Shown here: positions 1 to 64,000 of the stretch, piece after piece | How the letters are laid out: every line of letters starts with the position of its first letter | Numbering within the stretch: the first letter of the stretch is position 1 | Source: Nitrospirota bacterium | GTDB lineage: Bacteria > Nitrospirota > UBA9217 | Assembly (NCBI GenBank): GCA_963790205.1 | Contig: CAWBNQ010000001.1 | Span: 224,001 to 288,000 of the forward strand | Direction of reading: 5' to 3' | DNA length: 64,000 nt | Position numbers and translations under genes: made by a program | The notes under the pieces: model-generated | What the model was told of the DNA's origin: nothing | Databases searched by the model: none | What the model saw: only the letters and a program-made list of their open reading frames with translations

Positions 1-1049
1 AATTTGTCTACTGCCAGCTCTCCATCTTCGAACTTTGCCCGAATAGAATCGATGTTATTGAAATGATTGGTTCTGAATTCTTCCCAAATCTCTTTCGAGC
101 TAAAAAAACTCCCTCTTTTACTTGTTTGACCTATATACCTATAATCCTTTGAGTCGCCGCTACCCATTATCCCTTCGTCGTCATCATTTTTTTTGGCCTT
201 GTTGTAGATTGCTCGTATGTAATCGAAATAGATGAGTTTTAGGTCGTTAAGATCGCTGTCGTCATAGTTCCACTGGATCATCTTTGATCGCCGGCCTTTG
301 TATCTATCCAGATAGCCATCCAGATCAACAAAGGTACCTTCTGTTTTGTTGAGCCTTGTGTAAATTCCAGAGTTCCCTGTTTTCTCTAAATACTCATTCA
401 TTAATTCCATGATTGATAAATATTCTTTGATAGCTGGCGATTTTTCACCCATCATCTGAGCAATTTCTGCGATTCCTTTTTCGCCAGGATAATATTCGAT
501 TAGATCTTTGCACTTCAAATACTTCTCTATTGGATCATAATCTACTTTTGCGTCTTCACCCATTTGAAACGTGGTCTCAAGCCTCATTATTTCTGGAGGG
601 TTCTCATTCAATTCTTCTTCTAATACAACGCCAAGGAAATATACCGGTTGCTCTTTCTTTTTTTCTGCTACCCTTGATAGCAGCAGCGCTCGCCTATTAC
701 CATCAATTATCACACCATCCTTCGTAACTATGCCATACTTAAGCTGGCCCTGATTCAGCAAACTTTCGAAAGTGTTTTTATTACTTTCTTTGCTTGCCTC
801 CTCAAGGAACTGCTCAATAATTAATTTATCGTCGTTATTCGTTGGGTCAAGTGTCTTGCCCTCTTGCTTCTCATACGATTTGACACGACTTGCAATTCGT
901 CCGTTTAAGGAGTTGTAAATCAGATAGTCAAGATTTATCTCGTAAACCGGCATTTTTTGTCGCTTGCCTTTGTAATAGACTTCCATTGAACCATAGGGTT
1001 CTTTCTTTAGTAACTGGACAAAATAATCTATCCGCTGTGCTTTGTTCAT
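1..1049 (-). CDS. ParB/Sulfiredoxin-like domain protein, 3' end beyond window edge
   Basis: Absent from the ORF track because it has no stop in the window. Hand translation from the ATG at 1049 gives MNKAQRIDYFVQLLKKEPYG...YGIVTKDGVIIDGNRRALLL...LETTFQMGEDAKVDYDPIEKYLK. IIDGNRR matches the ParB/Srx motif. Its start overlaps the MTase stop (ATGA, 1046-1049). Confidence 0.75.
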   Translation of the reverse strand, partial: MNKAQRIDYFVQLLKKEPYGSMEVYYKGKRQKMPVYEINLDYLIYNSLNGRIASRVKSYEKQEGKTLDPTNNDDKLIIEQFLEEASKESNKNTFESLLNQGQLKYGIVTKDGVIIDGNRRALLLSRVAEKKKEQPVYFLGVVLEEELNENPPEIMRLETTFQMGEDAKVDYDPIEKYLKCKDLIEYYPGEKGIAEIAQMMGEKSPAIKEYLSIMELMNEYLEKTGNSGIYTRLNKTEGTFVDLDGYLDRYKGRRSKMIQWNYDDSDLNDLKLIYFDYIRAIYNKAKKNDDDEGIMGSGDSKDYRYIGQTSKRGSFFSSKEIWEEFRTNHFNNIDSIRAKFEDGELAVDK

Positions 1050-2761
1050 TTTTTCTCTCCATTCGCTATTGAACTTATTTTGTTAATTGCGTATAGAGCC
1101 ATAACTTGCTTTTTAGGCATTGATTTCTTCTTGAACAATCTCAGCTCGTTTTGGTCAAAGTTCGACTCTTCCGTTACGAGCGCATCAATGATCTGTGCGA
1201 TCCAATGGACCAGCTCAACAGGTTCAATATACTTCCCACTGTTACGCTGAACCTCAAACATCTCCTGAAGTAATTCGGATTTCGCAACCTTTTCAGAAAA
1301 GCCATTATTTATTACATTTATGAATCTTGGGCCTTCTTCGAACTTCAAGATGAGTGGTTTCAGCTTCTTGTAATATCCGTCCAAAAAAGCCCTAATAAAG
1401 AACCCTTCACCTGTTCCGTGCTGCACTGAGGTCTTCCACTTCCCTCTATTTTTGCTATTTCGTCTAATGTCGTAGTTAGATAATGTTACAGTAAAATTTC
1501 CATGCTTGAATGGATGCCTTCTAAACCTCGACCCCTTCTTTCTTCTTGGTGGGTTATCAAAGCGCTTTTGCTCGAACGTGTTCAGGTTGGGTACCTCATC
1601 TAGTGGGCCAACTGTGTTCTTAACTAGAGGATCGGTGATCTTTTCAAATCCATACACCTCTCTAACCGCTCTAGCAAATGCCCTGCTAACAGGAGGACAA
1701 ACAGCATTACCGACTATCATCCATTTATTCCCCTCTGAACCGATGAACTGAAACGTAATAGGAAATCCCATCAAAGTAGCTGCCTCTCTAATCGTTGGAG
1801 TGCGGTACTCGCCATCGCCTTTTCTCTCATACTCTGAGGGGAAAATAATTGCTTCACGGGAGTTTCCAATCTTTGTCGCGGTAATAGTCCTGCTTGGTCG
1901 ATCTTCCCTTTCAGGGAATGACATTAGCCCCATGTATGGATGATTAGTCTTTAAAAATTTTGATCCTTTCCAGTCACAAGCATATAACCCCGTGTCGTAA
2001 AATTGGTCGATTAATTCAGTTTGTTTGATCCTGATGCTTGGATACAATGGATCGCTGACGTATTCTTCTGATTTCTTTGCGTTTGGCCTCGGTAATTGTT
2101 GCCGCACATGTCCTAGCGTTATATGGGTCGGCAAAGCAGCGTCATCCTGTGGCGTGCGGTGTGTTCTTTCAGGGCACACATGCTTTTTCTTTTTAATTAT
2201 CTCGCCTGTAAAAACCCTCTTTCTCGACTGAGGTACTCCAAAATCTGCTGAGTTAATTATTGACCGATTTTCTTCAAGGGAAATCGCAATATCTTTAGGT
2301 TCGAAACCATGTTCCAACGCCCACTTCTTCAACCCTAGTTGATCAAATCTATACTGTTTGGGAAGATGGACCATCGAGTTACTTACATTTTCCATGAACC
2401 AAGCCTTAAGCTTGGAATGCGATTTATGCTTTTTTAAGGCAACGACTTTGAGAAATATCTTTGTAAGTTTGAGACCTTTCGATTTATCAGCCTTTCCCGA
2501 CTTGTTGGAACTCGAAAAGCTCACGCAAGGTGGACTTCCGATTATCACGTCCGTATCAGGCAGCTCTTCAATTCGCTTAATAGAGGTTTCAAACTCAAGG
2601 ACATTACGGGGCTTGCATTCAAGCCCAAAATTGAAATTGAAGCTGTCGATTGCAGGCTTCCAACTGTCAATTCCGCAAACTATCTCGAATCCTTGTTGTC
2701 TGAATCCCTCCGAGAATCCGCCTGCGCCACAAAAGAGATCCATTACAGTGAGCTTGCTCAT
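1046..2761 (-). CDS. DNA (cytosine-5)-methyltransferase with long C-terminal extension
   Basis: C5-MTase motifs in canonical order: DLFCGAGG (I), GSPPC (IV), ENV (VI), QSRKR (VIII), TIREAATLMGFP (IX), GNAVCP (X), followed by roughly 200 extra residues. Confidence 0.95.
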   Translation of the reverse strand: MSKLTVMDLFCGAGGFSEGFRQQGFEIVCGIDSWKPAIDSFNFNFGLECKPRNVLEFETSIKRIEELPDTDVIIGSPPCVSFSSSNKSGKADKSKGLKLTKIFLKVVALKKHKSHSKLKAWFMENVSNSMVHLPKQYRFDQLGLKKWALEHGFEPKDIAISLEENRSIINSADFGVPQSRKRVFTGEIIKKKKHVCPERTHRTPQDDAALPTHITLGHVRQQLPRPNAKKSEEYVSDPLYPSIRIKQTELIDQFYDTGLYACDWKGSKFLKTNHPYMGLMSFPEREDRPSRTITATKIGNSREAIIFPSEYERKGDGEYRTPTIREAATLMGFPITFQFIGSEGNKWMIVGNAVCPPVSRAFARAVREVYGFEKITDPLVKNTVGPLDEVPNLNTFEQKRFDNPPRRKKGSRFRRHPFKHGNFTVTLSNYDIRRNSKNRGKWKTSVQHGTGEGFFIRAFLDGYYKKLKPLILKFEEGPRFINVINNGFSEKVAKSELLQEMFEVQRNSGKYIEPVELVHWIAQIIDALVTEESNFDQNELRLFKKKSMPKKQVMALYAINKISSIANGEKK

Positions 2762-3249
2762 TTACTCCTCTTTTGATTGACCGAAAGTAATTCTTCAACC
2801 CGCGTGACCGACCGCTGCATGTTCTTTTTCAGTTGGCACTCCCATATTGTCAGCACTTTCCAACCTGCTCGCCTCAACTGCAAAACCTTTATCTTATCAC
2901 GACTGACATTCTTTCTGAACTTCTGTTTCCAGAAGGCACTATGCGACTTTGGAAGATTAGGTCGACAATAAGGGCAGCTGTGCCAGAAGCATCCGTTCAT
3001 GAAAACTGCGATCTTTCTGGATGGGAAAGCAATATCTGGCCTACCAGGTGCCTTTTTCCAATTCACCCTATAGCCCCTAATGCCGTCCTTCCAAAGAGCT
3101 CTCCTTAGTGTTAGTTCCGGTTGTGTATCTCTCCCCTTGTTTGCACTCATGACCCTAGACGTACTTTCCCTGAGAGGCAGGGGGGCACGTCCATCTCTTA
3201 TAAAAAAATCTCGCGAGGGAGAATTCATATCTTTAAACATCGCTTGCAT
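2758..3249 (-). CDS. vsr: Very-short-patch repair endonuclease
   Basis: SRVMSANKGRDTQPELTLRRALW...GRPDIAF...FMNGCFWHSC...GWKVLTIWECQ; ATGA overlap with the MTase. Confidence 0.93.
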   Translation of the reverse strand: MQAMFKDMNSPSRDFFIRDGRAPLPLRESTSRVMSANKGRDTQPELTLRRALWKDGIRGYRVNWKKAPGRPDIAFPSRKIAVFMNGCFWHSCPYCRPNLPKSHSAFWKQKFRKNVSRDKIKVLQLRRAGWKVLTIWECQLKKNMQRSVTRVEELLSVNQKRSK

Positions 3250-3319
3250 TCAACTCTTTGAGAGCCTCGCCCCCATGGTGACCTGAAACATGGGGGGGGC
3301 GGGCCTGAAAATTGTCATT

Positions 3320-3421
3320 TTAATATGCCGAGAACTTCTTTGCCAATCCCTTCGCCTTCTCCACCGGATACTTCGCTTCATTCACTGCGATTTTCTTTTC
3401 TACTTCGCTCAACTAATCAAT
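3320..3421 (-). pseudogene. C-terminal remnant of MazG-like/dCTP pyrophosphatase (DCTPP1-type)
   Basis: Minus strand reads ID*LSEVEKKIAVNEAKYPVEKAKGLAKKFSAY*, the typical NxxKYPVEKAKG tail. It has an internal TAG and no N-terminal part. Confidence 0.6.
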
Positions 3422-3474
3422 CTTAAACTCGTGACAAAGATATGTGAGGAAAATAAAAATAAAATGAGATAAGC

Positions 3475-3807
3475 TCAAACTCTCCTGAGCCTATAAACTT
3501 GACCCTTTTCGACATGAAGTTGGGTATGATCTCCTTTTTTGATCCCAACTTCTTCCAGCGCATCAACCAGCCTAGCCTTTGTCCTGCCGTTTGCGGCCTT
3601 CCACAGCACTGATGATATCCAGACCTGACCGTGCTTGTTCTCATGGACACCTGATTCGTAACGAGTACTTCCTATTATGATATAGATAGTCTTCTTTTCC
3701 CTATATCTATGCGGCAGCTCACCGGCACTAGCCTTGGCGATAGAAATCTCGCATATATCTTTATTATCGGCATAAAAGCCTTGCCTTGTTATGCTGCCGC
3801 TTATCAC
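3475..3807 (-). CDS. Hypothetical protein (110 aa)
   Basis: Co-oriented ORF filling the space between neighbours; no recognised motif. Confidence 0.5.
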   Translation of the reverse strand: MISGSITRQGFYADNKDICEISIAKASAGELPHRYREKKTIYIIIGSTRYESGVHENKHGQVWISSVLWKAANGRTKARLVDALEEVGIKKGDHTQLHVEKGQVYRLRRV

Positions 3808-3837
3808 AGTTAGTTTGTTCCTCTCGATTTTTTAGAA

Positions 3838-4293
3838 CTATCCATAGAGTTTTCTCATATAATTTCGGATTCGCGCTGCATCGCTAGCCAATATCAAATC
3901 GTCAGCCTTTTTAATTTTAATCTGCATCGTATTCGCCAATTTTATAATATATTTATGAAAAAAAGGACTTAGTTCTTGCGTTAACTTTGATAATGTCACA
4001 GTTTGCGGCGTGCTAATTTTATTACCAGCTAAGGGTTGTTTATGAGATCGTCTAGTGATAACTACCTTAATCGCAGTAAAACCGCCTTTATGTAATTTTG
4101 CATGGTTGCTCAAACGGTTTTCAGTAAAGATGTTACCACATATTCTGCATTTATATTTTTTCGCTATCGCCTTTTTGGTATTTTTATTCGTTACCTTCTT
4201 TTCAATCTTCTCGCTCATGTCATTAATATATTCACTTCCATGGCGAGCCATCAGCTGTCTTTTGCTTTCCTTTTCCCAGTTGAGTCGTGTCAT
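3838..4293 (-). CDS. Basic hypothetical protein with C2H2-type zinc-finger motif
   Basis: YKCRICGNIFTENRLSNHAKLH (CxxC-x11-HxxxH); GGAGG RBS just upstream. Confidence 0.6.
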   Translation of the reverse strand: MTRLNWEKESKRQLMARHGSEYINDMSEKIEKKVTNKNTKKAIAKKYKCRICGNIFTENRLSNHAKLHKGGFTAIKVVITRRSHKQPLAGNKISTPQTVTLSKLTQELSPFFHKYIIKLANTMQIKIKKADDLILASDAARIRNYMRKLYG

Positions 4294-4371
4294 AGAGCCT
4301 CCGATTATATAAATCGAATCTCTTTCTTATCCTGCTGACTTAATCGAGCTGTGAAATCGACAGCTCAAGCA

Positions 4372-4650
4372 TTAATCCCGCCCGATGTCCCGGTATCTCG
4401 TAGATCGAATAACGGGTTCAGTGTCAGTCTTTTGAAACCGCCCGATTAAGAAGTACAAGAGAGCGCCGAGAGGCGGGATTATCATAACGAACAAGAACCA
4501 AACGATCTTATCGGCATCTCTTTTAAAGTCGCTTTTTACAATATCGATGATCGTGACCAGCCAGAAGAGAAATAAACTGATGGCCAGCAATATGATCAAA
4601 GCAATGTAACGGCTGCAGCTCTCAATTACGCTTGGATCGATCGTAGGCAT
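4372..4650 (-). CDS. PLDc N-terminal-domain small membrane protein
   Basis: Two hydrophobic helices with WLVTIIDIVKSDF...KIVWFLFVMIIPPLGALLYFLIGR. Confidence 0.75.
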   Translation of the reverse strand: MPTIDPSVIESCSRYIALIILLAISLFLFWLVTIIDIVKSDFKRDADKIVWFLFVMIIPPLGALLYFLIGRFQKTDTEPVIRSTRYRDIGRD

Positions 4651-4675
4651 TATCTATGATTCCTTTTTCGACAAA

Positions 4676-4773
4676 AGTAAGAAGTATGAATTATGATTAC
4701 TGCAATTAAGAAGTAAGAATTAAAAATTATGAAATAAACCTTTTAACTTCATAATTCCTACTTCTTAATTCAT
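4676..4773. repeat. AT-rich heptamer-based imperfect inverted repeat
   Basis: AAGTAAG/AAGTATG/AATTATG/AATTAAG units followed by complementary-type units (CATAATT, CCTACTT, CTTAATT). Confidence 0.55.
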
Positions 4774-4783
4774 CCTTGCCTTC

Positions 4784-5110
4784 CTACGCCGCCGCCTTGT
4801 GCGCTTCCACGCGGAGCTTTACGCGCTCGTTCGTCTGCAGGATCTTGATGATCTCCAGGATATTGTCCGCCCGGGGATTCCCGCGCGGCCCCAGCATGCG
4901 ATGCACGCTCTTGTCCGTCTTCTTGAGCTTCTTCGCGAGCTGCTGGAACGTGATGGTCGCGTTGATGTAGTCGCGCAGCATGGCCTTGCCTGCGTCAAGA
5001 TCGCCGGCGAGCAGTTCGTTCACGGCTTCGGTCAGCATTTGCCTTCTGAATGCCGGATCATTTAATGCTCGGTCCATAATGGTTGTTCTGAATTTACGCG
5101 TTACGGGCAT
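4784..5110 (-). CDS. Addiction-module antidote-type HTH protein (orphan antitoxin)
   Basis: DPAFRRQMLTEAVNELLAGD...LRDYINATITFQQLA...KSVHRMLGPRGNPRADN, typical of this HTH family. Confidence 0.75.
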   Translation of the reverse strand: MPVTRKFRTTIMDRALNDPAFRRQMLTEAVNELLAGDLDAGKAMLRDYINATITFQQLAKKLKKTDKSVHRMLGPRGNPRADNILEIIKILQTNERVKLRVEAHKAAA

Positions 5111-5264
5111 GTTCTTTCCTCACTTGTTTCTTGTTTCACAGACCTCTTGGGGGTCAGACTTGAAAGTTGCCATTTCTTTATAGCGATCACACATTGTGAC
5201 CGACTGCCTTCTTCTTACTTCGCCCCTACTCCTCCCACCTGATCGCCTGCACCGGGCAGGTTAA

Positions 5265-5297
5265 AAGCCATTGGGGTCACGAAGCCATTGGGGTCAC
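5265..5297. repeat. Tandem 16-bp direct repeat AAGCCATTGGGGTCAC x2 (REP-like; IS110 target site)
   Basis: Exact copies at 5265-5280 and 5282-5297; related TTGGGGGTCAG at 5147-5157. Confidence 0.85.
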
Positions 5298-5399
5298 CCA
5301 TTTAAAGGACACTGTCAATGGGAAAAACTATCTTGTGCCGAGAAACGGAACGTTTCTCGGCGAGCCTTTTCGTCATCGTCACCCTTACCTTTGCCGCAG

Positions 5400-5685
5400 T
5401 TTCTTTAGGTTTCGGCGTCAGTTCTTGACTGCACCAGTCACCCATCAGGATTAAGGTCATCGGGAACGCTTGATCCGTGACCCTTTCCCGCATCGCGGGA
5501 CCAGAAAATCTTCGGCTCCTTGCCGCGTCCAATTGATTTTTCACGTCTCGTGGCTCTAAGCCAACCCGGTTAAGGCTCGCGGCACGGGCAGTAAAGACGC
5601 TGATAACGATATAAAAGGGTGGGACGGATTACCAATCACTTCTCATGGTTTTGCCAACCCTAATTCTGGTTCACCGTCCCAGCCA
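5400..5685 (-). ncRNA. Putative bridge RNA/seekRNA of the IS110 element (boundaries approximate)
   Basis: Stem 5621-5627/5674-5680 encloses segments matching both halves of the target site; a second structured region (about 5430-5515) contains segments matching both halves of the donor junction. Confidence 0.75.
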
Positions 5686-5689
5686 GCCT

Positions 5690-6709
5690 TCATCCAAAGC
5701 ACTTCTCAGGCATGAATGATACCCCGTCCCGCATGATGTAATAGGCCGCTCTCGCCAGCTTGTGCGCGAGGGCGTTATGCGCCACCATCCTATTTGTTTT
5801 CTGCGACTTGCGGTTGAAATATGCCCGTGCGGCCTCATCTTCGCGACGTGCAATCTCAGCAGCCTCGGAGAAGGCCCATGCTAGATACTTATTGCCGCAC
5901 TTCTTGTTTCCTTTGCCCTTCTTTTTCTCGTTGCTGATCCACTTTGTCGATACCTTCCGGCAATAGGATGCGAAGTTGCCGACCTGAGCAAAGCGGCTGA
6001 CCGGGCCGGTCTCCAGCATGATAGTAAGACCCAGGATCTTGCCGATTCCTGGAATGGTACGAAGTCCTCCGTATCCTTCCCGGAGATCCATTTTCTTTGC
6101 GAGAACACGCTCGACGGTTTTGATCTGGCGCGTCAGAAAGTCTATGGAATCCTTGCTCACCTGGCCGGCCAACGCCAGGTCTTCGTTGTGTTCGAGAAAA
6201 GGGGCAACGCGATTCGTTCGTAACGCTTTCACATCGTTCACCTTGAGCTTGATCCCGTTATTGCGCGTGACGATGTTCTGGAGTCCTAATATCAGTGAGG
6301 TCCGTACTCTCACCAGATGCGCCCTCTTCCGAAGGAGATCACGGACAGGTCGGTCCTCCTTCGGATAGATATATCCTTCCAGCAGAATTCCCAGGCGAAG
6401 CATCTCGGCCAGCCAGAAAGCGTCGTCCTGATCATCGGAGTACTTGAGCCCGGTGTACTTTTGAATCTCCGCAGGATTGGCTAAATGAACAGGATAGCCT
6501 TCCTCCATGAGTAAGTCCACGAGCCAGTACCAGTTGAATGTGGACTCGACGACAATACCGACGATCTGCTTCTTGTACAGTTTCAGGGTAGCGAGAATGA
6601 CCTCGGGATCATTCGCCAACTTCTTTTTGAATACTCGTTTGCCGTTCTCTTCCTTGATGCCTACATACGTGTTGCTTGAATGCAGATCTAAACCAACGTA
6701 TAATCTCAT
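5690..6709 (-). CDS. IS110-family DEDD recombinase/transposase
   Basis: YVGLDLHS, VVESTFNWYW, KYSDDQDDAFWLA (DEDD), TIPGIG, GNKYLAWAFSEAA, ALAHKLARAAY. Confidence 0.96.
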   Translation of the reverse strand: MRLYVGLDLHSSNTYVGIKEENGKRVFKKKLANDPEVILATLKLYKKQIVGIVVESTFNWYWLVDLLMEEGYPVHLANPAEIQKYTGLKYSDDQDDAFWLAEMLRLGILLEGYIYPKEDRPVRDLLRKRAHLVRVRTSLILGLQNIVTRNNGIKLKVNDVKALRTNRVAPFLEHNEDLALAGQVSKDSIDFLTRQIKTVERVLAKKMDLREGYGGLRTIPGIGKILGLTIMLETGPVSRFAQVGNFASYCRKVSTKWISNEKKKGKGNKKCGNKYLAWAFSEAAEIARREDEAARAYFNRKSQKTNRMVAHNALAHKLARAAYYIMRDGVSFMPEKCFG

Positions 6710-6846
6710 TAAGCACCTCCTGGGTTAAGATTGGCGTCTTTCCCATGAGCATATCAGAGTCAAACTGATTCTGGTATGCTCGGAGGTGCCCTTTATATGA
6801 TTATCACTTCTTTAAACAGGCTATGAAAAAAATTCGGCAGCCCCGG

Positions 6847-6880
6847 GAGCGAGAGATTTCTGCCAGGCGGTCTCTCGCTC
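6847..6880. terminator. Hairpin, likely terminator of the radical SAM gene
   Basis: GAGCGAGAGA...TCTCTCGCTC 10-bp stem just past the stop codon. Confidence 0.5.
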
Positions 6881-6918
6881 GTTGTTTTGTCTTAGTACTC
6901 TCTCGCTGATCAGTCGTC

Positions 6919-9120
6919 TCAGATCAATAATAATCCCTTTTCCCGCAGTGTTTTCCATTCATGGGATTTCAGAAAAGATTCAAACGAAGATGAAAAGTGC
7001 TTCTCATAATCCTGTTTCAATTCTTCAAGCAGCATTAATTCCTGATTCTGAACGAAAAATCTTTCAAATATGCCGTTCAACCAGTCGCCGATTTCAGCGT
7101 TGGTGATCAAGGTAAACCTCTCACTTTTAGTATAAAAAACAAACCTGCTCTTTCCCGCCTGTTTTCCGGTCTTCGCCGAATTCTCATGAGTGTTTTGAGG
7201 CCGGTTCTCTATCCAGAGGATCCTGGATCTCAACCGTTCTTTGTCGGAAACAGGCTTCTCATTGATCGCTTGTTCCACGTAATTTCTTTTTATGGAAATT
7301 GCCGAAACCTGAAAGTCGAACCATTCGTGAACTGAAAGATCCGTACCGATACCGTGCATGAAGTTGTAAACCGCCTTATTCAAACCCTGGGCAAAACGCT
7401 GATACTCGCAGCCGGCAAGATCTTCGTGCACGAGGTCATTTTTGGCAAAACCGCCCGCAGGACGATCAAGTATCCTGCAGTTATATTTTTCCGGATTTCT
7501 TCCTACATCGCTGTGAACGGTAGCGGTGAACACATGCCAAAAAGCTGATTGTATGAGTCCCTGTTGAAAGAACTGACGCACGACCTCCAGGGCATCGACG
7601 GTTTCTTGTTCGGTTTGCGTCGGAAACCCATACATCAGATACGCATGCACCAGGATGCCTGCACTGCTGAAGTTGCGGCATGCTTGGGCGGCCTGACGAA
7701 CGGTCACCCCTTTATTCATCAGCTTTAAAAGCCTGTCCGAGGCCGCCTCCAGGCCACCGGTCGCGGCAATGCAGCCTGATGAAGCCAACAGCCTGCACAG
7801 GTCTTCGGTAAAAGCCTGTTCAAAGCGGATATTCGCCCACCAGGAAATGCTGATCTTTCTTCTCAGTAATTCCAGCGCCAATTCTCTCAGGGCCGCGGGC
7901 GGCGCGGCCTCATCAACAAAATGAAAACCGGTCTGTCCTGTCTGGGCGATCACCTGCTCGATCCTGTCAGCCAGCACAGCGGCGGGCGCACCATCGAAGC
8001 GGTTTATATAATCGAGGCTGGTATCGCAGAAGGAACATTGGTGCCAGTAACAGCCATGAGCGATGGTGAGCTTGTTCCAGCGTCCATCGGACCACAGGCG
8101 GTGCATGGGATTGGCAATTTCAACGAGAGAAAGATAGTTATCCAAGGGGAGGTCCGAATAATCCGGGCAGCCGACCTCCGCATGGGAAAAATCTTTTTCC
8201 GTGTCGTCATTCCAATATTTCACGCTATTTGCCACCCTGATAAAGGTCCTTTTAAGCCTGCCCGGATTTTTTTCTTCCCGGAGGAATTTTAAAATATTCA
8301 AAAAAGGACGTTCTCCGTCGTCCAGGGTAATAAAATCAACGTAGTTAAAGACGGCAGGGTCCGAAAGCTCTCGAAGTTCGGTATTAATAAATCCGCCGCC
8401 TGCAATAATTTTAACGTTCTGATGGTTCTTCTTGATATAGTGAGCGCATTTTAACGCCGCATAGACATTGCCGGGAAAGGGAACGGTAACCCCCACAACA
8501 TCCGGGCGATAGTGTTCGACATGTTTTTTCAGTAAAGCCAGTAACGAGGTTTCAATGATATTTTCGGGTTGATGCAAGGCCTGGTCGAGCAAAGAGAAAG
8601 AACGAGCGGACATTCCGAGCTTTTCAGCATAACGGCTGAAACCGAAATAGGGGGTCACCGCATCTTTTATCAGATCGCCGATATCTTCAATATATCGCGT
8701 TGCCAGGAACCGGGCTTTATCGTTCACCCCGATGTTCCCGAACGACCAATCCAGGTCGGGCAATTGATCGAACCGGGAAGCCCTCGGTAAAAAATGATCG
8801 GAGCAGAGGAGTTGGGCAAGGGTATTGTCCCGGTACTGCAAAAAATTCATTACCTGGTCCACGGTTTGCAAATAGTATTGTTCATTGTTCAGGATGTGAA
8901 TTGAATTTTGGGAAATTTGCCCGGCATTCTTTTTCACAGCATCGAACAGCATTTCAAAGCCTTCGCGAGAAAAAATCCTATTGATCAATTCAATGCCTAA
9001 ATCGACCTGAAATACATCATACCCGCGCATTTTCAGAAAGCCTTTCAAATAAGGCGATGCCGGATAGGGGGTATTAAGCTGGGTAAAAGGCGGAGTGATG
9101 AGAAGTATTTTATCAGGCAT
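6919..9120 (-). CDS. B12-binding radical SAM protein
   Basis: HGCYWHQCSFCD CxxxCxxC motif; N-terminal PPFTQLNTPYPA; cobalamin-binding-like region; HFVDEAAPP. Confidence 0.9.
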   Translation of the reverse strand: MPDKILLITPPFTQLNTPYPASPYLKGFLKMRGYDVFQVDLGIELINRIFSREGFEMLFDAVKKNAGQISQNSIHILNNEQYYLQTVDQVMNFLQYRDNTLAQLLCSDHFLPRASRFDQLPDLDWSFGNIGVNDKARFLATRYIEDIGDLIKDAVTPYFGFSRYAEKLGMSARSFSLLDQALHQPENIIETSLLALLKKHVEHYRPDVVGVTVPFPGNVYAALKCAHYIKKNHQNVKIIAGGGFINTELRELSDPAVFNYVDFITLDDGERPFLNILKFLREEKNPGRLKRTFIRVANSVKYWNDDTEKDFSHAEVGCPDYSDLPLDNYLSLVEIANPMHRLWSDGRWNKLTIAHGCYWHQCSFCDTSLDYINRFDGAPAAVLADRIEQVIAQTGQTGFHFVDEAAPPAALRELALELLRRKISISWWANIRFEQAFTEDLCRLLASSGCIAATGGLEAASDRLLKLMNKGVTVRQAAQACRNFSSAGILVHAYLMYGFPTQTEQETVDALEVVRQFFQQGLIQSAFWHVFTATVHSDVGRNPEKYNCRILDRPAGGFAKNDLVHEDLAGCEYQRFAQGLNKAVYNFMHGIGTDLSVHEWFDFQVSAISIKRNYVEQAINEKPVSDKERLRSRILWIENRPQNTHENSAKTGKQAGKSRFVFYTKSERFTLITNAEIGDWLNGIFERFFVQNQELMLLEELKQDYEKHFSSSFESFLKSHEWKTLREKGLLLI

Positions 9121-9415
9121 AGAGAGCGTTATTCGCGTCGATTATACGGGACCGGCTCGCTGAATGGCCAAGAAGAGGTCCGTACTGAGCCATAAAAAGA
9201 CGCAAAAAAATCGAACAGACTTGCTCAATCTTACCGGAGTCCGCGTCCTTTGGCAAGCAGAACCTGAGCAGGAAGGGAACCTTACCACGACATCTCTTCG
9301 AAGCAGCCGACCCGTGTTTCCGCGTTGACCGGCCCTCCTTTTCGTGATAAGGTAAAAACGATCCTGTTCATGATAACGAACAGCGTTCACCTCTCGTCTC
9401 CGGCTTTTTAGCACT

Positions 9416-10057
9416 ATGGAAAATCATCTTAAACAGTATCTTGAAAAATGCCTGGGCAGGCCCGTCTCTCTCGTGCTCACGGAAAATTCGACGAGCATGC
9501 TTTCGGCGAGGGCGCATAACGGCGTTCTGCGCATCCGTCTTCACCGGATGTTCCTGAACGCGGACAGCCGGGTAATGAGCGAGATCGCCTCGTACCTGAA
9601 AAACAGAAGAGGCGCAATGCCTCAATTCCGGAGCTTCATCCGGGACAACAGGGAGCAGCTCAGCCTGAAGCCGCCGAAGAAGGTCCTTATTCGGACCGTG
9701 GGCAAATTTCACGATCTTTGCGGATTATACGACGAGATCAACAAGGAATATTTCGGAGGCCTGATCAACGCCGCGATCACCTGGGGAACGAGAAGTCCGC
9801 GCTCCGCGGTAAGAAAAAGGACCGTCGGGAGCTACAGCGAACGGTCGAACACGATCAGGATAAATCCGGTGCTCGACAGGATAGCAGTCCCCCGCTATTA
9901 TGTCGCACTCATCGTCTATCATGAAATGCTGCACGCAGCCATGGGCACGCCCCTTCGGGGAAAAAGAAGGAGCGTCCATTCCCGGGAATTCAAAAAAAGA
10001 GAAAAACTGTTTAAGGATTATGAAAAGGCGATGGCGTGGGAAGGCGGAAAAGCATGA
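9416..10057 (+). CDS. SprT/M48-like zinc metallopeptidase-domain protein
   Basis: IVYHEMLH (HExxH) plus downstream VHSREFK; GSY...IRINPVLD. Confidence 0.8.
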   Translation: MENHLKQYLEKCLGRPVSLVLTENSTSMLSARAHNGVLRIRLHRMFLNADSRVMSEIASYLKNRRGAMPQFRSFIRDNREQLSLKPPKKVLIRTVGKFHDLCGLYDEINKEYFGGLINAAITWGTRSPRSAVRKRTVGSYSERSNTIRINPVLDRIAVPRYYVALIVYHEMLHAAMGTPLRGKRRSVHSREFKKREKLFKDYEKAMAWEGGKA

Positions 10058-10155
10058 GCACAGGGTATTTCCAGAAATTGAAATAAAAACGTATGATCGG
10101 AGGAACAGATTCTATTAACGCCGATCAGCTTCACATAGAAATGCTAACCCTGCTT

Positions 10156-13100
10156 TCAGGATAACCTTCTTTTTCCGCGACTTGCTTCTGTCTTCTGCCC
10201 GGTTCCCGGCATATGACTTCTCAGCGGTCTCCGTTGTCTACGCACACCCTCAAACCAGATCCTGAACCGGTCCAGGTATAGATACACCACCGGTGTCGTG
10301 AAAAGCGTCATCATCTGGCTGAAGATCAGTCCGCCCACGATGGCGATGCCGAGGGGACGGCGGAGTTCGGACCCGACTCCGCGGCCGATTGCCAGCGGCA
10401 GAGCGCCCAAAAGAGCCGCCATGGTCGTCATCATGATCGGCCGGAACCGAAGGAGACAGGCCTGGTAGATCGCTTCTTCCGGGCTCTTCCCTTCCCTGCG
10501 CTCTGTCTCGATCGCGAAATCGACCATCAGGATGCCGTTCTTCTTCACAATGCCGATCAACAGGAGGATGCCGATGATGGCGATCACACTAAGGTCAATG
10601 CCGAAGATCATCATGGCAAGCACCGCTCCCACACCGGCAGAAGGCAGTGTCGAAAGGATCGTGACCGGGTGGACATAGCTTTCGTACAGTACGCCAAGCA
10701 CGATGTAGACCGTTATGAGCGCGGCAAGGATCAAAAGCGGCACATTGGCCAAAGAGTCCTTGTACGCCTGGGCAGTGCCCGAGAAGGTCCTCCTGATGCT
10801 CGGCGGCATGCCCATCTGGCGAGTGGCCTCTTCGATCGCCTTGACTGCGTCCCCAAGCGCCACGCCGGGCGCGAGGTTGAATGACGCCGTAATCGACGGG
10901 AATTGTCCTTGGTGGTTCACCGCGAGTGATGTTGCGGTGGGTTCATAATGCGTGAAGGCGTTCAAGGGAATAAGCTGGCCGCTGGATGACGGAACATAGA
11001 TACTTTTAAGCGTATCAGGCTGCTGCCAAAACCGGGGCTGGACCTCCATGACCACGTGGTACTGGTTCAAAAGCGTATAGGTGATCGAGACCTGCCGCTG
11101 GCCGAAGGCATCGTACAGGGTGTCGTCGATGAGCTGTGGAGTGATGCCCAACCGCGAGGCCGTGGCGCGGTCGATCATGAGCGTGGCCTGCAGCCCCTTG
11201 TTCTGCTGGTCGCTGCTCACGTCGACCAGCTGGGGTATTGTTCTCATTTTCTGCAGCACGCGCTGGCCCCATTCGTTCAGCTCCTTCAGGTTTTCTCCCT
11301 GGAGCGTGAACTGATAGAGCGCATTGCTGATCTTGCCTCCGATGCGCAAATCCTGCACCGGCTGCAGACCGGTGAACACCCCAGGCACGCCAGCCAGCTT
11401 CTTGCGCAAGCGGCCGATGATTTGTGGAATTCCGGCGGTGCGTTTTTCAAAGGGCTTGAGCGCGACGAACATTCTCCCTGTGTTCGTCGTGGACCCGCCG
11501 CCTCCTCCTCCGCCGGTGAAGCCGATCACATAATCCACCTCAGGGTCGGATTTGACGATGTTCACGATTTGCAGCAGTTTATCCTCCATGGCCTGAAACG
11601 ATATGTCTTGCGTCGCCTGGACGCCTCCGGCGATCCGGCCCGTGTCCTGTTCCGGGAAGAACCCTTTGGGCACGCGAATGAACAGGAGCACGTTGGTCAT
11701 GATCGTCAGCGCGATGACGACCAACATGAACCGGGAGTGTCTGAGCGCCCAACGAAGGCTTTTTTCATAGTGACCGTGCAGCCAATTGAACGATTGTTCG
11801 CTTGCGCGGAACAGGATGTTGTGAGCGCCTTGTTTCTCGGGCCTCAGGACCGTGGCGCACATCATGGGCGTCGTGGTGAGCGAAACGACAAGCGAGACCA
11901 TGATCGCTGCCGAAAGCGTGACCGCGAATTCCCGAAAGAGCCTGCCGACCATGCCGCCCATGAGCAGAATAGGAATAAAAACGGCAACGAGCGAAACGCT
12001 CATGGACAGGACCGTGAAGGCGATCTCCTTGGTCCCGGACAGCGCTGCCTGAAGGGGAGCTTCTCCTTTTTCCCGGTACCGGGTGACGTTCTCAAGAACG
12101 ACGATCGCGTCGTCCACCACGAACCCGGTCGAGATCGTGAGCGCCATGAGAGAGAGGTTATCGAGCGAATAGCCGAAGAGGTACATTAGGCCGAAGGTGC
12201 CGATGATCGAAACGGTGACCGCGACAGCGGGAATGACCGTAGCGCGTACGTTCCGCAGGAACCAGAACACCACGAGGATCACGAGCACGCCCGAGGCCAG
12301 AAGGGTCCTTTCGACGTCCCGCAGCGACCCGCGGATCGACGGACTTCGGTCGAGCACAACCGACAGGGAAACGTCTCCGGGCAAGGCGGCTTCGAGCTGC
12401 GGCAGAAGCGCCCGTACGCTGTCCACGGTCTCGATAATGTTGGCGCCGGGCTCGCGGAACACGATGACCATCACCGCCGGCCTGCCGTTCACGAAACCCG
12501 CGGCGCGCAGGTCCTCCACGGAATCCTGCACGTCAGCCACGTCCGCAAGCCGCACTGCGGCCCCGGACCGGTACGCAACGACTAGGGGCAAATATTCTTT
12601 GGCCTTGTTCAGCTGGTCGTTCGTGTGGACCTCCCACGTTTTGTCGCCGAACGCCAACTGTCCCTTCGGCGTGTTGACATTCGTGTTGGCCAGCACGGTG
12701 CGTACGTCTTCCAGTCCGATGCCGTACTTCGAGAGCGCCAGCGGGTTCAGATCGATGCGGACCGCGGGAAGGGAACTCCCTCCCACGAACACCTGTCCCA
12801 CGCCCTCCACCTGGGACAGTTTTTGCGCGAGAATAGAGGAAGCGGCGTCGTACATCTGTGCCGTGGTCTTAGTGTCGGAGGTGAGTCCGAGGATAAGTAT
12901 GGGCGCGTCCGAGGGATTGACTTTGCGGTAGGTCGGATTGGCCGGAAGGTTCGCGGGCAGGAACCCCCGCGCCGCATTGATCGCGGCCTGGACGTCGCGC
13001 GCAGCGCCGTCGATATCGCGGTTCAGGTCGAACTGCAGCGTGATGCTCGTCGAGCCGCGGTAGCTCGTGGACGTCATTTCCGCGACGCCTGCGATGCGGC

Positions 13101-13314
13101 CGAACTGGCGTTCCAGGGGCGCGGCTACCGAGGTAGCCATGGTTTCAGGGTCCGCGCCCGGAAGCGCCGCCTGCACCGAGATCGTCGGAAAATCCACCTG
13201 CGGCAGCGGTGACACGGGCAGCACACGGAAGGCAAGCACGCCGGAGAGCACGAGTCCGGCCGTAAGGAGCGTGGTCGCGACCGGTCTCTTGATGAAGATC
13301 GAAGAAATGTTCAT
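10156..13314 (-). CDS. mdtC: RND efflux permease MdtC
   Basis: [59 protein letters not shown]; start taken at MNISSIF. Confidence 0.9.
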   Translation of the reverse strand: MNISSIFIKRPVATTLLTAGLVLSGVLAFRVLPVSPLPQVDFPTISVQAALPGADPETMATSVAAPLERQFGRIAGVAEMTSTSYRGSTSITLQFDLNRDIDGAARDVQAAINAARGFLPANLPANPTYRKVNPSDAPILILGLTSDTKTTAQMYDAASSILAQKLSQVEGVGQVFVGGSSLPAVRIDLNPLALSKYGIGLEDVRTVLANTNVNTPKGQLAFGDKTWEVHTNDQLNKAKEYLPLVVAYRSGAAVRLADVADVQDSVEDLRAAGFVNGRPAVMVIVFREPGANIIETVDSVRALLPQLEAALPGDVSLSVVLDRSPSIRGSLRDVERTLLASGVLVILVVFWFLRNVRATVIPAVAVTVSIIGTFGLMYLFGYSLDNLSLMALTISTGFVVDDAIVVLENVTRYREKGEAPLQAALSGTKEIAFTVLSMSVSLVAVFIPILLMGGMVGRLFREFAVTLSAAIMVSLVVSLTTTPMMCATVLRPEKQGAHNILFRASEQSFNWLHGHYEKSLRWALRHSRFMLVVIALTIMTNVLLFIRVPKGFFPEQDTGRIAGGVQATQDISFQAMEDKLLQIVNIVKSDPEVDYVIGFTGGGGGGGSTTNTGRMFVALKPFEKRTAGIPQIIGRLRKKLAGVPGVFTGLQPVQDLRIGGKISNALYQFTLQGENLKELNEWGQRVLQKMRTIPQLVDVSSDQQNKGLQATLMIDRATASRLGITPQLIDDTLYDAFGQRQVSITYTLLNQYHVVMEVQPRFWQQPDTLKSIYVPSSSGQLIPLNAFTHYEPTATSLAVNHQGQFPSITASFNLAPGVALGDAVKAIEEATRQMGMPPSIRRTFSGTAQAYKDSLANVPLLILAALITVYIVLGVLYESYVHPVTILSTLPSAGVGAVLAMMIFGIDLSVIAIIGILLLIGIVKKNGILMVDFAIETERREGKSPEEAIYQACLLRFRPIMMTTMAALLGALPLAIGRGVGSELRRPLGIAIVGGLIFSQMMTLFTTPVVYLYLDRFRIWFEGVRRQRRPLRSHMPGTGQKTEASRGKRRLS

Positions 13315-13349
13315 GATGATTCCGTTAAAATCAAAACAAAACCGATTTT

Positions 13350-13431
13350 CACACGAAGACACGAAGCCACGAAGGAATGATGCGACTCATTTTTTATTCC
13401 TCTCTGTGATCTTCGTGGCTTCGTGTGAGAC
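13350..13431. repeat. Intergenic hairpin of CACGAAG units
   Basis: CACGAAGA-CACGAAGC-CACGAAGG followed by CTTCGTGG-CTTCGTGT between mdtB and mdtC. Confidence 0.65.
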
Positions 13432-13444
13432 GTGCATTGCCTCG

Positions 13445-16400
13445 CTAACTTTTGGAGCGGCCTGCCTTCACCCTTCGCGCGAGCCTATCGAACCAGAGAT
13501 AAACGACCGGTGTCGTGTAGAGGGTAAGGACCTGGCTGATCACGAGTCCGCCTACGATGGAGATGCCGAGGGGACGCCGGAGCTCCGACCCAACCCCATG
13601 CCCGAGCGCCAGGGGCAAAGCTCCTAACAGCGCTGCCATGGTCGTCATCATGATCGGCCTAAATCGCAACAGGCAGGCCTGGTAGATCGCCTCCTCAGGG
13701 CTCTTCCCTTCCTTACGCTCGGCTTCAAGCGCGAAGTCGATCATCATGATGCCGTTCTTCTTCACGATGCCGATCAAAAGAATGATGCCGATGATCGCGA
13801 TCACGGAAAGCTCGCTGCGGAAAAGCATCAATGAAAGCACGGCGCCGACCCCTGCCGAGGGAAGCGTGGACAGGATCGTGACCGGGTGAATGTAGCTTTC
13901 GTACAATACGCCGAGAACGATGTAGACCGTTATGAGCGCAGCCAGGATCAGAAGCGGCTCGTTGGTGAGCGAGGACTTGAAGGCCTGGGCCGTTCCCTGG
14001 AAGCTCCCCTGGATGTTGGCCGGAAGATTCAGCTGTTTCGCCGTATTCTCGATCGCCTCGACTGCCTCGCCGAGGGAAGTATGGGGCGCGAGGTTGAACG
14101 AAGCTGTCACTGCGGGGAATTGGCCCTGCCGGTTTATGACCAGGGGGCCCGTTGTTTCCGATGCCTGGGTGATCGCAGCGAGCGGCACTTGTCCGCCGCT
14201 CGTCCCGCGCAAATAAATTGACTGAAGACCGCCGGGTCCCCGCTGGAAGTCGGGTTTGACCGCGAGTACAACGCGGTACTGGTTCAACTCAGTAAAGATC
14301 GTGGACACCTGGCGCTGACCGAATGCGTCGTATAGCGCGTCATCGATGTTCTGCGGCGTGATGCCGAGCCGCGCAGCGGTATTCCGGTCGATAGAGAGCG
14401 TCATCCTGAGCCCCTGGTCCTGCTGGTCGGTGCTCACGTCGCGGAGTTCCGGGCGGGTGCGCAGCACGTCGATCACCTTCGGCGCCAGCGTGTTCAACTC
14501 ATCGGTATTGGGGTCATCGAGCGTGTATTGGTACTGGGTGCGGCTCACCCGCGCGTCCACGGTGAGGTCCTGCACGGGCTGCATGTAGAGCGTGATGCCC
14601 TGGACCTCGGCCAGCTCCGGCTGGAGGCGCCTGACGACTTCGATCGCGCTCGCGTCCCGGTCGTGCAATGGTTTCAGATTGATCAGGATTCGCCCGCTGT
14701 TCAAGGTCGTGTTGGTCCCATCCACGCCGATGAAGGAAGAGAGGCTTTCGACTGCCGGGTCTTTGAGGATCACCCTGGCAAGGGCCCGCTGGCGCTCGGC
14801 CATGGCGGTGAAGGAGATCGTCTGCGGCGCTTCCGACATCCCCTGTATCGCTCCCGTGTCCTGGACCGGGAAAAACCCCTTCGGAACGACGATATAGAGC
14901 AGCACGGTAAGGACCAGCGTGCTCACGGCAACGATGAGCGTTGCCGTCTGGCGTTTGAGCACCCATTGTAATGTCCTTCCATAGGCCGCGATGATCCGGT
15001 CGAAGTAGAGCTGGGACGCATGATAGAACCTGCCCTGTTTTTCCTCGGGTACGTGCTTCAGGATCCGCGCGCACATCATGGGCGTAAGCGTTAACGAAAC
15101 AACCGCCGAAATCAGGATCGTGACGCCGAGCGTGATGGCGAACTCCCGGAAGAGGCGGCCGACCACGTCCCCCATGAACAAAAGCGGGATAAGGACCGCG
15201 ATGAGCGATACCGTAAGCGAGAGGATCGTGAACCCGATCTGCTTTGCCCCCTTGAGCGCGGCCTGCATCGGCGTCTCCCCTTCTTCAACGTAGCGGGAGA
15301 TATTTTCGATCATGACGATGGCGTCATCAACGACAAAGCCGGTCGAGATCGTGAGCGCCATAAGCGAAAGGTTGTTCAGGCTGAAGCCCATCAGATACAT
15401 CACGCCGAAGGTCCCCACGAGGGAGAGCGGAACGGCTACGGCAGGAATGGTCGTTGCCGGGAGGTTGCGCAGGAACAGGTAAATGACGAGAATGACGAGC
15501 GCGACGGCAAGCAAGAGCTCGTACTCCACGTCCCTGACCGAGGCGCGAATGGTCGTGGTGCGGTCGGTCAGGACCGTGACCCTGATGGCCGACGGCAAGG
15601 CGTTCTGGAGCTGCGGCAGAAGCTTCTTGATCCGGTCGACGACCTCGATGACGTTGGCGCCCGGCTGGCGCTGGATGTTCACGATAACGGCAGGGGAAGT
15701 ATTTATCCAGGCAGCCTGGTTCACGTTCTCGGCATCATCGATCACGTCCGCGACGTCGGACAGGCGCACGGGCGCGTTGTTGCGATAAGCGACGATCAGC
15801 CCCGCGTAATCCTTGCTCGAAAAGAGCTGGTCGTTCGCGTCGATGATGTAGGCCTGACGCGGGCCGTCGAAGCCGCCCTTCGCCTGGTTGACATTCGCGG
15901 CGGTAACGGCGGCTCGCACGTCTTCCAGCGTCAGGCCATAGGCTGCCAGGGCCGTTGGGTTGGCGTGAATTCGCACTGCCGGACGTTGTCCGCCGCTGAT
16001 GCTTACGAGCCCAACCCCCGGCAGCTGGGAAATTTTCTGCGCGAACCGCGTGTCCGCCATGTCTTCAACCTGCGGCAGGGCCAGCGTGTCTGAGGTGAGC
16101 GCCAGGGTCAGGATCGGCGCGTCCGCGGGGTTTACCTTGCTGTAGACCGGAGGGGCCGGGAGGTCCCTCGGCAGGAACGTGAAGGACGCGTTGATGGCAG
16201 CCTGGACTTCCTGCTCGGCAACGTCAAGCGAGAGGTCCAGACTGAACTGCAGGGTGATGATCGAACTGCCGCCGGAGCTCGCCGAGGTCATCTGGGTGAG
16301 GCCCGGCATCTGGCCGAACTGCCGCTCGAGCGGCGCCGTGACCGAGGAGGCCATGACATCGGGGCTTGCGCCGGGATAAAAGGTGCGCACCTGGATGGTC

Positions 16401-16528
16401 GGGTAATCAACCTGCGGAAGCGCGGAGACCGGCAGCTGCTTGTACGCCACCGCGCCGGCGAGGAGAATAGCGACCATCAAGAGCGTGGTCGCTACCGGCC
16501 TCTCGATGAAAATGCGGGAGAAGTTCAT
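13445..16528 (-). CDS. mdtB: RND efflux permease MdtB
   Basis: [50 protein letters not shown]. Confidence 0.92.
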
Positions 16529-17757
16529 TTGTCCGACCTTGGATGAGGAGCTGGGGAATCGTTGTTCCGGCCTTTCACTTCGACCTTGCTGCCGTCGCGA
16601 AGCCTGTCTGCGCCATCCACGACCACCAGCTCACCGGCAGACAGCCCTGAGGCAATGGATGTATTCCCCTCCTGGGTGATCCCGACCGTCACGGGACGCA
16701 GCGCTGCCGTCTGGTCTTCTTTCACCACATAGACGAAGGTCCCCTGGGGCCCCTGCTGTATGGCAGGCGCCGGCACGATGAGGGCGCCGTGCTTGATTTC
16801 GATGATGAGGCGGGCATTGACGAACTGGTTTGGGAAGAGCTCATGGTTCCTGTTCGCAAATTCGGCCTTGAGCTTGACCGTGCCCGTGTTCGGGTCGATC
16901 TGGTTATCAACTGTAAGCAGAGCGCCGGTGGCGAGTTTCCGCTGCTGATCCCGGTCGTACGCCTCGACCGTCAACCGGGACCCGCTCCTGAGCTTGCCCA
17001 ATATCTGCGAGAGATTGTCTTCAGGCAGGGAAAAAATCACGGTGATCGGCTGCAGCCGGGTGATCACGACCAGACCGCCGGCATCGGTGGCGTGAACGAT
17101 ATTCCCCTGGTCCACTTGACGCAATCCTATACGGCCGCTGGTCGGCGCAGTAATGCGGGAGTAGACCAGCTGCAGCTTGGCACTGTCGATCTGGCCCTGA
17201 TCGGCCTTGACCGCTCCTTCGTATTGGTGCACGAGGGACTCCTGGGTGTCGAGCTGCTGTTTGGCGATCAGATCTTTCTTGACCAGGTCCTTATACCGTT
17301 CCAGGTCGAGCCGGGCGTTTTGCAAAAGCGCCTGATCGCGGGCCAAGGCCCCCTCGGCCTGGGTCAGCTGCACCTGAAACGGCCTTGGATCAATTTCAGC
17401 CAGCAGGTCTCCCTTGTTTACGACCTGGCCTTCCCGGAACAGGATTTTTGTCAGCTCTCCATCAACGCGGCTTTTCACGGAGACGGTTTCAAGCGGCGTG
17501 ACCGCGCCGAGCCCGGAAAGATAAACGCCGAAATCGCCCTTCTTTACGGGAACAGCAACAACCGATACGCTCGGCCCGGCAGGCGCTCCGTGCGGGACTG
17601 CGCGCGATGCCTGCTGACCCCCCTTGGCAAAGAAGACGAACGCACCGATGGCAAGAAGGCAAACAACTACCAGCCCGATCCACCAGCGTCTAAGGAACGC
17701 CGAGAAACGGGTCCGCGCCAGCGTGCTGTTGTTATTGGTTTCCTGTGTAAATGTCAT
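16525..17757 (-). CDS. mdtA: RND membrane fusion protein MdtA
   Basis: N-terminal TM helix; [46 protein letters not shown]. Confidence 0.92.
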
Positions 17758-18019
17758 CGTTATGGCCTCTTGAATAAAGGTTTCCGGCCCCTACCCGGCG
17801 CTTTAGAAGCTGGATTGGAGGTCGTTTTTTCCTGGTTTTCCCGGCGGAACTGCTGAGGAGTGAATTGCGAACGGGATGATAGCACCAATCTCGCACCATT
17901 GTCAATGTTGTATTCAATTCCCTTAGTAAGTGGAAGCAGATATCCTTTTGTCAAAGGTATGCAGTGACTCAGTGGCCTATGGCCCCGGTTTTGCCGGTTT
18001 GGGATGAGGCCGCTCTCAC

Positions 18020-19810
18020 TCAATATGCAAAGTAGGGCCCGAGTCCCAGGCCTGATGATGTCCCATCGATCCCAACATATACGCTTCGTCCAAAGTAGAA
18101 CGGAAGCCCCCAGTCGAACAAACCTGGTACAGGCGCACCGATATCAGAGAACACCATGTTGGGGTTGGGCGGACTCGTAAGAGTGTCAAGGTTTCCTATC
18201 TGGAAGAAAACATCTTTGGGTACCAAATTGATACCCTCATTCGTCGCGGAAAGAGTCGTTACGGACGAGGGACAGAACCAGCCCTGACCCTGTGAAGTAC
18301 AGTCTGGAAGCAAGCCTCTTGAGGGGGCGGTGAAAAACAGGCCGTTTGAGCCGCTGTCTATAACACTGTAATAAGGTATGCCATTAAGAACCGTGGTGAT
18401 TTCCCCGTAGTTGATGTCATATATGCTGTTATCGGCGCTGTGCTCTGTAGCCCCGGAAGAAGAGTTGTTCGGCTTTGTGTCGATCCCGAGCACGAGGACG
18501 CCGGAGACCGACGTCGTCCCGGCCGAAGAAACGCTCGGAAGCTCCACGATCACGCCGTTGTTATAGTCCGGGGAGAGCAGCGCCACTGGATTCGAAACCT
18601 GGTCGGGGTCGAAAACCACGGTCCCCACGCAAGAAGATTTGCTGCAGAAGTAATACATCCCGTTGTTTGGATACATTTGGCAGCCTTCTCCGCAGTCCTG
18701 AGCAAAAAGGCCGACCCCGAGTATGCCGTTAAATCCAGCATCTACCGGTTCCGAGCCCGCGTTTTCACATCCTGCGGGTCGGGTCCCGAACGCAGAAGAG
18801 TCGATGACCTGGATCGGGACATTTGGAGCAGTCTCATTCCCGAGGACAACATCCGCATATTCAACAGGTCCCCATAATGAAGAGCCGTCTCCGAACTGGG
18901 CGCACTCGGCAAGCGGGTAAGAGTGAGTACCATAACTGACAAGTTCCTGTGAAGGAGAAGCGTTTTTCAGGACCGACTTGAATATCCGCAGACCGTAGCT
19001 TCCGGTATCCAGGAGGATATCATTGATCGTATCGCAGGTTGAGGTGCCGTGGGTACAGACCGTAACGCTTACGCATGGCTTGTTCAGGTAGTTACTAGAA
19101 GTAACTGCCGAGCAAAGAGCTCCATTTACGGTAATGGGAAGCACGTTGTTCGCAGTAGCAGTGCCGGTCCCCACCGTCAGCAGAGCAGCACCTGGGGCAT
19201 TCCCTGACCTGGCCGCGATCAGTGTCGTGCCTGAGGTGACTATAGAAGAAGTGGCCAAACCGCTACTACTATCGATCGTTGCGACGTCCGGGGCTGTTGA
19301 AGTCCAGGTAACTAATAGGGGGTGCTGTAAGCCGTCCGAGAAGGTCCCCGTGACGGCGGTATACTGTTCGGACGCACCCAAGGAAATACTCGAGAACGCC
19401 GGCTCCACATCAATAGATACGAGCGCCGCCGGGTTCACCGTCAGGATAACAGGAGCTGAGACGATTTTCCCTGACGCAGCCGCGATCGTTGTTGTGCCAG
19501 TGCCTTTTGATGTGGCTAATCCATGCAAGCCTGCTGAATTGCTGATCGTGGCGACTGTCAGGTCCGATGAAGTCCACGTCACCGACGTCGTCAGGTCCTG
19601 TATAGTGCCGTCCGAGTAAGTCCCTGCGGCCCTAAACTGTTCGGCGATCCCGAGTGCGATGCTGGGGCTGGGACCGGGGCTGGAACTCGACGGGGTCACC
19701 GCAATGGATACAAGCGTCGGAGGGATAATCACTCCTCCTCCACCCGAACCGCCACAACCTGCAAGAAGCGAAAGGACCAGGATAAGAAGCGCTATTTTAT
19801 TTGATTTCAT
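18020..19810 (-). CDS. DUF3443-family lipoprotein with two Big_2 Ig-like domains and pepsin-like Asp motifs
   Basis: Lipobox LAGC; Ig repeats (VTWTSSDLTVATI, VTWTSTAPDVATI); NKPCVSVTVC, ILLDTGSYGLRI, NGILGVG, VIDSGSNG, FDWGLPFYFGR. Confidence 0.85.
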   Translation of the reverse strand: MKSNKIALLILVLSLLAGCGGSGGGGVIIPPTLVSIAVTPSSSSPGPSPSIALGIAEQFRAAGTYSDGTIQDLTTSVTWTSSDLTVATISNSAGLHGLATSKGTGTTTIAAASGKIVSAPVILTVNPAALVSIDVEPAFSSISLGASEQYTAVTGTFSDGLQHPLLVTWTSTAPDVATIDSSSGLATSSIVTSGTTLIAARSGNAPGAALLTVGTGTATANNVLPITVNGALCSAVTSSNYLNKPCVSVTVCTHGTSTCDTINDILLDTGSYGLRIFKSVLKNASPSQELVSYGTHSYPLAECAQFGDGSSLWGPVEYADVVLGNETAPNVPIQVIDSSAFGTRPAGCENAGSEPVDAGFNGILGVGLFAQDCGEGCQMYPNNGMYYFCSKSSCVGTVVFDPDQVSNPVALLSPDYNNGVIVELPSVSSAGTTSVSGVLVLGIDTKPNNSSSGATEHSADNSIYDINYGEITTVLNGIPYYSVIDSGSNGLFFTAPSRGLLPDCTSQGQGWFCPSSVTTLSATNEGINLVPKDVFFQIGNLDTLTSPPNPNMVFSDIGAPVPGLFDWGLPFYFGRSVYVGIDGTSSGLGLGPYFAY

Positions 19811-20267
19811 CGATGTTCACTCCCGACGGCACCAGGGCGGGCGCGTAGGCCCGGCCCTGCAGGTTCCGCATATGCCCCCATTTTTCCACAACAACACTGT
19901 TCGTCTTCACCTGAAGACTCCTGCGGCCCGGCTGGCGCGGCGTTTGCCGCAGGGCCTCCCGGTATTCCGCGGCATAGGAGCCCAGAAGCGGCGTAAGATC
20001 AGGGTGGACCAGGCCGTTCCAGGCAATGCCGAATACGACGCCGTTCGGCGATATGTATTCCCGGACCGTTGCAGCACCAGACCCGATTGTTTGGATCGTG
20101 TAGCCAGGAAGGACCGTTGTGGCGCCCCGCACTGCCGAGAGTGCCTTTTGGTCCGACATGACCGAATCGGCGGACTCACCGAGCGCGGCATGGGCCGCGT
20201 GTGCAGCCGCAAGAACGGCCGCCGAAATGCCAAGACCGATAAACAGGGCATAGAATCTTCTTTTCAT
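19797..20267 (-). CDS. DUF2844-family secreted protein
   Basis: Signal peptide ending AHA-ALG; VREYISPNGVVFGIAWNG, PDLTPLLGSY, GHMRNLQGRAYAP; usual partner of DUF3443. Confidence 0.85.
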   Translation of the reverse strand: MKRRFYALFIGLGISAAVLAAAHAAHAALGESADSVMSDQKALSAVRGATTVLPGYTIQTIGSGAATVREYISPNGVVFGIAWNGLVHPDLTPLLGSYAAEYREALRQTPRQPGRRSLQVKTNSVVVEKWGHMRNLQGRAYAPALVPSGVNIDEIK

Positions 20268-20896
20268 GGTCGCCGGAACCTCCTCTGCTGTTTGTAACTG
20301 CTCAGGCAGCATAGTAACTCAAAACCGGCTTAACTTCTACGGTTATGGATTGAAATATTTTCCACGGCGATTGTTTGCATCCCGGTCGCCAGATGTTAAG
20401 TCGGAGGATAAATTACGACGGCGCTCCCCAAACCAGCCAGCAGTATAATGGCGGTGATGAATTTAAGGCGCGCTTGCATATTGGTGATTTTCCCTGTCAT
20501 GATTATTGTACGCCCATTTTTTTCTCTCTGTGCTATTGAGCCGAAGGAGCGCTTTTTCTTAATAAAATTCCACACAGTTTCTCGGCGCACTCCGGGCATA
20601 TCCCTTGTGAACGCAGTAAATCCGATCCGCTATTAATAATATGTTCTATGTTAACCCAGACATCCTCTACTTTAACTTGCTTACACGAGGCGCAGATCAG
20701 GAGAAATCACTCCAAATATTTAATCCTTCTGGTCAATTTCCATGTCAAATAATAGTGATGCCGCCAAATAATAGTATGAATACCGTCGTATTCTTCATGC
20801 GTATGACCATACATTATACGGCCTTTTGGAGACTTCCACGAATAGTCATACTGTATTCAGTCTACCATTTTTTGTTCGTTCAATGCTCTCTGTACA

Positions 20897-21370
20897 CTAC
20901 CTGCTTCCATGTTGTTTATTGCCGGCCCAAAGAGGCGCGCCGTTGTCATCCCGAAGCTGAAGCACTTCGTCGCCCTTTCTCACCTCGCCGGCGAGAAATA
21001 TAATTTGTCCGTCGAGCGCGGTCTTGACGCCCTTAATCTCCACCTTGTCGCCCGCCACGATCCTGACATTCTGCAGATCTACATAAATATGAGGACCGAG
21101 ATACACGAGAAGGTTCTGGCCGTTTGCATTCAGATCCAAGCCGACGCCAGACGTCTTTCCGCTTCTCGTTTCAATGTTTTTAACTGCGGCAACTTCACCG
21201 TTCACGATCTCCACCTGAGAGAGATCATACTTCGGCTGCCCATCGCTCTTCATCCCTCCCCTTCCTCCCATGCGTCCGAACCCCTGCTGTCCATACACGG
21301 TAAACGTTACCAGAGCGAAGAGAGCCAAAAAAGAAAGCACCATGAGCGCATATACTTTGAATTGTTTCAT
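20897..21370 (-). CDS. Exported OB-fold-like protein
   Basis: Signal/TM segment, Gly/Met-rich linker, VYLGP...GDKVEIKG...LRDDNGAPLW. Confidence 0.6.
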   Translation of the reverse strand: MKQFKVYALMVLSFLALFALVTFTVYGQQGFGRMGGRGGMKSDGQPKYDLSQVEIVNGEVAAVKNIETRSGKTSGVGLDLNANGQNLLVYLGPHIYVDLQNVRIVAGDKVEIKGVKTALDGQIIFLAGEVRKGDEVLQLRDDNGAPLWAGNKQHGSR

Positions 21371-21488
21371 GCCCGTTCCTCCCTATCTATTGAAGACGAG
21401 CGAGCCTTGAGGCAAGCTTTTGTTTTATTCGCCCGTCCGTTATTTCCCTGCAAATTTTTCGATAGAATAATACCACCGTTAAAAAAAA

Positions 21489-22733
21489 TTACTCAAACCG
21501 CAGGGCATCGATCGGATTCAAAAGCGACGCTTTATATGCCGGATAGAAACCGAAGAATATCCCTATGAATCCGGAAAAGCCGAACGCCAGCAGGATGGAA
21601 AGGATCGACACGACCGTGGGCCAGCCCGAGATGGATGAGAGAACCACGGCTGTGGACACGCCTATGATGATCCCGATGACGCCCCCGATCAGGGACAGCG
21701 TGAGCGCCTCGACGATGAACTGGATGCGAATATCCATCGTCTTTGCCCCGACCGCCATCCTGATGCCGATCTCGCGGGTTCGCTCGGTCACCGACACGAG
21801 CATGATGTTCATGATGCCGATGCCGCCGACGAGGAGCGAAACCGACGCGATGGCCCCCAACAGCAAGGTCATAACCTGCGTTGACTGTTCCCGGGCCTGC
21901 ATGATCTGGGTAAGGTTCCGCACAGTGAAATCACTGTCTTGCTTCTGGCCGATATGGTGTCGCTGCCTGAGCAGCTCGGTCATCTGTGTTTCGGCCGTGG
22001 ACAGGTCTTCAGCGCTCCTCGCCTTGACCATGATGGTCCTCACCATGCCGGGGAACTGGGTGCCGAAAAGCTTCTTCTGAGACGTGGTCACCGGGACATA
22101 GATAACGTCATCCTGGTCCTGGCCTTGCGTCGATTGGCCCTTGACGGACAGCACGCCCATCACGGTAAAAGGAACATTCTTGATCCTGATCGCCTGGCCT
22201 ATGGGGTTTTGGTCCCCGAAAAGGCTGTCCACCACGGTCTGGCCGAGCAGACACACCTTTGTTGCGCTCTTCACGTCCTGTTGGGTAAAAGGGCGGCCGG
22301 ACGCCAAAGGCCAGTCCCGTACTATCAGCATGCCCGGCGTTGTCCCGGTCACGGTGGTCGACCAGTTTAAATGTCCGAACACAACCTGTGCAACGCCTCC
22401 CAGGACGGGAGCGACCTCTTCTACCGCGGAGCATTCCTTCAGAATGGCCTCGGAGTCCCCCAAGGAGAGCGTGGGCTGCGAGCCCGCGCCCATCCGCACC
22501 CCGCCGGAAGACGTGGATCCGGGCATGACAATGAGGAGGTTGCTTCCCATGCTTGCTATTTGCTCGGCGATCTGCCGGCTTGCGCCGCTGCCAACGGCGA
22601 CCATGGCGATCACGGCGCCCACGCCGATGATGATGCCGAGCATGGTGAGGGAGGAACGCATCTTATTCACCCAGAGCGCCCGGAACGATATTTTTATGGT
22701 GGAAGGTATGTTGATCATGCCGGCAAATTTCAA
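21489..22733 (-). CDS. MacB-like ABC transporter permease
   Basis: NKMRSSLTMLGIIIGV, VGGIGIMNIMLVSVTERTREIGIR, GFYPAYKAS. Confidence 0.92.
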   Translation of the reverse strand: MKFAGMINIPSTIKISFRALWVNKMRSSLTMLGIIIGVGAVIAMVAVGSGASRQIAEQIASMGSNLLIVMPGSTSSGGVRMGAGSQPTLSLGDSEAILKECSAVEEVAPVLGGVAQVVFGHLNWSTTVTGTTPGMLIVRDWPLASGRPFTQQDVKSATKVCLLGQTVVDSLFGDQNPIGQAIRIKNVPFTVMGVLSVKGQSTQGQDQDDVIYVPVTTSQKKLFGTQFPGMVRTIMVKARSAEDLSTAETQMTELLRQRHHIGQKQDSDFTVRNLTQIMQAREQSTQVMTLLLGAIASVSLLVGGIGIMNIMLVSVTERTREIGIRMAVGAKTMDIRIQFIVEALTLSLIGGVIGIIIGVSTAVVLSSISGWPTVVSILSILLAFGFSGFIGIFFGFYPAYKASLLNPIDALRFE

Positions 22734-23446
22734 CTTTTTATGAATTGATCGATATTTTTGTCTTCTCTGGCCGCATCGCTCACGATGCGGCCGTCGAGGA
22801 ATTTTATGATCCGCTTGCTGTACGTCGCGATATCCGGCTCATGGGTCACGAGGATGACCGTAATGCCCGATTCACGGTTCAGTTTCACAAAGAGCTCCAT
22901 GATCTCGACACTCGTTTTCGTGTCGAGGTTGCCCGTGGGCTCGTCCGCCAGGATGATGGGGGCCTCGTTCACGAGCGCCCTGGCGATGGCGACCCGCTGC
23001 TGCTGCCCTCCCGAAAGCTGGTTCGGATGATGGTCTTCCCTGCCCTCGAGCCCGACGCTCTTGAGCGCCGCCAGCGCCCGTTCGCGACGTTCCCGCGCCG
23101 CATGGCCGTCATACAGCATGGGAAGTTCCACGTTCTCAATGGCGGAAGTCCTTGAAAGAAGATTGAACCCCTGGAACACGAAGCCGATCTTTTTATTCCG
23201 TATCTCGGCAAGTTCGTCGCGGGAAAGCCTGCCCACATCAACTCCTTCAAGAAGATGCACGCCTCCCGTCGGCTGGTCGAGACAGCCCAGAATATTCATG
23301 AACGTGGACTTGCCCGAGCCCGACGGCCCCATGATGGCAACGAATTCACCTTTCTCGATGGTCGTGGATACGGATTTCAACACTTCCAGGTCGATATCGC
23401 CGAGATGATAGACTTTGGCGATGTCCCGTGCCTCGATAAGCGCCAT
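22730..23446 (-). CDS. ABC transporter ATP-binding protein (MacB/LolD type)
   Basis: GPSGSGKST, LSGGQQQRV, ILADEPTGNLD. Confidence 0.95.
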   Translation of the reverse strand: MALIEARDIAKVYHLGDIDLEVLKSVSTTIEKGEFVAIMGPSGSGKSTFMNILGCLDQPTGGVHLLEGVDVGRLSRDELAEIRNKKIGFVFQGFNLLSRTSAIENVELPMLYDGHAARERRERALAALKSVGLEGREDHHPNQLSGGQQQRVAIARALVNEAPIILADEPTGNLDTKTSVEIMELFVKLNRESGITVILVTHEPDIATYSKRIIKFLDGRIVSDAAREDKNIDQFIKS

Positions 23447-23447
23447 G

Positions 23448-24611
23448 TTAGAACATCCTCGGAGAGGTCGCGGGCCCTTTGCCTTTTCGCAGAGCTTCTA
23501 CGATCACCGGCTGTCCTTCTTTCAGATCACCTGATACGACCTCAGTATAGTTTCCGTCGCTGATTCCCGGCGTGATGCCGACGCGTTTCGGCTTGTTGGT
23601 TTCGAGGACCCAGACGGACGGCCCCTTTTTCTCGCCCGCAGAACCCGCGCCGGCTGGCTTGTCGGAGAAGCGGAACCGGAGCGCCGCATTCGTGATCCTG
23701 AGCACGTCATGCCTCGTCTGTATGACGATGGATGCATTGGCGGTCATGCCCGGCATGAGTTTTAAATCCCGATTGTTTACCTGGATCACGACGTCGTAGG
23801 TGACAACGTTCTGCACGATTATGGGGGCCTGCCTGATCTGCCAGACTTTTCCCTTGAACGTGGTATCGGGATAGGCGTCAACGGTGAAATCCACCTCCTG
23901 CCCGAGCTTCACCACGCCGATGTCCGACTCGGCCACGTTCGTGTCGATCTGCATCTTGGTAAGGTCCTGGGCGATCGTAAAGAGCGTCGGGGTCTGGAAG
24001 CTCGCGGCCACGGTCTGGCCCACGTCAACATTCCGGGAGATCACGACACCATCGACCGGAGAGACGATCCTCGTGTAGGCAAGGTTCTGCCTGGCGTAAT
24101 CGAGCGAAGCCTTTGCCTGCTCGATCAGCGCCTTGGCCGAGGCCACCTGGGCCTTGTCGGACTGGTAGTTCGTCTCCGCCGTGTCCAGGTCGCTCTGGGC
24201 AATGAGATTTTTTGACAACAGTTCCTTGTTCCGGTCAAAGGTCTTTTTATCGTTCGCGAGCGCAGTCTGCGCCTTTTCAAGGTTTGCCTGGGCCGAGAGC
24301 AGATTCGCCTGCGCCTGCTGCACCTGGGACTCGAAGGTCGAGGGGTCGATCTGGGCGATGAGCTTCCCCTTTTTCACGCGGGAATTAAAATCCACATAGA
24401 GAGTTTTGATCGTCCCCGAGACCTGCGTGCCGACCTGGACCGTCGTCACCGCGTTGACCGTGCCCGTCGCCGTCACCGCCTGCTGGATATCGCCGCGCGT
24501 GACCGGGTCGGTCCTGAATTGAGGACTATTTCCCTTTCGCCCGAATGCGATGACGGCGACAGCAACAATAACCAGAACGATTGTTGAGCCGATTAATATT
24601 TTTTTCCTCAT
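23448..24611 (-). CDS. MacA-like periplasmic adaptor
   Basis: VQVGTQVSG, GQTVAASFQTPTLF, FTVDAYP, LMPGMTAN. Confidence 0.9.
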   Translation of the reverse strand: MRKKILIGSTIVLVIVAVAVIAFGRKGNSPQFRTDPVTRGDIQQAVTATGTVNAVTTVQVGTQVSGTIKTLYVDFNSRVKKGKLIAQIDPSTFESQVQQAQANLLSAQANLEKAQTALANDKKTFDRNKELLSKNLIAQSDLDTAETNYQSDKAQVASAKALIEQAKASLDYARQNLAYTRIVSPVDGVVISRNVDVGQTVAASFQTPTLFTIAQDLTKMQIDTNVAESDIGVVKLGQEVDFTVDAYPDTTFKGKVWQIRQAPIIVQNVVTYDVVIQVNNRDLKLMPGMTANASIVIQTRHDVLRITNAALRFRFSDKPAGAGSAGEKKGPSVWVLETNKPKRVGITPGISDGNYTEVVSGDLKEGQPVIVEALRKGKGPATSPRMF

Positions 24612-24624
24612 TTGCTCCCCTTCA

Positions 24625-26007
24625 TCAGCGTACCCCCATGGCTTTCTCTATACTGGCCTGGGCGGTCTTGTAATTAGCCAAAGCGTTCGTATAGTTCGCC
24701 TGTGTAGTAACGTACGTGGCGAACGCATCGGAAACCTCGATGGGGCTTCCCACTCCGGCCGCATATCTGCCGTTCGCGAGGTCCAGGTTCTCCTTGGACT
24801 GCCTGGACGCGAGCTCGGCGGTCGTTATGCTGGCTTCCGCCGCCTGCAGGTTCAGGTACGCCTGGCGCACATCGAGCAGTATCTGCTGCCGCAACGCCTC
24901 TTCATTCGCCTTCAGCGCATAAAGGTTGGACTTGGCTTCCGCCACCTGATGACTGGTCAAAAATCCATTGAATAGAGGAAAGGTAATCGCCAGACCCACG
25001 TCCCAGCTGTTATCATTGTACGTAGTGGGCTGGATATCCACTCCCGACTTGGTGTAACTGGCGCTTCCCGTTAAGACCGGATAATAGCCTGTTCTTTGCA
25101 AACTGACATTCGCCTCGGCAGCCTGTCTTTTGGCGACGGCCGACTTGAGATCAGGCCTGTTCTCAAAGGCCTTCGTTGTCGCTTCTTCCAGGGTTATCGG
25201 ATATTTCTGGAAGGAAAGATTGTCCTCTATCGTGTACTCAGGCGCGTCCGGGACCCCCATGGCATTACTCAGGGTCACCCACGCTATTTTGAGCGCATTC
25301 TCGGCGTTAATGAGGCTGAGTTGCGCGTTGCTCAGATTAACTTCCGCATTGATAACATCGATCTTCGCATTCGTGCCGACCGCATAAAAACCTTCTGCCT
25401 GGTCCAGGTGGAGTTGCATCTGTTTTATGACGTCCAAATCCACGTCACGGTTCCGCTTGGCCTGCAGCACCCCGTAATACGCCTGTTTGACGCTCAAAAT
25501 GATCGCATCCTGGGAGGTATTAAGGTCTGAACGAGAAGACTCAAGATTGTATTTTGCGACATCAACCGATGACGAGGTCTTGCCGAAATCCAGGATGGTC
25601 TGGTTGAGCGCTGCGGTGCCGGAATACTCATTGACCGGCGCAGTTCCGGCGAGAGAGCTGCTCGACGTTAACGCCGAGGATTTGGTCCTGTCATAAGCAC
25701 CCGTAGCGCTTATCTGCGGGTAATAGTTCGACCGGGCTTCACCGACCCTGCTCCTATTGACGTCAACACCGTACATCGCGGCAACGATGGTCGGGTTTTT
25801 CCTGAGCGCGATCTCGATACAGCGGCTCAACGTCAGCGCCTCATCCTTGGTGATCATGCCTTCGCCCGAACGATCGCTCTTTTCCGGCTGCTTGGGCGCA
25901 GATTTGTATTGATCCGCAGGCACCGGCTCTTCCGCCAGCAGATGTAACGGTGCGACCGTAAAAGTCAGGAGGCATACCAAAACTGACGCTCTTCTCCATT
26001 TTTTCAA
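24625..26007 (-). CDS. TolC-family outer-membrane efflux protein
   Basis: Signal peptide; YYPQIS and YYPVLT OEP repeats; RYAAGVGS; first gene of the MacAB-like operon. Confidence 0.9.
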   Translation of the reverse strand: MKKWRRASVLVCLLTFTVAPLHLLAEEPVPADQYKSAPKQPEKSDRSGEGMITKDEALTLSRCIEIALRKNPTIVAAMYGVDVNRSRVGEARSNYYPQISATGAYDRTKSSALTSSSSLAGTAPVNEYSGTAALNQTILDFGKTSSSVDVAKYNLESSRSDLNTSQDAIILSVKQAYYGVLQAKRNRDVDLDVIKQMQLHLDQAEGFYAVGTNAKIDVINAEVNLSNAQLSLINAENALKIAWVTLSNAMGVPDAPEYTIEDNLSFQKYPITLEEATTKAFENRPDLKSAVAKRQAAEANVSLQRTGYYPVLTGSASYTKSGVDIQPTTYNDNSWDVGLAITFPLFNGFLTSHQVAEAKSNLYALKANEEALRQQILLDVRQAYLNLQAAEASITTAELASRQSKENLDLANGRYAAGVGSPIEVSDAFATYVTTQANYTNALANYKTAQASIEKAMGVR

Positions 26008-26101
26008 TCTATCACTCTCCTGAAGGAAACCGTTCCTGAGGCCGCAAAATGCGGTGTTTGACTTTCACACGTAAAACCGAACGCGATATTTTATAACGCA
26101 G

Positions 26102-26458
26102 TCAAATTTGCACTCGATTCTTTAGAAGCGGAATCATTTTTTGAACCAATTGGCGTCTGCTGAGAAAGGCGTCTGCGCCTGCCCTCAAAAATGCCTGCTC
26201 TTTCGGCCCGATGCTGAAGCCGAGAATAAATGCATCAGGACACAGAGGACGAAGCCGCCTGGTTAACTCTTCACCACTCATCGCCTGTATTCGAGAACCT
26301 ATCAGGAGTATTTCGAAGTGCTTTTTGCCTATCAGATCGAGAGCAGCTCCACCACTCTCGCACGCACTGACGATGAATCCTTCAAATTCTAAAAACATTT
26401 GGAGGCTGCTTCTTGTTGTTTTGTCATCGTCTATAACAAGCACTGCCTCGTTGCCCAC
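26102..26458 (-). CDS. Single-domain response-regulator receiver, degenerate
   Basis: VLVIDDD and AFLRAGADAFL are present, but the phospho-Asp position reads LLIG and the conserved Lys is absent. Confidence 0.65.
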   Translation of the reverse strand: MGNEAVLVIDDDKTTRSSLQMFLEFEGFIVSACESGGAALDLIGKKHFEILLIGSRIQAMSGEELTRRLRPLCPDAFILGFSIGPKEQAFLRAGADAFLSRRQLVQKMIPLLKNRVQI

Positions 26459-26509
26459 CCGTGCCCCCTCTGGTTTGCTGGAACACCTCTTTATTTTATC
26501 GCCTCTTCC

Positions 26510-27037
26510 TTACTTATCCATTAGAGCGACGATTCTGTCAGTTATGTCAAGATCTTCGTCAGCGTACGCTACCGATTGGATTTCAACGTTCGAGATGTTG
26601 ATCGTTTTGTTGAGAATGAGGGACAGCTTCTCTTGCTTCGCAATGTCCTTGAGCACGGCAAGAACACGCAGGTTGAAATCGTTCGACAGTTCTTCATTCT
26701 TTTTGCTGACTTCATCGCCGAACTCAGAGCGTATCTTTTCAAATTCGGCGATTTTGTGGCTCAGCGCCTCCTTTGTTTCCGCCTGTGCCGGGTCGCTCAG
26801 CTTTGCCAGTTTCTGTGTCTTATAATCTTCCTGGAGCTTCTGAATCTCGTCAGCGTCCGCATCCAGTATCTTTTTGCGGCTTTCGTAATATCCGCGCTCG
26901 ATTCCCTGATATTTCTTGCCGAGGATGGTTTTATTAAAGACCGTTTGAATATCAAAATAGGCGATCTTGCCGCCCGACGCGTGTGCGCTTACCGCGATCA
27001 GAAATACTGCCGCAACAATCAACAACGTTTTCTTCAT
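26510..27037 (-). CDS. skp: OmpH/Skp-family periplasmic chaperone
   Basis: Signal peptide, KIAYFDIQTVF, coiled coil, YADEDLDITDRI. Confidence 0.85.
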   Translation of the reverse strand: MKKTLLIVAAVFLIAVSAHASGGKIAYFDIQTVFNKTILGKKYQGIERGYYESRKKILDADADEIQKLQEDYKTQKLAKLSDPAQAETKEALSHKIAEFEKIRSEFGDEVSKKNEELSNDFNLRVLAVLKDIAKQEKLSLILNKTINISNVEIQSVAYADEDLDITDRIVALMDK

Positions 27038-27243
27038 TAAAGTCTCCTCATTTATCTGGCTCGTTCGCCTTTTAATATTTATTTTTTCCGGTCCGGTTGT
27101 CGCCATTCCGGGCCTTGAGCATGTTATACGCCACTATAAGAAAAGCAACCAGAAGAACAGCGTATTCAAGGGAAAAGATATTCATCGCGATCACCTTCCT
27201 TTTACTCGTATCACAAACCCTTCTCTAGCCATTTTTAAAAAAG

Positions 27244-27270
27244 GGGGTGCCGACGCAATGTCGACACCCC
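27244..27270 (-). terminator. Intrinsic terminator after Spy/CpxP-like gene
   Basis: GGGGTGCCGAC-loop-GTCGACACCCC stem, followed by a T run on the minus strand. Confidence 0.65.
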
Positions 27271-27307
27271 AAATGTGCACAGAGCACGATTCAATCCCTT
27301 GGGGGTG

Positions 27308-27871
27308 CTATTGTTCCTTCTCTTGCGGCGCTCTTTCTTGTTTCTCGGTCAACGGAGTCATGCGCGTGCCGCCATGCATCATTCTTTTCATCCCGGGACC
27401 CATTTCAAGCATCTCCTTGAATTGTTTTCTCTGTTCCGGCGTCAGTTTTGTCTTGACCTCCTGCATTGCTTTTATGTGGGAGAGGCGTATGTCCGTTTGG
27501 AGGGATGCCAGTTTTTTCAGCGTTGCCTCTGCCGCGTTCATATCCACCTGGTCCTTATCAAGAATCTCCCTTAAATCGATCCTGGCAATTGCGATATCGG
27601 CCCTTTTCATAATGGTATTCTTCATCACCCTGCTATGAATCTCCTTGATAGCCTCTTTCTGCTTTTCATCAAGACCGAGACTCATGAGACATCTCCAGAG
27701 AGAATGTTCTCGCCTCATCATCCTCATGCCGTCATGCCGCATCGGCGACATCATGGGCATGCCCTCTGCCGGGTAACCTTTTCCCGAACCGCATGTCTGC
27801 GCAGAAGAATAATGCGGTGCAAAAAACAGAACCAGAAAACCCAACAAGAGACCAGCTAAAATCCTTTTCAT
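27308..27871 (-). CDS. Spy/CpxP-family periplasmic protein
   Basis: Signal peptide, Met/His-rich region, LGLDEKQ and LTPEQR (LTxxQ) motifs; AAGGAGG RBS. Confidence 0.85.
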   Translation of the reverse strand: MKRILAGLLLGFLVLFFAPHYSSAQTCGSGKGYPAEGMPMMSPMRHDGMRMMRREHSLWRCLMSLGLDEKQKEAIKEIHSRVMKNTIMKRADIAIARIDLREILDKDQVDMNAAEATLKKLASLQTDIRLSHIKAMQEVKTKLTPEQRKQFKEMLEMGPGMKRMMHGGTRMTPLTEKQERAPQEKEQ

Positions 27872-27954
27872 AGAAACCTCCTTAAATAAAATAAATTTGG
27901 CATTCAGCGCTGCCGTTTTCTTGACCACAACATAACAGTCAAATATGGCTCAAA

Positions 27955-27971
27955 TGTGAAGGAATTGAGAA
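27955..27971. promoter_or_regulatory. Possible OmpR/BaeR-type direct-repeat box
   Basis: TGTGAA-N5-TGAGAA (11-bp period) in the divergent spy/baeS intergenic region. Confidence 0.35.
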
Positions 27972-28047
27972 AATCCATCGGGATGTATTTTTTCACTTGC
28001 CATGGGTTACAATACGAATTAAGGTAAGAGGGGAGGTTTGACATTCC

Positions 28048-29481
28048 ATGAAGATCGGCATTACCTATCGGCTGTTTCTCTCTATCCTGGGGGCCACGGG
28101 CCTGGCCATTCTTTCCCTGTTTTTTATCATGCGGTGGAACATTGACCGGGGGTTTTATCAGTACCTCAAGACTCTGGATCAGAGCAGACTGGAGCAGATA
28201 GCCGCCAACCTGGAAGAGGCCTACACGAAACATGGGAATTGGGATTTTCTGAGAGACAACCCGAGACTCGAGATGGGAAGAAGCCTCCTGAATGCGCGGC
28301 CTGACGATGCCGCAGAGGGTACCTCGAATAAAATTGAAGACGGCCGGGAGACGCGGCCCCTGCCACGGGACCCACGGGGCGGTCGCCGCTCACGATGGCC
28401 CTTTATCGTTCTTGACGCAGAGCGAAAGCCGGTCTTCGGAAAAACCGGGGAAACGGAGGGGATGGACTTCAGACCTGTTTTCCACAACGGAACGACCGTG
28501 GGCTATATAGGCCTCCTGCCGCCAAAACAATTTCTGAACCCCCATCAGCTGCAGTTTCTCAGACAGCAGAAATCGGCTCTCTTCCTGGCCGCAGGCGGGA
28601 TGGTGCTGGCAGTCATGATATTTTCGTTCCCCTTGGCAAAACGCTTGGTGCGTCCGATAAAGGCTATGACTGCGGCAACCGATGCTCTTGCCTCCGGAAA
28701 GTATACGGTCCGCGTTCCGGCCGGCTCTTCGGATGAGTTGGGGCAGCTTGCCCGTAACTTTAACACGATGGCGTTGACCCTTGAGAAGAATGAACAGGCG
28801 CGGCGGCAATGGCTTGCCGACATTTCCCATGAACTGCGGACGCCCATTGCAGTGCTGCGGGGCGAACTTGAGGCGCTTTTGGATGGAATCCGCACCATTG
28901 CTCCGGAAACGGTGCAATCGCTTCACGCAGAGGCGATGCGCCTGAACCGTCTTGTGGATGACCTCTACCAGCTTTCCCTGTCCGATATCGGCGCCTTGAC
29001 CTACCGGAAGGAGAATCTAGATCTGGCCGAGGCGCTCGCGGATTCCCTGGAGTCCTACCGAACGGAGTTCGGCCGGAAGGGCATCGGAATCACCGAAGAT
29101 TTTTCCCGGGAACGAGAGGTCCCGGTGTTCGGCGACCGGGAACGGCTGAACCAGCTTTTCGCGAACGTGCTCGAGAATTCGCTGAGATACACTGACAGGG
29201 GAGGGGAGCTCGTCATCGGTCTTACGCTTACGGAAGGGCACGTCACCGTTGAATTTAAAGACTCTCCGCCGGGGGTGCCGAAGGAAGAACTGGACAGACT
29301 GTTCGAGCGTCTCTACCGCGTGGAAGGGTCTCGCAGCCGGACATCAGGCGGGGCGGGTCTCGGCCTGGCAATCTGCAAAAACATCGTCGAAGCCCACGAG
29401 GGAACGATCTCCGCCCATTCATCTCCGCTGGGCGGACTGCTGATCAGGATCACCTTCCCGGTCGCTGTGAGGAGCGTATGA
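28048..29481 (+). CDS. baeS: Sensor histidine kinase, BaeS-like
   Basis: Two TM helices, HAMP (DELGQLARNFN), ADISHELRTP, N box, GAGLGLAI. Confidence 0.88.
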   Translation: MKIGITYRLFLSILGATGLAILSLFFIMRWNIDRGFYQYLKTLDQSRLEQIAANLEEAYTKHGNWDFLRDNPRLEMGRSLLNARPDDAAEGTSNKIEDGRETRPLPRDPRGGRRSRWPFIVLDAERKPVFGKTGETEGMDFRPVFHNGTTVGYIGLLPPKQFLNPHQLQFLRQQKSALFLAAGGMVLAVMIFSFPLAKRLVRPIKAMTAATDALASGKYTVRVPAGSSDELGQLARNFNTMALTLEKNEQARRQWLADISHELRTPIAVLRGELEALLDGIRTIAPETVQSLHAEAMRLNRLVDDLYQLSLSDIGALTYRKENLDLAEALADSLESYRTEFGRKGIGITEDFSREREVPVFGDRERLNQLFANVLENSLRYTDRGGELVIGLTLTEGHVTVEFKDSPPGVPKEELDRLFERLYRVEGSRSRTSGGAGLGLAICKNIVEAHEGTISAHSSPLGGLLIRITFPVAVRSV

Positions 29482-30149
29482 ACGGAAAAATCCTCATTGT
29501 TGAGGACGAGGCGAAATTGGCGAACCTGCTGGTCGATTACTTAAGGGCATCCGGGTTCGAGCCTTTTTCGCTGGCAAATGGAAACGAGGCGGTGCCCTGG
29601 ATCAGGGAACACAAGCCGGACCTGGTGCTCCTCGATCTGATGCTGCCGGGACGCGAGGGGACGGATATCTGCAGGGAAGTCCGGACCTTTTCCCAGGTCC
29701 CCGTTATCATGGTGACGGCGAAGATTGAGGAGATCGACCGTTTACTCGGGCTCGAGCTCGGGGCCGACGACTATATCTGCAAGCCCTTCAGCCCCCGCGA
29801 AGTCGTTGCGCGGGTCAAGGCGGTCCTTCGGCGGGCTCGCGATGGAAAGACCGTTCAGGCGCACGGTCTCGTTCTGGATGAACACCGCTATCGGGCCACG
29901 TTCCGTGGACATGACCTGGGTCTCACGGCCGTGGAATTCAAGCTGCTGCAAGCCCTTGCCGTCAACCCGGGACGTTTATACGGCCGCCAGCAACTCATGG
30001 AAAAAATTTACCCGGATGACCGTTTCGTCAGCGACCGCACGATCGACGGCCATATAAAAAAATTGCGCAGGAAACTGGAGACGATCGACCCGGAAGCGAA
30101 GCTTATCCAGTCAGTATACGGCGTCGGCTACAAGCTTGAGCCCGAGTAG
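29478..30149 (+). CDS. baeR: OmpR-family response regulator, BaeR-like
   Basis: LDLMLPG, EEIDRLLGLELGADDYICKPFSPREVVARV, SVYGVGY. Confidence 0.88.
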   Translation: MNGKILIVEDEAKLANLLVDYLRASGFEPFSLANGNEAVPWIREHKPDLVLLDLMLPGREGTDICREVRTFSQVPVIMVTAKIEEIDRLLGLELGADDYICKPFSPREVVARVKAVLRRARDGKTVQAHGLVLDEHRYRATFRGHDLGLTAVEFKLLQALAVNPGRLYGRQQLMEKIYPDDRFVSDRTIDGHIKKLRRKLETIDPEAKLIQSVYGVGYKLEPE

Positions 30150-30253
30150 TCATCAGTGCCGACTCCTTCGGGTATCTTCCCTGGTTGTCCCTTTCATCCT
30201 GACACCTTGTCTCTGTCTTTTACCTCACGCCGGTACTCCATTACCATCCTCCA

Positions 30254-31489
30254 TCACTTTCCCGAATCTAAAGTGTCGGTCCGCGCCAGCTGCGGGAAAA
30301 ACCGCATCCAGAGCGCGACGACGATGATCGTGCCGATGCCGCCGATCAGGACGGCGTAAACCGCGCCGAACCAGGCCGCAGTGATCCCCGACTCGAACTC
30401 TCCCAGTTGGTTCGATGTTCCGATGAACAAGGAGTTAACGGCGCTTACCCGGCCCCGCATCTCGTCAGGCGTCTCCATCTGGACCAGCGAGTGCCTGATG
30501 ACTACGCTGATCACGTCGGCGGCCCCGAGCACGGTAAGGGCGGCCAGGGACAGGATGAAGGACGTCGAAAGAGCGAACACGATGGTTGCGGCGCCGAAGA
30601 CCGCGACGGCGTTGAACATGGTCCTGCCCACGCGGCGCTTGAGCGGCCGGCGGGCCAGGAAAAGGGACATGGCGAGGGCGCCCACTGCAGGCGCCGACCG
30701 GAGGAGGCCCAGCCCCCACGGTCCGGTCATGAGAATGTCGCGCGCATAGATCGGCAAGAGAGCTGTAGCGCCGCCCAGAAGCACGGCAAAGAGGTCGAGG
30801 GATATGGCGCCCAGGACCTCGGGACGGCTGCGGATGAAGGTGATGCCGGCGAACACGGATTTTATGGTTGCGGGTTCGCGCGTGACGGAAGTGTGGGTAG
30901 AACGGATGAAACCGAGAAGTACGCTTGCAGCCAGGAACAGGACCCCCGCTGCCGCATAAACCTCGGTCGGGCCCGCCGTATACAGGAGGCCGCCGAGCGC
31001 CGGCCCGACAATGGTTGCCGTCTGCATGGCCGACGCGGACCAGGCAAGTGCTCGCGGAAGGAGCGGGCCGGGAACCAGGCCGGGCAGGAGCGACTGTATG
31101 GTCGGCCCTTCAAAGGCGTGTACGGCGCCGACGACGAACATGATGATGAGGATGGTTTCCTTGCTCTGCCAGCCGGCGGCGCTCCCCCAAGCCAGCGCGA
31201 AAGCGGCCAGGCCTTCAATGATCTGGCAGAGCCGCGCAATGGTGCGGCGATCGTACCGGTCTGCAACATGGCCCACAACGAGCGTCAGCAGGAACATGGG
31301 CAGGAACTGCGCAAGCCCGACGAGGCCGAGATACAATGCACTGCCGGTGAGGGCATAGATCTGCCAACCCACGGCAACGGCCTGCATCTGGAAGGCGACC
31401 ATGGTCGCCACCCGGGCGAACCAGAACAGGGCGAACGAACGGTGCCGCAGGATCGCTTGCGGTTCATCTGGATCGAGAGAGGAAATCAT
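30254..31489 (-). CDS. MFS transporter (MFS_3/EntS-like)
   Basis: About 12 TM helices; GHVADRYDRR, SLDLFAVLLGGA, TPDEMRGRV. Confidence 0.88.
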   Translation of the reverse strand: MISSLDPDEPQAILRHRSFALFWFARVATMVAFQMQAVAVGWQIYALTGSALYLGLVGLAQFLPMFLLTLVVGHVADRYDRRTIARLCQIIEGLAAFALAWGSAAGWQSKETILIIMFVVGAVHAFEGPTIQSLLPGLVPGPLLPRALAWSASAMQTATIVGPALGGLLYTAGPTEVYAAAGVLFLAASVLLGFIRSTHTSVTREPATIKSVFAGITFIRSRPEVLGAISLDLFAVLLGGATALLPIYARDILMTGPWGLGLLRSAPAVGALAMSLFLARRPLKRRVGRTMFNAVAVFGAATIVFALSTSFILSLAALTVLGAADVISVVIRHSLVQMETPDEMRGRVSAVNSLFIGTSNQLGEFESGITAAWFGAVYAVLIGGIGTIIVVALWMRFFPQLARTDTLDSGK

Positions 31490-31787
31490 GTCGTTATTTA
31501 TGATAGACCGTGCGGGATTCTACTCGAGGACGTATTCATACCTTTCTTCAATCCTGGGAGGATAAAAACCGATTGCGTGGACTTCAGCGGGGTTCAAGAA
31601 TCTGGGGAAAAAGCTCTCCCGCCTTTCTATGGCATCTTTATATACCATAATTACGCGGAGAAGTAAGGATTTTTTTAGACGAGGAAGCAAGATTCGCGTC
31701 AACGCTGTTGGGATTTATCAAGTCCGTCACATAGGCAGCCGAGCCTATATTCTAAGTCACTCGACTGATTCAAGCGCACCGCCCCGC

Positions 31788-32255
31788 TCATTTTCCATCA
31801 CCTATTTTCCGGCTACGATAAACATCGTAATCCGGCACAAGACGATCATAGTCGCCATCCATCAAGGGGGAGGATATCATGAAATCGGCGGAGGCGCGAT
31901 TGCAGGCAATTGGAATATTCCAAACTACCGCCATGCGCAAGAGCGCCTTAACATCCGGATCGTGGGGCTGCGGTTCGAGCGGGTCCCAGAAAAAGATGAG
32001 AAAGTCAATCCTGCCGTCGGCTATCTTGGCGCCGATTTGCAGATCTCCGCCCAAAGGTCAGCTCTGGAGTTTGTTAATCTTGAAGCCAAGCTCTTGTTCC
32101 AAAATCTCACCGGTTGTCCCTGTCGCGTATATCGTGTGATGCTCCAGGAGCGCTTGATTGTATTTTGACCATTCAACCAAATCGCGCTTTTTATTGTCGT
32201 GCGCGACGAGGGCAATCTTTTTATCATGTTTCATGGCTATTTTCTTGTGATTCAC
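31788..32255 (-). pseudogene. mgsA: Methylglyoxal synthase interrupted by an in-frame TGA
   Basis: IALVAHDNKK, YATGTTG, S-[TGA 32058-32060]-[25 protein letters not shown]; both track ORFs are in the same frame. Confidence 0.9.
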
Positions 32256-32289
32256 GTAAATTCCCCTCCCTCCCATTCACACGAACCAT

Positions 32290-33294
32290 TCAATTCTGTT
32301 TTGATCGAAGGCTTTCGATGGCGCGTTTTGCCCAGGTGCTGTCTTGCAGGATGGCCCTTCCGACGCCGATCAGGTCTGCCTTCTTCTCCGCCAAAAATCT
32401 CTCTGCGGCCTCTGCTTCGGTGATCCCGCCGGTGAGGACCACGGGAATGGAAACAGCGCTCTTGATGGCCTCGCTCAAGGGAGCAAAATAACCCTGCTCA
32501 AGGAGACCGGGGGGAGTATATCCCACAAACCCGCCGGAAATATGAATGATATCCGCCCCTGCCTTTTCGAATGCCCGGGCGGCGAGCTTGCTGTCTTCGA
32601 TCGTCGTTCCGCCTTCCGTATAATCCGAGGCCCCTAACCGTACCTGGATGGGGAAATCCGGCCCGACTGCCGAACGCACCGCCTCGATCACCTGGAGGTG
32701 AATGCGAATGCGGTTGGAAATATCTCCGCCGTATTCGTCCGTCCGTTTGTTCGTGAGGGGAGACAGGAATTGGTTGAGAAGGTAACCATGAGCGGAATGG
32801 ATCTCCACGGCGTCGAAGCCAGCCTCCTTGACCCTGCGGCCGGCGTCTTTAAAGGCGCTCACAATATCCCCGATCTCCTTCCGGGTGATCTCGCGGGGCA
32901 GATCGCCGCGCCTCGGGTTCGCTGTTGCTGAAGGAGCCAGGGGCGACGTTCCCGTGACGTCTCTGAGCGCCGCGCTTCCGGCGTGGTTGATCTGCATTGC
33001 GGCCTTAGATCCGTTCCGGTGAATGACATCCGCCAATGTCCGCAAGCCAGGGACCATGGCGTCACCGGAAACGGAAAGCTGATTGTCGCTTGCCTTTCCT
33101 TCCGGGGATATGTAGCTGTGCTCGATGATGATCAAAGAAATGTATCCGCTCCGGGATTTTTCCTCGTAGTAGTCGAGAAGCGCCTTGCTTACTTTTCCGT
33201 CAGGCCCGGCTTTTGCGGTAGCCATCGGCGGCATGACCAGCCGGTTGGCCAGGTTCATTGAACGTACTTTTAAAGGTTTGAGGAGATAGGACAT
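32290..33294 (-). CDS. NADH:flavin oxidoreductase (Old Yellow Enzyme family)
   Basis: NRLVMPPM, QINHAG, AGFDAVEIHSAHGYLLNQFLSP, NKRTDEYGG. Confidence 0.93.
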   Translation of the reverse strand: MSYLLKPLKVRSMNLANRLVMPPMATAKAGPDGKVSKALLDYYEEKSRSGYISLIIIEHSYISPEGKASDNQLSVSGDAMVPGLRTLADVIHRNGSKAAMQINHAGSAALRDVTGTSPLAPSATANPRRGDLPREITRKEIGDIVSAFKDAGRRVKEAGFDAVEIHSAHGYLLNQFLSPLTNKRTDEYGGDISNRIRIHLQVIEAVRSAVGPDFPIQVRLGASDYTEGGTTIEDSKLAARAFEKAGADIIHISGGFVGYTPPGLLEQGYFAPLSEAIKSAVSIPVVLTGGITEAEAAERFLAEKKADLIGVGRAILQDSTWAKRAIESLRSKQN

Positions 33295-33316
33295 AAATTA
33301 ATCAGCCTCCACATGA

Positions 33317-33946
33317 TTATCGTATTACACTCTTCAATATTTCTGCTGAATTCTTCACAATGACGAGCTTCTCGAGATTCTTTAAAGACCGCTCATGCGC
33401 TTCCTTGTCCATCGAAGAAACGCAATCGGAAACAACCACCGGGTAGAACCCCCTGTTTGAGGCATCACGCGCCGATGACTCAATTCCCATCTCCGTCGCT
33501 ATGCCGGTGAATATCAGAGTCGTTATATGCCTGTTCCTCATCATATTTTCAAAGGTGGTCCCGATGAAAATGCTCGCCGTCGATTTATCCAGAAGGATAT
33601 CTCCCTTCGCCGGTCTTACGGCTTCAGGGATCTCTCTTTCCCGTGAGCCCGGCGGCATGAAATGAGGCAGCTTGTCGACCTCCTTGACGTTATAGCGCCT
33701 CATCATATTATAAATGCTCCAGGAGGACTGAAATTCCCTCGGAAGGGGAGTTATCAGGGTATATACAACGGGCATTTTATTTCTTAAGATATCCACAAAG
33801 CGTTTCAAGTTGCCTATGAATTCTTCCTTATTAAAGATTCTGTCTACAAGGCCATTTTGGACGTCCCAGACGATAAGACATGAATGACCGGGATCGACTA
33901 TTTCCGCCAGATCTTCATATATGGCAATTCCATTTGCGTGTATCAT
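33317..33946 (-). CDS. Isochorismatase-family hydrolase (YecD-like)
   Basis: LIVWDVQN, K...SIFIGT, GIATEMGIESSARDA. Confidence 0.85.
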   Translation of the reverse strand: MIHANGIAIYEDLAEIVDPGHSCLIVWDVQNGLVDRIFNKEEFIGNLKRFVDILRNKMPVVYTLITPLPREFQSSWSIYNMMRRYNVKEVDKLPHFMPPGSREREIPEAVRPAKGDILLDKSTASIFIGTTFENMMRNRHITTLIFTGIATEMGIESSARDASNRGFYPVVVSDCVSSMDKEAHERSLKNLEKLVIVKNSAEILKSVIR

Positions 33947-34036
33947 CGATAGCTCCTTTCTGAGCAACGGCTATTTCTCGAATTCTGCAATTTCCATCCT
34001 GTGCGCAGACGCTGCACGCTTTTTCGAAAAGGGAAC

Positions 34037-34861
34037 TTACTGTATCAGCGTCGGATAGAGCTTCGATGCGATAATGACCAGGACTGTATAGATCAGTCCC
34101 AGAATGACAACATCGAACGCGAACCCATACGCGCTGTGACCGCCCTGAATCATAAGTCCCCGTAAGATGTCCACCAAATAGGTCAGGGGGTTGATCCTCG
34201 CAAATACCAGTAACCATTTCGGCATGAGCTCGAGCGGGTAGATCGCGTTGCTTGCGAAAAAAAGCGGCATCGTGAGCACCTGGCCGATCCCCATGAAACG
34301 TTCCCGGGTCTTCACGATGCAGGCGATAATGAGAGAAAACGTCGAAAAGATCGCCGATCCGAGGACAACGGCAAGAAGCACGCCCAGGATCGCATGCGGG
34401 CTCAGCCTGATCTCAATTCGCATGAGGAAAGCAATAACGTAGATGATAAGAGCCTGGATCAACCCCCGAAATCCGGCGGAAATCGCTTTTCCGAGTACCA
34501 ATGCGCCCCGATAGGCCGGGCTCACCAGGAGTTTATGAACGATCCCCAGGTCCCGCTCCCAAATGACCGCGATCCCGTAAAAGATCGCGCTGAACAGCAC
34601 GCTTTGCGCTAAAATCCCGGGGCACATAAAGGCCAGGTAACTGATGTTGCCGGTAGGAATGCCCCGGACCCGGCTGAAAACCTGGCCAAAGACCACTAAC
34701 CAGAGGATCGGCTGGACAGCGCGGGAAAAAAGTTCGGTAGGATCACGGAGGAGTTTCCTCAGCTCGGATTCTCCTATCGCAATGCTCTGTCCCATGAAGT
34801 CGGTAAGAGAAAAGGAATCAACCGAGCCGAGTGACCGTGCTTCGTGTTCTCCGGACGTCAC
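34037..34861 (-). CDS. ABC-2 type permease
   Basis: PGILAQSVLF, WERDLG, FASNAIYP, INPLTY. Confidence 0.9.
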   Translation of the reverse strand: MTSGEHEARSLGSVDSFSLTDFMGQSIAIGESELRKLLRDPTELFSRAVQPILWLVVFGQVFSRVRGIPTGNISYLAFMCPGILAQSVLFSAIFYGIAVIWERDLGIVHKLLVSPAYRGALVLGKAISAGFRGLIQALIIYVIAFLMRIEIRLSPHAILGVLLAVVLGSAIFSTFSLIIACIVKTRERFMGIGQVLTMPLFFASNAIYPLELMPKWLLVFARINPLTYLVDILRGLMIQGGHSAYGFAFDVVILGLIYTVLVIIASKLYPTLIQ

Positions 34862-35654
34862 GGTAATTCCCCCCTTCTGTGATCAGGACCCCGCAGCAAT
34901 GAGCAAAAACATCGTCCAGCGTGGCCGTGGGGCTGATCGCCGTTTTTAAATCCGCGGGCTTACCGATCGCGGCGACTTTTCCTTCATGTAAAATGGCAAG
35001 CTCATCGCAGAGCTGGTCCGCCTCTTCCATATCGTGCGTCGTGATGAGGACCGTCATGCTGTAATCCCGTCTCAAATCCAGCAGCCGGTCCCACACATTT
35101 CGCTTCGCCACCGGGTCAAGACCGATCGTCGGTTCATCAAGAAAGAGGACAACGGGATGATGGAGCATCGCCTGGGCAAGCTCCAGTCTTCTTATCATCC
35201 CGCCCGAATACGTCTTGACGAGCTTTTTTGCCGAGTCTTCTAGGCCCATAAATTTCAACACTTCGTCGATTCGGGCAGCTCTTTCCGATCCGGGCATTCG
35301 ATAGAGCTTGGCGGAAAGCACTAAGTTCTCACGTCCTGTCAAAGCGCCGTCTGCGGAAAGCATTTGAGGAACATATCCGATCCGCCTCCGTACTTGGGCG
35401 GGCCCGGCGACCACATCGAAGCCGGCCACGGTTGCCGCCCCGGAAGTCGGAGCAAGGAGGGTCGTGAGCATTTTGATCGTTGTGCTTTTCCCGGCGCCGT
35501 TCGGCCCGAGGAGGCCGAAAATCCGGCCGCACCTGACCTGGAGATCGACCCGATTGACTGCTGTTTGCTGGCCGAACGTTCGAGTCAGGCTCATCGTCTG
35601 AATGGCGAGGCTCTCTGTGAAGCCCGAGCTATCGTCTCGATGCGGATCCTTCAT
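34818..35654 (-). CDS. ABC-2 (DrrA-like) ATP-binding protein
   Basis: GPNGAGKST, YSGGMIRRLE, LFLDEPTIGLD. Confidence 0.93.
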   Translation of the reverse strand: MKDPHRDDSSGFTESLAIQTMSLTRTFGQQTAVNRVDLQVRCGRIFGLLGPNGAGKSTTIKMLTTLLAPTSGAATVAGFDVVAGPAQVRRRIGYVPQMLSADGALTGRENLVLSAKLYRMPGSERAARIDEVLKFMGLEDSAKKLVKTYSGGMIRRLELAQAMLHHPVVLFLDEPTIGLDPVAKRNVWDRLLDLRRDYSMTVLITTHDMEEADQLCDELAILHEGKVAAIGKPADLKTAISPTATLDDVFAHCCGVLITEGGNYRDVRRTRSTVTRLG

Positions 35655-35696
35655 TCTTTTATCCTGTTCCGTGAATCTCGTTCATGATCTGAATAA

Positions 35697-36623
35697 TTAT
35701 ATTCCGGAATGAACGATAATCACCGGAATTGCGGCGTTTAAGATTGTTTCCCGGGCCGTGCTTCCGAAAAAGGCATTGAGTAAGGCGTTCCTGCCGTGAG
35801 TCCCCATGATCACCAACGAATAGCCGTCGTTGCTTTCCTCGTACACCGCGCTGGAGGATCGTCTCGCCTTGTCCTCGACTTTGTATTCACACGGCACGCC
35901 GTATTTCTGAAAAAAAAGCGCTTTCCGTTTCATGGATTCGACGGCAGCTTCGCGGATCGTGACAGTTATCTCATCGAAATTGACAGGGACCCCGGAGACC
36001 GCACTATTATCCAGAACGACACTGTAGCTGTCCCACAGACAATGAAACAGGACCACGCGCGCTTCGATGCGCTTCGCGAGAGAAAGGGCATATTGCTCGG
36101 CGGCCCGGCTGTTTTTCCCAAGATCGGTCGCAACGAGAATTCGCAGTTGCCAGGGGCCGGTGAGCTCCTGGTCTTTTTTCTGGGCCGCGGGGCCGACCAC
36201 CATAACGGGCCTTTGAGCGTGGCGCACGACTTCTTCCGCGACGCTTCCTATCCGGAAACGCTTCATTCCCTTCAGTCCCTGCGTACCCATAACGACAAAT
36301 TCCGGCGCAGGCTTTGCGCGCAGGGCCTTCAGGATCTGCTCGGGAGGGGAGCCGCCTTGTATGAGACAGCGTGCGGGGACTTGATACCGCCTGCCGGCCT
36401 CATTCAGATTTTCCCGATGCCGGGTATGCCACGCGCGAACGCGGGGTGAGTCGAACCTGTCGTGCGGGTATGCGTTCAGGTCTTCCACATAAAGGAGGTC
36501 GATCCCGGTTTTGAGTTGTTTCGCCAAAGAAGTGGCGGCGCTTCGCATTGCCTGCGAGCGCTCTTTGCCGGAGTCGGTCTGATTTTCAATGTCGTCAGCA
36601 ACTAAAATCGAACGTTGCGGCAT
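35697..36623 (-). CDS. Tandem universal stress protein
   Basis: VVMGTQG...GSVAEEVVR and ILVATD...IMGTHGR...FGSTARET: two USP domains. Confidence 0.88.
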   Translation of the reverse strand: MPQRSILVADDIENQTDSGKERSQAMRSAATSLAKQLKTGIDLLYVEDLNAYPHDRFDSPRVRAWHTRHRENLNEAGRRYQVPARCLIQGGSPPEQILKALRAKPAPEFVVMGTQGLKGMKRFRIGSVAEEVVRHAQRPVMVVGPAAQKKDQELTGPWQLRILVATDLGKNSRAAEQYALSLAKRIEARVVLFHCLWDSYSVVLDNSAVSGVPVNFDEITVTIREAAVESMKRKALFFQKYGVPCEYKVEDKARRSSSAVYEESNDGYSLVIMGTHGRNALLNAFFGSTARETILNAAIPVIIVHSGI

Positions 36624-36780
36624 ATTCCATTCTCCCTGCGAGGTATCGCTGTTGCTTTACTTTCTAGAAGATATCACGTCAACGATGGTTTATCAAGGAC
36701 GAACACGCCGATTTTGCGATCAAAGCATGTTGACGTTACGTTCCTGGTTGCATATGACAAGGTCGATGAGCGGGCCGTTC

Positions 36781-36999
36781 GCGAACGGCCGAACACGATC
36801 GGGATCGATCTCGCGCCCGACAGGGAACACCGTCCCCCTCCTGCACCGCACTTATCGTCTACCGTGAAATGCCGCATGCAGCCAGGGGCACGCCCTCCGG
36901 GGAATTCAGAAGAAGAGAAAAGGTCTTTAAGAATTATGAAAAGACGATGGCATGGAAAGGCGGGAAGGCATGAGCACAGGATATCTCTAGAAATTGGAA
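36781..36999 (+). pseudogene. Decayed duplicate of the 3' end of the SprT-like gene (9837-10083)
   Basis: Colinear blocks GCGAACGG.CGAACACGATC, GCAC..ATCGTCTA..TGAAATGC, ATTATGAAAAG.CGATGGC.TGG.AAGGCGG.AA.GCATGAGCACAGG; frameshifts and an internal deletion. Confidence 0.85.
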
Positions 37000-37065
37000 G
37001 GCGACTATTTCCAGTTGTACTGCGCATTCCCCTTTTGTTTTGCGCCTGACGGAAAGGACAAAATG

Positions 37066-37104
37066 AAAAGAGGCTTGGATACAATCCTCATCTAAGCCTC
37101 TTTT
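37066..37104. terminator. Bidirectional-type intrinsic terminator after giant gene
   Basis: AAAAGAGGCTTGGAT...ATCTAAGCCTCTTTT. Confidence 0.7.
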
Positions 37105-37121
37105 CTCGCCTCATCAGCAGA

Positions 37122-40100
37122 TCAGTTGATAACTCTTATTACGTCCACGCCGTCAAAGGCCGTCGGTCCGACCTTACCCGTCACATGGACAGGAACGCTG
37201 TCTCCGAGCGGCAGGACGCCAATCACGTCGCTCCGCTTGAACTTTACCATGAGGTCCGGGATGCCGTCCTTGTCCTGGTCGCCGATCGCGTAGGGCCAGG
37301 TTTCTGCAGGGATGGTCCCTTCGAGCCGGATCGACGAGACATCGATGTCCTTGACGTTGTAGCCCGCCGGCAGCTCGATATAGACCACGACCCAGGTCCC
37401 GTTGCTCGATTTATTGAGCGTATCGGGGTCGAAGTCGATCGTGGCGGTGATGCCCGTTTGCGGCAGATGGACCGTGAAGCTCGCCATGCTCGTCCAGGGG
37501 CCGTAGAGCTGGCCGTCATAAGCCCGGCAGCGCCACTGATAAATGGTGTTGTCAGTAAGCGCTGTGGCCGGGGTTGCCGATGTGATGCCCGAGCTGCCGC
37601 CGGGCACGCCTATTATGGAAGTAACGAGCGCTCCGCCGCTGTATATCTCGAAATCATACGTAAGGCTCGGGCTGTCCGGATCGGTCGCGTTCACGACGGC
37701 AAGCGTGGGCGTAAGCGTCGCGACGCTGCTGCCGTCGGCAGGAGCCGAGAGCGACGGGGCGCTGGGCGCATCGTCGGCAGTATTCACCATGAAGGAGGCC
37801 TGCGGCATCCAGGGGCCGTAGAGCTTGCCGTCAAAGGCGCGTGTTCTCCAGTAGTAAGTCTGGTTTTCGGTTAGAACCACTGGCACGGTCCAGGATGTGA
37901 TCTGGCTGGTCTCAGCCACACCGGTTGTACTCGTAACGAGCGTTATGAGCCCGGAGTCGCTGTAGACCTCGAAGTCATACGTAAGAGCGTCCCGGTCAGG
38001 GTCCGTGGAATCATACACCGACAAGGTCGGCGTGAACACGGTCACCGCGCCGGCATTGGACGGGTTGGCAAGCGTCGGCGCGGTCGGCGGCTCGTTTACG
38101 GCGTTTGCAAAGAAGCCGACAACAGTTGACCACGGACTGTCCGCCTGCCCGTCGGAGGCCTTCACCCGGACGTAGTACTGCGTGTCTTCGGTAAGGCCTG
38201 TAACGCGCCAGGTAGTGGCGCTCTGGCCCTGGGCCACTGAACCGGAGCGGATGATATTGGGTGAATCGAAGGTCGGGACCGTATCGACCTCGAAGAAATA
38301 CGCGATGACACTTGAATCAGGGTCCGTGCTGTTCGCGACCGCGATGTCCGTATCGAGGGCAGCTATGGTCGCATTGTTCGCCGGGGCCGTGATAACCGGC
38401 ATTGTCGGCGGCTCGTTCGTGGTGTTGACGAAGAATGAAGCCGTTGTTGACCACAGGCCGGTCATGAACCAGTCGTCGGCCTGCGCCCTCCAGTAGTACC
38501 AGTTGTTCTCTACCAGATTTGCCGGGACCTGCCACGATGTGGTCCCCTGGCTGGACATAGTCGATGTCTGGCTGCTCATAACTCCTGTTGTCGTGGCAAT
38601 GATCTGGGTAAATCCGGGATCAAGGGCCACGTCGAAGTTGTAGGTAAGGCTCGGGCTGTCCGGGTCCGTGGCGTTGGTCACGGTAAGGACCGGCGTATAG
38701 GTCGCGACCTGGCTGCCGTCTGTTGGGCTGCTGATCAGGGGCGCCGTGGGAGGATCGTCCACGGTGTTGACCCGGAAGGAGGCGGGCGCCATCCAGGGGC
38801 CGTAGAGCCAGTTGTCATAAGCCCGGCTGCGCCAGTAGTAAGTCTGGTTTTCCGTGAGGGTCAGGGGAACAGTCCATGACGTTGTTCCCGTGCCCTGGGT
38901 GAGCATATCTGATGACGCCGTGAGTTGCGTCAGCGCGCTGTCGCTGTAGAGCTCGAACTGGTAGGTAAGCTTGTCGTCGTTCGGGTCCGAAGCGTTGTTA
39001 ACCGTCAATGTCGGCGTGAAGGTAAGAACGTCGGAGCCGTTAACAGGTCCGACGAGCGACGGGCTTGACGGCGCGCCTTCGATCCGGAAGTAGGCGCCGC
39101 TAAGGGTTTCCGTCAGACTGCCGACGGTTGCCTGGAGGATAACGAGGTAGTCCTTGGCCGTGTACCTGGTGGTGTCGATCAGGATGGTGTTTGCCGTTGA
39201 TCCTCCCATGGCAAGGGTCGCCTGGTTCGGGAAGGTGTCGTACACGGTCTGGTCGGAGACATTTACCGTGAGCACGGTAAGTGTTACGTTTTGAAGGTCG
39301 ATATTGCCCACGTTCGTGACGTTGTAGGACACGGTCGCGGTCTGCCCGGACAGAAGCTCCTGCGCGCCCACGGAGATCTGGCCCCGAAGGACCGATGCGG
39401 GGTTTATGACGTTGGTTATCGTAAGAGTCTGCGTTCCCGTGGCGATGATCGTCCCGGTTAAATCTCGTACAATGAGTGTGACGGGATAGGTCCCTGAGGG
39501 ATAGGTCCCTATGTTCCAGTAGTCCTTAAAGTTGTACGTTGCGCCGGGCATGAGGCTGGTGATGGCCTTGGTGTCCGTAAAGAGCGTTGTCGCCGGGCTC
39601 GTTACTATATTCGACCCGATGGTAAGCGTTGCCGAGAGGTTCTGGAGAATGGTGTTTCTGCTCTGGCTCGTTATGACTGCGCTCAGCGCTGCCGTGTCAT
39701 TGGGGTTATAGGATATCTTGTCCGTCGTAACCCCTGCGCTCATCCGGGTATCGGATGCGATCGTGAACCCCGTCACCTTCCTTGAGATCACCCGGCCTGA
39801 CTCGCTGAACTCGGCCATCACCGTGTACTGGCCGGCAAGAGTTGCTGCCGTGTTCCAGGTCCGGGTAAGCATAACGCTGCTGTTCGCGTTGACTGTGACC
39901 GGATCGGCCGTTGATATCGTGGCAATGAGATTTCCAGCGCTATCTTTCACGTACAGGCCAAGGGTAAGGTATCGGGTGTTTCCGGTGTTGTCCGATACGG
40001 TTAAGGTCTCCGTCACGGTGTCGTCGGCATTGTAAGTGGCTTTGTCGAGCGTGAGTGATGCGGCCAACCCTGCCGATTGAATGAAAATGGCCTGAGAAGC

Positions 40101-43100
40101 CATATTATTGTCTTCCCTGCTCTCGATGATCATGCTCGCGGGGTCTACGACGACGTAGACCTGCTGCTGCCCTGCCCATCCCGTGGTGTCGAGGCTCGCC
40201 TGGACCATAGCGGTACTTCCCAAGGCCATGACCGGGTAAATGGTCTGGCTCGAAACGAGCATGCCTCCGGAAGATGGGTTGCCGAGGTAGATATTCACCA
40301 GGACATTGCTCGTTGACGCACCCTGGTTATGGATGGTGGCGGAAACCGAGAGCGCGTTCCCTTCGGAAGGAGACGCGGGCGTAAGCTGGATGTCGGAAGC
40401 GGAGACGGCAAGGTCGGGGAGCACGGCCTGCTGGACCTGGAACATGACGGAAGCGCTGTTGTTCGCCTTGCTCGATTCGACGATGGCATTTGCAGGGTCA
40501 ACGACGATGTAGAGCACATTCGTTCCCACTTTGCCGAGGGTGTCGTAACTGAAGGTGACCGGGGCTGTGCCTCCGGCGCTTATCGAAGCGATAACCTGGT
40601 CAGTTCCGACCCGGACTCCGCCTGTTGCGGGATTGCCGTTGTAGAGCCGAACAACGACGTTTGATGCCGAGAGGCCGCCGATGTTGCTTATTGTCGCCGT
40701 GACCGGAATGGGGGTCCCCTCGTAATAGGGACCTGCCGGCAACGCGATGTTCTGAGGACTGATCGTGAGGTCCGGGTACTCGACGACGATGGTAACGTCT
40801 GCTGCGGCCTGGTTGTCGTCCTTGCGGCACTCGGAGATGGCGTTCGCCGCGTCCACCACAGCATAAATATGATGGAGCCCCAGGCCCCCGCCGGCCCAGT
40901 TGTAGACCACATCCTGGAAGTCTCCGGGATTAAGGGCCTTTGTGGTTGATGCGGTGCCGATGGCTGTTCCGCCAGCCGCCGGATCGCCGTCGTAGTACGT
41001 AACCGTCACGGTCGGTGTGGAAGCGATCGCTCCGCCGTTCCCTACCCTGACAGCGATATTTGTCGACAATCCTGCCTGCTCAATGCGCAGGTCCGAGGCT
41101 GTGAGATTCGGGGTGAGATAGGGGTTCGGATTAGGTCCGATTGATGCCTGAGTTTGGTACGTATTATTAAGAAGCCAGCTCGGGGCCTCATGCTGCGGGA
41201 TCGAGCCGTCGTCGTTTACATTTGTGACATGATAAGAAGGCTGATTGTAAATACGGCGTCCGTTGGACCATGGATGGTTCGGATCTACCGAGTGATACAC
41301 GCGCATCGCTTCGAGATTGTTTTTATCGTCATGGCCTGTCACAACTAATTCGACCTGTCCATCGCCGTCCACGTCAGCTACAGTCACGTTTTGCGGGAAG
41401 ACATTATCATCTCCGCCAAAAGGTTCCTGATACAAAACTGTGCCGTCTTTCCCGGAAAGGATCGTGAAGTAGCCTCCGCTGTTTATCATCACCTTCGGGA
41501 TGCCGTCTCCGTCCAGATCGAAAACCGTCGGCGCCGCACTATAGGCAGAGCTAGTATAAACCGGAATCGTAAGTGTATTCTTGAGTTGACCGTCCTTATT
41601 CAAGACTAAAATCTTATTCTCGCTCCTGATCCCTATTTCCGGCTTGCCGTCCCCGTCGAAGTCTGCCACAATTGGCGGACTTGCGCCAAAGGAACCAATT
41701 GAGTTATTTCCAAGGAGCTGTCTTACGGATACCGGACCCCATTTGATATTACCCGTGTTGTCGAGAAGATAGACCACAGCATCACCTGAAACGTATCCTT
41801 CCAAAACAATTTCCGGGTAGGGATCGCCGTCGAAATTAGCGATAGCGACGGCCCCATCGGGAAGCGAAGATTTCCACCAGATACGATTGCAATTGTTGTC
41901 ATACGCTGCATTGCCGGCCACGATCTCCTGCTGACCGTCGAGGTTCAGATCAACAACTGCTGCAAAATCATACAATACCCCTCCGTATACGTTGAAGTAA
42001 CCCTTCCCACTGCCATTATAAGAGTTATAGCCGGCGCATCGGACGGAGCCGTCCGCGTTGATGACCGTCGGTCCCGAGATGATTTCCTTGTTCCCGTCTC
42101 CCTTGAGGTCGGCGATGGCGGTAACGTTCCTCTGAGAAATAGTGGGGATAAAATAGCCGCTGGAGCTTGAGGGATGGGCTGTTTTCCATGCCTGGACTTG
42201 CGCACTATCGTCCCACTTCATGGTCCAGTCGTTGTTGTAGACGACCAGCCCATAACCATAGGTGTTATTGTTAGTTTCAAAGATGATCTCCGGTTTCCCG
42301 TCACCGTCGAAGTCTCCGGACGAAACATAGGAGAGTATATCCGCGTGGTGGTTTATATCGTAGATTGAAGCATAGTTCTCCCCGGTATCGCCCTTGAAGG
42401 CCAATATCTTTGCCGAGTACACCAGTAGAGGGTTCATCACAGGGAGAACGATATCCGGAACATCATTTTGATCTATCTTCCCGTCGCCGTTCGTGTCCCG
42501 CAAATGCATGATTGTAGGCTGAGGTAACAACAGCCAACCGGCGCTAGGTATTCCCCACTTCCACTTGACCGTTGCTTGAATGGGGTTCGTTGGGACGACC
42601 TGACAGTCCTTGCAGGACACGAGATGATTGTTGTCCTCGTTCTGTTCGAGAATGGCGTCGCCGGAATCGACGAACGCGTAGAGCGGCGAGTGGAGGAACG
42701 TGACCGCGCCGGAGAGCGGCACGTCGACCGCACCAACTCCTTCGGGCCAGAGCGCCGCGGGATTCGATCCTGTCCCGAAACTCATGAGACCCGTGCCTAA
42801 GAGGTTGTCCACCCCCGCGGTGTATTTCCCGTCTCCGTCCTTGTCCTCGAAGATAGAGACGTTAAAGGACGTGGTTATCTTGTCGTCGCCTGTGTTCTGG
42901 AAGGTGACGTGGGCGGTGCCAGAGATTGCGAGCGATTGGGGATCGGTTGTCGTGTTCGTGAGGTCGATCGAAACAGGAACAAGGTCAGGTCCCAGGGTCT
43001 CCCCCGGCGATAAGATGGTGAGCGAGCGGATGGCCGTGTTGTTGTCTTCGTACATTTCCACGACCACATTCTCGGGGTCGGCCACGGCGTAGAACCGGTA

Positions 43101-45233
43101 TACCTGGGGCGAGGCGATGAAAGAGTAAGTTACCGTGATGCTGCCGTCGCCTGCGATGTCGCTTATCGGGAATGTCTGGAGCAGAACTCCGCCTGTACTG
43201 GGATCGCCGTTGTAGATCGCCAGGTTGAATGCACCCGTGTCCTTGATGCCGGTATTATGGGCGGTTATGGTAAGCGCCACGCTGTCACCGGATACGGGAT
43301 GCGGAGGGTTGAAGACCAGGTCTGTGGCGGAAATTTCTATGTCCACCATGTCGGTCATGATCCTGACTGACGCGCGGTTGTTGTTCTCGTTCGATTCGAT
43401 GATCTGGTTGGCCCGGTCGAGGATGACGTAGACGTCGTGGATGCCGCTGGGTATGGCCCAGCTTGCGGTTATAAGCTGCGATCCTCCGGCGACAAGGGAG
43501 ATCGTCTGGCTGTTTATGAGCGTGCCGCCCGATTCGGGCGCGCCGTCGAAGATCTCGACGGTGAAGTTATTTGCCGCATCAGCGCCGATGTTATGGACAT
43601 TTGCGGCGATCTGGACCGTGTCGCCTGCATGGGGCCGGGAGGGATTTAGAATAATGTCTGTGGGTGAAATTGTCAGATCAGCCTGGGTGAGCGTGCCGCC
43701 CACGTTCACCGTGACCGAGCCGGTGTTGTTGGTCTTGGATATCTCGGTGATTACGTTCCCTGAGTCGGCAACGAGGTAGAGCGTATGGGAGCCGTTCGTC
43801 GTAAGGGTGACGCCGATGGTCCCGGTGCGCATATCGCTGCCGCTCACGCCGGAGATATCGGCGGTCTGGAGGAGAACGCCGTTATTTGCCGGGTCGCCGT
43901 CATACAAGGCCACGGTAAATGCACCTGCAGGGCTCTCGCCTATATTTCTTATGGTGTAGTTGAGCGTGAACGCAGTTCCCGCGGTTGGTACATAGGTTGA
44001 GGGTATAAGGTCTGAGGAATAGACGGCAAGGTCCGGGCCGGTTGCCACCCAGAGCCGGGCTGAGGCTTTGTTGTCGAGCTTGTTGGTTTCCGAGATGAGG
44101 TTATCAGGGTCAGCGACGACGAAGATGGTGTCAGCGCCGGTGCCGCTGAAACTCGTTGTGATTGACGCTTGTGCCGATGAGCCAAGGGCTATGAGCGGGA
44201 TTATCTGGTCCGTGCCGATCTGAGTGCCGCCGACTGCGGGATCGCCGAGGTAGAAGCGGACCATCACATTTGATGCGTTGTCGTAACCCGTATTGCTTAT
44301 TACGGCGCTGATGGTCGTCGTGGCCCCGGAAAGGGGCATGGAATTCGAGAAGGTGATTCCGGAGGTTGAGACAGCAAGGTTCGGTTTTGCTTCTGCAAGG
44401 GCCTGGAGCGCCAGGGCGGTTGAATAGGGATCGTCGTTCCAGGAACCGTCAGCGAGTTGGGATGTGGTGAGGTAATTGATGCCGTTCTGGATGGTCTGGA
44501 CGCTCCCCTGCCCGCTTTCGATCATGGACATAAGAGATAGAGCCGTGTCGTAAACAGTTGAAGGTGAGTTCCCGAACCCGCCGTCGGTGTTTTGATAGGC
44601 GAGCAGGAACGCCGATGCTTGATTGATGGAAGTCTGATTGATGAAGACGGAATTGTAGGCAGACAGCGCTCGGAGGACGAATGATGTGACGTAGGTGTTG
44701 CTGGCATCGCCTGGAGTGAACCCCCATCCACCGTCTGTGTTCTGGTTCGTTGTGAGGTAGCTCAATGACTGGCCGATGAGCGTAGTGTCGGAGTAATTTA
44801 TGGCAGAAAGGGCCTGGAGGGCCAAGGCGGTGTCGAGGATTTCGTTGACGTAATCTGAATCCATTCCCCATCCGCCTTCCGTTCCCCGATAGAGAAGCAG
44901 GCTGGCCAGATCGGCTGAGGTGTCCTGTCCGGCACGTTTGAGAGCGATGATCTGGCGTGCGAGATAGTCAGTAGGCGAAACGATCTGGCCGCTGAGCCAC
45001 TGGAAGCCTGTCGAATATGCTTGGCTTGAAGGATCAAGAGCGTAGGCGGCATCTAGAGCCGCAGCCGTGGAGTAATAATCGGTGGTCACCATTTGCGGCC
45101 AATTACCGCTAGCGGTCTGAGAAGAGTAGAGCCAGGAGAGGCCGGATGAAATCTGTGGCGATTGAGCAAAAGCACGAGAATATGGAGACGATAACAAGAT
45201 AATTAAAGCGATGATCAACGCTTTTTTTTGCAT
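37122..45233 (-). CDS. Giant secreted multidomain protein: prenyltransferase-like alpha/alpha toroid, about 8 CARDB, FG-GAP/VCBS beta-propeller, MG-like domains, 5 FN3-like repeats
   Basis: Signal peptide; QNTDGGWG/QNTDGGFG/QLADGSW repeats; PDL...DPxNxIxExxxxNN CARDB units; DFDGDGKPEI repeats; DKxxYNxxD motifs; five TPTL...DPD...YYWRxRAxD...GPW units. Confidence 0.9.
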   Translation of the reverse strand: MQKKALIIALIILLSSPYSRAFAQSPQISSGLSWLYSSQTASGNWPQMVTTDYYSTAAALDAAYALDPSSQAYSTGFQWLSGQIVSPTDYLARQIIALKRAGQDTSADLASLLLYRGTEGGWGMDSDYVNEILDTALALQALSAINYSDTTLIGQSLSYLTTNQNTDGGWGFTPGDASNTYVTSFVLRALSAYNSVFINQTSINQASAFLLAYQNTDGGFGNSPSTVYDTALSLMSMIESGQGSVQTIQNGINYLTTSQLADGSWNDDPYSTALALQALAEAKPNLAVSTSGITFSNSMPLSGATTTISAVISNTGYDNASNVMVRFYLGDPAVGGTQIGTDQIIPLIALGSSAQASITTSFSGTGADTIFVVADPDNLISETNKLDNKASARLWVATGPDLAVYSSDLIPSTYVPTAGTAFTLNYTIRNIGESPAGAFTVALYDGDPANNGVLLQTADISGVSGSDMRTGTIGVTLTTNGSHTLYLVADSGNVITEISKTNNTGSVTVNVGGTLTQADLTISPTDIILNPSRPHAGDTVQIAANVHNIGADAANNFTVEIFDGAPESGGTLINSQTISLVAGGSQLITASWAIPSGIHDVYVILDRANQIIESNENNNRASVRIMTDMVDIEISATDLVFNPPHPVSGDSVALTITAHNTGIKDTGAFNLAIYNGDPSTGGVLLQTFPISDIAGDGSITVTYSFIASPQVYRFYAVADPENVVVEMYEDNNTAIRSLTILSPGETLGPDLVPVSIDLTNTTTDPQSLAISGTAHVTFQNTGDDKITTSFNVSIFEDKDGDGKYTAGVDNLLGTGLMSFGTGSNPAALWPEGVGAVDVPLSGAVTFLHSPLYAFVDSGDAILEQNEDNNHLVSCKDCQVVPTNPIQATVKWKWGIPSAGWLLLPQPTIMHLRDTNGDGKIDQNDVPDIVLPVMNPLLVYSAKILAFKGDTGENYASIYDINHHADILSYVSSGDFDGDGKPEIIFETNNNTYGYGLVVYNNDWTMKWDDSAQVQAWKTAHPSSSSGYFIPTISQRNVTAIADLKGDGNKEIISGPTVINADGSVRCAGYNSYNGSGKGYFNVYGGVLYDFAAVVDLNLDGQQEIVAGNAAYDNNCNRIWWKSSLPDGAVAIANFDGDPYPEIVLEGYVSGDAVVYLLDNTGNIKWGPVSVRQLLGNNSIGSFGASPPIVADFDGDGKPEIGIRSENKILVLNKDGQLKNTLTIPVYTSSAYSAAPTVFDLDGDGIPKVMINSGGYFTILSGKDGTVLYQEPFGGDDNVFPQNVTVADVDGDGQVELVVTGHDDKNNLEAMRVYHSVDPNHPWSNGRRIYNQPSYHVTNVNDDGSIPQHEAPSWLLNNTYQTQASIGPNPNPYLTPNLTASDLRIEQAGLSTNIAVRVGNGGAIASTPTVTVTYYDGDPAAGGTAIGTASTTKALNPGDFQDVVYNWAGGGLGLHHIYAVVDAANAISECRKDDNQAAADVTIVVEYPDLTISPQNIALPAGPYYEGTPIPVTATISNIGGLSASNVVVRLYNGNPATGGVRVGTDQVIASISAGGTAPVTFSYDTLGKVGTNVLYIVVDPANAIVESSKANNSASVMFQVQQAVLPDLAVSASDIQLTPASPSEGNALSVSATIHNQGASTSNVLVNIYLGNPSSGGMLVSSQTIYPVMALGSTAMVQASLDTTGWAGQQQVYVVVDPASMIIESREDNNMASQAIFIQSAGLAASLTLDKATYNADDTVTETLTVSDNTGNTRYLTLGLYVKDSAGNLIATISTADPVTVNANSSVMLTRTWNTAATLAGQYTVMAEFSESGRVISRKVTGFTIASDTRMSAGVTTDKISYNPNDTAALSAVITSQSRNTILQNLSATLTIGSNIVTSPATTLFTDTKAITSLMPGATYNFKDYWNIGTYPSGTYPVTLIVRDLTGTIIATGTQTLTITNVINPASVLRGQISVGAQELLSGQTATVSYNVTNVGNIDLQNVTLTVLTVNVSDQTVYDTFPNQATLAMGGSTANTILIDTTRYTAKDYLVILQATVGSLTETLSGAYFRIEGAPSSPSLVGPVNGSDVLTFTPTLTVNNASDPNDDKLTYQFELYSDSALTQLTASSDMLTQGTGTTSWTVPLTLTENQTYYWRSRAYDNWLYGPWMAPASFRVNTVDDPPTAPLISSPTDGSQVATYTPVLTVTNATDPDSPSLTYNFDVALDPGFTQIIATTTGVMSSQTSTMSSQGTTSWQVPANLVENNWYYWRAQADDWFMTGLWSTTASFFVNTTNEPPTMPVITAPANNATIAALDTDIAVANSTDPDSSVIAYFFEVDTVPTFDSPNIIRSGSVAQGQSATTWRVTGLTEDTQYYVRVKASDGQADSPWSTVVGFFANAVNEPPTAPTLANPSNAGAVTVFTPTLSVYDSTDPDRDALTYDFEVYSDSGLITLVTSTTGVAETSQITSWTVPVVLTENQTYYWRTRAFDGKLYGPWMPQASFMVNTADDAPSAPSLSAPADGSSVATLTPTLAVVNATDPDSPSLTYDFEIYSGGALVTSIIGVPGGSSGITSATPATALTDNTIYQWRCRAYDGQLYGPWTSMASFTVHLPQTGITATIDFDPDTLNKSSNGTWVVVYIELPAGYNVKDIDVSSIRLEGTIPAETWPYAIGDQDKDGIPDLMVKFKRSDVIGVLPLGDSVPVHVTGKVGPTAFDGVDVIRVIN

Positions 45234-45472
45234 AGTTCCTCCGAACGCGACAATAATATAACGTCTATATAAATATGTCCTTGAATCCGCCTATGCGGTC
45301 GCAATAAACAAGATACAATCGTTGTCTTCTTAATTCTCTCGAAAGCGGAGAAGTATGTTCGTGTGATTCAGCAACTTGCATGCTGCAATATATTTATCTG
45401 GTCCAGCGCGAATGTTGACGGGATGTTTTTACTTAAAAAATATTTTACTTTGCTACACTTTGTCCTCTTGTC

Positions 45473-46366
45473 CTATTGCCCTACCAAATTGAACGTCTCC
45501 TCAGTCCTGTTCCATTCAACCTGATATTTATCCCAAGGCGCGACAGGGTATTTTGCTTTAAGCGCGTCATTCATCTGCATAAACATTTCAAAACCCTTTT
45601 GAATCTTCTCGCCAAACCTCCGCCCTTCCCACGAACCTCCAATAATTATCATCCTCAGACAGTCTTTATTGAATATCAGTCTGGCATTAAAATGCTGAAC
45701 GTCTTCAAGTTTTTTCTTAAGAACTGCATCAATCTCAGGGCAGCCAGTCACTGGGATTTCATCTTTATCGCCCTCACATTTTAACGCGACATCGATAGCA
45801 TATGGCCCTTTGATGAGGGAAAATAGTTCCACTTGACTTTCTTGGCCACCTGGCCCTCCCTTTCGGCCACCAAACATGTAGGCTTGAAATTTTTCCCAAC
45901 TCGTCTGATTGCTGCGCGGAGTCCCCGAAGCAATAGAAGCCTCCTCTCGTTTGGGCAAAGCCATATCAGGTGATGCCTCTCCAGGGGAATACGATAAGAA
46001 TGGCGAAAGGATGAGAGCAGCAACATGAATGTCATCTAACCACCCGTAAGCAAAACGATATTTTCCATAATAACGCACACTTATCTTAGTTCTTTTTTTT
46101 ATGAAACGCACCCCCAACTCATATGCGAATTCGGTAAAGTCTTTTTTTGCAAAGGTCGCCTTTCGCCAAAGTATCCAACTAATAAAGAGGACCAAAATTG
46201 AAATGGCCTCGCTTACCATCAAATCTATTTCGGAGTGCCGATGAAAACGATAGATATTCTTAATAAATGCGATTAGGAGTATCATCGTCATTGTCGATGC
46301 AAAAAACAAAACGTACCACAAGACTACAAGATAAGAAGGGCGATTGTATTTTTTTTTAAGCAGCAT
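45473..46366 (-). CDS. Membrane protein (two N-terminal TM helices plus soluble domain); candidate immunity/accessory protein
   Basis: AT-rich ORF overlapping the upstream stop by 11 bp; hydrophobic segments near aa 12-35 and 50-66. Confidence 0.65.
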   Translation of the reverse strand: MLLKKKYNRPSYLVVLWYVLFFASTMTMILLIAFIKNIYRFHRHSEIDLMVSEAISILVLFISWILWRKATFAKKDFTEFAYELGVRFIKKRTKISVRYYGKYRFAYGWLDDIHVAALILSPFLSYSPGEASPDMALPKREEASIASGTPRSNQTSWEKFQAYMFGGRKGGPGGQESQVELFSLIKGPYAIDVALKCEGDKDEIPVTGCPEIDAVLKKKLEDVQHFNARLIFNKDCLRMIIIGGSWEGRRFGEKIQKGFEMFMQMNDALKAKYPVAPWDKYQVEWNRTEETFNLVGQ

Positions 46367-49300
46367 AAGAATACCTCCAGGATGACTTTTTCACGGCAAA
46401 GTACTTTTCTCGAGATGTGCGCGGGCCATATGCATATTGAATCAGGGCCAGCAACAGCATTTCTACGAGCGTTGCAATTATAGCGACAAGGAGAATCCCA
46501 ACAATGGCTGCCCCAAATCCAGTTGCTGCAAACATTATGGCAGAAATATATGCCGCGGATATCACACTCATGGATAGATCAAGAACAGCGGCAGATTCCG
46601 CCTTTACTGTATTGCCCGTATTGTTATACATGTCATCGTATGTCTTCCAAGCGGATATGCTCATTGTAATATAACCGGCTATAATTGAGAACTTCGAGGC
46701 TATTCCACTGCCTAGTTTAAAGAGGAACTTAATCATGGCATCGGTAAAATCGAAGGCAAAATTTTTCAATATGTCTCCAAAAAAATTACTCAATTGATCA
46801 CCGGTTGTCGCTGTTCCACTGCCATTCAACCCTCCGGAAATTACATATGCTCCAGCGCCCGTGTCCGGATCGGTTACAATATATCCGTCACCATGCCAGT
46901 CATAATACTGTATCGACTGCCCAGGGATTGTTACGCGCTTTCCAGCAGCAATCGCGTTTTGAATATCCGACATAGTTTCCGCGGATATCCGAAGTAACGG
47001 CAATATCGTGGCGCTGTTAGTTGAGTCTATCGTATAAATCGGGATGCCTTGCTGATTGGCGATGCTAAGAATTTTTACTGCCGACACAGCCTGTCCATCT
47101 TGATGAAGCTCCTCAATTATTGTGTGTTCATACGCTGACCCGATTGTTCCGGATACGGTCATAAAGCCTTTTTCATCAGACGCATTACCTCTTAAAGAGA
47201 CCGCATTTATTGGATAGCGTTTTACATCGAGATTCGTTCCGAGAGAACTGATGCTATACGGGACGCCGTAGATATACGAGATAGTCGGTGCTAATGTCGC
47301 AAGCATCTCAGCTGGTTGTTTTGAGTATGCGACCTTCCCTGTCGCAATCATTCGGTTTGTCGTCTCTGTCTGAGTAAAATATCCAAGGTTATGCAGATTG
47401 AGAGTCTCCCCGATAATATCATCCACAGCAACGTCTTGTTGCCCTAGTAGACTCCCAGCTGCGCTGAGTTGCGCACTCCTTTGATCAAGAAGACTTTTTG
47501 ATACTTTTTGTAAGTCGAGCCCGATTGAGGCATATGTTGATGCCGATATCTTATGAGTAATGATATCTGTCGAGCCGTTAGGCACAATAAACGTCACGGA
47601 CAACTCCTGCGTCATTCCCATGCCCGTGCTGCCGCCCGTACTTACCGTTGCACCGTCGATATTGAGAACCGGTTTGAGGTTCACGAGATATGGCGGGGTG
47701 TTGTAATAGCCATAGTTCTGTAAAGTGGTCGCATCGGCCTGAGTAGCCGGCATATATGCTATGGTTATGCGCTTACCCGCAAGGTATGCTGTTGAATATG
47801 TAACATCCATTGACTGCGTCATTGACTGCGGATCGTATATTGATATCCCGACTTTATACTGAAGAGAGTCGGGCACTTCGGCATACTTCGAACCTGCGAG
47901 AACGGTTTTGTAGGGAAGACTGGCCGGAAGGATCTCAAGTTGTTGAGTGATGATATTTTTGCTCCCAATAACGTCTCCAACAGTGGGATTTTGTAAATTG
48001 TTTATATATGATTCAAGAGAGGTTTTGACTTGATCAAGTTGCGTTTGAATAAGAGTCGTATCTATCCCTGTTATCGATCCAGTGGATGTATTGGTGACTC
48101 CGCTGTTTATCAATGAGTTAGCAAACGAGGAAGGATCAAAGCCTGTAATTTGTTTTACGTCAAGGCCTGATTTGTAAGTATATTGCTTAAAACTTGCATC
48201 GAGCGGAATCCAGGTATTTCCCTGCCGTTGCACCGCTCCCCGCGAAGGGATGTAATCTATCCAAGCTTCAACCCATACATGTTCCATCTGTGCCGCGTAG
48301 ATTGTTCCGCCTGATCTTACGCCGGTGACCGGAATCCCGCTATTGGCGATATATTTTAATGCTGCACTCTGGTCTGTGAAGCCGCCCACCCAATTCATAA
48401 CCTTATCGATAGGGACTTCAATAGTTCCGTAAACATAATGGGCATAAATGTTCGAGGCCCTAAGAAGGGCAATCAGCAAAGATGCGGTGTCAAAATCATT
48501 GCACTGTTTGGACTGAAAACACGCTTCTGCGCCCTGGATGCTACCGTAAGTGGGTGCATATTCGATGTTATTCCGAACCCAATTATAGATACTTACCGGA
48601 TTGTAGTTAAGTTGTGCAGCAAGCGCCTGGATGTCTTGAGTGAACTGAATTTCGGGGGTTTCAGATAGATCGTCGGCTGTTGGCTGGACCACGGTCGTGG
48701 CCGATGCCAAATTCAACGTACCGGATTCAAGATTCAAAACAGACTGCGGACGAAAATCGTTTACCGCGGGGGGAACAGAGGTCTCGGAGATGGGCAATGC
48801 GGGCATTTCAGGTTTAGAATCAGATGATAAAAGACCGGTCAATGGCCCGTTGGATGCGACGAGGATGGGCTTGTGCTCAATTGCTGCTCCCGACTTAAAG
48901 ACTATGGAACCTACCGGTCCTGAAATCTGTGTGGCCAAGAGATTAGTCATTAAACGGCTATCGGCGACTTTCTTTTTGCCTTGAGTCTTCTGCTTCAGAA
49001 AATCGCGCTGGAACTCCTCGGAAGTTGTCCTCGGCGCTCTTGCCTTGGCTTTCACCCTTCTGTTCGGTAAGTTGTTCGGATCGAGAGGGACGTGCTTTTT
49101 GGCAGGCTTTACCTTTTCAAGATGCAGCCGCGTTGTTTCGATCCTGGCCTTTAGGTCTGACGCGGTTTTTGCTTTGTCGATGTCATCGATCTCGGATTTG
49201 AGCTGAGTGAGGTTCTTCTCGTAATTCTTGACGAACGCCATATGCCTGTCGAGGATGACCTGCGGGAGCTTGGCGTCTTTGAGCTTCTTCTCCGTGGCGC

Positions 49301-49640
49301 TGAACTCGGCCCTGAGGTCTATATCGATCTTTTCAATCTCCGCTTTCTTCGCCTTTATTCCTGCAACCTCTGCGGCTACATCCTCGCCTCTCCCTGCTTT
49401 CTCTCCGGCCTTCGTGACACCCGCGCGAATCCCTTCCAGCGCCTTCTCGAACCGCTCCGACGCCGTTTGTATGGGCGTATTGCGATACGCCCCTGCGTGC
49501 CCCTTGTCGCTTGTTCCTTGGCCCTGCGGCGTTGCCGCAAAGGCAACGGCCTGCCATACCGGGCCGAACGTCCAGATAAAGAAAAACAGCACGACTGCCG
49601 AGATAAGTCTTAAAACCCGGTAGAAGGTCTTCACGCGCAT
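46356..49640 (-). CDS. Large exported transglutaminase-like domain protein with hydrophobic C-terminal tail
   Basis: Signal/TM N-terminus; IYNWVRNNIEY, NDFDTASLLIALLRASNI, EHVWVEAW, WIPLDAS (transglutaminase-like core); DPDTGAGAYVISGGLNG then about 150 aa hydrophobic tail. Confidence 0.85.
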   Translation of the reverse strand: MRVKTFYRVLRLISAVVLFFFIWTFGPVWQAVAFAATPQGQGTSDKGHAGAYRNTPIQTASERFEKALEGIRAGVTKAGEKAGRGEDVAAEVAGIKAKKAEIEKIDIDLRAEFSATEKKLKDAKLPQVILDRHMAFVKNYEKNLTQLKSEIDDIDKAKTASDLKARIETTRLHLEKVKPAKKHVPLDPNNLPNRRVKAKARAPRTTSEEFQRDFLKQKTQGKKKVADSRLMTNLLATQISGPVGSIVFKSGAAIEHKPILVASNGPLTGLLSSDSKPEMPALPISETSVPPAVNDFRPQSVLNLESGTLNLASATTVVQPTADDLSETPEIQFTQDIQALAAQLNYNPVSIYNWVRNNIEYAPTYGSIQGAEACFQSKQCNDFDTASLLIALLRASNIYAHYVYGTIEVPIDKVMNWVGGFTDQSAALKYIANSGIPVTGVRSGGTIYAAQMEHVWVEAWIDYIPSRGAVQRQGNTWIPLDASFKQYTYKSGLDVKQITGFDPSSFANSLINSGVTNTSTGSITGIDTTLIQTQLDQVKTSLESYINNLQNPTVGDVIGSKNIITQQLEILPASLPYKTVLAGSKYAEVPDSLQYKVGISIYDPQSMTQSMDVTYSTAYLAGKRITIAYMPATQADATTLQNYGYYNTPPYLVNLKPVLNIDGATVSTGGSTGMGMTQELSVTFIVPNGSTDIITHKISASTYASIGLDLQKVSKSLLDQRSAQLSAAGSLLGQQDVAVDDIIGETLNLHNLGYFTQTETTNRMIATGKVAYSKQPAEMLATLAPTISYIYGVPYSISSLGTNLDVKRYPINAVSLRGNASDEKGFMTVSGTIGSAYEHTIIEELHQDGQAVSAVKILSIANQQGIPIYTIDSTNSATILPLLRISAETMSDIQNAIAAGKRVTIPGQSIQYYDWHGDGYIVTDPDTGAGAYVISGGLNGSGTATTGDQLSNFFGDILKNFAFDFTDAMIKFLFKLGSGIASKFSIIAGYITMSISAWKTYDDMYNNTGNTVKAESAAVLDLSMSVISAAYISAIMFAATGFGAAIVGILLVAIIATLVEMLLLALIQYAYGPRTSREKYFAVKKSSWRYSYAA

Positions 49641-49808
49641 GGTTGCTCTCCTTGTGCCTATTCAGTTTTAAAACGAATTCTGAAACTCAGGTGCCGCGTT
49701 AAAGCAAATGCGGGAAGTGCTGGTACTGTTCTAACCGTGAATCGTCGAACCAGTAAATATAAGGAAGGCGCTGTTTTCGGATTGAGATTGTACTTTTGAA
49801 ACAACCGG

Positions 49809-49825
49809 TGCTTTTTTTCTGCCAA
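49809..49825 (-). promoter_or_regulatory. Possible sigma-54 promoter for the transglutaminase locus
   Basis: TTGGCAGAAAAAAAGCA has GG-N10-GC spacing, about 170 bp upstream of the ATG; the -12 box is imperfect. Confidence 0.35.
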
Positions 49826-49869
49826 CTGTAATACTTTAGAACCTGAATGTCAATCGGGGAAACCCTGAA

Positions 49870-51264
49870 TGTCCTCCCAAAGTGATAATGTCCTATTCTA
49901 AGCTACAATGCCCAACCGTACCGGGAGGGCAAGATGGCGGAAGAGGACAAGATCATAATGAGTCAAAAGGAAGTGAACCGGCTTCACGTTATTCGGCAGG
50001 CGATAGAAAAAGCGATAACTCAGGATCAGGCAGCAAAAATACTCGGATTAACGGATCGGCAGGTAAGAAGAATTGCCAGAAGCGTCCGATTGGAGGGAGA
50101 GGCCGGCATTTGCCACAAGTCCCGAGGGAAGAGGTCGCATAATCGGATTGGCGACAAGATAAAGGACAAGGCCGTCACGCTCTGCCGGGACACATACAAG
50201 AAATTCGGTCCCACCCATGCCAGCGAGAAGCTTGTAACGTTTCACAAGATCAAGGTCAGCGACGAGACGCTCCGGGGATGGTTTCAAGAGGAGCATATCC
50301 CCTACAAGAGTCGCAAGAAGAGACCACACCGTCAGTGGCGCGAACGAAAGGCCCACCGGGGTGAGATGATCCAGATGGACGGGTCCCATCACGACTGGTT
50401 CGAGGGCCGCGGCCCCTGGTGTGTTCTCATGGGTTACGTGGATGATGCCACCGGCACCGTGCATGCCCGTTTTTATGAGTATGAGGGAACACTGCCGGCC
50501 ATGGATGGTTTCAAGCGTTATATCAGGCTCTACGGGCTGCCCCAGAGCGTCTATCTGGACAGGCACTCAACGTACAAGGCCACGGCAAAGCAGAGCATCG
50601 AAGAGGAGCTAAACGACATTCGACCGATGAGCCATTTCGAGAAGAGCCTGGCAGAGCTTGGCGTCGAGGTCATCCATGCTTATTCCCCCCAGGCCAAAGG
50701 ACGCATCGAGCGGCTGTTCGGAACCTTTCAGGATCGGGTCGTCAACGAGATGCGGCTGGCCGGGGTGACGAATAGAGGGGAAGGCAACACGTTCCTGGAT
50801 GGCTATCTCCCCGAGTTCAACAGGAAGTACGCCAAGGAAGCGGCACAGAAAGCTGACTTTCATCGACCCGTCGCGAATAAGAGGGCGCTTGACACGATTC
50901 TCTCGATCAAGACCGACCGAGCATTACGGAACGACTTTACGATCGCCCACAACAAGAAGCTTTACCAGATCAAGAGCAATATCCGAGCTAAGAAGGTGAC
51001 GGTGGAAGAGAGAACCGACGGAACCATGCGCATAATCCATAACGGCCAGAGTCTGAAGTATCAAGAAATCATCGCACGACCCATACAGGGAAAGAAGTCG
51101 GCCGAGAAACCAAAACCCCTAAGATCATGGAAGCCGTCTGCATCACATCCTTGGAAGTCCCCAGCAAGGGCAATGGTCAAAGCAAGAACAGAGATTCAGG
51201 CAACATCATAAAACCGGACATTTTTGCTTTGGTAAGAATAGGACATTTTAACTTTGGGTTGACA
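49870..51264 (+). mobile_element. IS1202-family (ISNCY/IS481-related) insertion sequence with 16-bp flanking direct repeats
   Basis: 30-bp terminal IRs at 49870-49899 and 51235-51264 (26/30 match, TGTC...GACA); TCGGGGAAACCCTGAA at 49854-49869 and 51265-51280. Confidence 0.92.
49934..51211 (+). CDS. DDE transposase (IS1202/ISNCY type)
   Basis: N-terminal HTH, GEMIQMDGSHHDWFE, VDDATG, YLDRHS, SPQAKGRIERLFGTFQDR. Confidence 0.95.
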   Translation: MAEEDKIIMSQKEVNRLHVIRQAIEKAITQDQAAKILGLTDRQVRRIARSVRLEGEAGICHKSRGKRSHNRIGDKIKDKAVTLCRDTYKKFGPTHASEKLVTFHKIKVSDETLRGWFQEEHIPYKSRKKRPHRQWRERKAHRGEMIQMDGSHHDWFEGRGPWCVLMGYVDDATGTVHARFYEYEGTLPAMDGFKRYIRLYGLPQSVYLDRHSTYKATAKQSIEEELNDIRPMSHFEKSLAELGVEVIHAYSPQAKGRIERLFGTFQDRVVNEMRLAGVTNRGEGNTFLDGYLPEFNRKYAKEAAQKADFHRPVANKRALDTILSIKTDRALRNDFTIAHNKKLYQIKSNIRAKKVTVEERTDGTMRIIHNGQSLKYQEIIARPIQGKKSAEKPKPLRSWKPSASHPWKSPARAMVKARTEIQATS

Positions 51265-51580
51265 TCGGGGAAACCCTGAAATTCAGCTTCGAAAAACCTT
51301 AGACTTTTTTGGAGGAATCCCAAAAACCCAAAATAAGCTGTTTCGGTTCCGCGGCTCTTGCCGTGACTGAGGTCCGCGCAGTGATGGTTTTGGATGTTTC
51401 GTGCTCTTTTCCGAAATCGGTGAAGGGCCAGCCTTATTCCTCATCCCCGAATGGGGCAAAACTGGAAGCACGAGATGAAGATTTTTGACTTATTCGATTA
51501 AGAATACGACACGAAGTATACAAGTTCGGAAGGATGAAACTCTAACGGACTTCAGGAAGAACTTCTTGCTCTTCAAAAAA

Positions 51581-52363
51581 TTATTCGACTACGGTTTTGT
51601 GTGCCGTAAAAAAGAGCCTCTTAAAGGGATAGAGAATCCGCCCATCACCTTGAGGGAGGTACTGTTCTTTACATTCAGTCAAAACTGCCTGCTCGAATTC
51701 CTCTCTATTCTCATCAGCCGGCAAGCTTTCGAGAAACGGTTTCATCGCGGTGCTCTTATACCACGCAACGAGGTCCCGGTGGGATTTCAAAATATGATAG
51801 TAGGTCGTTTCCCACAGGACAATGTCCTGCGTTAACGAAGCGAGCTCATTATAATAATATCCGGCAGGATGATACGTTATCAGCCCGTCACAGCCTGCTG
51901 TGAAGGCGCTCCATTTGCTGCGTCGGGCAACGTTCACTATGATCTTGTACAAAGGTGATTCATGATTAGCAGGCACCTGGACCGCCAATATTCCGTCTTC
52001 CCTTACAATTTGGAACAAGCGCGGGATCAACCGGTGGTGGTCCGGGATCCAATGTATCGCCGCGTTGGAAAAAACAATGTCATACTGGCGATCCGTCGTT
52101 AACGTTGAGGCATCTCCGAGCATCCATGTCCGGCCCGGATGATCCAGGCGGGCCCGTTCTATCATCTTTTCGGATTTATCGAGGCCGACGATATCGGCAT
52201 GGGGCCATCTGGTGCGCAAAATTTGCGTGCTGTTTCCCGGGCCGCAGCCTATATCGATGATGGTTCTGGGGTCCTCCAGGGGAATCCGCGCAACGAGGTC
52301 GATGGAGGGCCGAGTTCTTTCATGCTCGAACTGCAGATATTGTTGAGGGTCCCATTCGCGCAC
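51581..52363 (-). CDS. tam: trans-aconitate 2-methyltransferase-like SAM methyltransferase
   Basis: WDPQQYLQFEHERTRPSIDL, DIGCGPGNST, FSNAAIHW, YPFKRLF; start uncertain (GTG with RBS chosen). Confidence 0.85.
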   Translation of the reverse strand: MREWDPQQYLQFEHERTRPSIDLVARIPLEDPRTIIDIGCGPGNSTQILRTRWPHADIVGLDKSEKMIERARLDHPGRTWMLGDASTLTTDRQYDIVFSNAAIHWIPDHHRLIPRLFQIVREDGILAVQVPANHESPLYKIIVNVARRSKWSAFTAGCDGLITYHPAGYYYNELASLTQDIVLWETTYYHILKSHRDLVAWYKSTAMKPFLESLPADENREEFEQAVLTECKEQYLPQGDGRILYPFKRLFFTAHKTVVE

Positions 52364-52550
52364 TTCGATCTCCCCATCATTCGTCCTGACATTCATGACA
52401 CCAGAAAACACAGCTACTATATTAGTATAGCGCGGACGTTGGCCGCAGCCAAAGAGGAAAGCCTTTGGCACTGATAAAAGCCGATAAAAAATATGATCAG
52501 AGCGAATCAGTCAATGTCGTACTCGCATTTTTTCATACCAAAATCAGCTT

Positions 52551-52725
52551 TGATGATCTCGTAAAAAGTCTAAATTTATTGCAGAGGCTTGCCCTGCACT
52601 CGCGCTGAACACTCGTTAACGCTGGGCACAGGCGGAGACACGGAAAAATGCACTTTGAAATAGTAAGGATTTTTTCTGTGCCCTCTGCGTTCCCCGCGGG
52701 AAAAAGGTTTCTTACGATTTTGTCA
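52551..52725. repeat. MITE-like palindromic intergenic element
   Basis: Ends TGATGATCTCGTAAAAAGTC and GGTTTCTTACGATTTTGTCA are imperfect IRs; internal IR GGGCACAG/CTGTGCCC; GCTT flanks both sides. Confidence 0.5.
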
Positions 52726-52904
52726 GCTTTTATCCGTGCCTAAAAACCTTTTTATGTTTGAGAAGATTCTCGCGCCATGCCAAACTCTGCAAGATAATAC
52801 CATAAAAGGGAATGATGCACACAGTATTTCGTGGCAGCGAGATCGCCTTGAACACCGGTCAATATTGAATTAGTCCTCTTGCTGTGTTATAGTAATAATT
52901 CGTT

Positions 52905-55900
52905 ATGAAAAACCTGCGCGAAATCATCCAGCCTGTCATCAATGAAATCGAGGCAGGGCAGAAAACTATTGAAGTGAGCGAACTCTGGGGGGCCTCGAAG
53001 GCCCTTTTTTTATTCGGCCTGAGACAGGAGACCGGGCGGCCGGTCGTCGTCGTCACGGCATCCCAGGACGCGGCAGAGTTGCTCGTCGAAGACCTTACCT
53101 TCTTCATGCAGAAACTGCCCCATGAAGAGGCCGACACCGGCAAGCTGGACATCCGCCTCTTTCCCTCCTGGGGCCTGCTCCCCTTCGAGGCCGACTCTCC
53201 TGACTCCCGCACCGTGGGCGAGCGCATGCGCTTCCTCTACAGCCTGATCTCGGGAAATCCGGGCATTTACGTGGTCCCGGTCCAGACGGTGATGCAGAAG
53301 CTCCCTCCCTGGGACCTGTTCGCAGACTCGGTAAAGACCATCACCCGGGAAACGCCGATCGAGCCGGACGAGCTTGCTGCCGCGCTCGTCGCAACAGGCT
53401 ACGAATCAGCTTCCCTCGTGACCCGCGTGGGCGAGTTCAGCAGGCGGGGCGGGATCATCGATTTCTTCTCCCCGCTCCACGAACAGCCGGTTCGCATGGA
53501 GTTCTTCGGCGATGCGATCGAGTCTCTGCGCGTGTTCGATCCCGAGACCCAGCGCTCGACAGGGGAGATCAAGGAAGCAATCGTGCTGCCGGTGCGTGAG
53601 ATCATTATCAACCAGAAGGGGGCCCAGCAGCTCGAAAAAAGGCTTGATCTGAACAGAGAGGAAGAAGCATCAGCCGATAACGACGTTCTGAAGCAGATAA
53701 AACAAGGCGTCCTTCCCCCGGGCGGAGAGTTTCTTGCTCCTTTCCTCTATACCATGGAAACCCTGTTCACGTATCTGCCCGCCCAAAGCCTCATTGCGCT
53801 CATCGAGCCCGATGATCTCAACAAAGAGCAGGAAGAGCAGGCGCGAAAGATCAGCGACGGAAGAAGGGAAGAAACCGAGGAGGGCAGAACACTCCCCGAA
53901 GCTTCGGAATTCTACCTCGACCAAAAGGGCGTCGAGGCAAAACTCGCGAACTTCCCAATCCTGAACATCCGTCTGCTGGGGATTGGCGCCGGATTTCGCA
54001 TGGACACGAAGTCCGCTTCCTGGCTCGGGGTCCGGCTGACCAAGCCGATCGACCGCGGTCAGGACGAGGGAACAGCCGGGCCTGTTGACGGCACCATGGC
54101 CGGTCTCGTCGAGAAGCTCAGGCGGCAGCGCGATTTTAACAGCGTTGCGATCGTCTGCGGGACCGATGAAGCGGCTGGCAGGGTCAAAAAGCTCTTCATG
54201 GAATACGGACTCGGCGTGGCGTTCGGCACGCACCTTACGGCACAGCAAGCGGGACCGTGGCCGGTCATTGTCCTGATCGGCAGGCTTACGGAAGGGTTTT
54301 CCTGGCCCGAGCACGGCCTCACGTTCATCACCGAAGAGGAGATCTTCGGCAGGAAGGTCCACCGTCCGTCCACGGCGCGCGCCAAGGCAGCGCCTTTTCT
54401 TTCCACCTTTAAAGAGCTCAAGCCCGGCGACTTCGTGGTTCATACCGACTACGGCGTGGGCGAGTACCAGGGTTTGACGCACATCAGCATCGACGGGTTC
54501 GAGACCGACTTTCTCACGCTCCGCTACGAGCCGGACGCGAAATTGTATGTCCCGCTCTACAGCCTCGACAAGGTGCAGAAGTATATCGGCGTCGAAGGCG
54601 GGGCGCCCAAGCTCGACAAGCTCGGAGCGCCCGCCTGGGCCAGAACCAAGGAGAAAATAAAAAAGGACATCCTCGAGATGGCGCAGGAGCTCGTGGCCAT
54701 TTACGCCGCGCGCGAGGCCCAGAGCCGCTCGTCCTTCACGCCGCCGGACAACCTCTACCGGGAGTTCGAGGCCGCCTTCCCCTACGAGGAAACGCCGGAC
54801 CAGGAGAAGGCGATCGAGGACGTGCTTTCCGACATGCAGCGCCCGCGGCCCATGGACCGGGTCGTGTGCGGCGACGTGGGGTACGGAAAGACCGAAGTCG
54901 CGCTCCGGGCCGCGTTCAAGGCCGTGGAGGACGGGATGCAGGTCGCGGTGCTCGTGCCCACGACGCTTCTTGCCGACCAGCACTTTCGGACCTTTTCCGA
55001 ACGGGTCGCGCCGTTCTCCGTCCGCGTGGACATGCTCTCCCGCTTTCGCACCAGGGCAGAACAGCAGGAGACGGTCAAGGCCCTGAAAAGCGGCGTCGTG
55101 GACATCGTGATCGGCACCCACCGGCTGCTCCAGAAGGACATAGCCTTCAAGAACCTCGGCCTCCTGGTGGTGGACGAGGAGCACAAGTTCGGCGTCAAGC
55201 ACAAGGAGCGGATCAAGGAGTTCAAAAAGCTCGTTGATGTGCTGACGCTTACGGCCACGCCCATCCCGCGCACGCTCCACATGTCGCTTGCCGGCATCCG
55301 GGACCTCTCGATCATCCAGACGCCGCCCCTCGACCGCCAGGCGATCCAGGTGGTGCTCGCGCGCTTCGGAAAACGGGTGGTCCGCGAGGCGATCACCCGC
55401 GAGATCGAGCGCAACGGGCAGGTCTTCTTCGTGCATAACCGAGTACAGGGCATCGAGCGCATGGCCGACTTCATCCGGAACCTGGTGCCCGAGGCCAGGG
55501 TCGGCATCGCCCACGGCCAGCTCAAGGAACACGAGATCGAGGACGTGATGACGAAGTTCCTCTCCGGAAAGCTGAACGTGCTCGTGACCACGACTATTAT
55601 CGAGTCCGGGATCGACATCCCGACCGCGAACACGATCATCATCAACCGCGCCGACCGCTTCGGCCTGGCTGACCTCTATCAGATCAAAGGACGCGTGGGC
55701 CGGAGCCGCGAAAAGGCCTATGCCTATCTGCTCGCGCCCGAGGAAGAGGCGCTCTCCGACATTGCGAGAAAAAGGCTTCGCGCGATCCAGGAATTATCCG
55801 AACTCGGGGCGGGCTTCCGCATCGCGGCCCAGGACCTGGAAACGCGGGGCGCGGGAAACCTGCTCGGCAAACAGCAGTCGGGCCATATCGCTGCGGTGGG

Positions 55901-56405
55901 TATCGACCTCTACACGCAGATGATGGAAGAGGCCATGGCCGAGCTGCGCGGCGAGGAACTCTCCCGCGAGATCGACACGCAGATCAATTTGCGGGCTTCG
56001 GCCTTTATCCCCGAGGACTACATCAATGACGTGAGCCTGCGGCTCGCCGCCTACAAGGAGATCTCGAGCGTCGAAAACGAGGCGCAGCTCCGCGATCTCG
56101 CGGACGAGCTGCGCGACCGGTACGGCGAGCTGCCCGAGCCGGCGGCAAATCTGCTGGAGATCATGAGCGTCAAACTCATCGCGCAAAAGGCGATGGTCGC
56201 GCGGATCGACGCGGGCAAGGACGCGGTCACCATCACCTTTGCCGAGGGTTCGGGCGTTTCGCCGGAACGGGTCATGATCATGCTCAAGAAGAGCCAGGGG
56301 AAGATCAAGCTGGTTCCCGAATATACGCTCCGGATCGCGCTTGCCGACCCGTCGCTTCGGACGGCGGCCGATGCGGTGAAAAAGTGCTTGCAGGAACTGG
56401 TCTAG
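52905..56405 (+). CDS. mfd: Transcription-repair coupling factor
   Basis: GEFSRRGGIIDFF, CGDVGYGKTEVA, DEEH, TATPIPRT, QIKGRVGRS, DLETRGAGNLLG. Confidence 0.98.
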   Translation: MKNLREIIQPVINEIEAGQKTIEVSELWGASKALFLFGLRQETGRPVVVVTASQDAAELLVEDLTFFMQKLPHEEADTGKLDIRLFPSWGLLPFEADSPDSRTVGERMRFLYSLISGNPGIYVVPVQTVMQKLPPWDLFADSVKTITRETPIEPDELAAALVATGYESASLVTRVGEFSRRGGIIDFFSPLHEQPVRMEFFGDAIESLRVFDPETQRSTGEIKEAIVLPVREIIINQKGAQQLEKRLDLNREEEASADNDVLKQIKQGVLPPGGEFLAPFLYTMETLFTYLPAQSLIALIEPDDLNKEQEEQARKISDGRREETEEGRTLPEASEFYLDQKGVEAKLANFPILNIRLLGIGAGFRMDTKSASWLGVRLTKPIDRGQDEGTAGPVDGTMAGLVEKLRRQRDFNSVAIVCGTDEAAGRVKKLFMEYGLGVAFGTHLTAQQAGPWPVIVLIGRLTEGFSWPEHGLTFITEEEIFGRKVHRPSTARAKAAPFLSTFKELKPGDFVVHTDYGVGEYQGLTHISIDGFETDFLTLRYEPDAKLYVPLYSLDKVQKYIGVEGGAPKLDKLGAPAWARTKEKIKKDILEMAQELVAIYAAREAQSRSSFTPPDNLYREFEAAFPYEETPDQEKAIEDVLSDMQRPRPMDRVVCGDVGYGKTEVALRAAFKAVEDGMQVAVLVPTTLLADQHFRTFSERVAPFSVRVDMLSRFRTRAEQQETVKALKSGVVDIVIGTHRLLQKDIAFKNLGLLVVDEEHKFGVKHKERIKEFKKLVDVLTLTATPIPRTLHMSLAGIRDLSIIQTPPLDRQAIQVVLARFGKRVVREAITREIERNGQVFFVHNRVQGIERMADFIRNLVPEARVGIAHGQLKEHEIEDVMTKFLSGKLNVLVTTTIIESGIDIPTANTIIINRADRFGLADLYQIKGRVGRSREKAYAYLLAPEEEALSDIARKRLRAIQELSELGAGFRIAAQDLETRGAGNLLGKQQSGHIAAVGIDLYTQMMEEAMAELRGEELSREIDTQINLRASAFIPEDYINDVSLRLAAYKEISSVENEAQLRDLADELRDRYGELPEPAANLLEIMSVKLIAQKAMVARIDAGKDAVTITFAEGSGVSPERVMIMLKKSQGKIKLVPEYTLRIALADPSLRTAADAVKKCLQELV

Positions 56406-56484
56406 TATGTTATAAGAAATAAGGGTTCTTCGTGCGGCACGCAAGGAACCGGACCCTCAAGAATAAGACTACCGGAGGAGCTAT

Positions 56485-57195
56485 TTGATGAAAATGCATA
56501 AACTTGTTATCGTTGCTTTGACCCTGGCGCTTGCCATCTCCCTGTTCGGCTGCAATAAGGGCGCCGACAGCGCCGTTCTCGCGCGGGTGAACCGGACGAA
56601 GATCACCGCGGCGGACTTTAAGCGTCAGCTCGAAGACCTTGCGCCGCAGATGCAGCAGGCCGTGGCAAGCGACCCCAAGGCGCGGAAGGAATTTCTCGAA
56701 GACCTGATCGGCATTGAACTGGTCCTTCAAGAGGCGCGCCGGCAGGGCCTGGACAAGGACCCGGAATTCCAGAAGCGGCAGGCAGCGATGAAGAAGGAGA
56801 TGGAGCGCAGAATCCAGGAGGACGCCAAGAACGAGCTCTTCAACGTCCTGCTCAAGAAAGAGCTGGCCGACCAATTGAAGAAGCTGCCGGAGCCTACGGA
56901 CAAAGAAGCGCGGGATTACTACACGAAGAACCAGGACAAGATGCGCACCGCCGACGGCAAGAAACTGAACTTCAAGGACGTGGAACCGCAGTTGAAGCGG
57001 AGAATTCTCGCTGAACGGCAGCGGGACCTCTATCTCGAGTATGCCAAGGGACTCAGGGCAAAGGCCAAGGTAACCGTGGACGAGAAGGCCCTGGATGCAG
57101 CCGCGACTTCACTTGCCCAGTCGTCGGCGCTGCCCGGCGGCCTGGACGTGCAGACGCTGCCGGCGGCGACCCAGCCGCAAGGCAAGAAACCGTAA
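56485..57195 (+). CDS. SurA N-terminal-domain lipoprotein (PrsA-like, no clear rotamase domain)
   Basis: Lipobox LFGC; VLARVN...IT, LEDLI...LVLQEARRQGL, LRAKAKV. Confidence 0.75.
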   Translation: MMKMHKLVIVALTLALAISLFGCNKGADSAVLARVNRTKITAADFKRQLEDLAPQMQQAVASDPKARKEFLEDLIGIELVLQEARRQGLDKDPEFQKRQAAMKKEMERRIQEDAKNELFNVLLKKELADQLKKLPEPTDKEARDYYTKNQDKMRTADGKKLNFKDVEPQLKRRILAERQRDLYLEYAKGLRAKAKVTVDEKALDAAATSLAQSSALPGGLDVQTLPAATQPQGKKP

Positions 57196-57202
57196 CGGAC
57201 CG

Positions 57203-58160
57203 ATGAACCTATCACGTTTTGCAAAATATGTAGCCCCGGCGCTGTTGCTGGGGCTCATCTTTTTTTCGTGCAGCAGGAAAAACGAGGAGCCTGGGCCTGC
57301 CCCGGTATCACCGGTTTCGCCCAATGTGCGGATCGTGGCGACGATAAACGGCGACCCGATCACGCTCGCCGAGTTCCAGGAGCGCTTCGTTCGCGCGGGG
57401 TTCAAGCCGGACGAGGGCGTCGAGCTCGATGTTAAGGAAGATTTTCTCAACCGGCTGATCGAGCGCATGATGCTGGTGCGCGAAGCGCAGCGCAAGCGCA
57501 TCAAGGTCGGCCTGCCCGAGATCAACAAGCGGATCGAGACGCTCCGCACCGAGAACGGCGAGGACGTAAAGGACACCCTTGCGGGCCTGGGGATCGATTT
57601 TGAGAAATGGAAGGCCGACGTTTGGGAAGACATGATGATCGAGCGGTTGCTCGCACGCGAGGTGCACAAGCGCGTGTCCGTGTCCCCGGCGGAGGTCCGG
57701 CGCTATTACCAGGCCAATTTAGCTGGAATTTGAAAAGCCCGAGCAGGTGCGGGTGCGTCAGATCGTGGTCGCCACCGAGGCAGAGGCGCAGAAAGTAATG
57801 GGGGTTCTGCAGACCGGCGCCGATTTTGCCAAGGTGGCGCACGAGAAGTCCACGGCGCCCGAGGCCGCGAAGGGCGGCGATCTGGGTTATTTTGCCAGGG
57901 GTGAAATGCCGGCGGAATTCAACGTGGTCTTCGGCCTGCCCAAGGGCGGGATCAGCGGGATCGTGAAGAGCCCTTACGGTTACCATATCTTCAAGCTTGA
58001 AGACAAAAGGAAGGCGGGGAGGGCCGGTCTCGACGAGGCTTACCGGGGCATCGAGGAAAAACTGCGACGGCAAAAGGAAGACAAACGCTACAAGGCGTGG
58101 TTCACGGAACTCCGGTCAAGGACGAAATTCGAGGTTAACTACCAGGCGCTGAGGCAGTAG
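57203..58160 (+). pseudogene. Parvulin-type PPIase lipoprotein split by a +1 frameshift near 57721
   Basis: SurA-N half (FFSC, IVATING, EVRRYYQAN) stops at 57733; the other frame continues EFEKPEQVRVRQIVV...GGDLGYF...SPYGYHIFK. Confidence 0.82.
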
Positions 58161-58231
58161 AGAAACGGTTTGCAGTTTCCCGGTTGCCGTGATCGTTCAT
58201 TCGAAACAAAAAACTCAAACAGTTTTTCCGC

Positions 58232-59331
58232 TTAACGCGTGGTAGTTGAAGGCCGGGCTTCAATATCGGATGGATGACCGGCATCCTCCCGCGCGGGCAG
58301 CACGAGTACGCCGCGGTCTCCGGTTCTCTCCAGTTTTGTCTTAAACCGCGCGGAAGCCGCGTTTATACCGTCGAGCACCTCTCCTGCGGCCTTGCCAATA
58401 AGCACCTTCGGCTGATACTTTACCCGATAGTTATTTACGTCGATCGGTACGGCCTCGACCCTGGCAAGGGTGTTGCCCCGGAAGGTCAAAAGGAGTATCA
58501 TACTTGTGTTCGAGCGGTCGCTTTCAGACCCGAACACGAAGTTGCCGAGACTGTAGGCGATCAGGCGGCCCTTATACACCTCGATTTCCTGCAGCACGTG
58601 CGGATGGTGGCCGAGGACGAGGTCGGCTCCCCAGTCGATCGCGTGGCGGCCGAGTTCGATCTGGTAGTCCTTCGCAGTGGTCATGAGCTCGGTGCCCCAA
58701 TGGAAGGAGACCACGACGAGGTCGGCCGCGGGCCGCACCTTTTCGATGTCGGCCTTGACGAAATCGGCGTACCCCGGCGCAGTGCCGGGCCGCCCTGCGG
58801 AGGCGAAGAACTCGAGCGGAAACGTGAGCGAGTAAGAGAGGAAGGCCAGGGTCTTCCCTTTTATTTTCACGATCGCCGGAGCGCGGGCGTCGTCGAGGTC
58901 CATGCCGGCGCCGGTGTAGAGAATAGCGTTCTCGTCCAGTGCCGCAAGCGTGTCCTGGAGCGCCAGCGGGCCGAAGTCCATGGAATGATTGTTCGCGAGG
59001 GACACCACGCGGATGCCGGCGCTCTTGAGCGCCAGGGCGGCGACGGGCGCGGCCCGAAGCGTGAATTTCTTGTTTTCCACGGCAATGCCCCGGGTGGAGA
59101 TCGATGACTCGAGATTGCCGGCGACCAGGTCGGCCTGCCTCAGAACGGGCATCACATCCCGGAAGGGGTAATCCGGGCCCTCTTGCTCGAGAAACGGGCC
59201 GGCCCTTCCGCCGAGCATGAGGTCGCCGACGGCGGCAATGGTAATCTCATCCCGGGGCGGGTCAACCGCCGCCGCCCGTCCGGCGGCATAAAAAAAAGGA
59301 TGAGAATAATAAGCAAGAAAGTTTTTTTCAT
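58232..59331 (-). pseudogene. CapA/PGA_cap metallophosphatase-family protein, frameshifted in signal-peptide poly-T
   Basis: GDLMLG, GNLES, SLANNHSMDFG, SFHWG, GHHPHV, YSLGNF; the N-terminus MKKTFLLIIL is out of frame at the A8 run (59290-59297). Confidence 0.82.
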
Positions 59332-59412
59332 ACGATTCACGGAATAATAATCAACTTTTTGCCAAAAGGCAACACAAAAGAAGCGGCGCCGTTACCATCG
59401 GGAGCAGAAAAA

Positions 59413-60351
59413 ATGAAAAAATACGTTTTGTTATTCGCAGCATCGCTTGCCCTATTGCTTTCGTACAGCCTTCCCACCACCGCGAGCGGCTCAGTGGTCG
59501 TCGACCGGGTGGTTGCCGTGGTGAACAACGAGATCATCACCCTGAGCGACCTGCAGCGGGAAGAAACCTTGAAAAAGGTGAACACCAAGCAGGACGAACG
59601 CCTGCTCCTCGAGGACATGATCGACCGCAAGCTCCAGATGGCCGCCGCAAAGAGCGCCGGCATGGACGTGACGGACAAGGAGCTTACCGAAGCCGTCACG
59701 GACATCATGAAGCGCAACTCCCTGGACAGCAAGCAGTTCGAGGCCGCGCTGGCCAAGGAGGGGCTCACGCTCGAACAGTACAAGACCGAGCTCAGGGAGC
59801 AGATGACGCTGTCGCGCATGTTCAACAAGTATGTGCGCTCCGGCGTGGCCGTTGACGAAGCGGAGGCGCGGGCCTATTACGAACGGAACATAAAAAGCTA
59901 CTCGCAGCCCGAGGAGATCCGGGTGAGGCAGATCTTCTTCCGCGTGCCGGAGAACGCAACGCCGGCGGAAACCGCCGCGATCGGGGAAAAAGCAAGGGCC
60001 GCATCGGTGCGCGCCAAAAAAGGAGAAAACTTCGTCACCCTCGTCAAAGAGCTCTCGGAGGGCGAAACCGCAGCGCTGGGCGGGGACCTCGGCTTCCTGC
60101 AGCGGGACCAGGCCATCCCCGAGATCGAGGAGGCGACCCGCACCCTCAAGCCGGGCGAGATTGCGGGCCCGATCCTGTGCGCCGGCGGTTTTCATATTAT
60201 CAAGCTCGAAGAAATCCGCACTCCGGTCAAGCCCTTCGAGAAAGTGAAGGACGAGATCATAAAAATGCTCTATAACCAGAAGGTGGAGAACACCTACCGG
60301 ACCTGGCTCCAGTCGCTGCGGAGCAATTCGAACATCGAGAACCGGCTGTAA
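59413..60351 (+). CDS. surA: SurA-like chaperone/peptidyl-prolyl isomerase
   Basis: VDRVVAVVNNEIITLSDL, RVRQIF, GGDLGF, GFHIIKL. Confidence 0.88.
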   Translation: MKKYVLLFAASLALLLSYSLPTTASGSVVVDRVVAVVNNEIITLSDLQREETLKKVNTKQDERLLLEDMIDRKLQMAAAKSAGMDVTDKELTEAVTDIMKRNSLDSKQFEAALAKEGLTLEQYKTELREQMTLSRMFNKYVRSGVAVDEAEARAYYERNIKSYSQPEEIRVRQIFFRVPENATPAETAAIGEKARAASVRAKKGENFVTLVKELSEGETAALGGDLGFLQRDQAIPEIEEATRTLKPGEIAGPILCAGGFHIIKLEEIRTPVKPFEKVKDEIIKMLYNQKVENTYRTWLQSLRSNSNIENRL

Positions 60352-60445
60352 AAAGGCAGTGCGGAGTGGGGAATGAAAAAACAAGCAGAACCAGGTACGC
60401 CCATCGCAGCAGTTTTTCTCAATTCGATCGTTTTCTCTCTCACTC

Positions 60446-61609
60446 GTGAAAACCGTAAAACTCAAAAATAAAGAAGAACGGCGCATTCTGCGCGGTCACC
60501 CGTGGGTGTTCAGCAACGAGCTTCAGAACGTGCCCGCGGAGCTCTTGCCGGGAGAGCTCGTTGACGTGCTCGATCACGCAGACCGGTTCATCGGCCGCGG
60601 GTACATAAACCCGCATACCCTCATCGCGGTCCGCATTCTTACGCGAAAGCAGGAGGAGATCGATGCCGGATTCTTCCGGAGGAGGATCCAGACGGCGCGC
60701 GCTCTCCGGGAAAGGCTCGGCTTTGGCGATTCCTTCCGCGCCGTGTTCAGCGAAGGAGACGGCCTTCCCGGACTGATCGTGGACAAGTATGCTGATACGC
60801 TCGTTGTCCAATCCTCGACAGCCGGAATTGACGGGCTGCTTGGTCTCATTACTCCCGCTTTGAAGGAGGTCTATTCCCCGCAGGCGATCGTGCTCAGGAA
60901 CGATACGGCCTCGCGCGCGATCGAGGGACTGACCCGGGAACAACAGGTTGTTCACGGAACGGTGGCCGGTCCCGTGCTGATCGAGGAATCCGGTATCCGG
61001 TATACCATCGACGTGCGGGAAGGCCAGAAGACGGGGTTCTTTTTTGACCAGCGCGAGAACCGGCAGGCGCTTAAGGATATCGTGCAAGGCAAAAGAACGC
61101 TCGACTGCTTTTGCTACGTCGGGGCCTGGTCACTAAATGCCGCGCGGTTCGGCGCATCGGAGGTCATCGGTCTCGACTCCTCCCAAAAGGCCGTGGACCT
61201 GGCGACGGCGAACGCGGCGCTGAACGGGCTCAGTGCACAGTTCATTGTTGCCGACGTTTTCGAAGAGCTGCGAAAGCGCGAGAAACAGCATGAGCGTTTT
61301 AGCTGCATCATTCTCGATCCGCCCGCCTTCGTGAAGAGCAGGGCTAAAATACGCGAGGGGCTCAAAGGCTATAAGGAGATCAACCTCCGGGCCATGAAGC
61401 TGCTCGAACCGGGGGGCGTGCTTGTCACGTGCTCGTGTTCTCACCATGTGGATCAGGACTTGTTCAGGGAGATGCTGATCGACGCGGCCTATTCAGCGGG
61501 ACGCCAGGCGAGGCTCCTCGAGATGCGGTCCCAGGCCCGCGACCACCCCGTGCTGCTTGCGGCGCGCGAGACGCAGTATTTGAAGTGCGCGATACTGGTT
61601 GTGGATTAG
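60446..61609 (+). CDS. rlmI: RlmI-family rRNA m5C methyltransferase
   Basis: GHPWVFSNE, SEGDGLPGLIVD, GQKTGFFFDQRENR, LDPPAF, TCSCS, YLK. Confidence 0.9.
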   Translation: MKTVKLKNKEERRILRGHPWVFSNELQNVPAELLPGELVDVLDHADRFIGRGYINPHTLIAVRILTRKQEEIDAGFFRRRIQTARALRERLGFGDSFRAVFSEGDGLPGLIVDKYADTLVVQSSTAGIDGLLGLITPALKEVYSPQAIVLRNDTASRAIEGLTREQQVVHGTVAGPVLIEESGIRYTIDVREGQKTGFFFDQRENRQALKDIVQGKRTLDCFCYVGAWSLNAARFGASEVIGLDSSQKAVDLATANAALNGLSAQFIVADVFEELRKREKQHERFSCIILDPPAFVKSRAKIREGLKGYKEINLRAMKLLEPGGVLVTCSCSHHVDQDLFREMLIDAAYSAGRQARLLEMRSQARDHPVLLAARETQYLKCAILVVD

Positions 61610-61714
61610 TAAAGGCTGAAGTTGGGAAGGTGAGAAGGTAAGAGGAAAAAGCTCATCCCCTCTTGAATAACCTTCAGCCCTCAGTCTCAACACCTGAATA
61701 ATTACGGAATTATC

Positions 61715-61744
61715 TTGACTAACAAGCGCCGCCTGTGTTAAAAA
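61715..61744 (+). promoter_or_regulatory. Sigma-70 promoter for tRNA-Val
   Basis: TTGACT at 61715-61720 and TG-T-TAAAAA at 61736-61744, directly upstream of the tRNA. Confidence 0.55.
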
Positions 61745-61756
61745 GTATCCGTTGCC

Positions 61757-61831
61757 GGGCGATTAGCTCAGCGGGAGAGCACTGCCTTCACACGGCAGGG
61801 GTCGCAGGTTCAAACCCTGCATCGCCCACCA
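61757..61831 (+). tRNA. tRNA-Val (CAC)
   Basis: Acceptor stem GGGCGAT/ATCGCCC-ACCA, D arm TAGCTCAGCGGGAGAGC, anticodon arm CTGCC-TTCACAC-GGCAG, T loop GGTTCAAA. Confidence 0.97.
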
Positions 61832-61840
61832 TGGAAAATA

Positions 61841-61869
61841 AAAAGGCCAGCCGATTTCGGCTGGCCTTT
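61841..61869. terminator. Bidirectional terminator between tRNA and dksA
   Basis: AAAGGCCAGCCG-ATTT-CGGCTGGCCTTT perfect stem. Confidence 0.85.
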
Positions 61870-61901
61870 GCTGTTTGTACTTTCCGCGCTGTCGCGAAGG
61901 G

Positions 61902-62267
61902 CTACCCCGCGTGCATCTTTTCCTGCTCTTCCTGAAGGGTCTTGCACTCAATACAGAGCGTGGTCACGGGCCGGGCTTCCAGGCGCTTGGCGCTGATCTG
62001 CTCGCCGCAGGACTCGCACACGCCGTAGGTGCCGCTCTCGATACGGGCGATCGCCTCATCGATCTTTTTGAGCAGCTTCTGCTCCCTGCCGCGCAGGCGC
62101 AGCGTGAAATTGCTGTCCAGCTCGGCAACGGCCTGGTCGGTCGGATCGGGGAAGCTCTCCTTTTCAGAGCTGATCTTGCTGGTCAGCGTGCTCTCCGCTT
62201 CGGAAAGAAGCTCTTCCCGCTGCTTGACGAGTTTTTTCTTGATTGAAAGCAGTTTATTGTCCATCAA
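61902..62267 (-). CDS. dksA: RNA polymerase-binding protein DksA
   Basis: PDPTDQA (DxxDxA), REQKLLKKI, YGVCESCGEQI...RLEARP...LCIECK. Confidence 0.93.
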   Translation of the reverse strand: MMDNKLLSIKKKLVKQREELLSEAESTLTSKISSEKESFPDPTDQAVAELDSNFTLRLRGREQKLLKKIDEAIARIESGTYGVCESCGEQISAKRLEARPVTTLCIECKTLQEEQEKMHAG

Positions 62268-62449
62268 ACGACCTCATGCGAACGAAATGCCGGGCGTTGT
62301 TTTACCGGGGCTCCGGTCGGCCCGCTACTGAATGTGGTACTATATCAAAAACTTCCCGGAGAGTCAATTGTTAAATGGAAACGCTCAAAGGGAGCGCTGA
62401 AAGCGAATAGAAGATTGACAAAAAGGCCGGCTGGAGGTTATAGTTGCCC

Positions 62450-63685
62450 ATGCTGAGCGAGAAGCAGAAACTCACCAAGATCATCAATCTGGGAATTGAA
62501 ATCTCCCAGGTAAAAGACATCGACGTGCTTCTGGAGAGGATCCTGCTGGAAGCGCGCAAGCTCGTGAATGCCGACGCGGGTTCCCTCTATATAAAGGAAG
62601 GCGATAAGCTGAAGTTCAGCTACACGCAAAACGACACGCTTCAGGAGAGGCTTCCCCCGGGCAAGAAACTGATCTATTCCACCTTCTCCATACCGATCAA
62701 CAACCAATCCATCTCCGGGTATGTGGCGAACAACGGCACCATGCTGAACATACCCGATGCGTATAAACTGCGGTCGGGCCTTCCTTATTCCTTCAACAAG
62801 AGCTACGACGGCCTGTCCGGATACCGCACCCAATCGATGCTGACGTTCCCGCTCAAAACCAACCGGGGCGACACGGTCGGGGTGTTGCAGCTCATCAATG
62901 GGAAGGACGCCCGGAGCAAGGCCGCAGCCTTTTCGAAAAAGGACGAACCGCTCACCATGCACTTCGCCAACACCGCGGCCGTCGCCATCGAGCGGGCGCA
63001 GCTGACCCGCGCCATGATCCTCAGGACCATCAAGATGGCGGAACTGCGCGATCCGAAGGAAACGGGCGCCCATGTCAATCGCGTGGCCGCTTATGCCGTC
63101 ACGATCTACGAGCACTGGGCGGCAAGCCAAGGCGTCTCCCGCGACGAAATCGACAAAAACCGCGACGTTCTCCGCATGTCCGCGATGCTGCACGACGTGG
63201 GCAAGGTGGCCATTTCCGATACGATCCTCAAAAAGCCCGCAAGCTTCACGCCCGAGGAATATGAGACCATGAAGGGCCATACCTATCTGGGCGCCCGCCT
63301 CTTCACGGACCGGTATTCGGAATTCGACGAGGCCGCGTCCATCGTGGCGTTGAACCACCACGAGCGGTGGGACGGCGTTGGCTACCCCGGCCACATCAAT
63401 CCCTACGACGGCAGCACGGTCCCCGGCTTCGGGGACGCCGGTGGAAAGCCGCGGGGCAAAAAAGGCGAGGAGATCCCCTTGTTCGGCCGGGTGGTGTCGG
63501 TCGCCGATGTCTACGACGCCCTCTGTTCCCGCAGGGTATACAAGGAGCCCTGGGTTGAGGCCCGCGTGCTTGAGAACCTGATGGAAGCCAGCGGCACGCA
63601 GTTCGACCCCGAGATGATAGACGCCTTTTTTTCCTCCCTGGACTCGATCCACAGTGTCGCCGAGCGCTACCCGGACCAGCACTGA
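62450..63685 (+). CDS. GAF plus HD-GYP phosphodiesterase
   Basis: GAF (NIPDAY, GYRTQSML, GVLQLIN); RDPKETGAHV, LHDVGK, HHERWDGVGYP, VADVYDAL, GTQFDP. Confidence 0.92.
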   Translation: MLSEKQKLTKIINLGIEISQVKDIDVLLERILLEARKLVNADAGSLYIKEGDKLKFSYTQNDTLQERLPPGKKLIYSTFSIPINNQSISGYVANNGTMLNIPDAYKLRSGLPYSFNKSYDGLSGYRTQSMLTFPLKTNRGDTVGVLQLINGKDARSKAAAFSKKDEPLTMHFANTAAVAIERAQLTRAMILRTIKMAELRDPKETGAHVNRVAAYAVTIYEHWAASQGVSRDEIDKNRDVLRMSAMLHDVGKVAISDTILKKPASFTPEEYETMKGHTYLGARLFTDRYSEFDEAASIVALNHHERWDGVGYPGHINPYDGSTVPGFGDAGGKPRGKKGEEIPLFGRVVSVADVYDALCSRRVYKEPWVEARVLENLMEASGTQFDPEMIDAFFSSLDSIHSVAERYPDQH

Positions 63686-63708
63686 AACATCCCGACGGAT
63701 TTTTGCCA

Positions 63709-64000
63709 ATGAAAAAAGACAAGACTTCCGACAAACCCGCCGCAGACTTCAAGAACAGCCCCTTCCGCTCGCTCAAAGGCCTGGCCCCCCATCCCGCGCC
63801 TCAGAAGCCCGGGTGGTCGGCGCCGTCTGTTCCCGCGCCGAAAAAACAGACTGAAGACGATGGGGCGCTGTTTCTGCGGGCCATGGCAGGAGCAAAAAAG
63901 CTGGACCAGACGGATGAAGCGCCGTTTCCGGGGGCCCGGCCGGACAAGACCGCCGGGACCGTTCCGGCAGACGACGCGGAAGAGCAGCAGCGGTTTTTGG
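63709..64000 (+). CDS. N-terminus of Smr/MutS2-like protein (truncated by window)
   Basis: Hand translation MKKDKTSDKPAADFKNSPFRSLKGL...EDDGALFLRAMAGAKKL...EEQQRFL, the typical pre-Smr segment; open to the window end. Confidence 0.6.
   Translation, partial: MKKDKTSDKPAADFKNSPFRSLKGLAPHPAPQKPGWSAPSVPAPKKQTEDDGALFLRAMAGAKKLDQTDEAPFPGARPDKTAGTVPADDAEEQQRFL

Follow-up and report, generated by a model that had tools for sequence, protein, structure and literature searches.

Does the long non-coding tail downstream of an IS110-type recombinase gene encode an RNA that guides the recombinase, and if so, which DNA does this RNA read? The gene lies in a 64,000-nucleotide stretch of a Nitrospirota bacterium genome (contig CAWBNQ010000001.1, positions 224,001 to 288,000), which was analysed as a whole and is referred to here as the window; the features described below are on its minus strand and are read in that direction. 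RNA-guided IS110/IS1111 recombinases are under development for inserting large DNA without double-strand breaks, and mechanistic work has mostly been done on IS621 of the IS110 group. A sequence-only reading of the window had proposed an intact, RNA-guided IS110 recombinase with a GTGA core and, in the tail of its gene, a bispecific RNA with one region for the target and one for the donor. Our results make it highly probable that the conserved three-loop fold of the tail, with its segments matching the insertion site and the element's own ends, belongs to an RNA that guides the DEDD recombinase, directing the circular element to AGAAG-TG-ACCC sites.

The element is an insertion sequence of 1510 bp (5295-6804, one copy of the TG core being counted at its right end), and its ends were set by a second copy, L002, and by 25 full-length relatives. 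Upstream of it are the left target half AAAGAAG (6813-6807) and the left copy of the TG core (6806-6805), which together span 6805-6813. The left end (6710-6804) comprises 95 nt and is kept in relatives; it contains the right donor half ATAATCAT (6804-6797) and the sub-terminal inverted repeat TAAAGGGCAC (6795-6786). The right end (5295-5318) contains a -35 hexamer TTGACA (5318-5313), the inverted repeat GTGTCCTTTA (5312-5303), the left donor half AAATGGG (5303-5297) and a TG core (5296-5295). It is followed by the right target half ACCCCAAT (5294-5287), which lies inside a tandem 17-nt duplication (5265-5297). On the minus strand the left junction reads AAAGAA-GTGA-TAATCAT (6813-6797) and the right junction AAATGG-GTGA-CCCCAAT (5303-5287). 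The 10-bp inverted repeats inside the two ends (6795-6786 and 5312-5303) agree in 9/10 bases and are conserved in relatives; sub-terminal inverted repeats of 7-17 bp are a criterion of the IS1111 group. Together with the short 95-nt left end before the recombinase gene and the long non-coding region of 395 nt after it, this inverted repeat indicates the IS1111-group layout, as described in the accessible text of Durrant 2024 (PMC11208160) and Siddiquee 2024 (PMC11187229).

The second copy was found by a search of the window's own genome. It covers window positions 6814-5291 with three differences over the 1514 bases compared, and the encoded proteins are identical. The stretch common to both copies runs from TAAAGAAGTGA to GGG(C)GACCC, and the flanks diverge outside TAAAGAAG (left) and ACCC (right), so that the site of L002, TAAAGAAG-(C/T)G-ACCC, is similar to that of the window copy. 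The shared extent of the two copies therefore fixes the ends of the element independently and places both copies in similar sites. Three public runs also have contigs with copies 95-99% identical to the element. The similarity to the window breaks off at 5287, 5289 or 5291 at one end and at 6811 or 6812 at the other, where unrelated DNA begins, and these copies represent additional insertions into sites of this type. All four left flanks available, from the window, from L002 and from contigs of the runs X1 and X2, have AGAAG-TG in common. Insertion is site- and orientation-specific, with AGAAG-TG-ACCC at both genome copies and at the public-contig junctions, and only TG is repeated. The window element is an intact insertion sequence, as had been proposed, of the RNA-guided IS110/IS1111 family, IS1111 group; its ends, its near-identical second copy and its protein family are observed directly.

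The surroundings of the element contain several repeats. The 17-nt tandem duplication opens the right flank, with GTGACCCCAATGGCTT at 5297-5282 and again at 5280-5265, followed by C in the first case and T in the second, that is, GTGACCCCAATGGCTT(C) then GTGACCCCAATGGCTT(T). In a whole-genome scan the right-flank 13-mer occurred only in these two tandem copies, and no perfect match to the 13-mer empty site AAAGAAGYGACCC was found in the genome when T or C was allowed at the first core base. The target was also considered as a possible genomic repeat, an idea rejected because the nine one-mismatch matches to the empty site are no more than the 13 of a reversed control. Among relatives, the first eight flank bases recur within 40 nt at 6/58 distinct right junctions, compared with 68/3000 random positions, and in L024, L015, L027 and L075 the last 14-22 bases of the element itself are repeated beside the right junction. 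Such right-flank repeats could have been left by recombination at false TG sites. In L015 (1409-1729) a further, partial tail, beginning at a TG within loop 2 (described below), comes after a complete right end; it has the appearance of a nested insertion or of recombination at an internal false site, TG-CC. Between 12 and 27 kb beyond the window (G000:C1:300569-314649, loci L003-L007) lies a cluster of degenerate fragments from related elements (70-85% identity), comprising one body that is split, a left end by itself and two right ends by themselves. The neighbours of the window element, both on the minus strand, are a 733-aa ORF ending at 6919 (6919-9120) and a 108-aa ORF starting at 5110 (4784-5110).

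The recombinase gene (5690-6709) encodes 339 aa. Its product has an N-terminal PF01548 domain (DEDD_Tnp_IS110, RuvC-like DEDD; E 9e-16) and a C-terminal PF02371 domain (Transposase_20; E 5e-14), and reaches 176.6 bits with the NCBIfam model NF033542 ('IS110 family RNA-guided transposase'), above the cut-off of 140. The IS621 recombinase (PDB 8wt6), aligned by HMMER, is a remote match (E 7e-11, C-terminal half). In this alignment D8, E55, D93 and D96 are opposite acidic residues of IS621 and are candidates for the DEDD residues, while S259 is opposite the catalytic serine of IS621 and is the serine candidate. The surroundings of S259, KVSTKWISN, read WISN and are without the G, the P or the SG of the published family motif around the conserved serine, G--P----S(t)G, that is, SG or TG, as given in the available text of Siddiquee 2024 (PMC11187229).

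The GTGA core that had been proposed from the window copy was not borne out. Across relatives the conserved left end starts with TG-ATAATCAT and the conserved right end closes with AAATGG(G/A)-TG, and both the base before TG at the left junction and the base after TG at the right junction vary with the flank. Since the bases next to TG vary in this way, the repeated core is the dinucleotide TG, and the shared G and A around it in the window copy belong to the target and simply coincide with the bases of the donor. The right junction of L002 reads GCGA (L002:3017-3022, compare window 5296) as opposed to GTGA at its left junction, and CG is also found at the right junction in L008, L057 and L072, where the left junction or the guide reads TG. 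This suggests that a C at the first core position of the target is tolerated, and we infer that the mismatch segregates to one junction after strand exchange.

Four segments of the tail had been described as matching the half-sites, and on recheck all their positions, sequences and match counts were correct. The segment AGAAGTGA at 5643-5636 equals the left target half at 6811-6804 (8/8), ATTAGGGT at 5664-5657 matches the reverse complement of the right target half ATTGGGGT (7/8), ATGGGTGA at 5445-5438 equals the left donor half at 5301-5294 (8/8) and AAGATTTTC at 5512-5504 matches ATGATTATC of the right donor half (7/9). TGG follows within one base of all four, again as described, and TGG motifs are seen as parts of helices in the scaffold of loop 1. 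Two other matches to ATGGGTGA in the window (445-452 and 556-563) were set aside, as they are without an element module nearby. For each exact 8-mer, chance predicts about 1.65 occurrences in the 64-kb window (both strands) and about 0.005 in the 392-nt tail (one strand). The best 12-mer match in the tail, when compared with shuffles, is not above chance for the left target (reached by 1386/2000 shuffles), the right target (1996/2000) or the left donor (1355/2000). The raw guide matches alone are therefore suggestive; they stand above chance because they are placed in a conserved scaffold and covary with the flanks of relatives.

The relatives used here are 79 loci with 43-87% recombinase identity, from a scan of one genome per species, and their hosts are mostly Nitrospirota and Desulfobacterota metagenome-assembled genomes. 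Twenty-five distinct full-length elements were cut out and their tails aligned, in which three modules were seen and profiled (nhmmer). Numbered from the stop codon onwards, loop 1 was detected in 58 of the 79 loci, loop 2 in 61 and loop 3 in 68, and 52 loci have all three. The two-loop RNA proposed earlier is thus incomplete, as it missed the third conserved guide-like loop at 5518-5596, our loop 2.

Loop 1 (5617-5688), the equivalent of a seekRNA, was delimited by nhmmer, scaffold pairing and covariation. Its scaffold consists of an outer stem, in which GGGACGG (5680-5674) pairs with CCGTCCC (5627-5621), a 3-bp ACC/GGU helix and an inner UGG/CCA hairpin. The scaffold pairs in 98.2% of cells in 26 sequences, compared with 33-54% when the partner columns are slid, and three pairs are altered on both sides (15 cells). 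The guides are the two variable strands between these helices. The 3' strand comprises the left target guide AGAAG (5643-5639), the core UG (5638-5637) and a further AU (5636-5635), that is, left flank, TG and AU, while the 5' strand, with the right target guide at 5664-5657, is the reverse complement of the right flank. The right-half guide, a top-strand match, is thus 5' of the left-half guide and directly after the stop codon. The covariation of guides and sites in homologues, which had been named as a check on the guide RNA, is found in loop 1. The left guide matches its own flank at a mean of 5.17/8 positions, as opposed to 3.17 in mismatched pairings (16 guide families), and the right guide at a mean of 5.87, as opposed to 4.11 (25 families); 0/5000 permutations reach either value, although permutation statistics here and below are inflated by the relatedness of the sequences. 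Relatives with recombinases 70-77% identical have other guides and correspondingly other insertion sites, and loop 1 guides match in retargeted relatives with the sites GTAGAAA-TG-TCCTATT, GTATTC-TG-CATAGAA and GTAACT-TG-ACACGTGAAC. As judged from these sequence comparisons, loop 1 is the target loop, and the joint change of guide and site among relatives amounts to natural reprogramming. In L055, L056 and L057 (about 3535-3700) there are two tandem loop 1-type modules, both with UG-AU-UGG and with differing guides, in addition to loops 2 and 3.

Loop 3 (5424-5519) was found to have the features of a donor-binding loop. Its 3' strand reads AUGGG-UG-AC, comprising the left donor guide ATGGG (5445-5441), the core UG (5440-5439) and AC (5438-5437), and AUGGG-UG equals the right end of the element. 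The support for the left donor guide is mostly conservation, together with a single compensated change, from G to A, found in the L013 group; at this G/A position the guide is mismatched in three guide sets (L045, L053 and L024). The two bases after the core are the first two target bases in 34/40 distinct guide sets (0/10000 permutations), and these span five dinucleotide classes, AC, TC, CA, TA and CC. Loop 1 has the mirror image of this arrangement, since the AU after its UG is the first two bases of the left end (donor AT). We refer to these two-base segments as handshake bases. A candidate right donor guide, AAGAUUUUC in the RNA (AAGATTTTC at 5512-5504), lies between ACC and UGG, in the same place as the right target guide of loop 1. 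It is conserved in all relatives with slight variation and matches the donor at 7/9 positions, and because the donor end is invariant its covariation is uninformative. An alternative right donor guide, ATATCGTTATCA (5612-5601), was rejected, as it lies in a predicted long-range stem and is missing from distant relatives that keep the same donor end; its 10/12 match to the reverse complement of the core and left end, reached by 25/2000 shuffles, is read as chance or as a clade-specific feature. The sequence comparisons thus support loop 3 as the donor loop and make AAGAUUUUC a plausible right donor guide. In the bispecific RNA that had been proposed, the target guides stand by their covariation with the sites, and the left donor guide tracks the element end and the handshake bases the target, while the right donor guide is no more than plausible.

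An alternative is that loop 1 alone guides the recombinase, the ends being recognised by the protein via the sub-terminal inverted repeats, and that loops 2 and 3 are a precursor or a regulatory or processing domain. For ISEc11 an 82-nt target loop is reported to suffice on its own for transposition, and this seekRNA to move a mini-element better than the long form does; the available text of this report states that the role of the long form is unknown and, for the IS1111 group as a whole, that the role of the longer RNA and the recognition of the ends are open (Siddiquee 2024, PMC11187229). A donor loop may accordingly be dispensable in the group, and the donor ends and the matching bases of loop 3 are here nearly invariant, which deprives covariation of its force. 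However, the agreement of the loop 3 handshake with the target in 34 of 40 guide sets and five classes is difficult to account for if loop 3 does not come into contact with target DNA at the crossover. Moreover, loop 3 is the most widely detected of the modules (68/79 loci), and donor-binding bases are predicted in a multi-loop for many IS1111 elements, according to the text available to us of Durrant 2024 (PMC11208160). We therefore regard guidance by loop 1 alone as unlikely and retain loop 3 as a donor loop.

Loop 2 (5518-5596) has a scaffold like that of loop 1, with an R segment TTAACCGGGT (5573-5564), an L segment CGAGACG (5550-5544) and a UG (5543-5542). The loop is kept across a whole clade of IS1111-type elements with 44 to 100% recombinase identity. 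Its scaffold pairs in 94.3% of cells in 31 sequences, compared with 29-44% in slid controls, eight pairs are altered on both sides, and the loop 2 profile gives weak matches at loop 1 positions. Both strands show some likeness to the flanks: the left strand has a mean of 4.28/8 matches (control 3.57; reached in 97/5000 permutations) and the right strand a mean of 4.55 (control 3.91; 2/5000). In the consensus fold, loops 2 and 3 are inside one shared long-range stem, in agreement with the remark of Durrant 2024, in the portion accessible to us, on donor-binding bases of IS1111 elements in a multi-loop. By eye, the longer 3' strand of loop 2 loosely resembles the left end. As a reader specific for excision, loop 2 was rejected, since by eye the two bases after its UG fit neither the first two of the target nor those of the donor.

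One could propose on this basis that loop 2 is the operative target loop, or an equal alternative, that loops 2 and 3 form a self-contained bispecific RNA and that loop 1 is a spare. The shared stem and the well-supported scaffold are compatible with this, as are the resemblance of the loop 2 guides to the target in many families and the alteration of the right strand together with loop 1 in the L013, L017 and L024 groups. The fit to the site nevertheless favours loop 1, which is better in 23 of 27 insertions and equal in two, loop 2 being better in the remaining two, and loop 2 covaries less than loop 1 on both strands. In the L035/L029/L031 group loop 1 and the sites are altered but loop 2 is constant, and loop 2 misfits the site in this group, in L069 and in an ISGsu4-family element. 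All four left flanks of the window element type read AGAAG, as in loop 1, and not AGACG, as in loop 2, which is also without the tight core-AU-UGG arrangement of loop 1. That loop 2 is the operative loop is consequently very improbable. With loop 1 as the target loop, loop 2 may still be a working second reader of target DNA, in elements with two target loops and one donor loop; we put this forward tentatively, as a possibility to which we give somewhat less than even weight. In a limited literature, available to us as text without its figures, we found no published description of a second target or target-like loop in IS110/IS1111 RNAs.

That the matches arose by chance, or that the tail encodes a small protein and not an RNA, is scarcely credible: the best 12-mer matches do not exceed shuffles for three of the four half-sites and an 80-aa ORF (5302-5544, minus strand) was listed mechanically, but the guides covary with the flanks, the stems show compensatory changes and relatives differ here by indels of 1, 2 and 4 bases that preserve no reading frame, for which reason the ORF was rejected.

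The tail also contains a conserved hairpin (5337-5361), GCCGAGAAACG-TTC-CGTTTCTCGGC, with a T-run 10 nt later (5326-5322), which is a possible 3' end of the RNA; a simple terminator scan did not call this hairpin. When the ends of the element are joined, TTGACA (5318-5313) is brought to a 17-nt spacer from GATAAT (the core G and 6804-6800). The arrangement is predicted to act as a junction promoter, such as has been reported for ISEc11. The flank of the integrated copy offers the -10 hexamer nothing but weak -35 matches. No Rfam family matched the region, even at E values up to 10. In the contigs of four of 24 public runs, one true RNA library contained the element, with a single 236-nt contig (5894-6129) inside the gene and none over the tail, and this is uninformative on expression.

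Homology with IS621 and ISEc11 suggests how such an element could move. The element would probably excise as a circle, and the joined ends would create the TTGACA-17-GATAAT promoter, which would drive the gene and the RNA downstream from it; no such junction turned up in the data. In loop 1, pairing would be between the 3' segment, AGAAG-UG, and the bottom strand of the left target half, and between the 5' segment, AUUAGGGU, and the right target half's top strand. Loop 3 would read the circle junction likewise, via AUGGG-UG and probably AAGAUUUUC, and strand exchange would take place at the TG dinucleotide. The two bases after UG, AU in loop 1 (equal to the donor right half) and AC in loop 3 (equal to the target right half), would then pair with the partner DNA after exchange, which is the role of the handshake bases in IS621.

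Much of this organisation is shared with known IS1111 elements, as far as these are described in the accessible text of Siddiquee 2024 (PMC11187229). In the IS1111 seekRNAs, as in loop 1, the guide loop is directly after the stop codon and the match to the top strand lies 5' of that to the bottom strand, and natural retargeting is seen among relatives. ISEc11, ISPa11, ISKpn4 and ISPst6 similarly have a long downstream non-coding region, sub-terminal inverted repeats and a junction promoter formed by the joined ends, and the recombinase of ISEc11 has a reported size of 339 aa, the same as that of the window element. By eye, the non-coding regions of these four elements, in the sequence that the source provides, each contain a match to the right end, after which come the published target's first two bases, comparable to loop 3, but these two bases could be core and not handshake. 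Their DNA sequences are unrelated to that of the window element, with no ISEc11-like motif in common. Moreover, no obvious second target-like loop was seen by eye in the ISEc11 non-coding region, as given in the same text, in contrast to the three-loop layout in 52/79 loci here. The earlier assignment to IS110 holds for the IS110/IS1111 family and not for IS110 proper, as the downstream RNA and the right-guide-first order place the element in the IS1111 group.

The likeness to IS621, as described in the available parts of Durrant 2024 (PMC11208160) and Hiraizumi 2024 (PMC11208158) and in structure 8wt6, includes two loops in which the left guide reads the bottom strand and the right guide the top strand, a dinucleotide core, a DEDD and serine recombinase, and handshake guides of two bases, matching the partner DNA, at the 3' end of the 3' guide. 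The window element differs from IS621 in that its RNA is downstream of the gene and the order of its guides is reversed. Its handshake bases come after the left guides, whereas those of IS621 come after the right guides, and this mirrored position fits the reversed guide order of IS1111 RNAs. Its core is TG and that of IS621, in the same sources, is CT. It also has longer inverted repeats and one extra loop, and the protein match is remote. The closest named relative that we found is the ISGsu4-family element mentioned above (annotation name; plasmid AP028202.1), whose protein is 48% identical. The two elements share the end motifs, TG-AAAATCAT... and ...GCTAATGGG-TG, and by eye the three-loop layout. 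The right target guide of the ISGsu4-family element matches the flank at 9/9 positions, and both its handshakes fit, as AA of the end equals AA in loop 1 and TC of the target equals UC in loop 3. It differs in having other guides and another target, in a loop 2 that is unlike its flanks and in that loop 3 alone was detected by the profiles.

The window element is a clean further example of a known RNA-guided system, to which one guide-like loop is added. To its host genome it is an ordinary insertion sequence, probably recently active, in an intergenic spot. For the family, the element and its relatives provide a natural collection of about 25 variants of the right guide and 16 of the left, each paired with a site of its own, and sequence evidence that a donor loop with handshake bases would operate in an IS1111-type clade too. 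If loop 2 is truly a second reader of the target, it could provide a back-up or an older address, or could help in reading the flanks during excision.

Follow-up and report, generated by a model that had tools for sequence, protein, structure and literature searches.

The closest described relatives of the locus analysed here are RHS polymorphic toxins that carry inactive N-terminal transglutaminase domains (Zhang et al. 2012; PMC3482391). According to the available part of that paper, the transglutaminase domain comes straight after the signal peptide, and RHS repeats always come next; within its main text, the first 300,000 of 357,715 characters contain none of the terms 'prenyl', 'squalene', 'toroid' and 'CARDB'. 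The Streptomyces umbrella particles (UmbA/UmbB/UmbC; PMC11062931, available part) combine an ALF-repeat toxin, the UmbB adaptor and a trypsin-like lectin carrier; their dead enzyme fold, a fusion with surface-binding domains, binds a peptide segment. Among the literature found, only PMC3482391 was on point. The accessible part of PMC10318531 held nothing relevant, and 'transglutaminase' occurs 0 times in that of bioRxiv 10.1101/2021.10.19.465003.

The window, a 64,000-nucleotide stretch of a Nitrospirota genome, holds three genes that a sequence-only reading had proposed as a candidate undescribed secreted system, with a transglutaminase-fold toxin-like protein, an overlapping membrane ORF and a giant adhesin or scaffold. 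All three ORFs are real, and they are co-oriented on the minus strand as that reading had them:

49825..49853, minus strand: sigma-70-like promoter match (TTGACA, 17 nt, TACAGT)
46356..49640, minus strand: gene 1, 1094 aa, a trunk with a variable tip; presumed polymorphic toxin
45473..46366, minus strand: gene 2, 297 aa, two transmembrane segments plus a soluble domain, presumed cognate immunity protein
37122..45233, minus strand: gene 3, 2703 aa, partner protein with a signal peptide (read from sequence)
37066..37104, minus strand: terminator-like hairpin and U-run, 3' of gene 3

The promoter match is common to four further loci of the same genome, and an insertion element lies upstream of this copy of the system. 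Genes 1 and 2 overlap by 11 nt, and the 239-bp gap between genes 2 and 3 has no stable fold by folding and a weak promoter-like match at 45281-45253. The terminator proposed behind gene 3 was borne out by folding against shuffles (z -4.46, 0 of 200 shuffles equally good); the hairpin is absent from the terminator pattern-scan output, and Rfam gave no match within 36000-53000. Export signals had been noted on both large proteins, and both signal peptides were seen again, called from sequence and hydropathy and not by a dedicated predictor. Also in agreement with the earlier claim, no T1SS, T5SS, T6SS or RHS machinery was found in 18 scanned ORFs (35-64 kb plus 32-35 kb). VipB was not found in the genome (98% complete), and a ShlB search gave no match there and none in the controls either, which makes it uninformative.

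Gene 1 has the layout first described, with a helical N-terminal region where a coiled-coil leader had been read, a transglutaminase-like core, a Gly-rich junction and a divergent tail:

49536..49640, minus strand: aa 1-35, Sec-type signal peptide, read from sequence; A35 nearly invariant
49005..49472, minus strand: aa 57-212, helical bundle
48195..48644, minus strand: aa 333-482, transglutaminase-like core (Transglut_core, E 2.7e-14)
48231..48254, minus strand: aa 463-470, first of two loops predicted to dock with the toroid
46821..48170, minus strand: aa 491-940, conserved alpha/beta trunk that belongs to no named family, with the Gly-rich junction at its end
47907..47945, minus strand: aa 566-578, second of the two loops predicted to dock with the toroid
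46359..46820, minus strand: aa 941-1094, variable tip

The gene 1 family comprises at least 1,189 proteins, among them a relative with the name of Geotalea daltonii FRC-32. Apart from generic helical bundles, fold searches with the full model picked up the transglutaminase core alone (3ISR, Z 11.5, rmsd 4.2, 155 aligned; 9CRN, Z 9.8). Foldseek with a model of aa 596-1094 returned nothing at E 0.001, a search that barely probed the beta-rich part of the trunk, for which we therefore make no claim of a new fold. In the ESM Atlas the best match to aa 490-945 scored 0.86, to unnamed clusters, and serves as a lead only; gene 2 had no usable match there. NCBIfam matched neither gene 1 nor gene 2.

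Judged from its sequence, the transglutaminase core is catalytically dead, and because the catalytic Cys has been lost we assign it a putative scaffold role. Asp382 sits at the catalytic Cys position, where Cys occurs in 0 of 119 aligned sequences; His454 is retained in 113 and Asp481 in all 119. Two residues ahead of the canonical site, Cys380 is present in 94 of the 119 and replaced by Gly in 25. It never occurs without Cys374 (94 sequences have both, 19 neither and 6 Cys374 only), the pattern expected of a disulfide. Gap-free profile alignments with two G-x-C transglutaminase-like proteins of the same genome put Cys380 on Gly and Asp382 on Cys, and a weak, gapped pairwise alignment with 3ISR (E 0.73) places Cys380 on the catalytic Cys. 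The notion of the transglutaminase fold as the toxin is therefore abandoned; the presumed toxin is the tip.

Past the Gly-rich junction near aa 940, conservation per 25-residue block falls from ~0.5 to ~0.05. The conserved trunk and variable tip that had been proposed are both evident: the trunk is kept to aa 940, and 107 tips, drawn from the best 120 of at least 1,189 homologues, form 53 clusters, with at least one hydrophobic segment in 101 of the 107. Toxin-type families found at the same junction include NlpC/P60 (E to 2e-19), M15 (5e-9) and M23 (1e-15); weaker matches, below or near the Pfam cut-off, were to SLT, CHAP, PLA2, Tox-ART-HYD1 and HNH, and many other tips are of hydrophobic helical types. 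RHS-bearing trunk relatives were seen at L019, L020 and L139, the last with RHS, then HNH above cut-off, then DUF4265. The tips of three paralogues in the genome all differ, as do their next genes.

The tip of gene 1 itself runs from amphipathic helices through a hydrophobic hairpin (aa 1011-1070) to a basic end. It has no Pfam match, and the model of aa 596-1094 gave only generic helical-bundle or three-helix matches to it (best Z 9.2, rmsd 3.3, 89 aligned), with no colicin or CDI chain among the fold matches listed. Its hairpin and basic residues equally resemble a membrane anchor, an observation that counts against the toxin reading. A 'DPxTG' turn ahead of the junction resembles what we take to be the RHS cleavage motif, and was not counted as such because it sits within a predicted hairpin. 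No processing site or protease was found for gene 1.

Gene 2 had been described as a small, AT-rich, overlapping membrane ORF. All of this stands except the size: its GC is 42% (57% for gene 3) and it has two hydrophobic segments, but at 297 aa, with a soluble C-terminal domain of ~200 aa, it is not very small. The expectation that the middle gene turns over with the tip was met in 88 de-duplicated tip/next-gene pairs, from loci that are related and hence not independent. Tips with at least two hydrophobic segments are followed by a multi-TM gene in 46 of 51 cases and tips without any in 0 of 25, and 21 of those 25 next proteins have one N-terminal hydrophobic segment. Similar next genes go with similar tips in 24 of 33 pairs, versus 70 of 3828 pairs overall, and in 78 of 88 the GC content of the next gene is below that of the trunk. 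Relatives of gene 2 lie after a gene 1-type tip at G197 (tip 68% identical) and after one at L092 (tip HMM E 5e-18), with genomic context covering just 3 of ~30 such relatives. At L061 a weak relative of the gene 1 tip has a different gene next, which counts against the pairing. Truncated trunk-tip-immunity cassettes occur at L003, L017, L018 and L134; the window contains no orphan tip-immunity cassettes. With its diverse tips and a next gene that changes with the tip and matches its compartment, the locus family displays what reads as the grammar of polymorphic toxin-immunity loci.

The composition reported for gene 3 was recovered in full, as a toroid, seven CARDB repeats, FG-GAP propeller motifs and five FN3-like repeats:

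44379..45164, minus strand: aa 24-285, alpha/alpha toroid, predicted socket for the gene 1 trunk
43011..44384, minus strand: aa 284-741, four CARDB repeats
41109..42566, minus strand: ~aa 890-1375, FG-GAP beta-propeller region with six DxDGDG-type motifs
40077..41111, minus strand: aa 1375-1719, three CARDB repeats
37455..39038, minus strand: aa 2066-2593, five FN3-like repeats

The ~260-aa toroid, rather than the whole giant, is the constant partner. Of 25 complete partner ORFs, 9 are at most 450 aa long and encode little besides the toroid, and 11 exceed 2,000 aa; the repeats that follow it differ freely from partner to partner (CARDB, carboxypeptidase-regulatory, vWA, FlgD, Big). The cyclase motif DxDD and the thioester motif CGEQ were each found in 0 of 90 toroid sequences.

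Toroids occur in 40 of 52 trunk-positive genomes versus 2 of 349 trunk-negative ones (a count from two lists); the other 12 of the 52 have no toroid match. Where at least 5 kb of downstream sequence was present, 27 of 30 loci contained a toroid and 3 had none adjoining; the C3 paralogue of the same genome likewise has no adjoining toroid partner. The co-occurrence with giants that had been foreseen thus holds for the toroid, but the giant form is not invariant and the C3 paralogue is partnerless. Tandem arrays consist of repeated trunk-immunity-toroid units, in which each full trunk tends to own a toroid, and often terminate in one giant version of the partner.

Modelling of the large-protein pair, which the sequence-only reading had suggested, predicted contact between trunk and toroid, scoring 0.86 versus 0.00 for the best control. 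Of 157 solved complexes 116 attained that mark, as did 2 of 215 mismatched pairs, a calibration that holds only roughly here because the models were built on custom alignments. Runs agree in at least 96% of contacts, and partner pLDDT is at least 91. Within the loop at aa 566-578, L575, P576 and Y577 are 95-97% conserved. Conservation of the trunk interface residues is 0.71, against 0.62 for the trunk; for the toroid interface it is lower than for the whole toroid (0.47 versus 0.57), which counts against the model. At G197 the trunk nearest gene 1 precedes a toroid 34-52% like that of gene 3 (aa 1-200) and the neighbouring unit has one 61-64% like it, so the pairing is not strictly cognate. 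In a mirror test of 31 trunk-toroid pairs every trunk region correlated with the toroid (rho 0.24-0.58); the correlation was highest in the N-terminal bundle, outside the complex model, and we set it down to shared descent, with no bearing on co-evolution. Of the two-component apparatus first conceived, co-occurrence and a predicted contact between the two large proteins are supported, but the giant is not required, given the toroid-only partners.

We consider it likely that the locus encodes a two-protein antibacterial polymorphic toxin system, with gene 1 as a toxin whose tip would damage the membranes of competitors and gene 2 as the protector against that tip; the toroid of gene 3 is predicted to grip the trunk, which it would hold or aim. 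Both large proteins would be exported by Sec on their signal peptides and then probably leave through the type II system of the genome, where GspD scored above cut-off. In the predicted complex, two conserved trunk loops, at aa 463-470 and 566-578, plug into the toroid at one of its faces. The CARDB, propeller and FN3-like repeats would bind a surface and so position the toxin, and the short toroid-only partners may be bare holders. Judging from relatives, the tip would attack the target envelope: peptidoglycan-hydrolase and phospholipase tips would work outside the inner membrane, hydrophobic tips like that of gene 1 would enter that membrane, with depolarisation the probable result, and where a hydrophobic stretch stands before an ADP-ribosyltransferase-like or RHS-HNH domain it may carry the enzyme inward. 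The protein of the next gene resides, by the pattern above, where the tip would act, and presumably protects there; tip and next gene may be exchanged together through recombination in conserved flanks. A Sec-exported protein of 1,000 residues must still enter the periplasm or inner membrane of its target, which counts against the toxin reading.

Toxin and immunity could also hold with the toroid serving the trunk as a chaperone in the periplasm or as an adaptor for secretion, and with the adhesin repeats as passengers without an aiming role. The 9 of 25 partners that are almost toroid alone, the freely differing repeats and the tendency of full trunks in arrays to own one toroid each speak for this, but the 11 partners above 2,000 aa and the giant that often ends an array would be costly for a pure chaperone, and we think it unlikely. 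We doubt still more that the locus makes a structure of the cell surface or a tag for self-recognition. The tip would then anchor gene 1 in the producer membrane, with gene 2 as an assembly factor or receptor, and the toroid would be the point at which gene 1 tethers the giant adhesin. In relatives the tip position is taken by soluble domains (peptidoglycan hydrolases, phospholipase, ART-like, HNH) with compartment-matched next genes, and anchors would have no need of 53 unrelated families, orphan cassettes or AT-rich cognate genes; consistent with anchoring are the hydrophobic segments of 101 of 107 tips, the hairpin and basic residues that close the gene 1 tip and the predicted trunk-toroid binding.

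It seems highly improbable that gene 1 is enzymatically active and acts on the giant adhesin, cross-linking it as a transglutaminase or cleaving it as a LapG-like protease would. The kept His454 and Asp481, a Cys near the canonical site and the weak 3ISR alignment are compatible with activity, but the gap-free alignments place Asp382 on the catalytic Cys and Cys380 on Gly, and Cys380 is Gly in many sequences and follows Cys374 as a disulfide partner would.

The arrangement of trunk, tip, immunity and toroid is widespread: of 401 genomes sampled from the phylum, 52 have the trunk, and it also occurs in other phyla. Every new polymorphic-toxin delivery route has started its own field. The two-protein toxin proposed here would need no injection machine or two-partner transporter, and its tips, of dozens of unrelated and presumably membrane-active kinds, come with cognate partners. 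For the inactive transglutaminase domains reported in 2012 it would supply a concrete partner and an interface open to testing; it would also give a role to giant 'prenyltransferase-repeat/CARDB' proteins, a large class currently misannotated as squalene cyclases, and a way to ask how Sec-exported toxins get to the envelope of a Gram-negative competitor. We put forward only tentatively a broader plug-and-socket delivery class, in which any trunk would dock on a toroid-tipped modular adhesin, the 450-residue trunk would cross the target outer membrane, and both short envelope and long RHS toxins would be served across Nitrospirota, Desulfobacterota and Gammaproteobacteria; if so, cells could freely combine toxin tips with targeting modules.

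The system had been thought to lack precedent, which is correct in part (the four papers compared below were available in part). Inactive-transglutaminase RHS toxins are known (PMC3482391); the literature searched, which took in few subscription papers, yielded no account of the toroid partner or of a version without RHS. Shared with the toxins of PMC3482391 are Sec export, a transglutaminase domain without triad residues and variable C-terminal toxin domains. Unlike them, gene 1 has ~300 residues, including a helical bundle, between signal peptide and domain and a further trunk of ~450 aa after it, RHS is missing from gene 1 and most members, most tips are directed at the envelope, and there is a linked toroid partner. 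Like the umbrella particles (PMC11062931), the locus would join a polymorphic toxin to separate targeting proteins via a dead enzyme fold; unlike them, genes 1-3 have no ALF repeats, trypsin-like domain or UmbB by Pfam, and there would be two proteins instead of three, in diderm hosts, with the repeats only presumed to target. In CDI ionophore toxins and CdiI (PMC11630599), too, helical membrane tips are highly polymorphic and their cognate immunity proteins equally so, but here there is no CdiA filament or CdiB transporter, and the tip has no sequence or specific fold match. The ABP systems AbpT/AbpP/AbpI (PMC13460014) also have three genes, for a secreted toxin, a co-secreted partner and immunity; their partner is an active serine protease of Gram-positive bacteria, whereas ours is a toroid without catalytic motifs. 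In fold and repeat motifs, aa 24-285 of gene 3 resemble the toroids of squalene-hopene cyclase, prenyltransferase and complement TED. Unlike these, gene 3 has a signal peptide, lacks DxDD and CGEQ and is predicted to bind a protein loop.

Three co-oriented ORFs followed by a strong terminator-like hairpin make up the locus; coordinates, strand, the overlap of genes 1 and 2 and the closing hairpin were all recovered as the sequence-only reading had described them. The features, with the shared promoter sites discussed below, are:

46356-49640, minus strand: gene 1, ORF, 1094 aa
45473-46366, minus strand: gene 2, ORF, 297 aa, with an 11-nt overlap with gene 1
37122-45233, minus strand: gene 3, ORF, 2703 aa
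37066-37104, minus strand: terminator-like hairpin after gene 3, strong fold (z -4.46)
49790-49868 and 51264-51340: stretches of the shared promoter region in the window; its other occurrences in the source genome are at contig positions C8:17.6k, C3:718k, C10:59.5k and C11:122.7k

GC content of genes 1, 2 and 3 is 48, 42 and 57%. Pfam placed Transglut_core at aa 333-482 of gene 1, found no match in gene 2, and identified toroid, CARDB, FG-GAP and FN3-like families in gene 3, whose self-alignment gave 7 CARDB and 5 FN3-like repeats. Both large proteins have signal-like N-termini, as read from the sequence. The 239-bp spacer between genes 2 and 3 has no stable RNA fold and contains a weak promoter-like match, so a single transcript of genes 1-3 is plausible only.

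An ISNCY element (49869-51265; 31-nt inverted repeats, 17-bp direct repeats), with a near-identical copy (99.6%) on contig C5, sits immediately upstream of the gene 1 -35 box, splitting it from conserved upstream sequence; the insertion may alter expression of this gene 1 copy. A conserved box ahead of the -35 marks the common promoter region, which heads five loci of the source genome, with RHS-type ORFs behind it at C10 and C11 and a large repeat protein at C3. This shared sequence suggests a joint regulon of secreted or conflict genes. Elsewhere in the window, a SurA-like PPIase region (56485-58160) consists of three short ORFs, with SurA_N in two and Rotamase in one; it adjoins an intact SurA-like gene (59359-60351) and is possibly a frameshifted gene.

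Querying with gene 1 aa 310-945 scored 7,993 candidates and yielded a trunk family of at least 1,189 proteins at E 1e-10, with named relatives in Nitrospirota, Nitrospinota, Geobacteraceae, other Deltaproteobacteria and Gammaproteobacteria. In an alignment of 119 sequences, the identity shared with gene 1 per 25-residue block was 0.24-0.79 across aa 326-950 and collapsed to 0.03-0.12 beyond; tips cut from 107 of 120 listed proteins fell into 53 clusters, that of gene 1 having 10 members. The proposed conserved trunk with variable tip is thereby borne out. The source genome has three trunk copies, in the window and on C3 and C8, each with a different tip and next gene; the C3 copy is 44% identical to gene 1 up to aa 938. 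That paralogue (L021, C3:881013-885225) lies amid housekeeping genes; two small ORFs but no toroid gene follow it, and it may draw on a partner in trans. The C8 copy (L022, C8:17843-22629), the closest paralogue, is split by an insertion element, seen as a 393-aa transposase-like ORF; in its tip a hydrophobic stretch gives way to an ART-like 'HYT' segment, and LVIVD repeats occur in the gene that follows.

At the 97 genomic and metagenomic loci, the tips with clear Pfam scores included NlpC/P60, M15 and M23 peptidases; weaker matches were to CHAP, SLT, phospholipase A2, Tox-ART-HYD1 and HNH, and many tips were hydrophobic and helical without a family. Longer relatives carry extra domains (RHS plus HNH, phosphodiesterase, or Ig-like). 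The AlphaFold2 model of gene 1 (pLDDT 82, pTM 0.76) is ordered as helical bundle, disordered linker, core, alpha/beta C-terminal trunk and tip, the last being long helices with a hydrophobic hairpin. Three loci (L135, L136, L140) form a distant subfamily of 1,300-2,300 aa, with phosphodiesterase or Ig-like C-terminal regions, a Cys one position past the canonical catalytic site, and partners of 3,000-6,000 aa whose toroid begins near aa 370.

The core fold matches 3ISR, TglA and TgpA, and the sequence-only reading had called the protein toxin-like. Judged by its alignment the core is a dead enzyme: the catalytic Cys is absent from all 119 sequences (D 60, A 51, S 7, G 1). An active gene 1 enzyme, for which the retained catalytic His and Asp speak, as does a weak gapped alignment to 3ISR (E 0.73) that puts Cys380 in the catalytic place, is very improbable, since a gap-free profile alignment with two transglutaminase-like proteins of the source genome bearing the canonical motif sets Asp382, not Cys, there. 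Cys380 falls on the canonical Gly position (Gly in 25/119). It is found only together with Cys374, suggesting that the two form a disulfide.

Gene 2, from its distribution and context, behaves like a cognate immunity gene. Its relatives number 33 after clustering at 50%, some of them spurious; carriers were 2 of 401 genomes (the source and G197), the same two among 41 relatives, and one of 100 loci (L092). In G197 the relative follows, with the same overlap, a tip 68% identical to that of gene 1; in L092 the preceding tip is matched by the tip-cluster HMM (5e-18). L061 has a weak tip match, yet a different next gene, and L029 stops at the tip. More broadly, the loci supplied 98 tips; dropping 3 that were short, 4 duplicates and 3 with no gene behind them left 88 pairs. 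With TM segments called by hydropathy alone, at loci related to one another, the counts are patterns rather than independent tests: multi-TM next genes followed 46 of 51 tips with at least two hydrophobic segments and 0 of 25 without any, where 21 next genes had only an N-terminal hydrophobic segment; next genes were mixed after the 12 tips with one; and similar next genes went with similar tips in 24 of 33 pairs (background 70/3828). The proposed turnover of the middle gene with the tip is supported. Next genes formed 63 clusters, with GC below the trunk in 78/88, and truncated trunk-tip-next-gene cassettes exist. In three loci (L011, L017, L018) NlpC/P60 tips are followed by DUF4424-YARHG proteins, candidate periplasmic immunity proteins.

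On neighborhood evidence, the constant partner of the trunk is the toroid of gene 3. The trunk end was present in 82 of 97 loci and a toroid match in 49; with at least 5 kb downstream, toroid was found in 27/30 (redundant loci included). In a phylum sample of 401 genomes, the trunk was present in 52 and the toroid model, which takes in some CARDB columns, in 42; both occurred in 40, agreeing with the predicted co-occurrence, the toroid alone in 2 and the trunk alone in 12, these last mostly fragmented assemblies or weak matches. The giant protein itself proved dispensable to the architecture: of the ORFs at 53 distinct toroid starts, the 25 complete ones measured at most 450 aa in 9 cases (one an 83-aa fragment), 451-1000 aa in 5 and above 2,000 aa in 11. 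The region behind the toroid differs between partners, and trunk-immunity-toroid units recur in tandem arrays. Toroids also accompany RHS-bearing and other long relatives (L135, L136, L139, L140); none lay within the recovered DNA of L019 and L020. DxDD and CGEQ motifs were absent from all 90 toroid sequences. An isolated fragment at C5:301700-302292 matches the final 200 residues of gene 3 at 81-83% identity over two frames.

Contact between the two large proteins, also anticipated, is predicted when gene 1 aa 317-945 and gene 3 aa 24-285 are modeled together, with a score of 0.86 against 0.00 for the best control. That mark was reached by 116/157 solved complexes and 2/215 mismatched pairs, a calibration only rough for the alignments used. 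Contacts agreed at least 96% between runs with partner pLDDT at least 91, and the model supports predicted trunk-toroid binding. Sequence search turned up no solved structure related to the trunk outside the core; the prediction is therefore unlikely to reproduce a similar complex already known. Interface conservation was above average on the trunk side and below on the toroid side. Compared with their C8 counterparts, gene 1 keeps 88-92% identity over aa 1-200 but 22-48% over aa 505-945, and gene 3 has 31-55% over aa 1-200 but mostly 77-97% beyond (59-68% at 1600-1900). The exchanged block implied by this pattern takes in the tip, the immunity gene and the larger part of each docking face. 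Pairing in G197 is not strictly cognate, and a mirror test of trunk-toroid pairs was confounded by descent.

We consider the locus probably a polymorphic toxin system with a toroid docking partner, on the comparative evidence of signal-like N-termini, loss of the catalytic Cys, exchange of tips, next genes that match them and linkage to the toroid. Both large proteins would be exported through a T2SS (GspD is present in the source genome), the trunk is predicted to dock on the toroid, gene 3 repeats would bind a surface, the window tip may damage membranes, and gene 2 would protect the producer. That the toroid is a chaperone only seems unlikely, and a non-toxic anchor or recognition system less likely still.

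The system shows those features of polymorphic toxins that can be assessed by computation. In Zhang 2012 (PMC3482391), inactive transglutaminase domains lie directly after the signal peptide, always ahead of RHS repeats, and the authors guessed at an anchoring role. Gene 1 shares the inactive core, but its core is not directly after the signal peptide and has no RHS behind it; no mention of a toroid or CARDB partner occurs in the main text searched, though the supplement may list such neighbors. Closest in working are umbrella particles (PMC11062931), in which a dead enzyme fold joins toxin to targeting domains; they have no families in common with our locus. The claim that no characterized system has this composition thus holds in part: inactive transglutaminase toxins are a precedent, while no description of the trunk-toroid composition was found in the literature searched. 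We take the locus to represent a real and widespread delivery class of polymorphic toxin that is apparently undescribed.

Follow-up and report, generated by a model that had tools for sequence, protein, structure and literature searches.

A predicted secreted transglutaminase-like carrier with an exchangeable, likely membrane-acting tip and a probable cognate immunity protein

Three neighbouring genes, all on the minus strand, were examined within the 64,000-nucleotide stretch of DNA that was analysed (the window). ORF A (46,356–49,640; 1,094 aa) encodes a predicted secreted carrier with a variable C-terminal tip, in which a signal-like N-terminus, a helical bundle, a transglutaminase-like core, a conserved trunk and the tip follow one another. 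ORF B (45,473–46,366; 297 aa) overlaps the stop of ORF A by 11 bp and is the likely cognate immunity protein. ORF C (37,122–45,233; 2,703 aa), a possible surface or targeting partner, combines a TED/prenyltransferase-like toroid with eight CARDB domains and with FG-GAP and Ig/FN3-like repeats; of the 87 short-tip cassettes that were complete, 31 had a gene of this type within four genes downstream of the carrier. The first 35 residues of ORF A (49,536–49,640, minus strand) were read from the sequence as a predicted Sec signal peptide, with a basic n-region, a hydrophobic h-region and A-F-A. The hydrophobic segment spans aa 5–35, and A35 is nearly invariant in alignment A2. Pfam detected neither RHS repeats nor a haemagglutinin/TPS domain in ORF A. 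Secretin genes are present in the genome; export by a T6SS was rejected, as no VipB match was found in this 98% complete genome.

Some 300 residues, made up of the helical bundle and a disordered linker, separate the signal peptide from the core, which matched Transglut_core PF01841 at aa 333–482 (48,195–48,644, minus strand; E=2.7e-14, Pfam). The putative catalytic triad, C380, H454 and D481, is intact in ORF A. When 53 relatives were compared, H454 was kept in 51 and D481 in all 53, while position 380 was Cys in 34 and had been replaced in 19 (Gly in 18). Because a third of the relatives lack the Cys, the core is unlikely to be a protease on which processing always depends. The fold of the core matched 3isr (Z 12.6, rmsd 3.4, 151 aligned residues), and the membrane-attached TgpA and pseudomurein isopeptidases are also among its structural relatives. 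Searches with the whole ORF A model yielded generic helical bundles besides transglutaminases; they barely covered aa 600–940, and the post-transglutaminase trunk had no match of its own in them. This trunk region of 460 aa links the core directly to the tip.

The last conserved trunk element is a junction motif at aa 924–940 (46,821–46,871, minus strand), which reads DPDTGAGAYVISGGLNG in ORF A and GAGAYxISGGxxG in the family, and which closes with a predicted beta strand and then a Gly-rich turn. The sequence-only reading had placed a hydrophobic hairpin tip behind a GAGAYxISGGLNG junction and had suggested a test of whether identity collapses after SGGLNG. We found that 154 aa follow the motif and that, among 119 homologues, identity was 0.71 over aa 921–940 and at most 0.11 beyond, conservation stopping at aa 941; G928, Y932, I934 and G940 were each retained in 117 of the 119, which goes beyond chance. 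The tips of these homologues fell into 54 BLAST clusters. Unrelated tips (<30% identity) were carried by 58 of 64 pairs whose trunks were at least 75% identical over the last 200 aa, as expected of the exchangeable tip proposed earlier, and even trunks 90% identical can bear unrelated tips. The alignments mark the Gly-rich motif as the family-wide boundary of tip exchange.

The cargo behind this boundary was varied. Hydrophobic tips made up 128 of 194 distinct short tips, and soluble hydrolases were the tips of about a third of relatives. The low-hydrophobicity tips (n=32) contained NlpC/P60 in 13 cases and PLA2 in 2, with weak matches to SLT, CHAT and ART-HYD1 (one each), and Ntox16, M23 and PT-HINT domains were also found behind the junction, although most tips of the family had no Pfam match. 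At two loci (L073 and L062) the same junction was followed by PKD, PASTA and DUF6531 domains and full RHS arrays. Since the junction also bears wall hydrolases, phospholipases, Ntox16 and Rhs toxins, the carrier is to be read as one built for harmful cargo. The genome itself holds three trunks, each with a different tip and a different next gene. Tandem loci of tip cassettes were present in G005, G007 and G031, and 13 of 102 cassettes were short ORFs consisting of a trunk fragment and a tip, some of them arising from IS splits or possible frameshifts. Where unrelated tips end in basic tails, inspection by eye of the underlying DNA in eight cassettes showed no shared element. In a quick tree of 74 rows, which held only one member of the tip family of ORF A, the C-terminal third of the trunk grouped by tip class, with 2 changes of class for NlpC tips and 11 for hydrophobic tips; trunk and tip class are therefore taken to be partly co-adapted or co-inherited.

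A plain membrane anchor had been offered as the alternative to a toxin: the tip would fasten a periplasmic transglutaminase-like enzyme to the membrane, and ORF B would be an unrelated or accessory membrane protein. The hydrophobic helix and basic tail of the tip, the intact putative triad and the presence of membrane-attached enzymes among the structural relatives of the core all suit it. We nevertheless regard it as unlikely, as unrelated sequences replace the tip between near-identical trunks, soluble hydrolases often stand in its place, and the next gene changes along with it.

This last point was followed through the genes next to the tips. ORF B has two hydrophobic segments (aa 11–39 and 45–68), in line with the earlier description, and is predicted to consist of two variable N-terminal transmembrane helices and a conserved cytoplasmic domain. 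Its family comprises only 24 proteins. Along ORF B, identity was lowest in the membrane hairpin (0.18–0.31) and highest in the C-domain (0.60), a conserved stretch of 125 aa with invariant residues. The idea of a membrane-embedded immunity protein thus suits the two helices but not the conserved soluble domain of about 230 aa. ORF B gave no PDB sequence match and no usable Atlas match, 21 members of its family shared no consistent Pfam match, and none of 76 partner genes matched a Pfam immunity family. Five of the seven ORF B family loci follow the tip family of ORF A and two are orphans (L044 and L048); at L036, one of three tip-family loci found without ORF B as query, another gene came next. 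Across 78 cassettes, 19 pairs shared both tip and next gene, 40 the tip only, 14 the next gene only and 2,930 neither, a concordance reached in 0 of 2,000 permutations, with the reservation that kin are not independent. A membrane protein came next in 41 of 47 hydrophobic tips, a signal-peptide-like protein with a single N-terminal hydrophobic segment in 14 of 15 wall-hydrolase tips, and a protein without hydrophobic segment in all five HYT-motif tips. The comparison indicates that the next gene travels with the tip and suits its compartment, and the proposal that the downstream gene is the partner of the tip gained support. A complex prediction of tip and ORF B scored 0.00, which counts neither for nor against pairing. 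The tip of ORF A and ORF B likely form a polymorphic toxin–immunity pair, and ORF B is probably the cognate immunity protein.

All of the co-variation results would equally fit a lock-and-key pair without a pore, in which the tip is a membrane-embedded identity tag for kin recognition or signalling, ORF B is its matching receptor, and the cytoplasmic domain of ORF B relays or ends the signal. IdsD and IdsE of Proteus work as such a tag and receptor. The conserved C-domain of ORF B would be needless for a pure plug, and the extreme diversity of the hydrophobic tips also suits recognition. This explanation is considered unlikely given the toxic cargo borne on the same junction and a weak but repeatable match of the tip to the pore domain of pyocin S5.

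The tip (46,356–46,820, minus strand; 154 aa), a likely membrane-acting toxin, is predicted to contain amphipathic helices, a hydrophobic helical hairpin (46,434–46,610, minus strand; helices at aa 1011–1038 and 1042–1069) and a basic tail of 25 aa, with a net charge of at least +2 in 28 of 34 members of the tip family. Its Kyte–Doolittle peak is 2.95 (aa 1029–1072). The long uncharged stretch described earlier was present as a run of 38 aa (49 in colicin A, 35 in colicin E1), although the stretch as originally quoted includes one Glu. When the tip profile was run against 177,635 PDB sequences, the pyocin S5 pore domain was the top match (E=0.014 with a 6-row profile and 0.001 with 19 rows), aligned over aa 372–497 at its C-terminal end. 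Colicin E1 scored a marginal 8.4 bits, reached by 7 of 500 local shuffles, and colicin A 1.2 bits, reached by 150 of 500. The hhalign probability in this comparison was 4%, Pfam found no match to Colicin PF01024 in six of six tips, and an Atlas comparison placed a colicin cluster at 0.81, a lead only. The tip model (pLDDT 70) consists of four to five long helices. Foldseek found nothing similar to it at E≤0.001. Neither the 33 matches listed nor the 50 VIA matches listed in a second fold search included a colicin, a result that says little against membership of the colicin family. A tblastn search of the tip against plasmids returned one chance match. The likeness to the colicin-type fold of the earlier proposal is weak, and common descent with the pore domain of colicins is less likely than not. 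Action by a pore or by depolarisation is nonetheless somewhat favoured.

The same genomic evidence would be expected if the tip were a membrane-level toxin of another kind, for instance one that binds and inhibits a membrane protein or lipid carrier, with ORF B again as the immunity protein. The predicted hairpins matched generic helical bundles only (best Z 9.1 among the matches listed) and carry no tie to channels. However, the tips have no conserved residues of catalytic type, the only invariant column among 19 tips being one Thr at a helix turn, and the hairpin equals those of colicins A and E1 in length and hydrophobicity. We consider this route improbable.

Collectively, the trunk, the sharp junction, the unrelated tips including toxin domains, the matched next genes and the tandem and truncated cassettes, all obtained by sequence comparison, argue that ORF A is very probably the carrier of a polymorphic toxin system. 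Our overall reading, to which we assign a probability of roughly 0.6, is that its exchangeable tip is membrane-active and is neutralised by ORF B. ORF A would be exported by Sec and then released through the outer membrane, with the giant ORF C perhaps helping in presentation or targeting. The tip may be freed near the Gly-rich motif, after which its hairpin would enter the inner membrane of a rival from the periplasmic side and cause depolarisation; ORF B would neutralise it through its variable pair of helices. Several features sit less easily with this mechanism. The tip has 154 aa and four to five predicted helices, as against the longer colicin domain of ten helices described in PMC11630599; ORF B has a large conserved soluble domain, as against the small hydrophobic CdiI; and a strongly hydrophobic helix with a basic tail resembles a stop-transfer anchor, and the tip would have to escape retention in the producer's own membrane.

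Comparison with known systems places the carrier near polymorphic toxins that combine RHS repeats with an 'inactive transglutaminase' at the N-terminus (Zhang et al. 2012, PMC3482391). Like them, ORF A has a signal peptide for Sec-type export, a transglutaminase-like domain and a variable C-terminal toxin, and two trunk relatives run on into RHS repeats. Unlike them, ORF A has no RHS repeats, its tip being fused straight to the trunk; its core starts at aa 333 and not right after the signal; its putative triad is intact, with the Cys also present in most relatives, whereas theirs is lost; and a giant TED/CARDB/FG-GAP gene often adjoins carriers of its type. The combination of transglutaminase and RHS toxin is thus already in print (Zhang et al. 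2012), and the RHS-less form is likely little described. No description of an RHS-less carrier with a giant TED/CARDB neighbour was found in the literature, though Figure 5D or the supplementary tables of Zhang et al. might list RHS-less forms.

The tip resembles pore-forming colicins and pyocin S5 (PF01024) in its amphipathic helices, Thr-Gly turn, long uncharged hairpin and final amphipathic helix, and in having a membrane protein encoded beside it; unlike them, it is shorter, ends in a basic tail, would leave the cell as part of a large carrier with its own signal peptide, and has a partner in which two helices are joined to a sizeable soluble domain. Tips that depolarise membranes and are paired with a membrane-bound immunity protein have been described before (PMC11630599, PMC7456083). 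The CDI ionophore toxins (PMC11630599) and TspA/TsaI of S. aureus (PMC7456083) likewise pair a polymorphic helical membrane-acting C-terminus with a polymorphic membrane immunity protein, and the hairpin of CdiI has both ends in the cytoplasm (PMC11630599), as predicted for ORF B. Their carriers, however, are described as CdiA/TPS proteins or T7SS substrates; CdiI is a two-helix protein of 72–100 aa (PMC11630599), well short of ORF B, and TsaI, with five helices, belongs to DUF443 (PMC7456083). Pfam gave no match between ORF B and immunity families of the CdiI or TsaI type. Sec-exported multi-part polymorphic toxins are represented by ABP/S8-PTS (PMC12582261, PMC9424270) and the Streptomyces umbrella particles (PMC11062931). 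These share with the ORF A system the lack of an injection machine, a secreted variable-tip carrier, an adjacent partner protein and several tips with a hydrophobic segment ahead of a soluble toxin domain; they are described from Gram-positive bacteria and use a serine protease or lectin-bearing particles, whereas the conserved components of the ORF A system, in diderm bacteria, are the trunk with its transglutaminase-like core and the TED/CARDB protein.

We tentatively propose, at a little under even odds, that RHS-less, Sec-exported transglutaminase-like carriers with a giant TED/CARDB adhesin-like partner make up a class of antibacterial toxins that needs no injection machine, has so far gone undescribed and is widespread in Nitrospirota, in Geobacter-like and in other sediment and groundwater bacteria; its commonest cargo would be a very large set of unclassified membrane-attacking helical tips, each with its membrane immunity protein. 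Few studies have dealt with the weapons that nitrifying, iron-reducing and other uncultured bacteria of sediments use against each other, and the post-transglutaminase trunk would represent a new delivery scaffold, linking the transglutaminase leader of Rhs toxins (Zhang et al. 2012) to a stand-alone carrier. As relatives are encoded on at least 669 stretches of genome sequence and most tips have no Pfam match, the junction motif could serve as a simple marker with which to compile new membrane-acting toxins, together with their matched immunity proteins, for direct testing.

The recent history of this copy was examined by base composition. The tip and ORF B had been described as AT-rich, and their GC is indeed 0.42, compared with about 0.55 for the genome; trunk GC from about aa 300 onward is 0.42–0.49 too, which led us to reject AT-richness as a sign of where the tip begins. 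The low-GC block (45,480–48,429, minus strand) takes in the C-terminal two thirds of the trunk, the tip and ORF B and shares 75.5% identity with a locus in genome G005, whereas its flanks are 82–84% identical to a paralogue of the same genome on C8. Low GC on this comparison marks an imported block of 3 kb and not the tip alone, and the last recombination in this copy of ORF A appears to have swapped that block, which starts in the transglutaminase core. The motif, a family-wide exchange boundary, was accordingly rejected as the last recombination site in ORF A; it had been put forward as a possible recombination or cleavage junction. The DNA upstream of ORF A, including a sigma-70-like site at 49,825–49,853 (minus strand; 10/12, a consensus match only), likewise precedes the C8 paralogue.

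The predicted secreted carrier ORF A (46356-49640, minus strand; 1094 aa) had Transglut_core at aa 333-482 as its sole significant Pfam match. Its junction motif, DPDTGAGAYVISGGLNG (aa 924-940, minus strand), precedes a tip of 154 aa with its hydropathy maximum at aa 1029-1072. ORF B (45473-46366; 297 aa) overlaps the ORF A stop by 11 bp and contains two hydrophobic segments, with no significant Pfam match, and downstream of it ORF C (37122-45233; 2703 aa) combines a TED/prenyltransferase-like toroid, eight CARDB domains and FG-GAP repeats. The hydrophobic tip and overlapping two-helix ORF described in the sequence-only reading were thus confirmed. That reading had also called both segments AT-rich. 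With a GC content of 0.42, tip and ORF B do lie below the genome value of about 0.55, but so does the trunk beyond roughly aa 300 (0.42-0.49).

When relatives were collected with ORF A aa 500-1094, 173 were found, and the 119 non-self sequences among the best 120 were used. Identity to ORF A was 0.71 at aa 921-940 and at most 0.11 in each later 20-aa window, so that it collapsed directly after the motif; G940 was conserved in 117 of these 119 relatives and the following residue in 13. Their tips fell into 54 BLAST clusters, and 84 contained two or more hydrophobic segments. Among 83 cassettes (trunk, tip and next gene or genes) from the fetched loci, 64 pairs were at least 75% identical over the last 200 trunk residues; tips were <30% identical in 58 of these pairs and ≥40% in 5. 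By these alignments the junction is real, and the proposal that the tip is exchangeable, with the motif as boundary, was borne out, exchange precisely at the motif being observed in loci other than that of ORF A.

The window's own genome, G000, carries three trunks whose tips are mutually unrelated and whose next genes differ: ORF A and one each on contigs C3 and C8. In the C8 cassette (G000:C8:17843-31825) a transposase gene interrupts the transglutaminase domain; the tip bears an LRHYT motif and belongs to a cluster with a weak Tox-ART-HYD1 match, and behind it lie a 338-aa gene without signal peptide and an ORF C paralogue (82% identical). The third trunk (G000:C3:881013-885225) ends in another hydrophobic tip; two small genes for membrane proteins accompany it, and no ORF C follows. 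At C5:301643-302292 the C-terminal portion of an ORF C gene stands by itself.

We then compared tips with their neighbours in 78 of 102 distinct cassettes, those in which the tip (80-300 aa) and the adjacent gene were both complete; the other 24 were cut, long-extension or without close neighbour. Tip and next gene were both shared in 19 pairs, the tip only in 40, the next gene only in 14 and neither in 2930. None of 2000 permutations attained 19 such pairs, a result inflated by relatedness among cassettes. According to classes that we assigned from the cassette-pair and Pfam-scan results, the gene behind 47 hydrophobic tips encoded a membrane protein in 41, a single N-terminal segment in 4 and no segment in 2; NlpC/P60 or SLT-like tips were followed by a protein with one N-terminal hydrophobic segment in 14/15, often with beta-propeller or YARHG, and HYT-motif tips by one without hydrophobic segment in 5/5. 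At sequence level, the next gene matches the tip and the tip's compartment. The ORF B family occupied seven loci, five directly behind this tip family and two as orphans without upstream trunk (L048:5941-6855, adjoining an integrase gene, and L044:1907-2743). A tip-only search of 401 genomes gave three loci, with ORF B in two and a different membrane protein in the divergent truncated cassette L036. Conservation in the ORF B family was lowest in the two helices and loop (0.18-0.31) and highest in the C-domain (0.60); basic residues flank the hairpin, so both ends are predicted to be cytoplasmic. Collectively, the suggested pairing of tip and next ORF was upheld, and the ORF A tip and ORF B are likely to form a polymorphic toxin-immunity pair.

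To which toxins the tip is akin was less clear-cut. A profile search of 1.84 billion representatives returned 23 proteins, 17 of them new, and revealed no carrier other than this trunk, because 12 of the 17 had the trunk end by profile, two started inside the motif and three were too short to tell. Against 177,635 PDB sequences the top match was the pyocin S5 pore domain (E=0.014 from a 6-row and 0.001 from a 19-row profile), the alignment running across the Thr-Gly turn, hairpin and last helix. A 36-row profile gave colicin E1 8.4 bits (7/500 local shuffles as high; one unrelated membrane ORF among the genome's 617 scored higher) and colicin A 1.2 bits (150/500); hhalign gave a probability of 4%. 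The tip model (pLDDT 70) had long helices at 4-35, 41-68, 71-98 and 102-129, and the matches listed from fold searches were all generic helical bundles (best Z 9.1). On balance, the tip probably acts in the manner of a membrane-inserting bacteriocin domain, but membership of PF01024 was not adopted. Pore formation, as the earlier reading proposed, is a plausible prediction. A basic tail behind the hairpin, present in 28/34 tip-family members, fits a plain membrane anchor too, and is the main point that the toxin-tip reading leaves unexplained.

Cargo behind the junction includes domains of toxin type. Among 32 low-hydrophobicity tips scanned, NlpC/P60 was matched in 13, phospholipase A2 in 2, and, weakly in each case, SLT, CHAT and Tox-ART-HYD1 in one; 13 had no match and one matched a DUF only. 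Ntox16, peptidase M23 and PT-HINT were present among 35 selected full-length relatives. The tips of L099, L104 and L038 form one cluster with a weak CHAT (caspase-like) match; at two of the loci a gene with signal peptide and one for an M23 peptidase come next. Past the same junction two relatives run on into PKD, PASTA, DUF6531 and RHS repeats (L073:6998-15232 and L062:6995-13208), the L073 Rhs tip also being hydrophobic and followed by a three-helix membrane gene. Others continue into Ig-like extensions, of 300-500+ aa in the long forms L040-L041 (G005:C4), L012, L013, L022 and L023; a phosphodiesterase-domain protein and signal-peptide genes lie downstream of the G005:C4 forms.

Trunk relatives occurred in 15/61 related genomes, and at least 669 genome stretches encode them. 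Of the 71 loci listed, most were labelled as Nitrospirota, Geobacteraceae or other deltaproteobacteria and some as beta- or gammaproteobacteria. A gene order of trunk-tip, one to three small genes and a giant ORF C homologue was tandemly repeated in several genomes, and the downstream chain reached an ORF C homologue in 31/87 and another trunk in 14/87 complete short-tip cassettes. In the tandem arrays G005:C15, G007:C12 and L035, ORF C homologues are often truncated, with a different short tail at the end, and the intervals between cassettes repeatedly contain genes for small HTH regulators and repeat-rich Cys/His proteins.

The AlphaFold model of ORF A (pLDDT 81, pTM 0.75) comprised a helical bundle (aa 60-176), a disordered linker, a papain-like core and a mixed alpha/beta region closing with a beta hairpin that bears the junction motif. 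Its best structural match was 3isr, a putative cysteine protease (Z 12.6, rmsd 3.4, 151 aligned); PeiW, PeiP and TglA scored lower. The putative triad C380/H454/D481 is present in ORF A. Since 18 of 53 relatives have Gly and one has Ala in place of the Cys, catalysis is, as judged from these substitutions, not a family-wide requirement; we infer that the conserved role is more likely to be binding of peptide or wall, and anchoring has been proposed for inactive transglutaminase forms by Zhang et al. 2012 (PMC3482391). ORF A may be exported by Sec, possibly plus a type II system, because secretin genes are present and no VipB match was found in the window's genome.

In the polymorphic toxins described by Zhang et al., inactive transglutaminase domains sit between the signal peptide, which they follow directly, and the RHS repeats. 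Compared with these, ORF A fails three of their features; because its trunk type can nevertheless carry RHS, as in two relatives, it is best read as an RHS-less variant of the lineage. Further papers describe membrane-depolarising polymorphic tips with membrane immunity proteins in CDI (PMC11630599) and T7SS TspA (PMC7456083), and machine-independent multi-part toxins in Gram-positives (PMC12582261, PMC9424270, PMC11062931). This RHS-less carrier system does not appear in the accessible parts of PMC11297309, PMC12419801, PMC10318531 and bioRxiv 10.1101/2025.11.11.687626, or in the literature searched, which mostly excluded subscription papers.

As to the history of this copy, DNA at 45480-48429 shares 75.5% identity with a locus of genome G005, and the flanks at 48629-49865 and 37129-44821 share 82% and 84% with the C8 paralogue. 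Because DNA and protein identities switch together between these two, the low-GC segment is, on this comparison, an imported block of 3 kb or slightly longer that begins in the transglutaminase core, spans ORF B and reaches the first part of ORF C.

Upstream of ORF A, DNA at 49790-49870 (minus strand) holds a 70-200 bp sequence with a sigma-70-like site (consensus match). It recurs before the C8 paralogue and three other loci of the genome (sites C8:17626, C3:718154, C10:59572 and C11:122661), which suggests a shared regulatory motif. Directly upstream of the promoter-like site lies an ISNCY-family insertion sequence (about 49870-51265, plus strand; transposase 49934-51211) with a short direct repeat at each end and a 99.6% identical copy on contig C5. 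Elsewhere in the window, translations alone indicated a DNA cytosine methyltransferase-like gene and, behind it, a Vsr-like gene (1046-3249, minus strand), and a gene for a 171-aa secreted protein followed by that of a 596-aa lipoprotein, which has Ig-like repeats as well as an aspartic-protease-like DTGS motif (18020-20312, minus strand).
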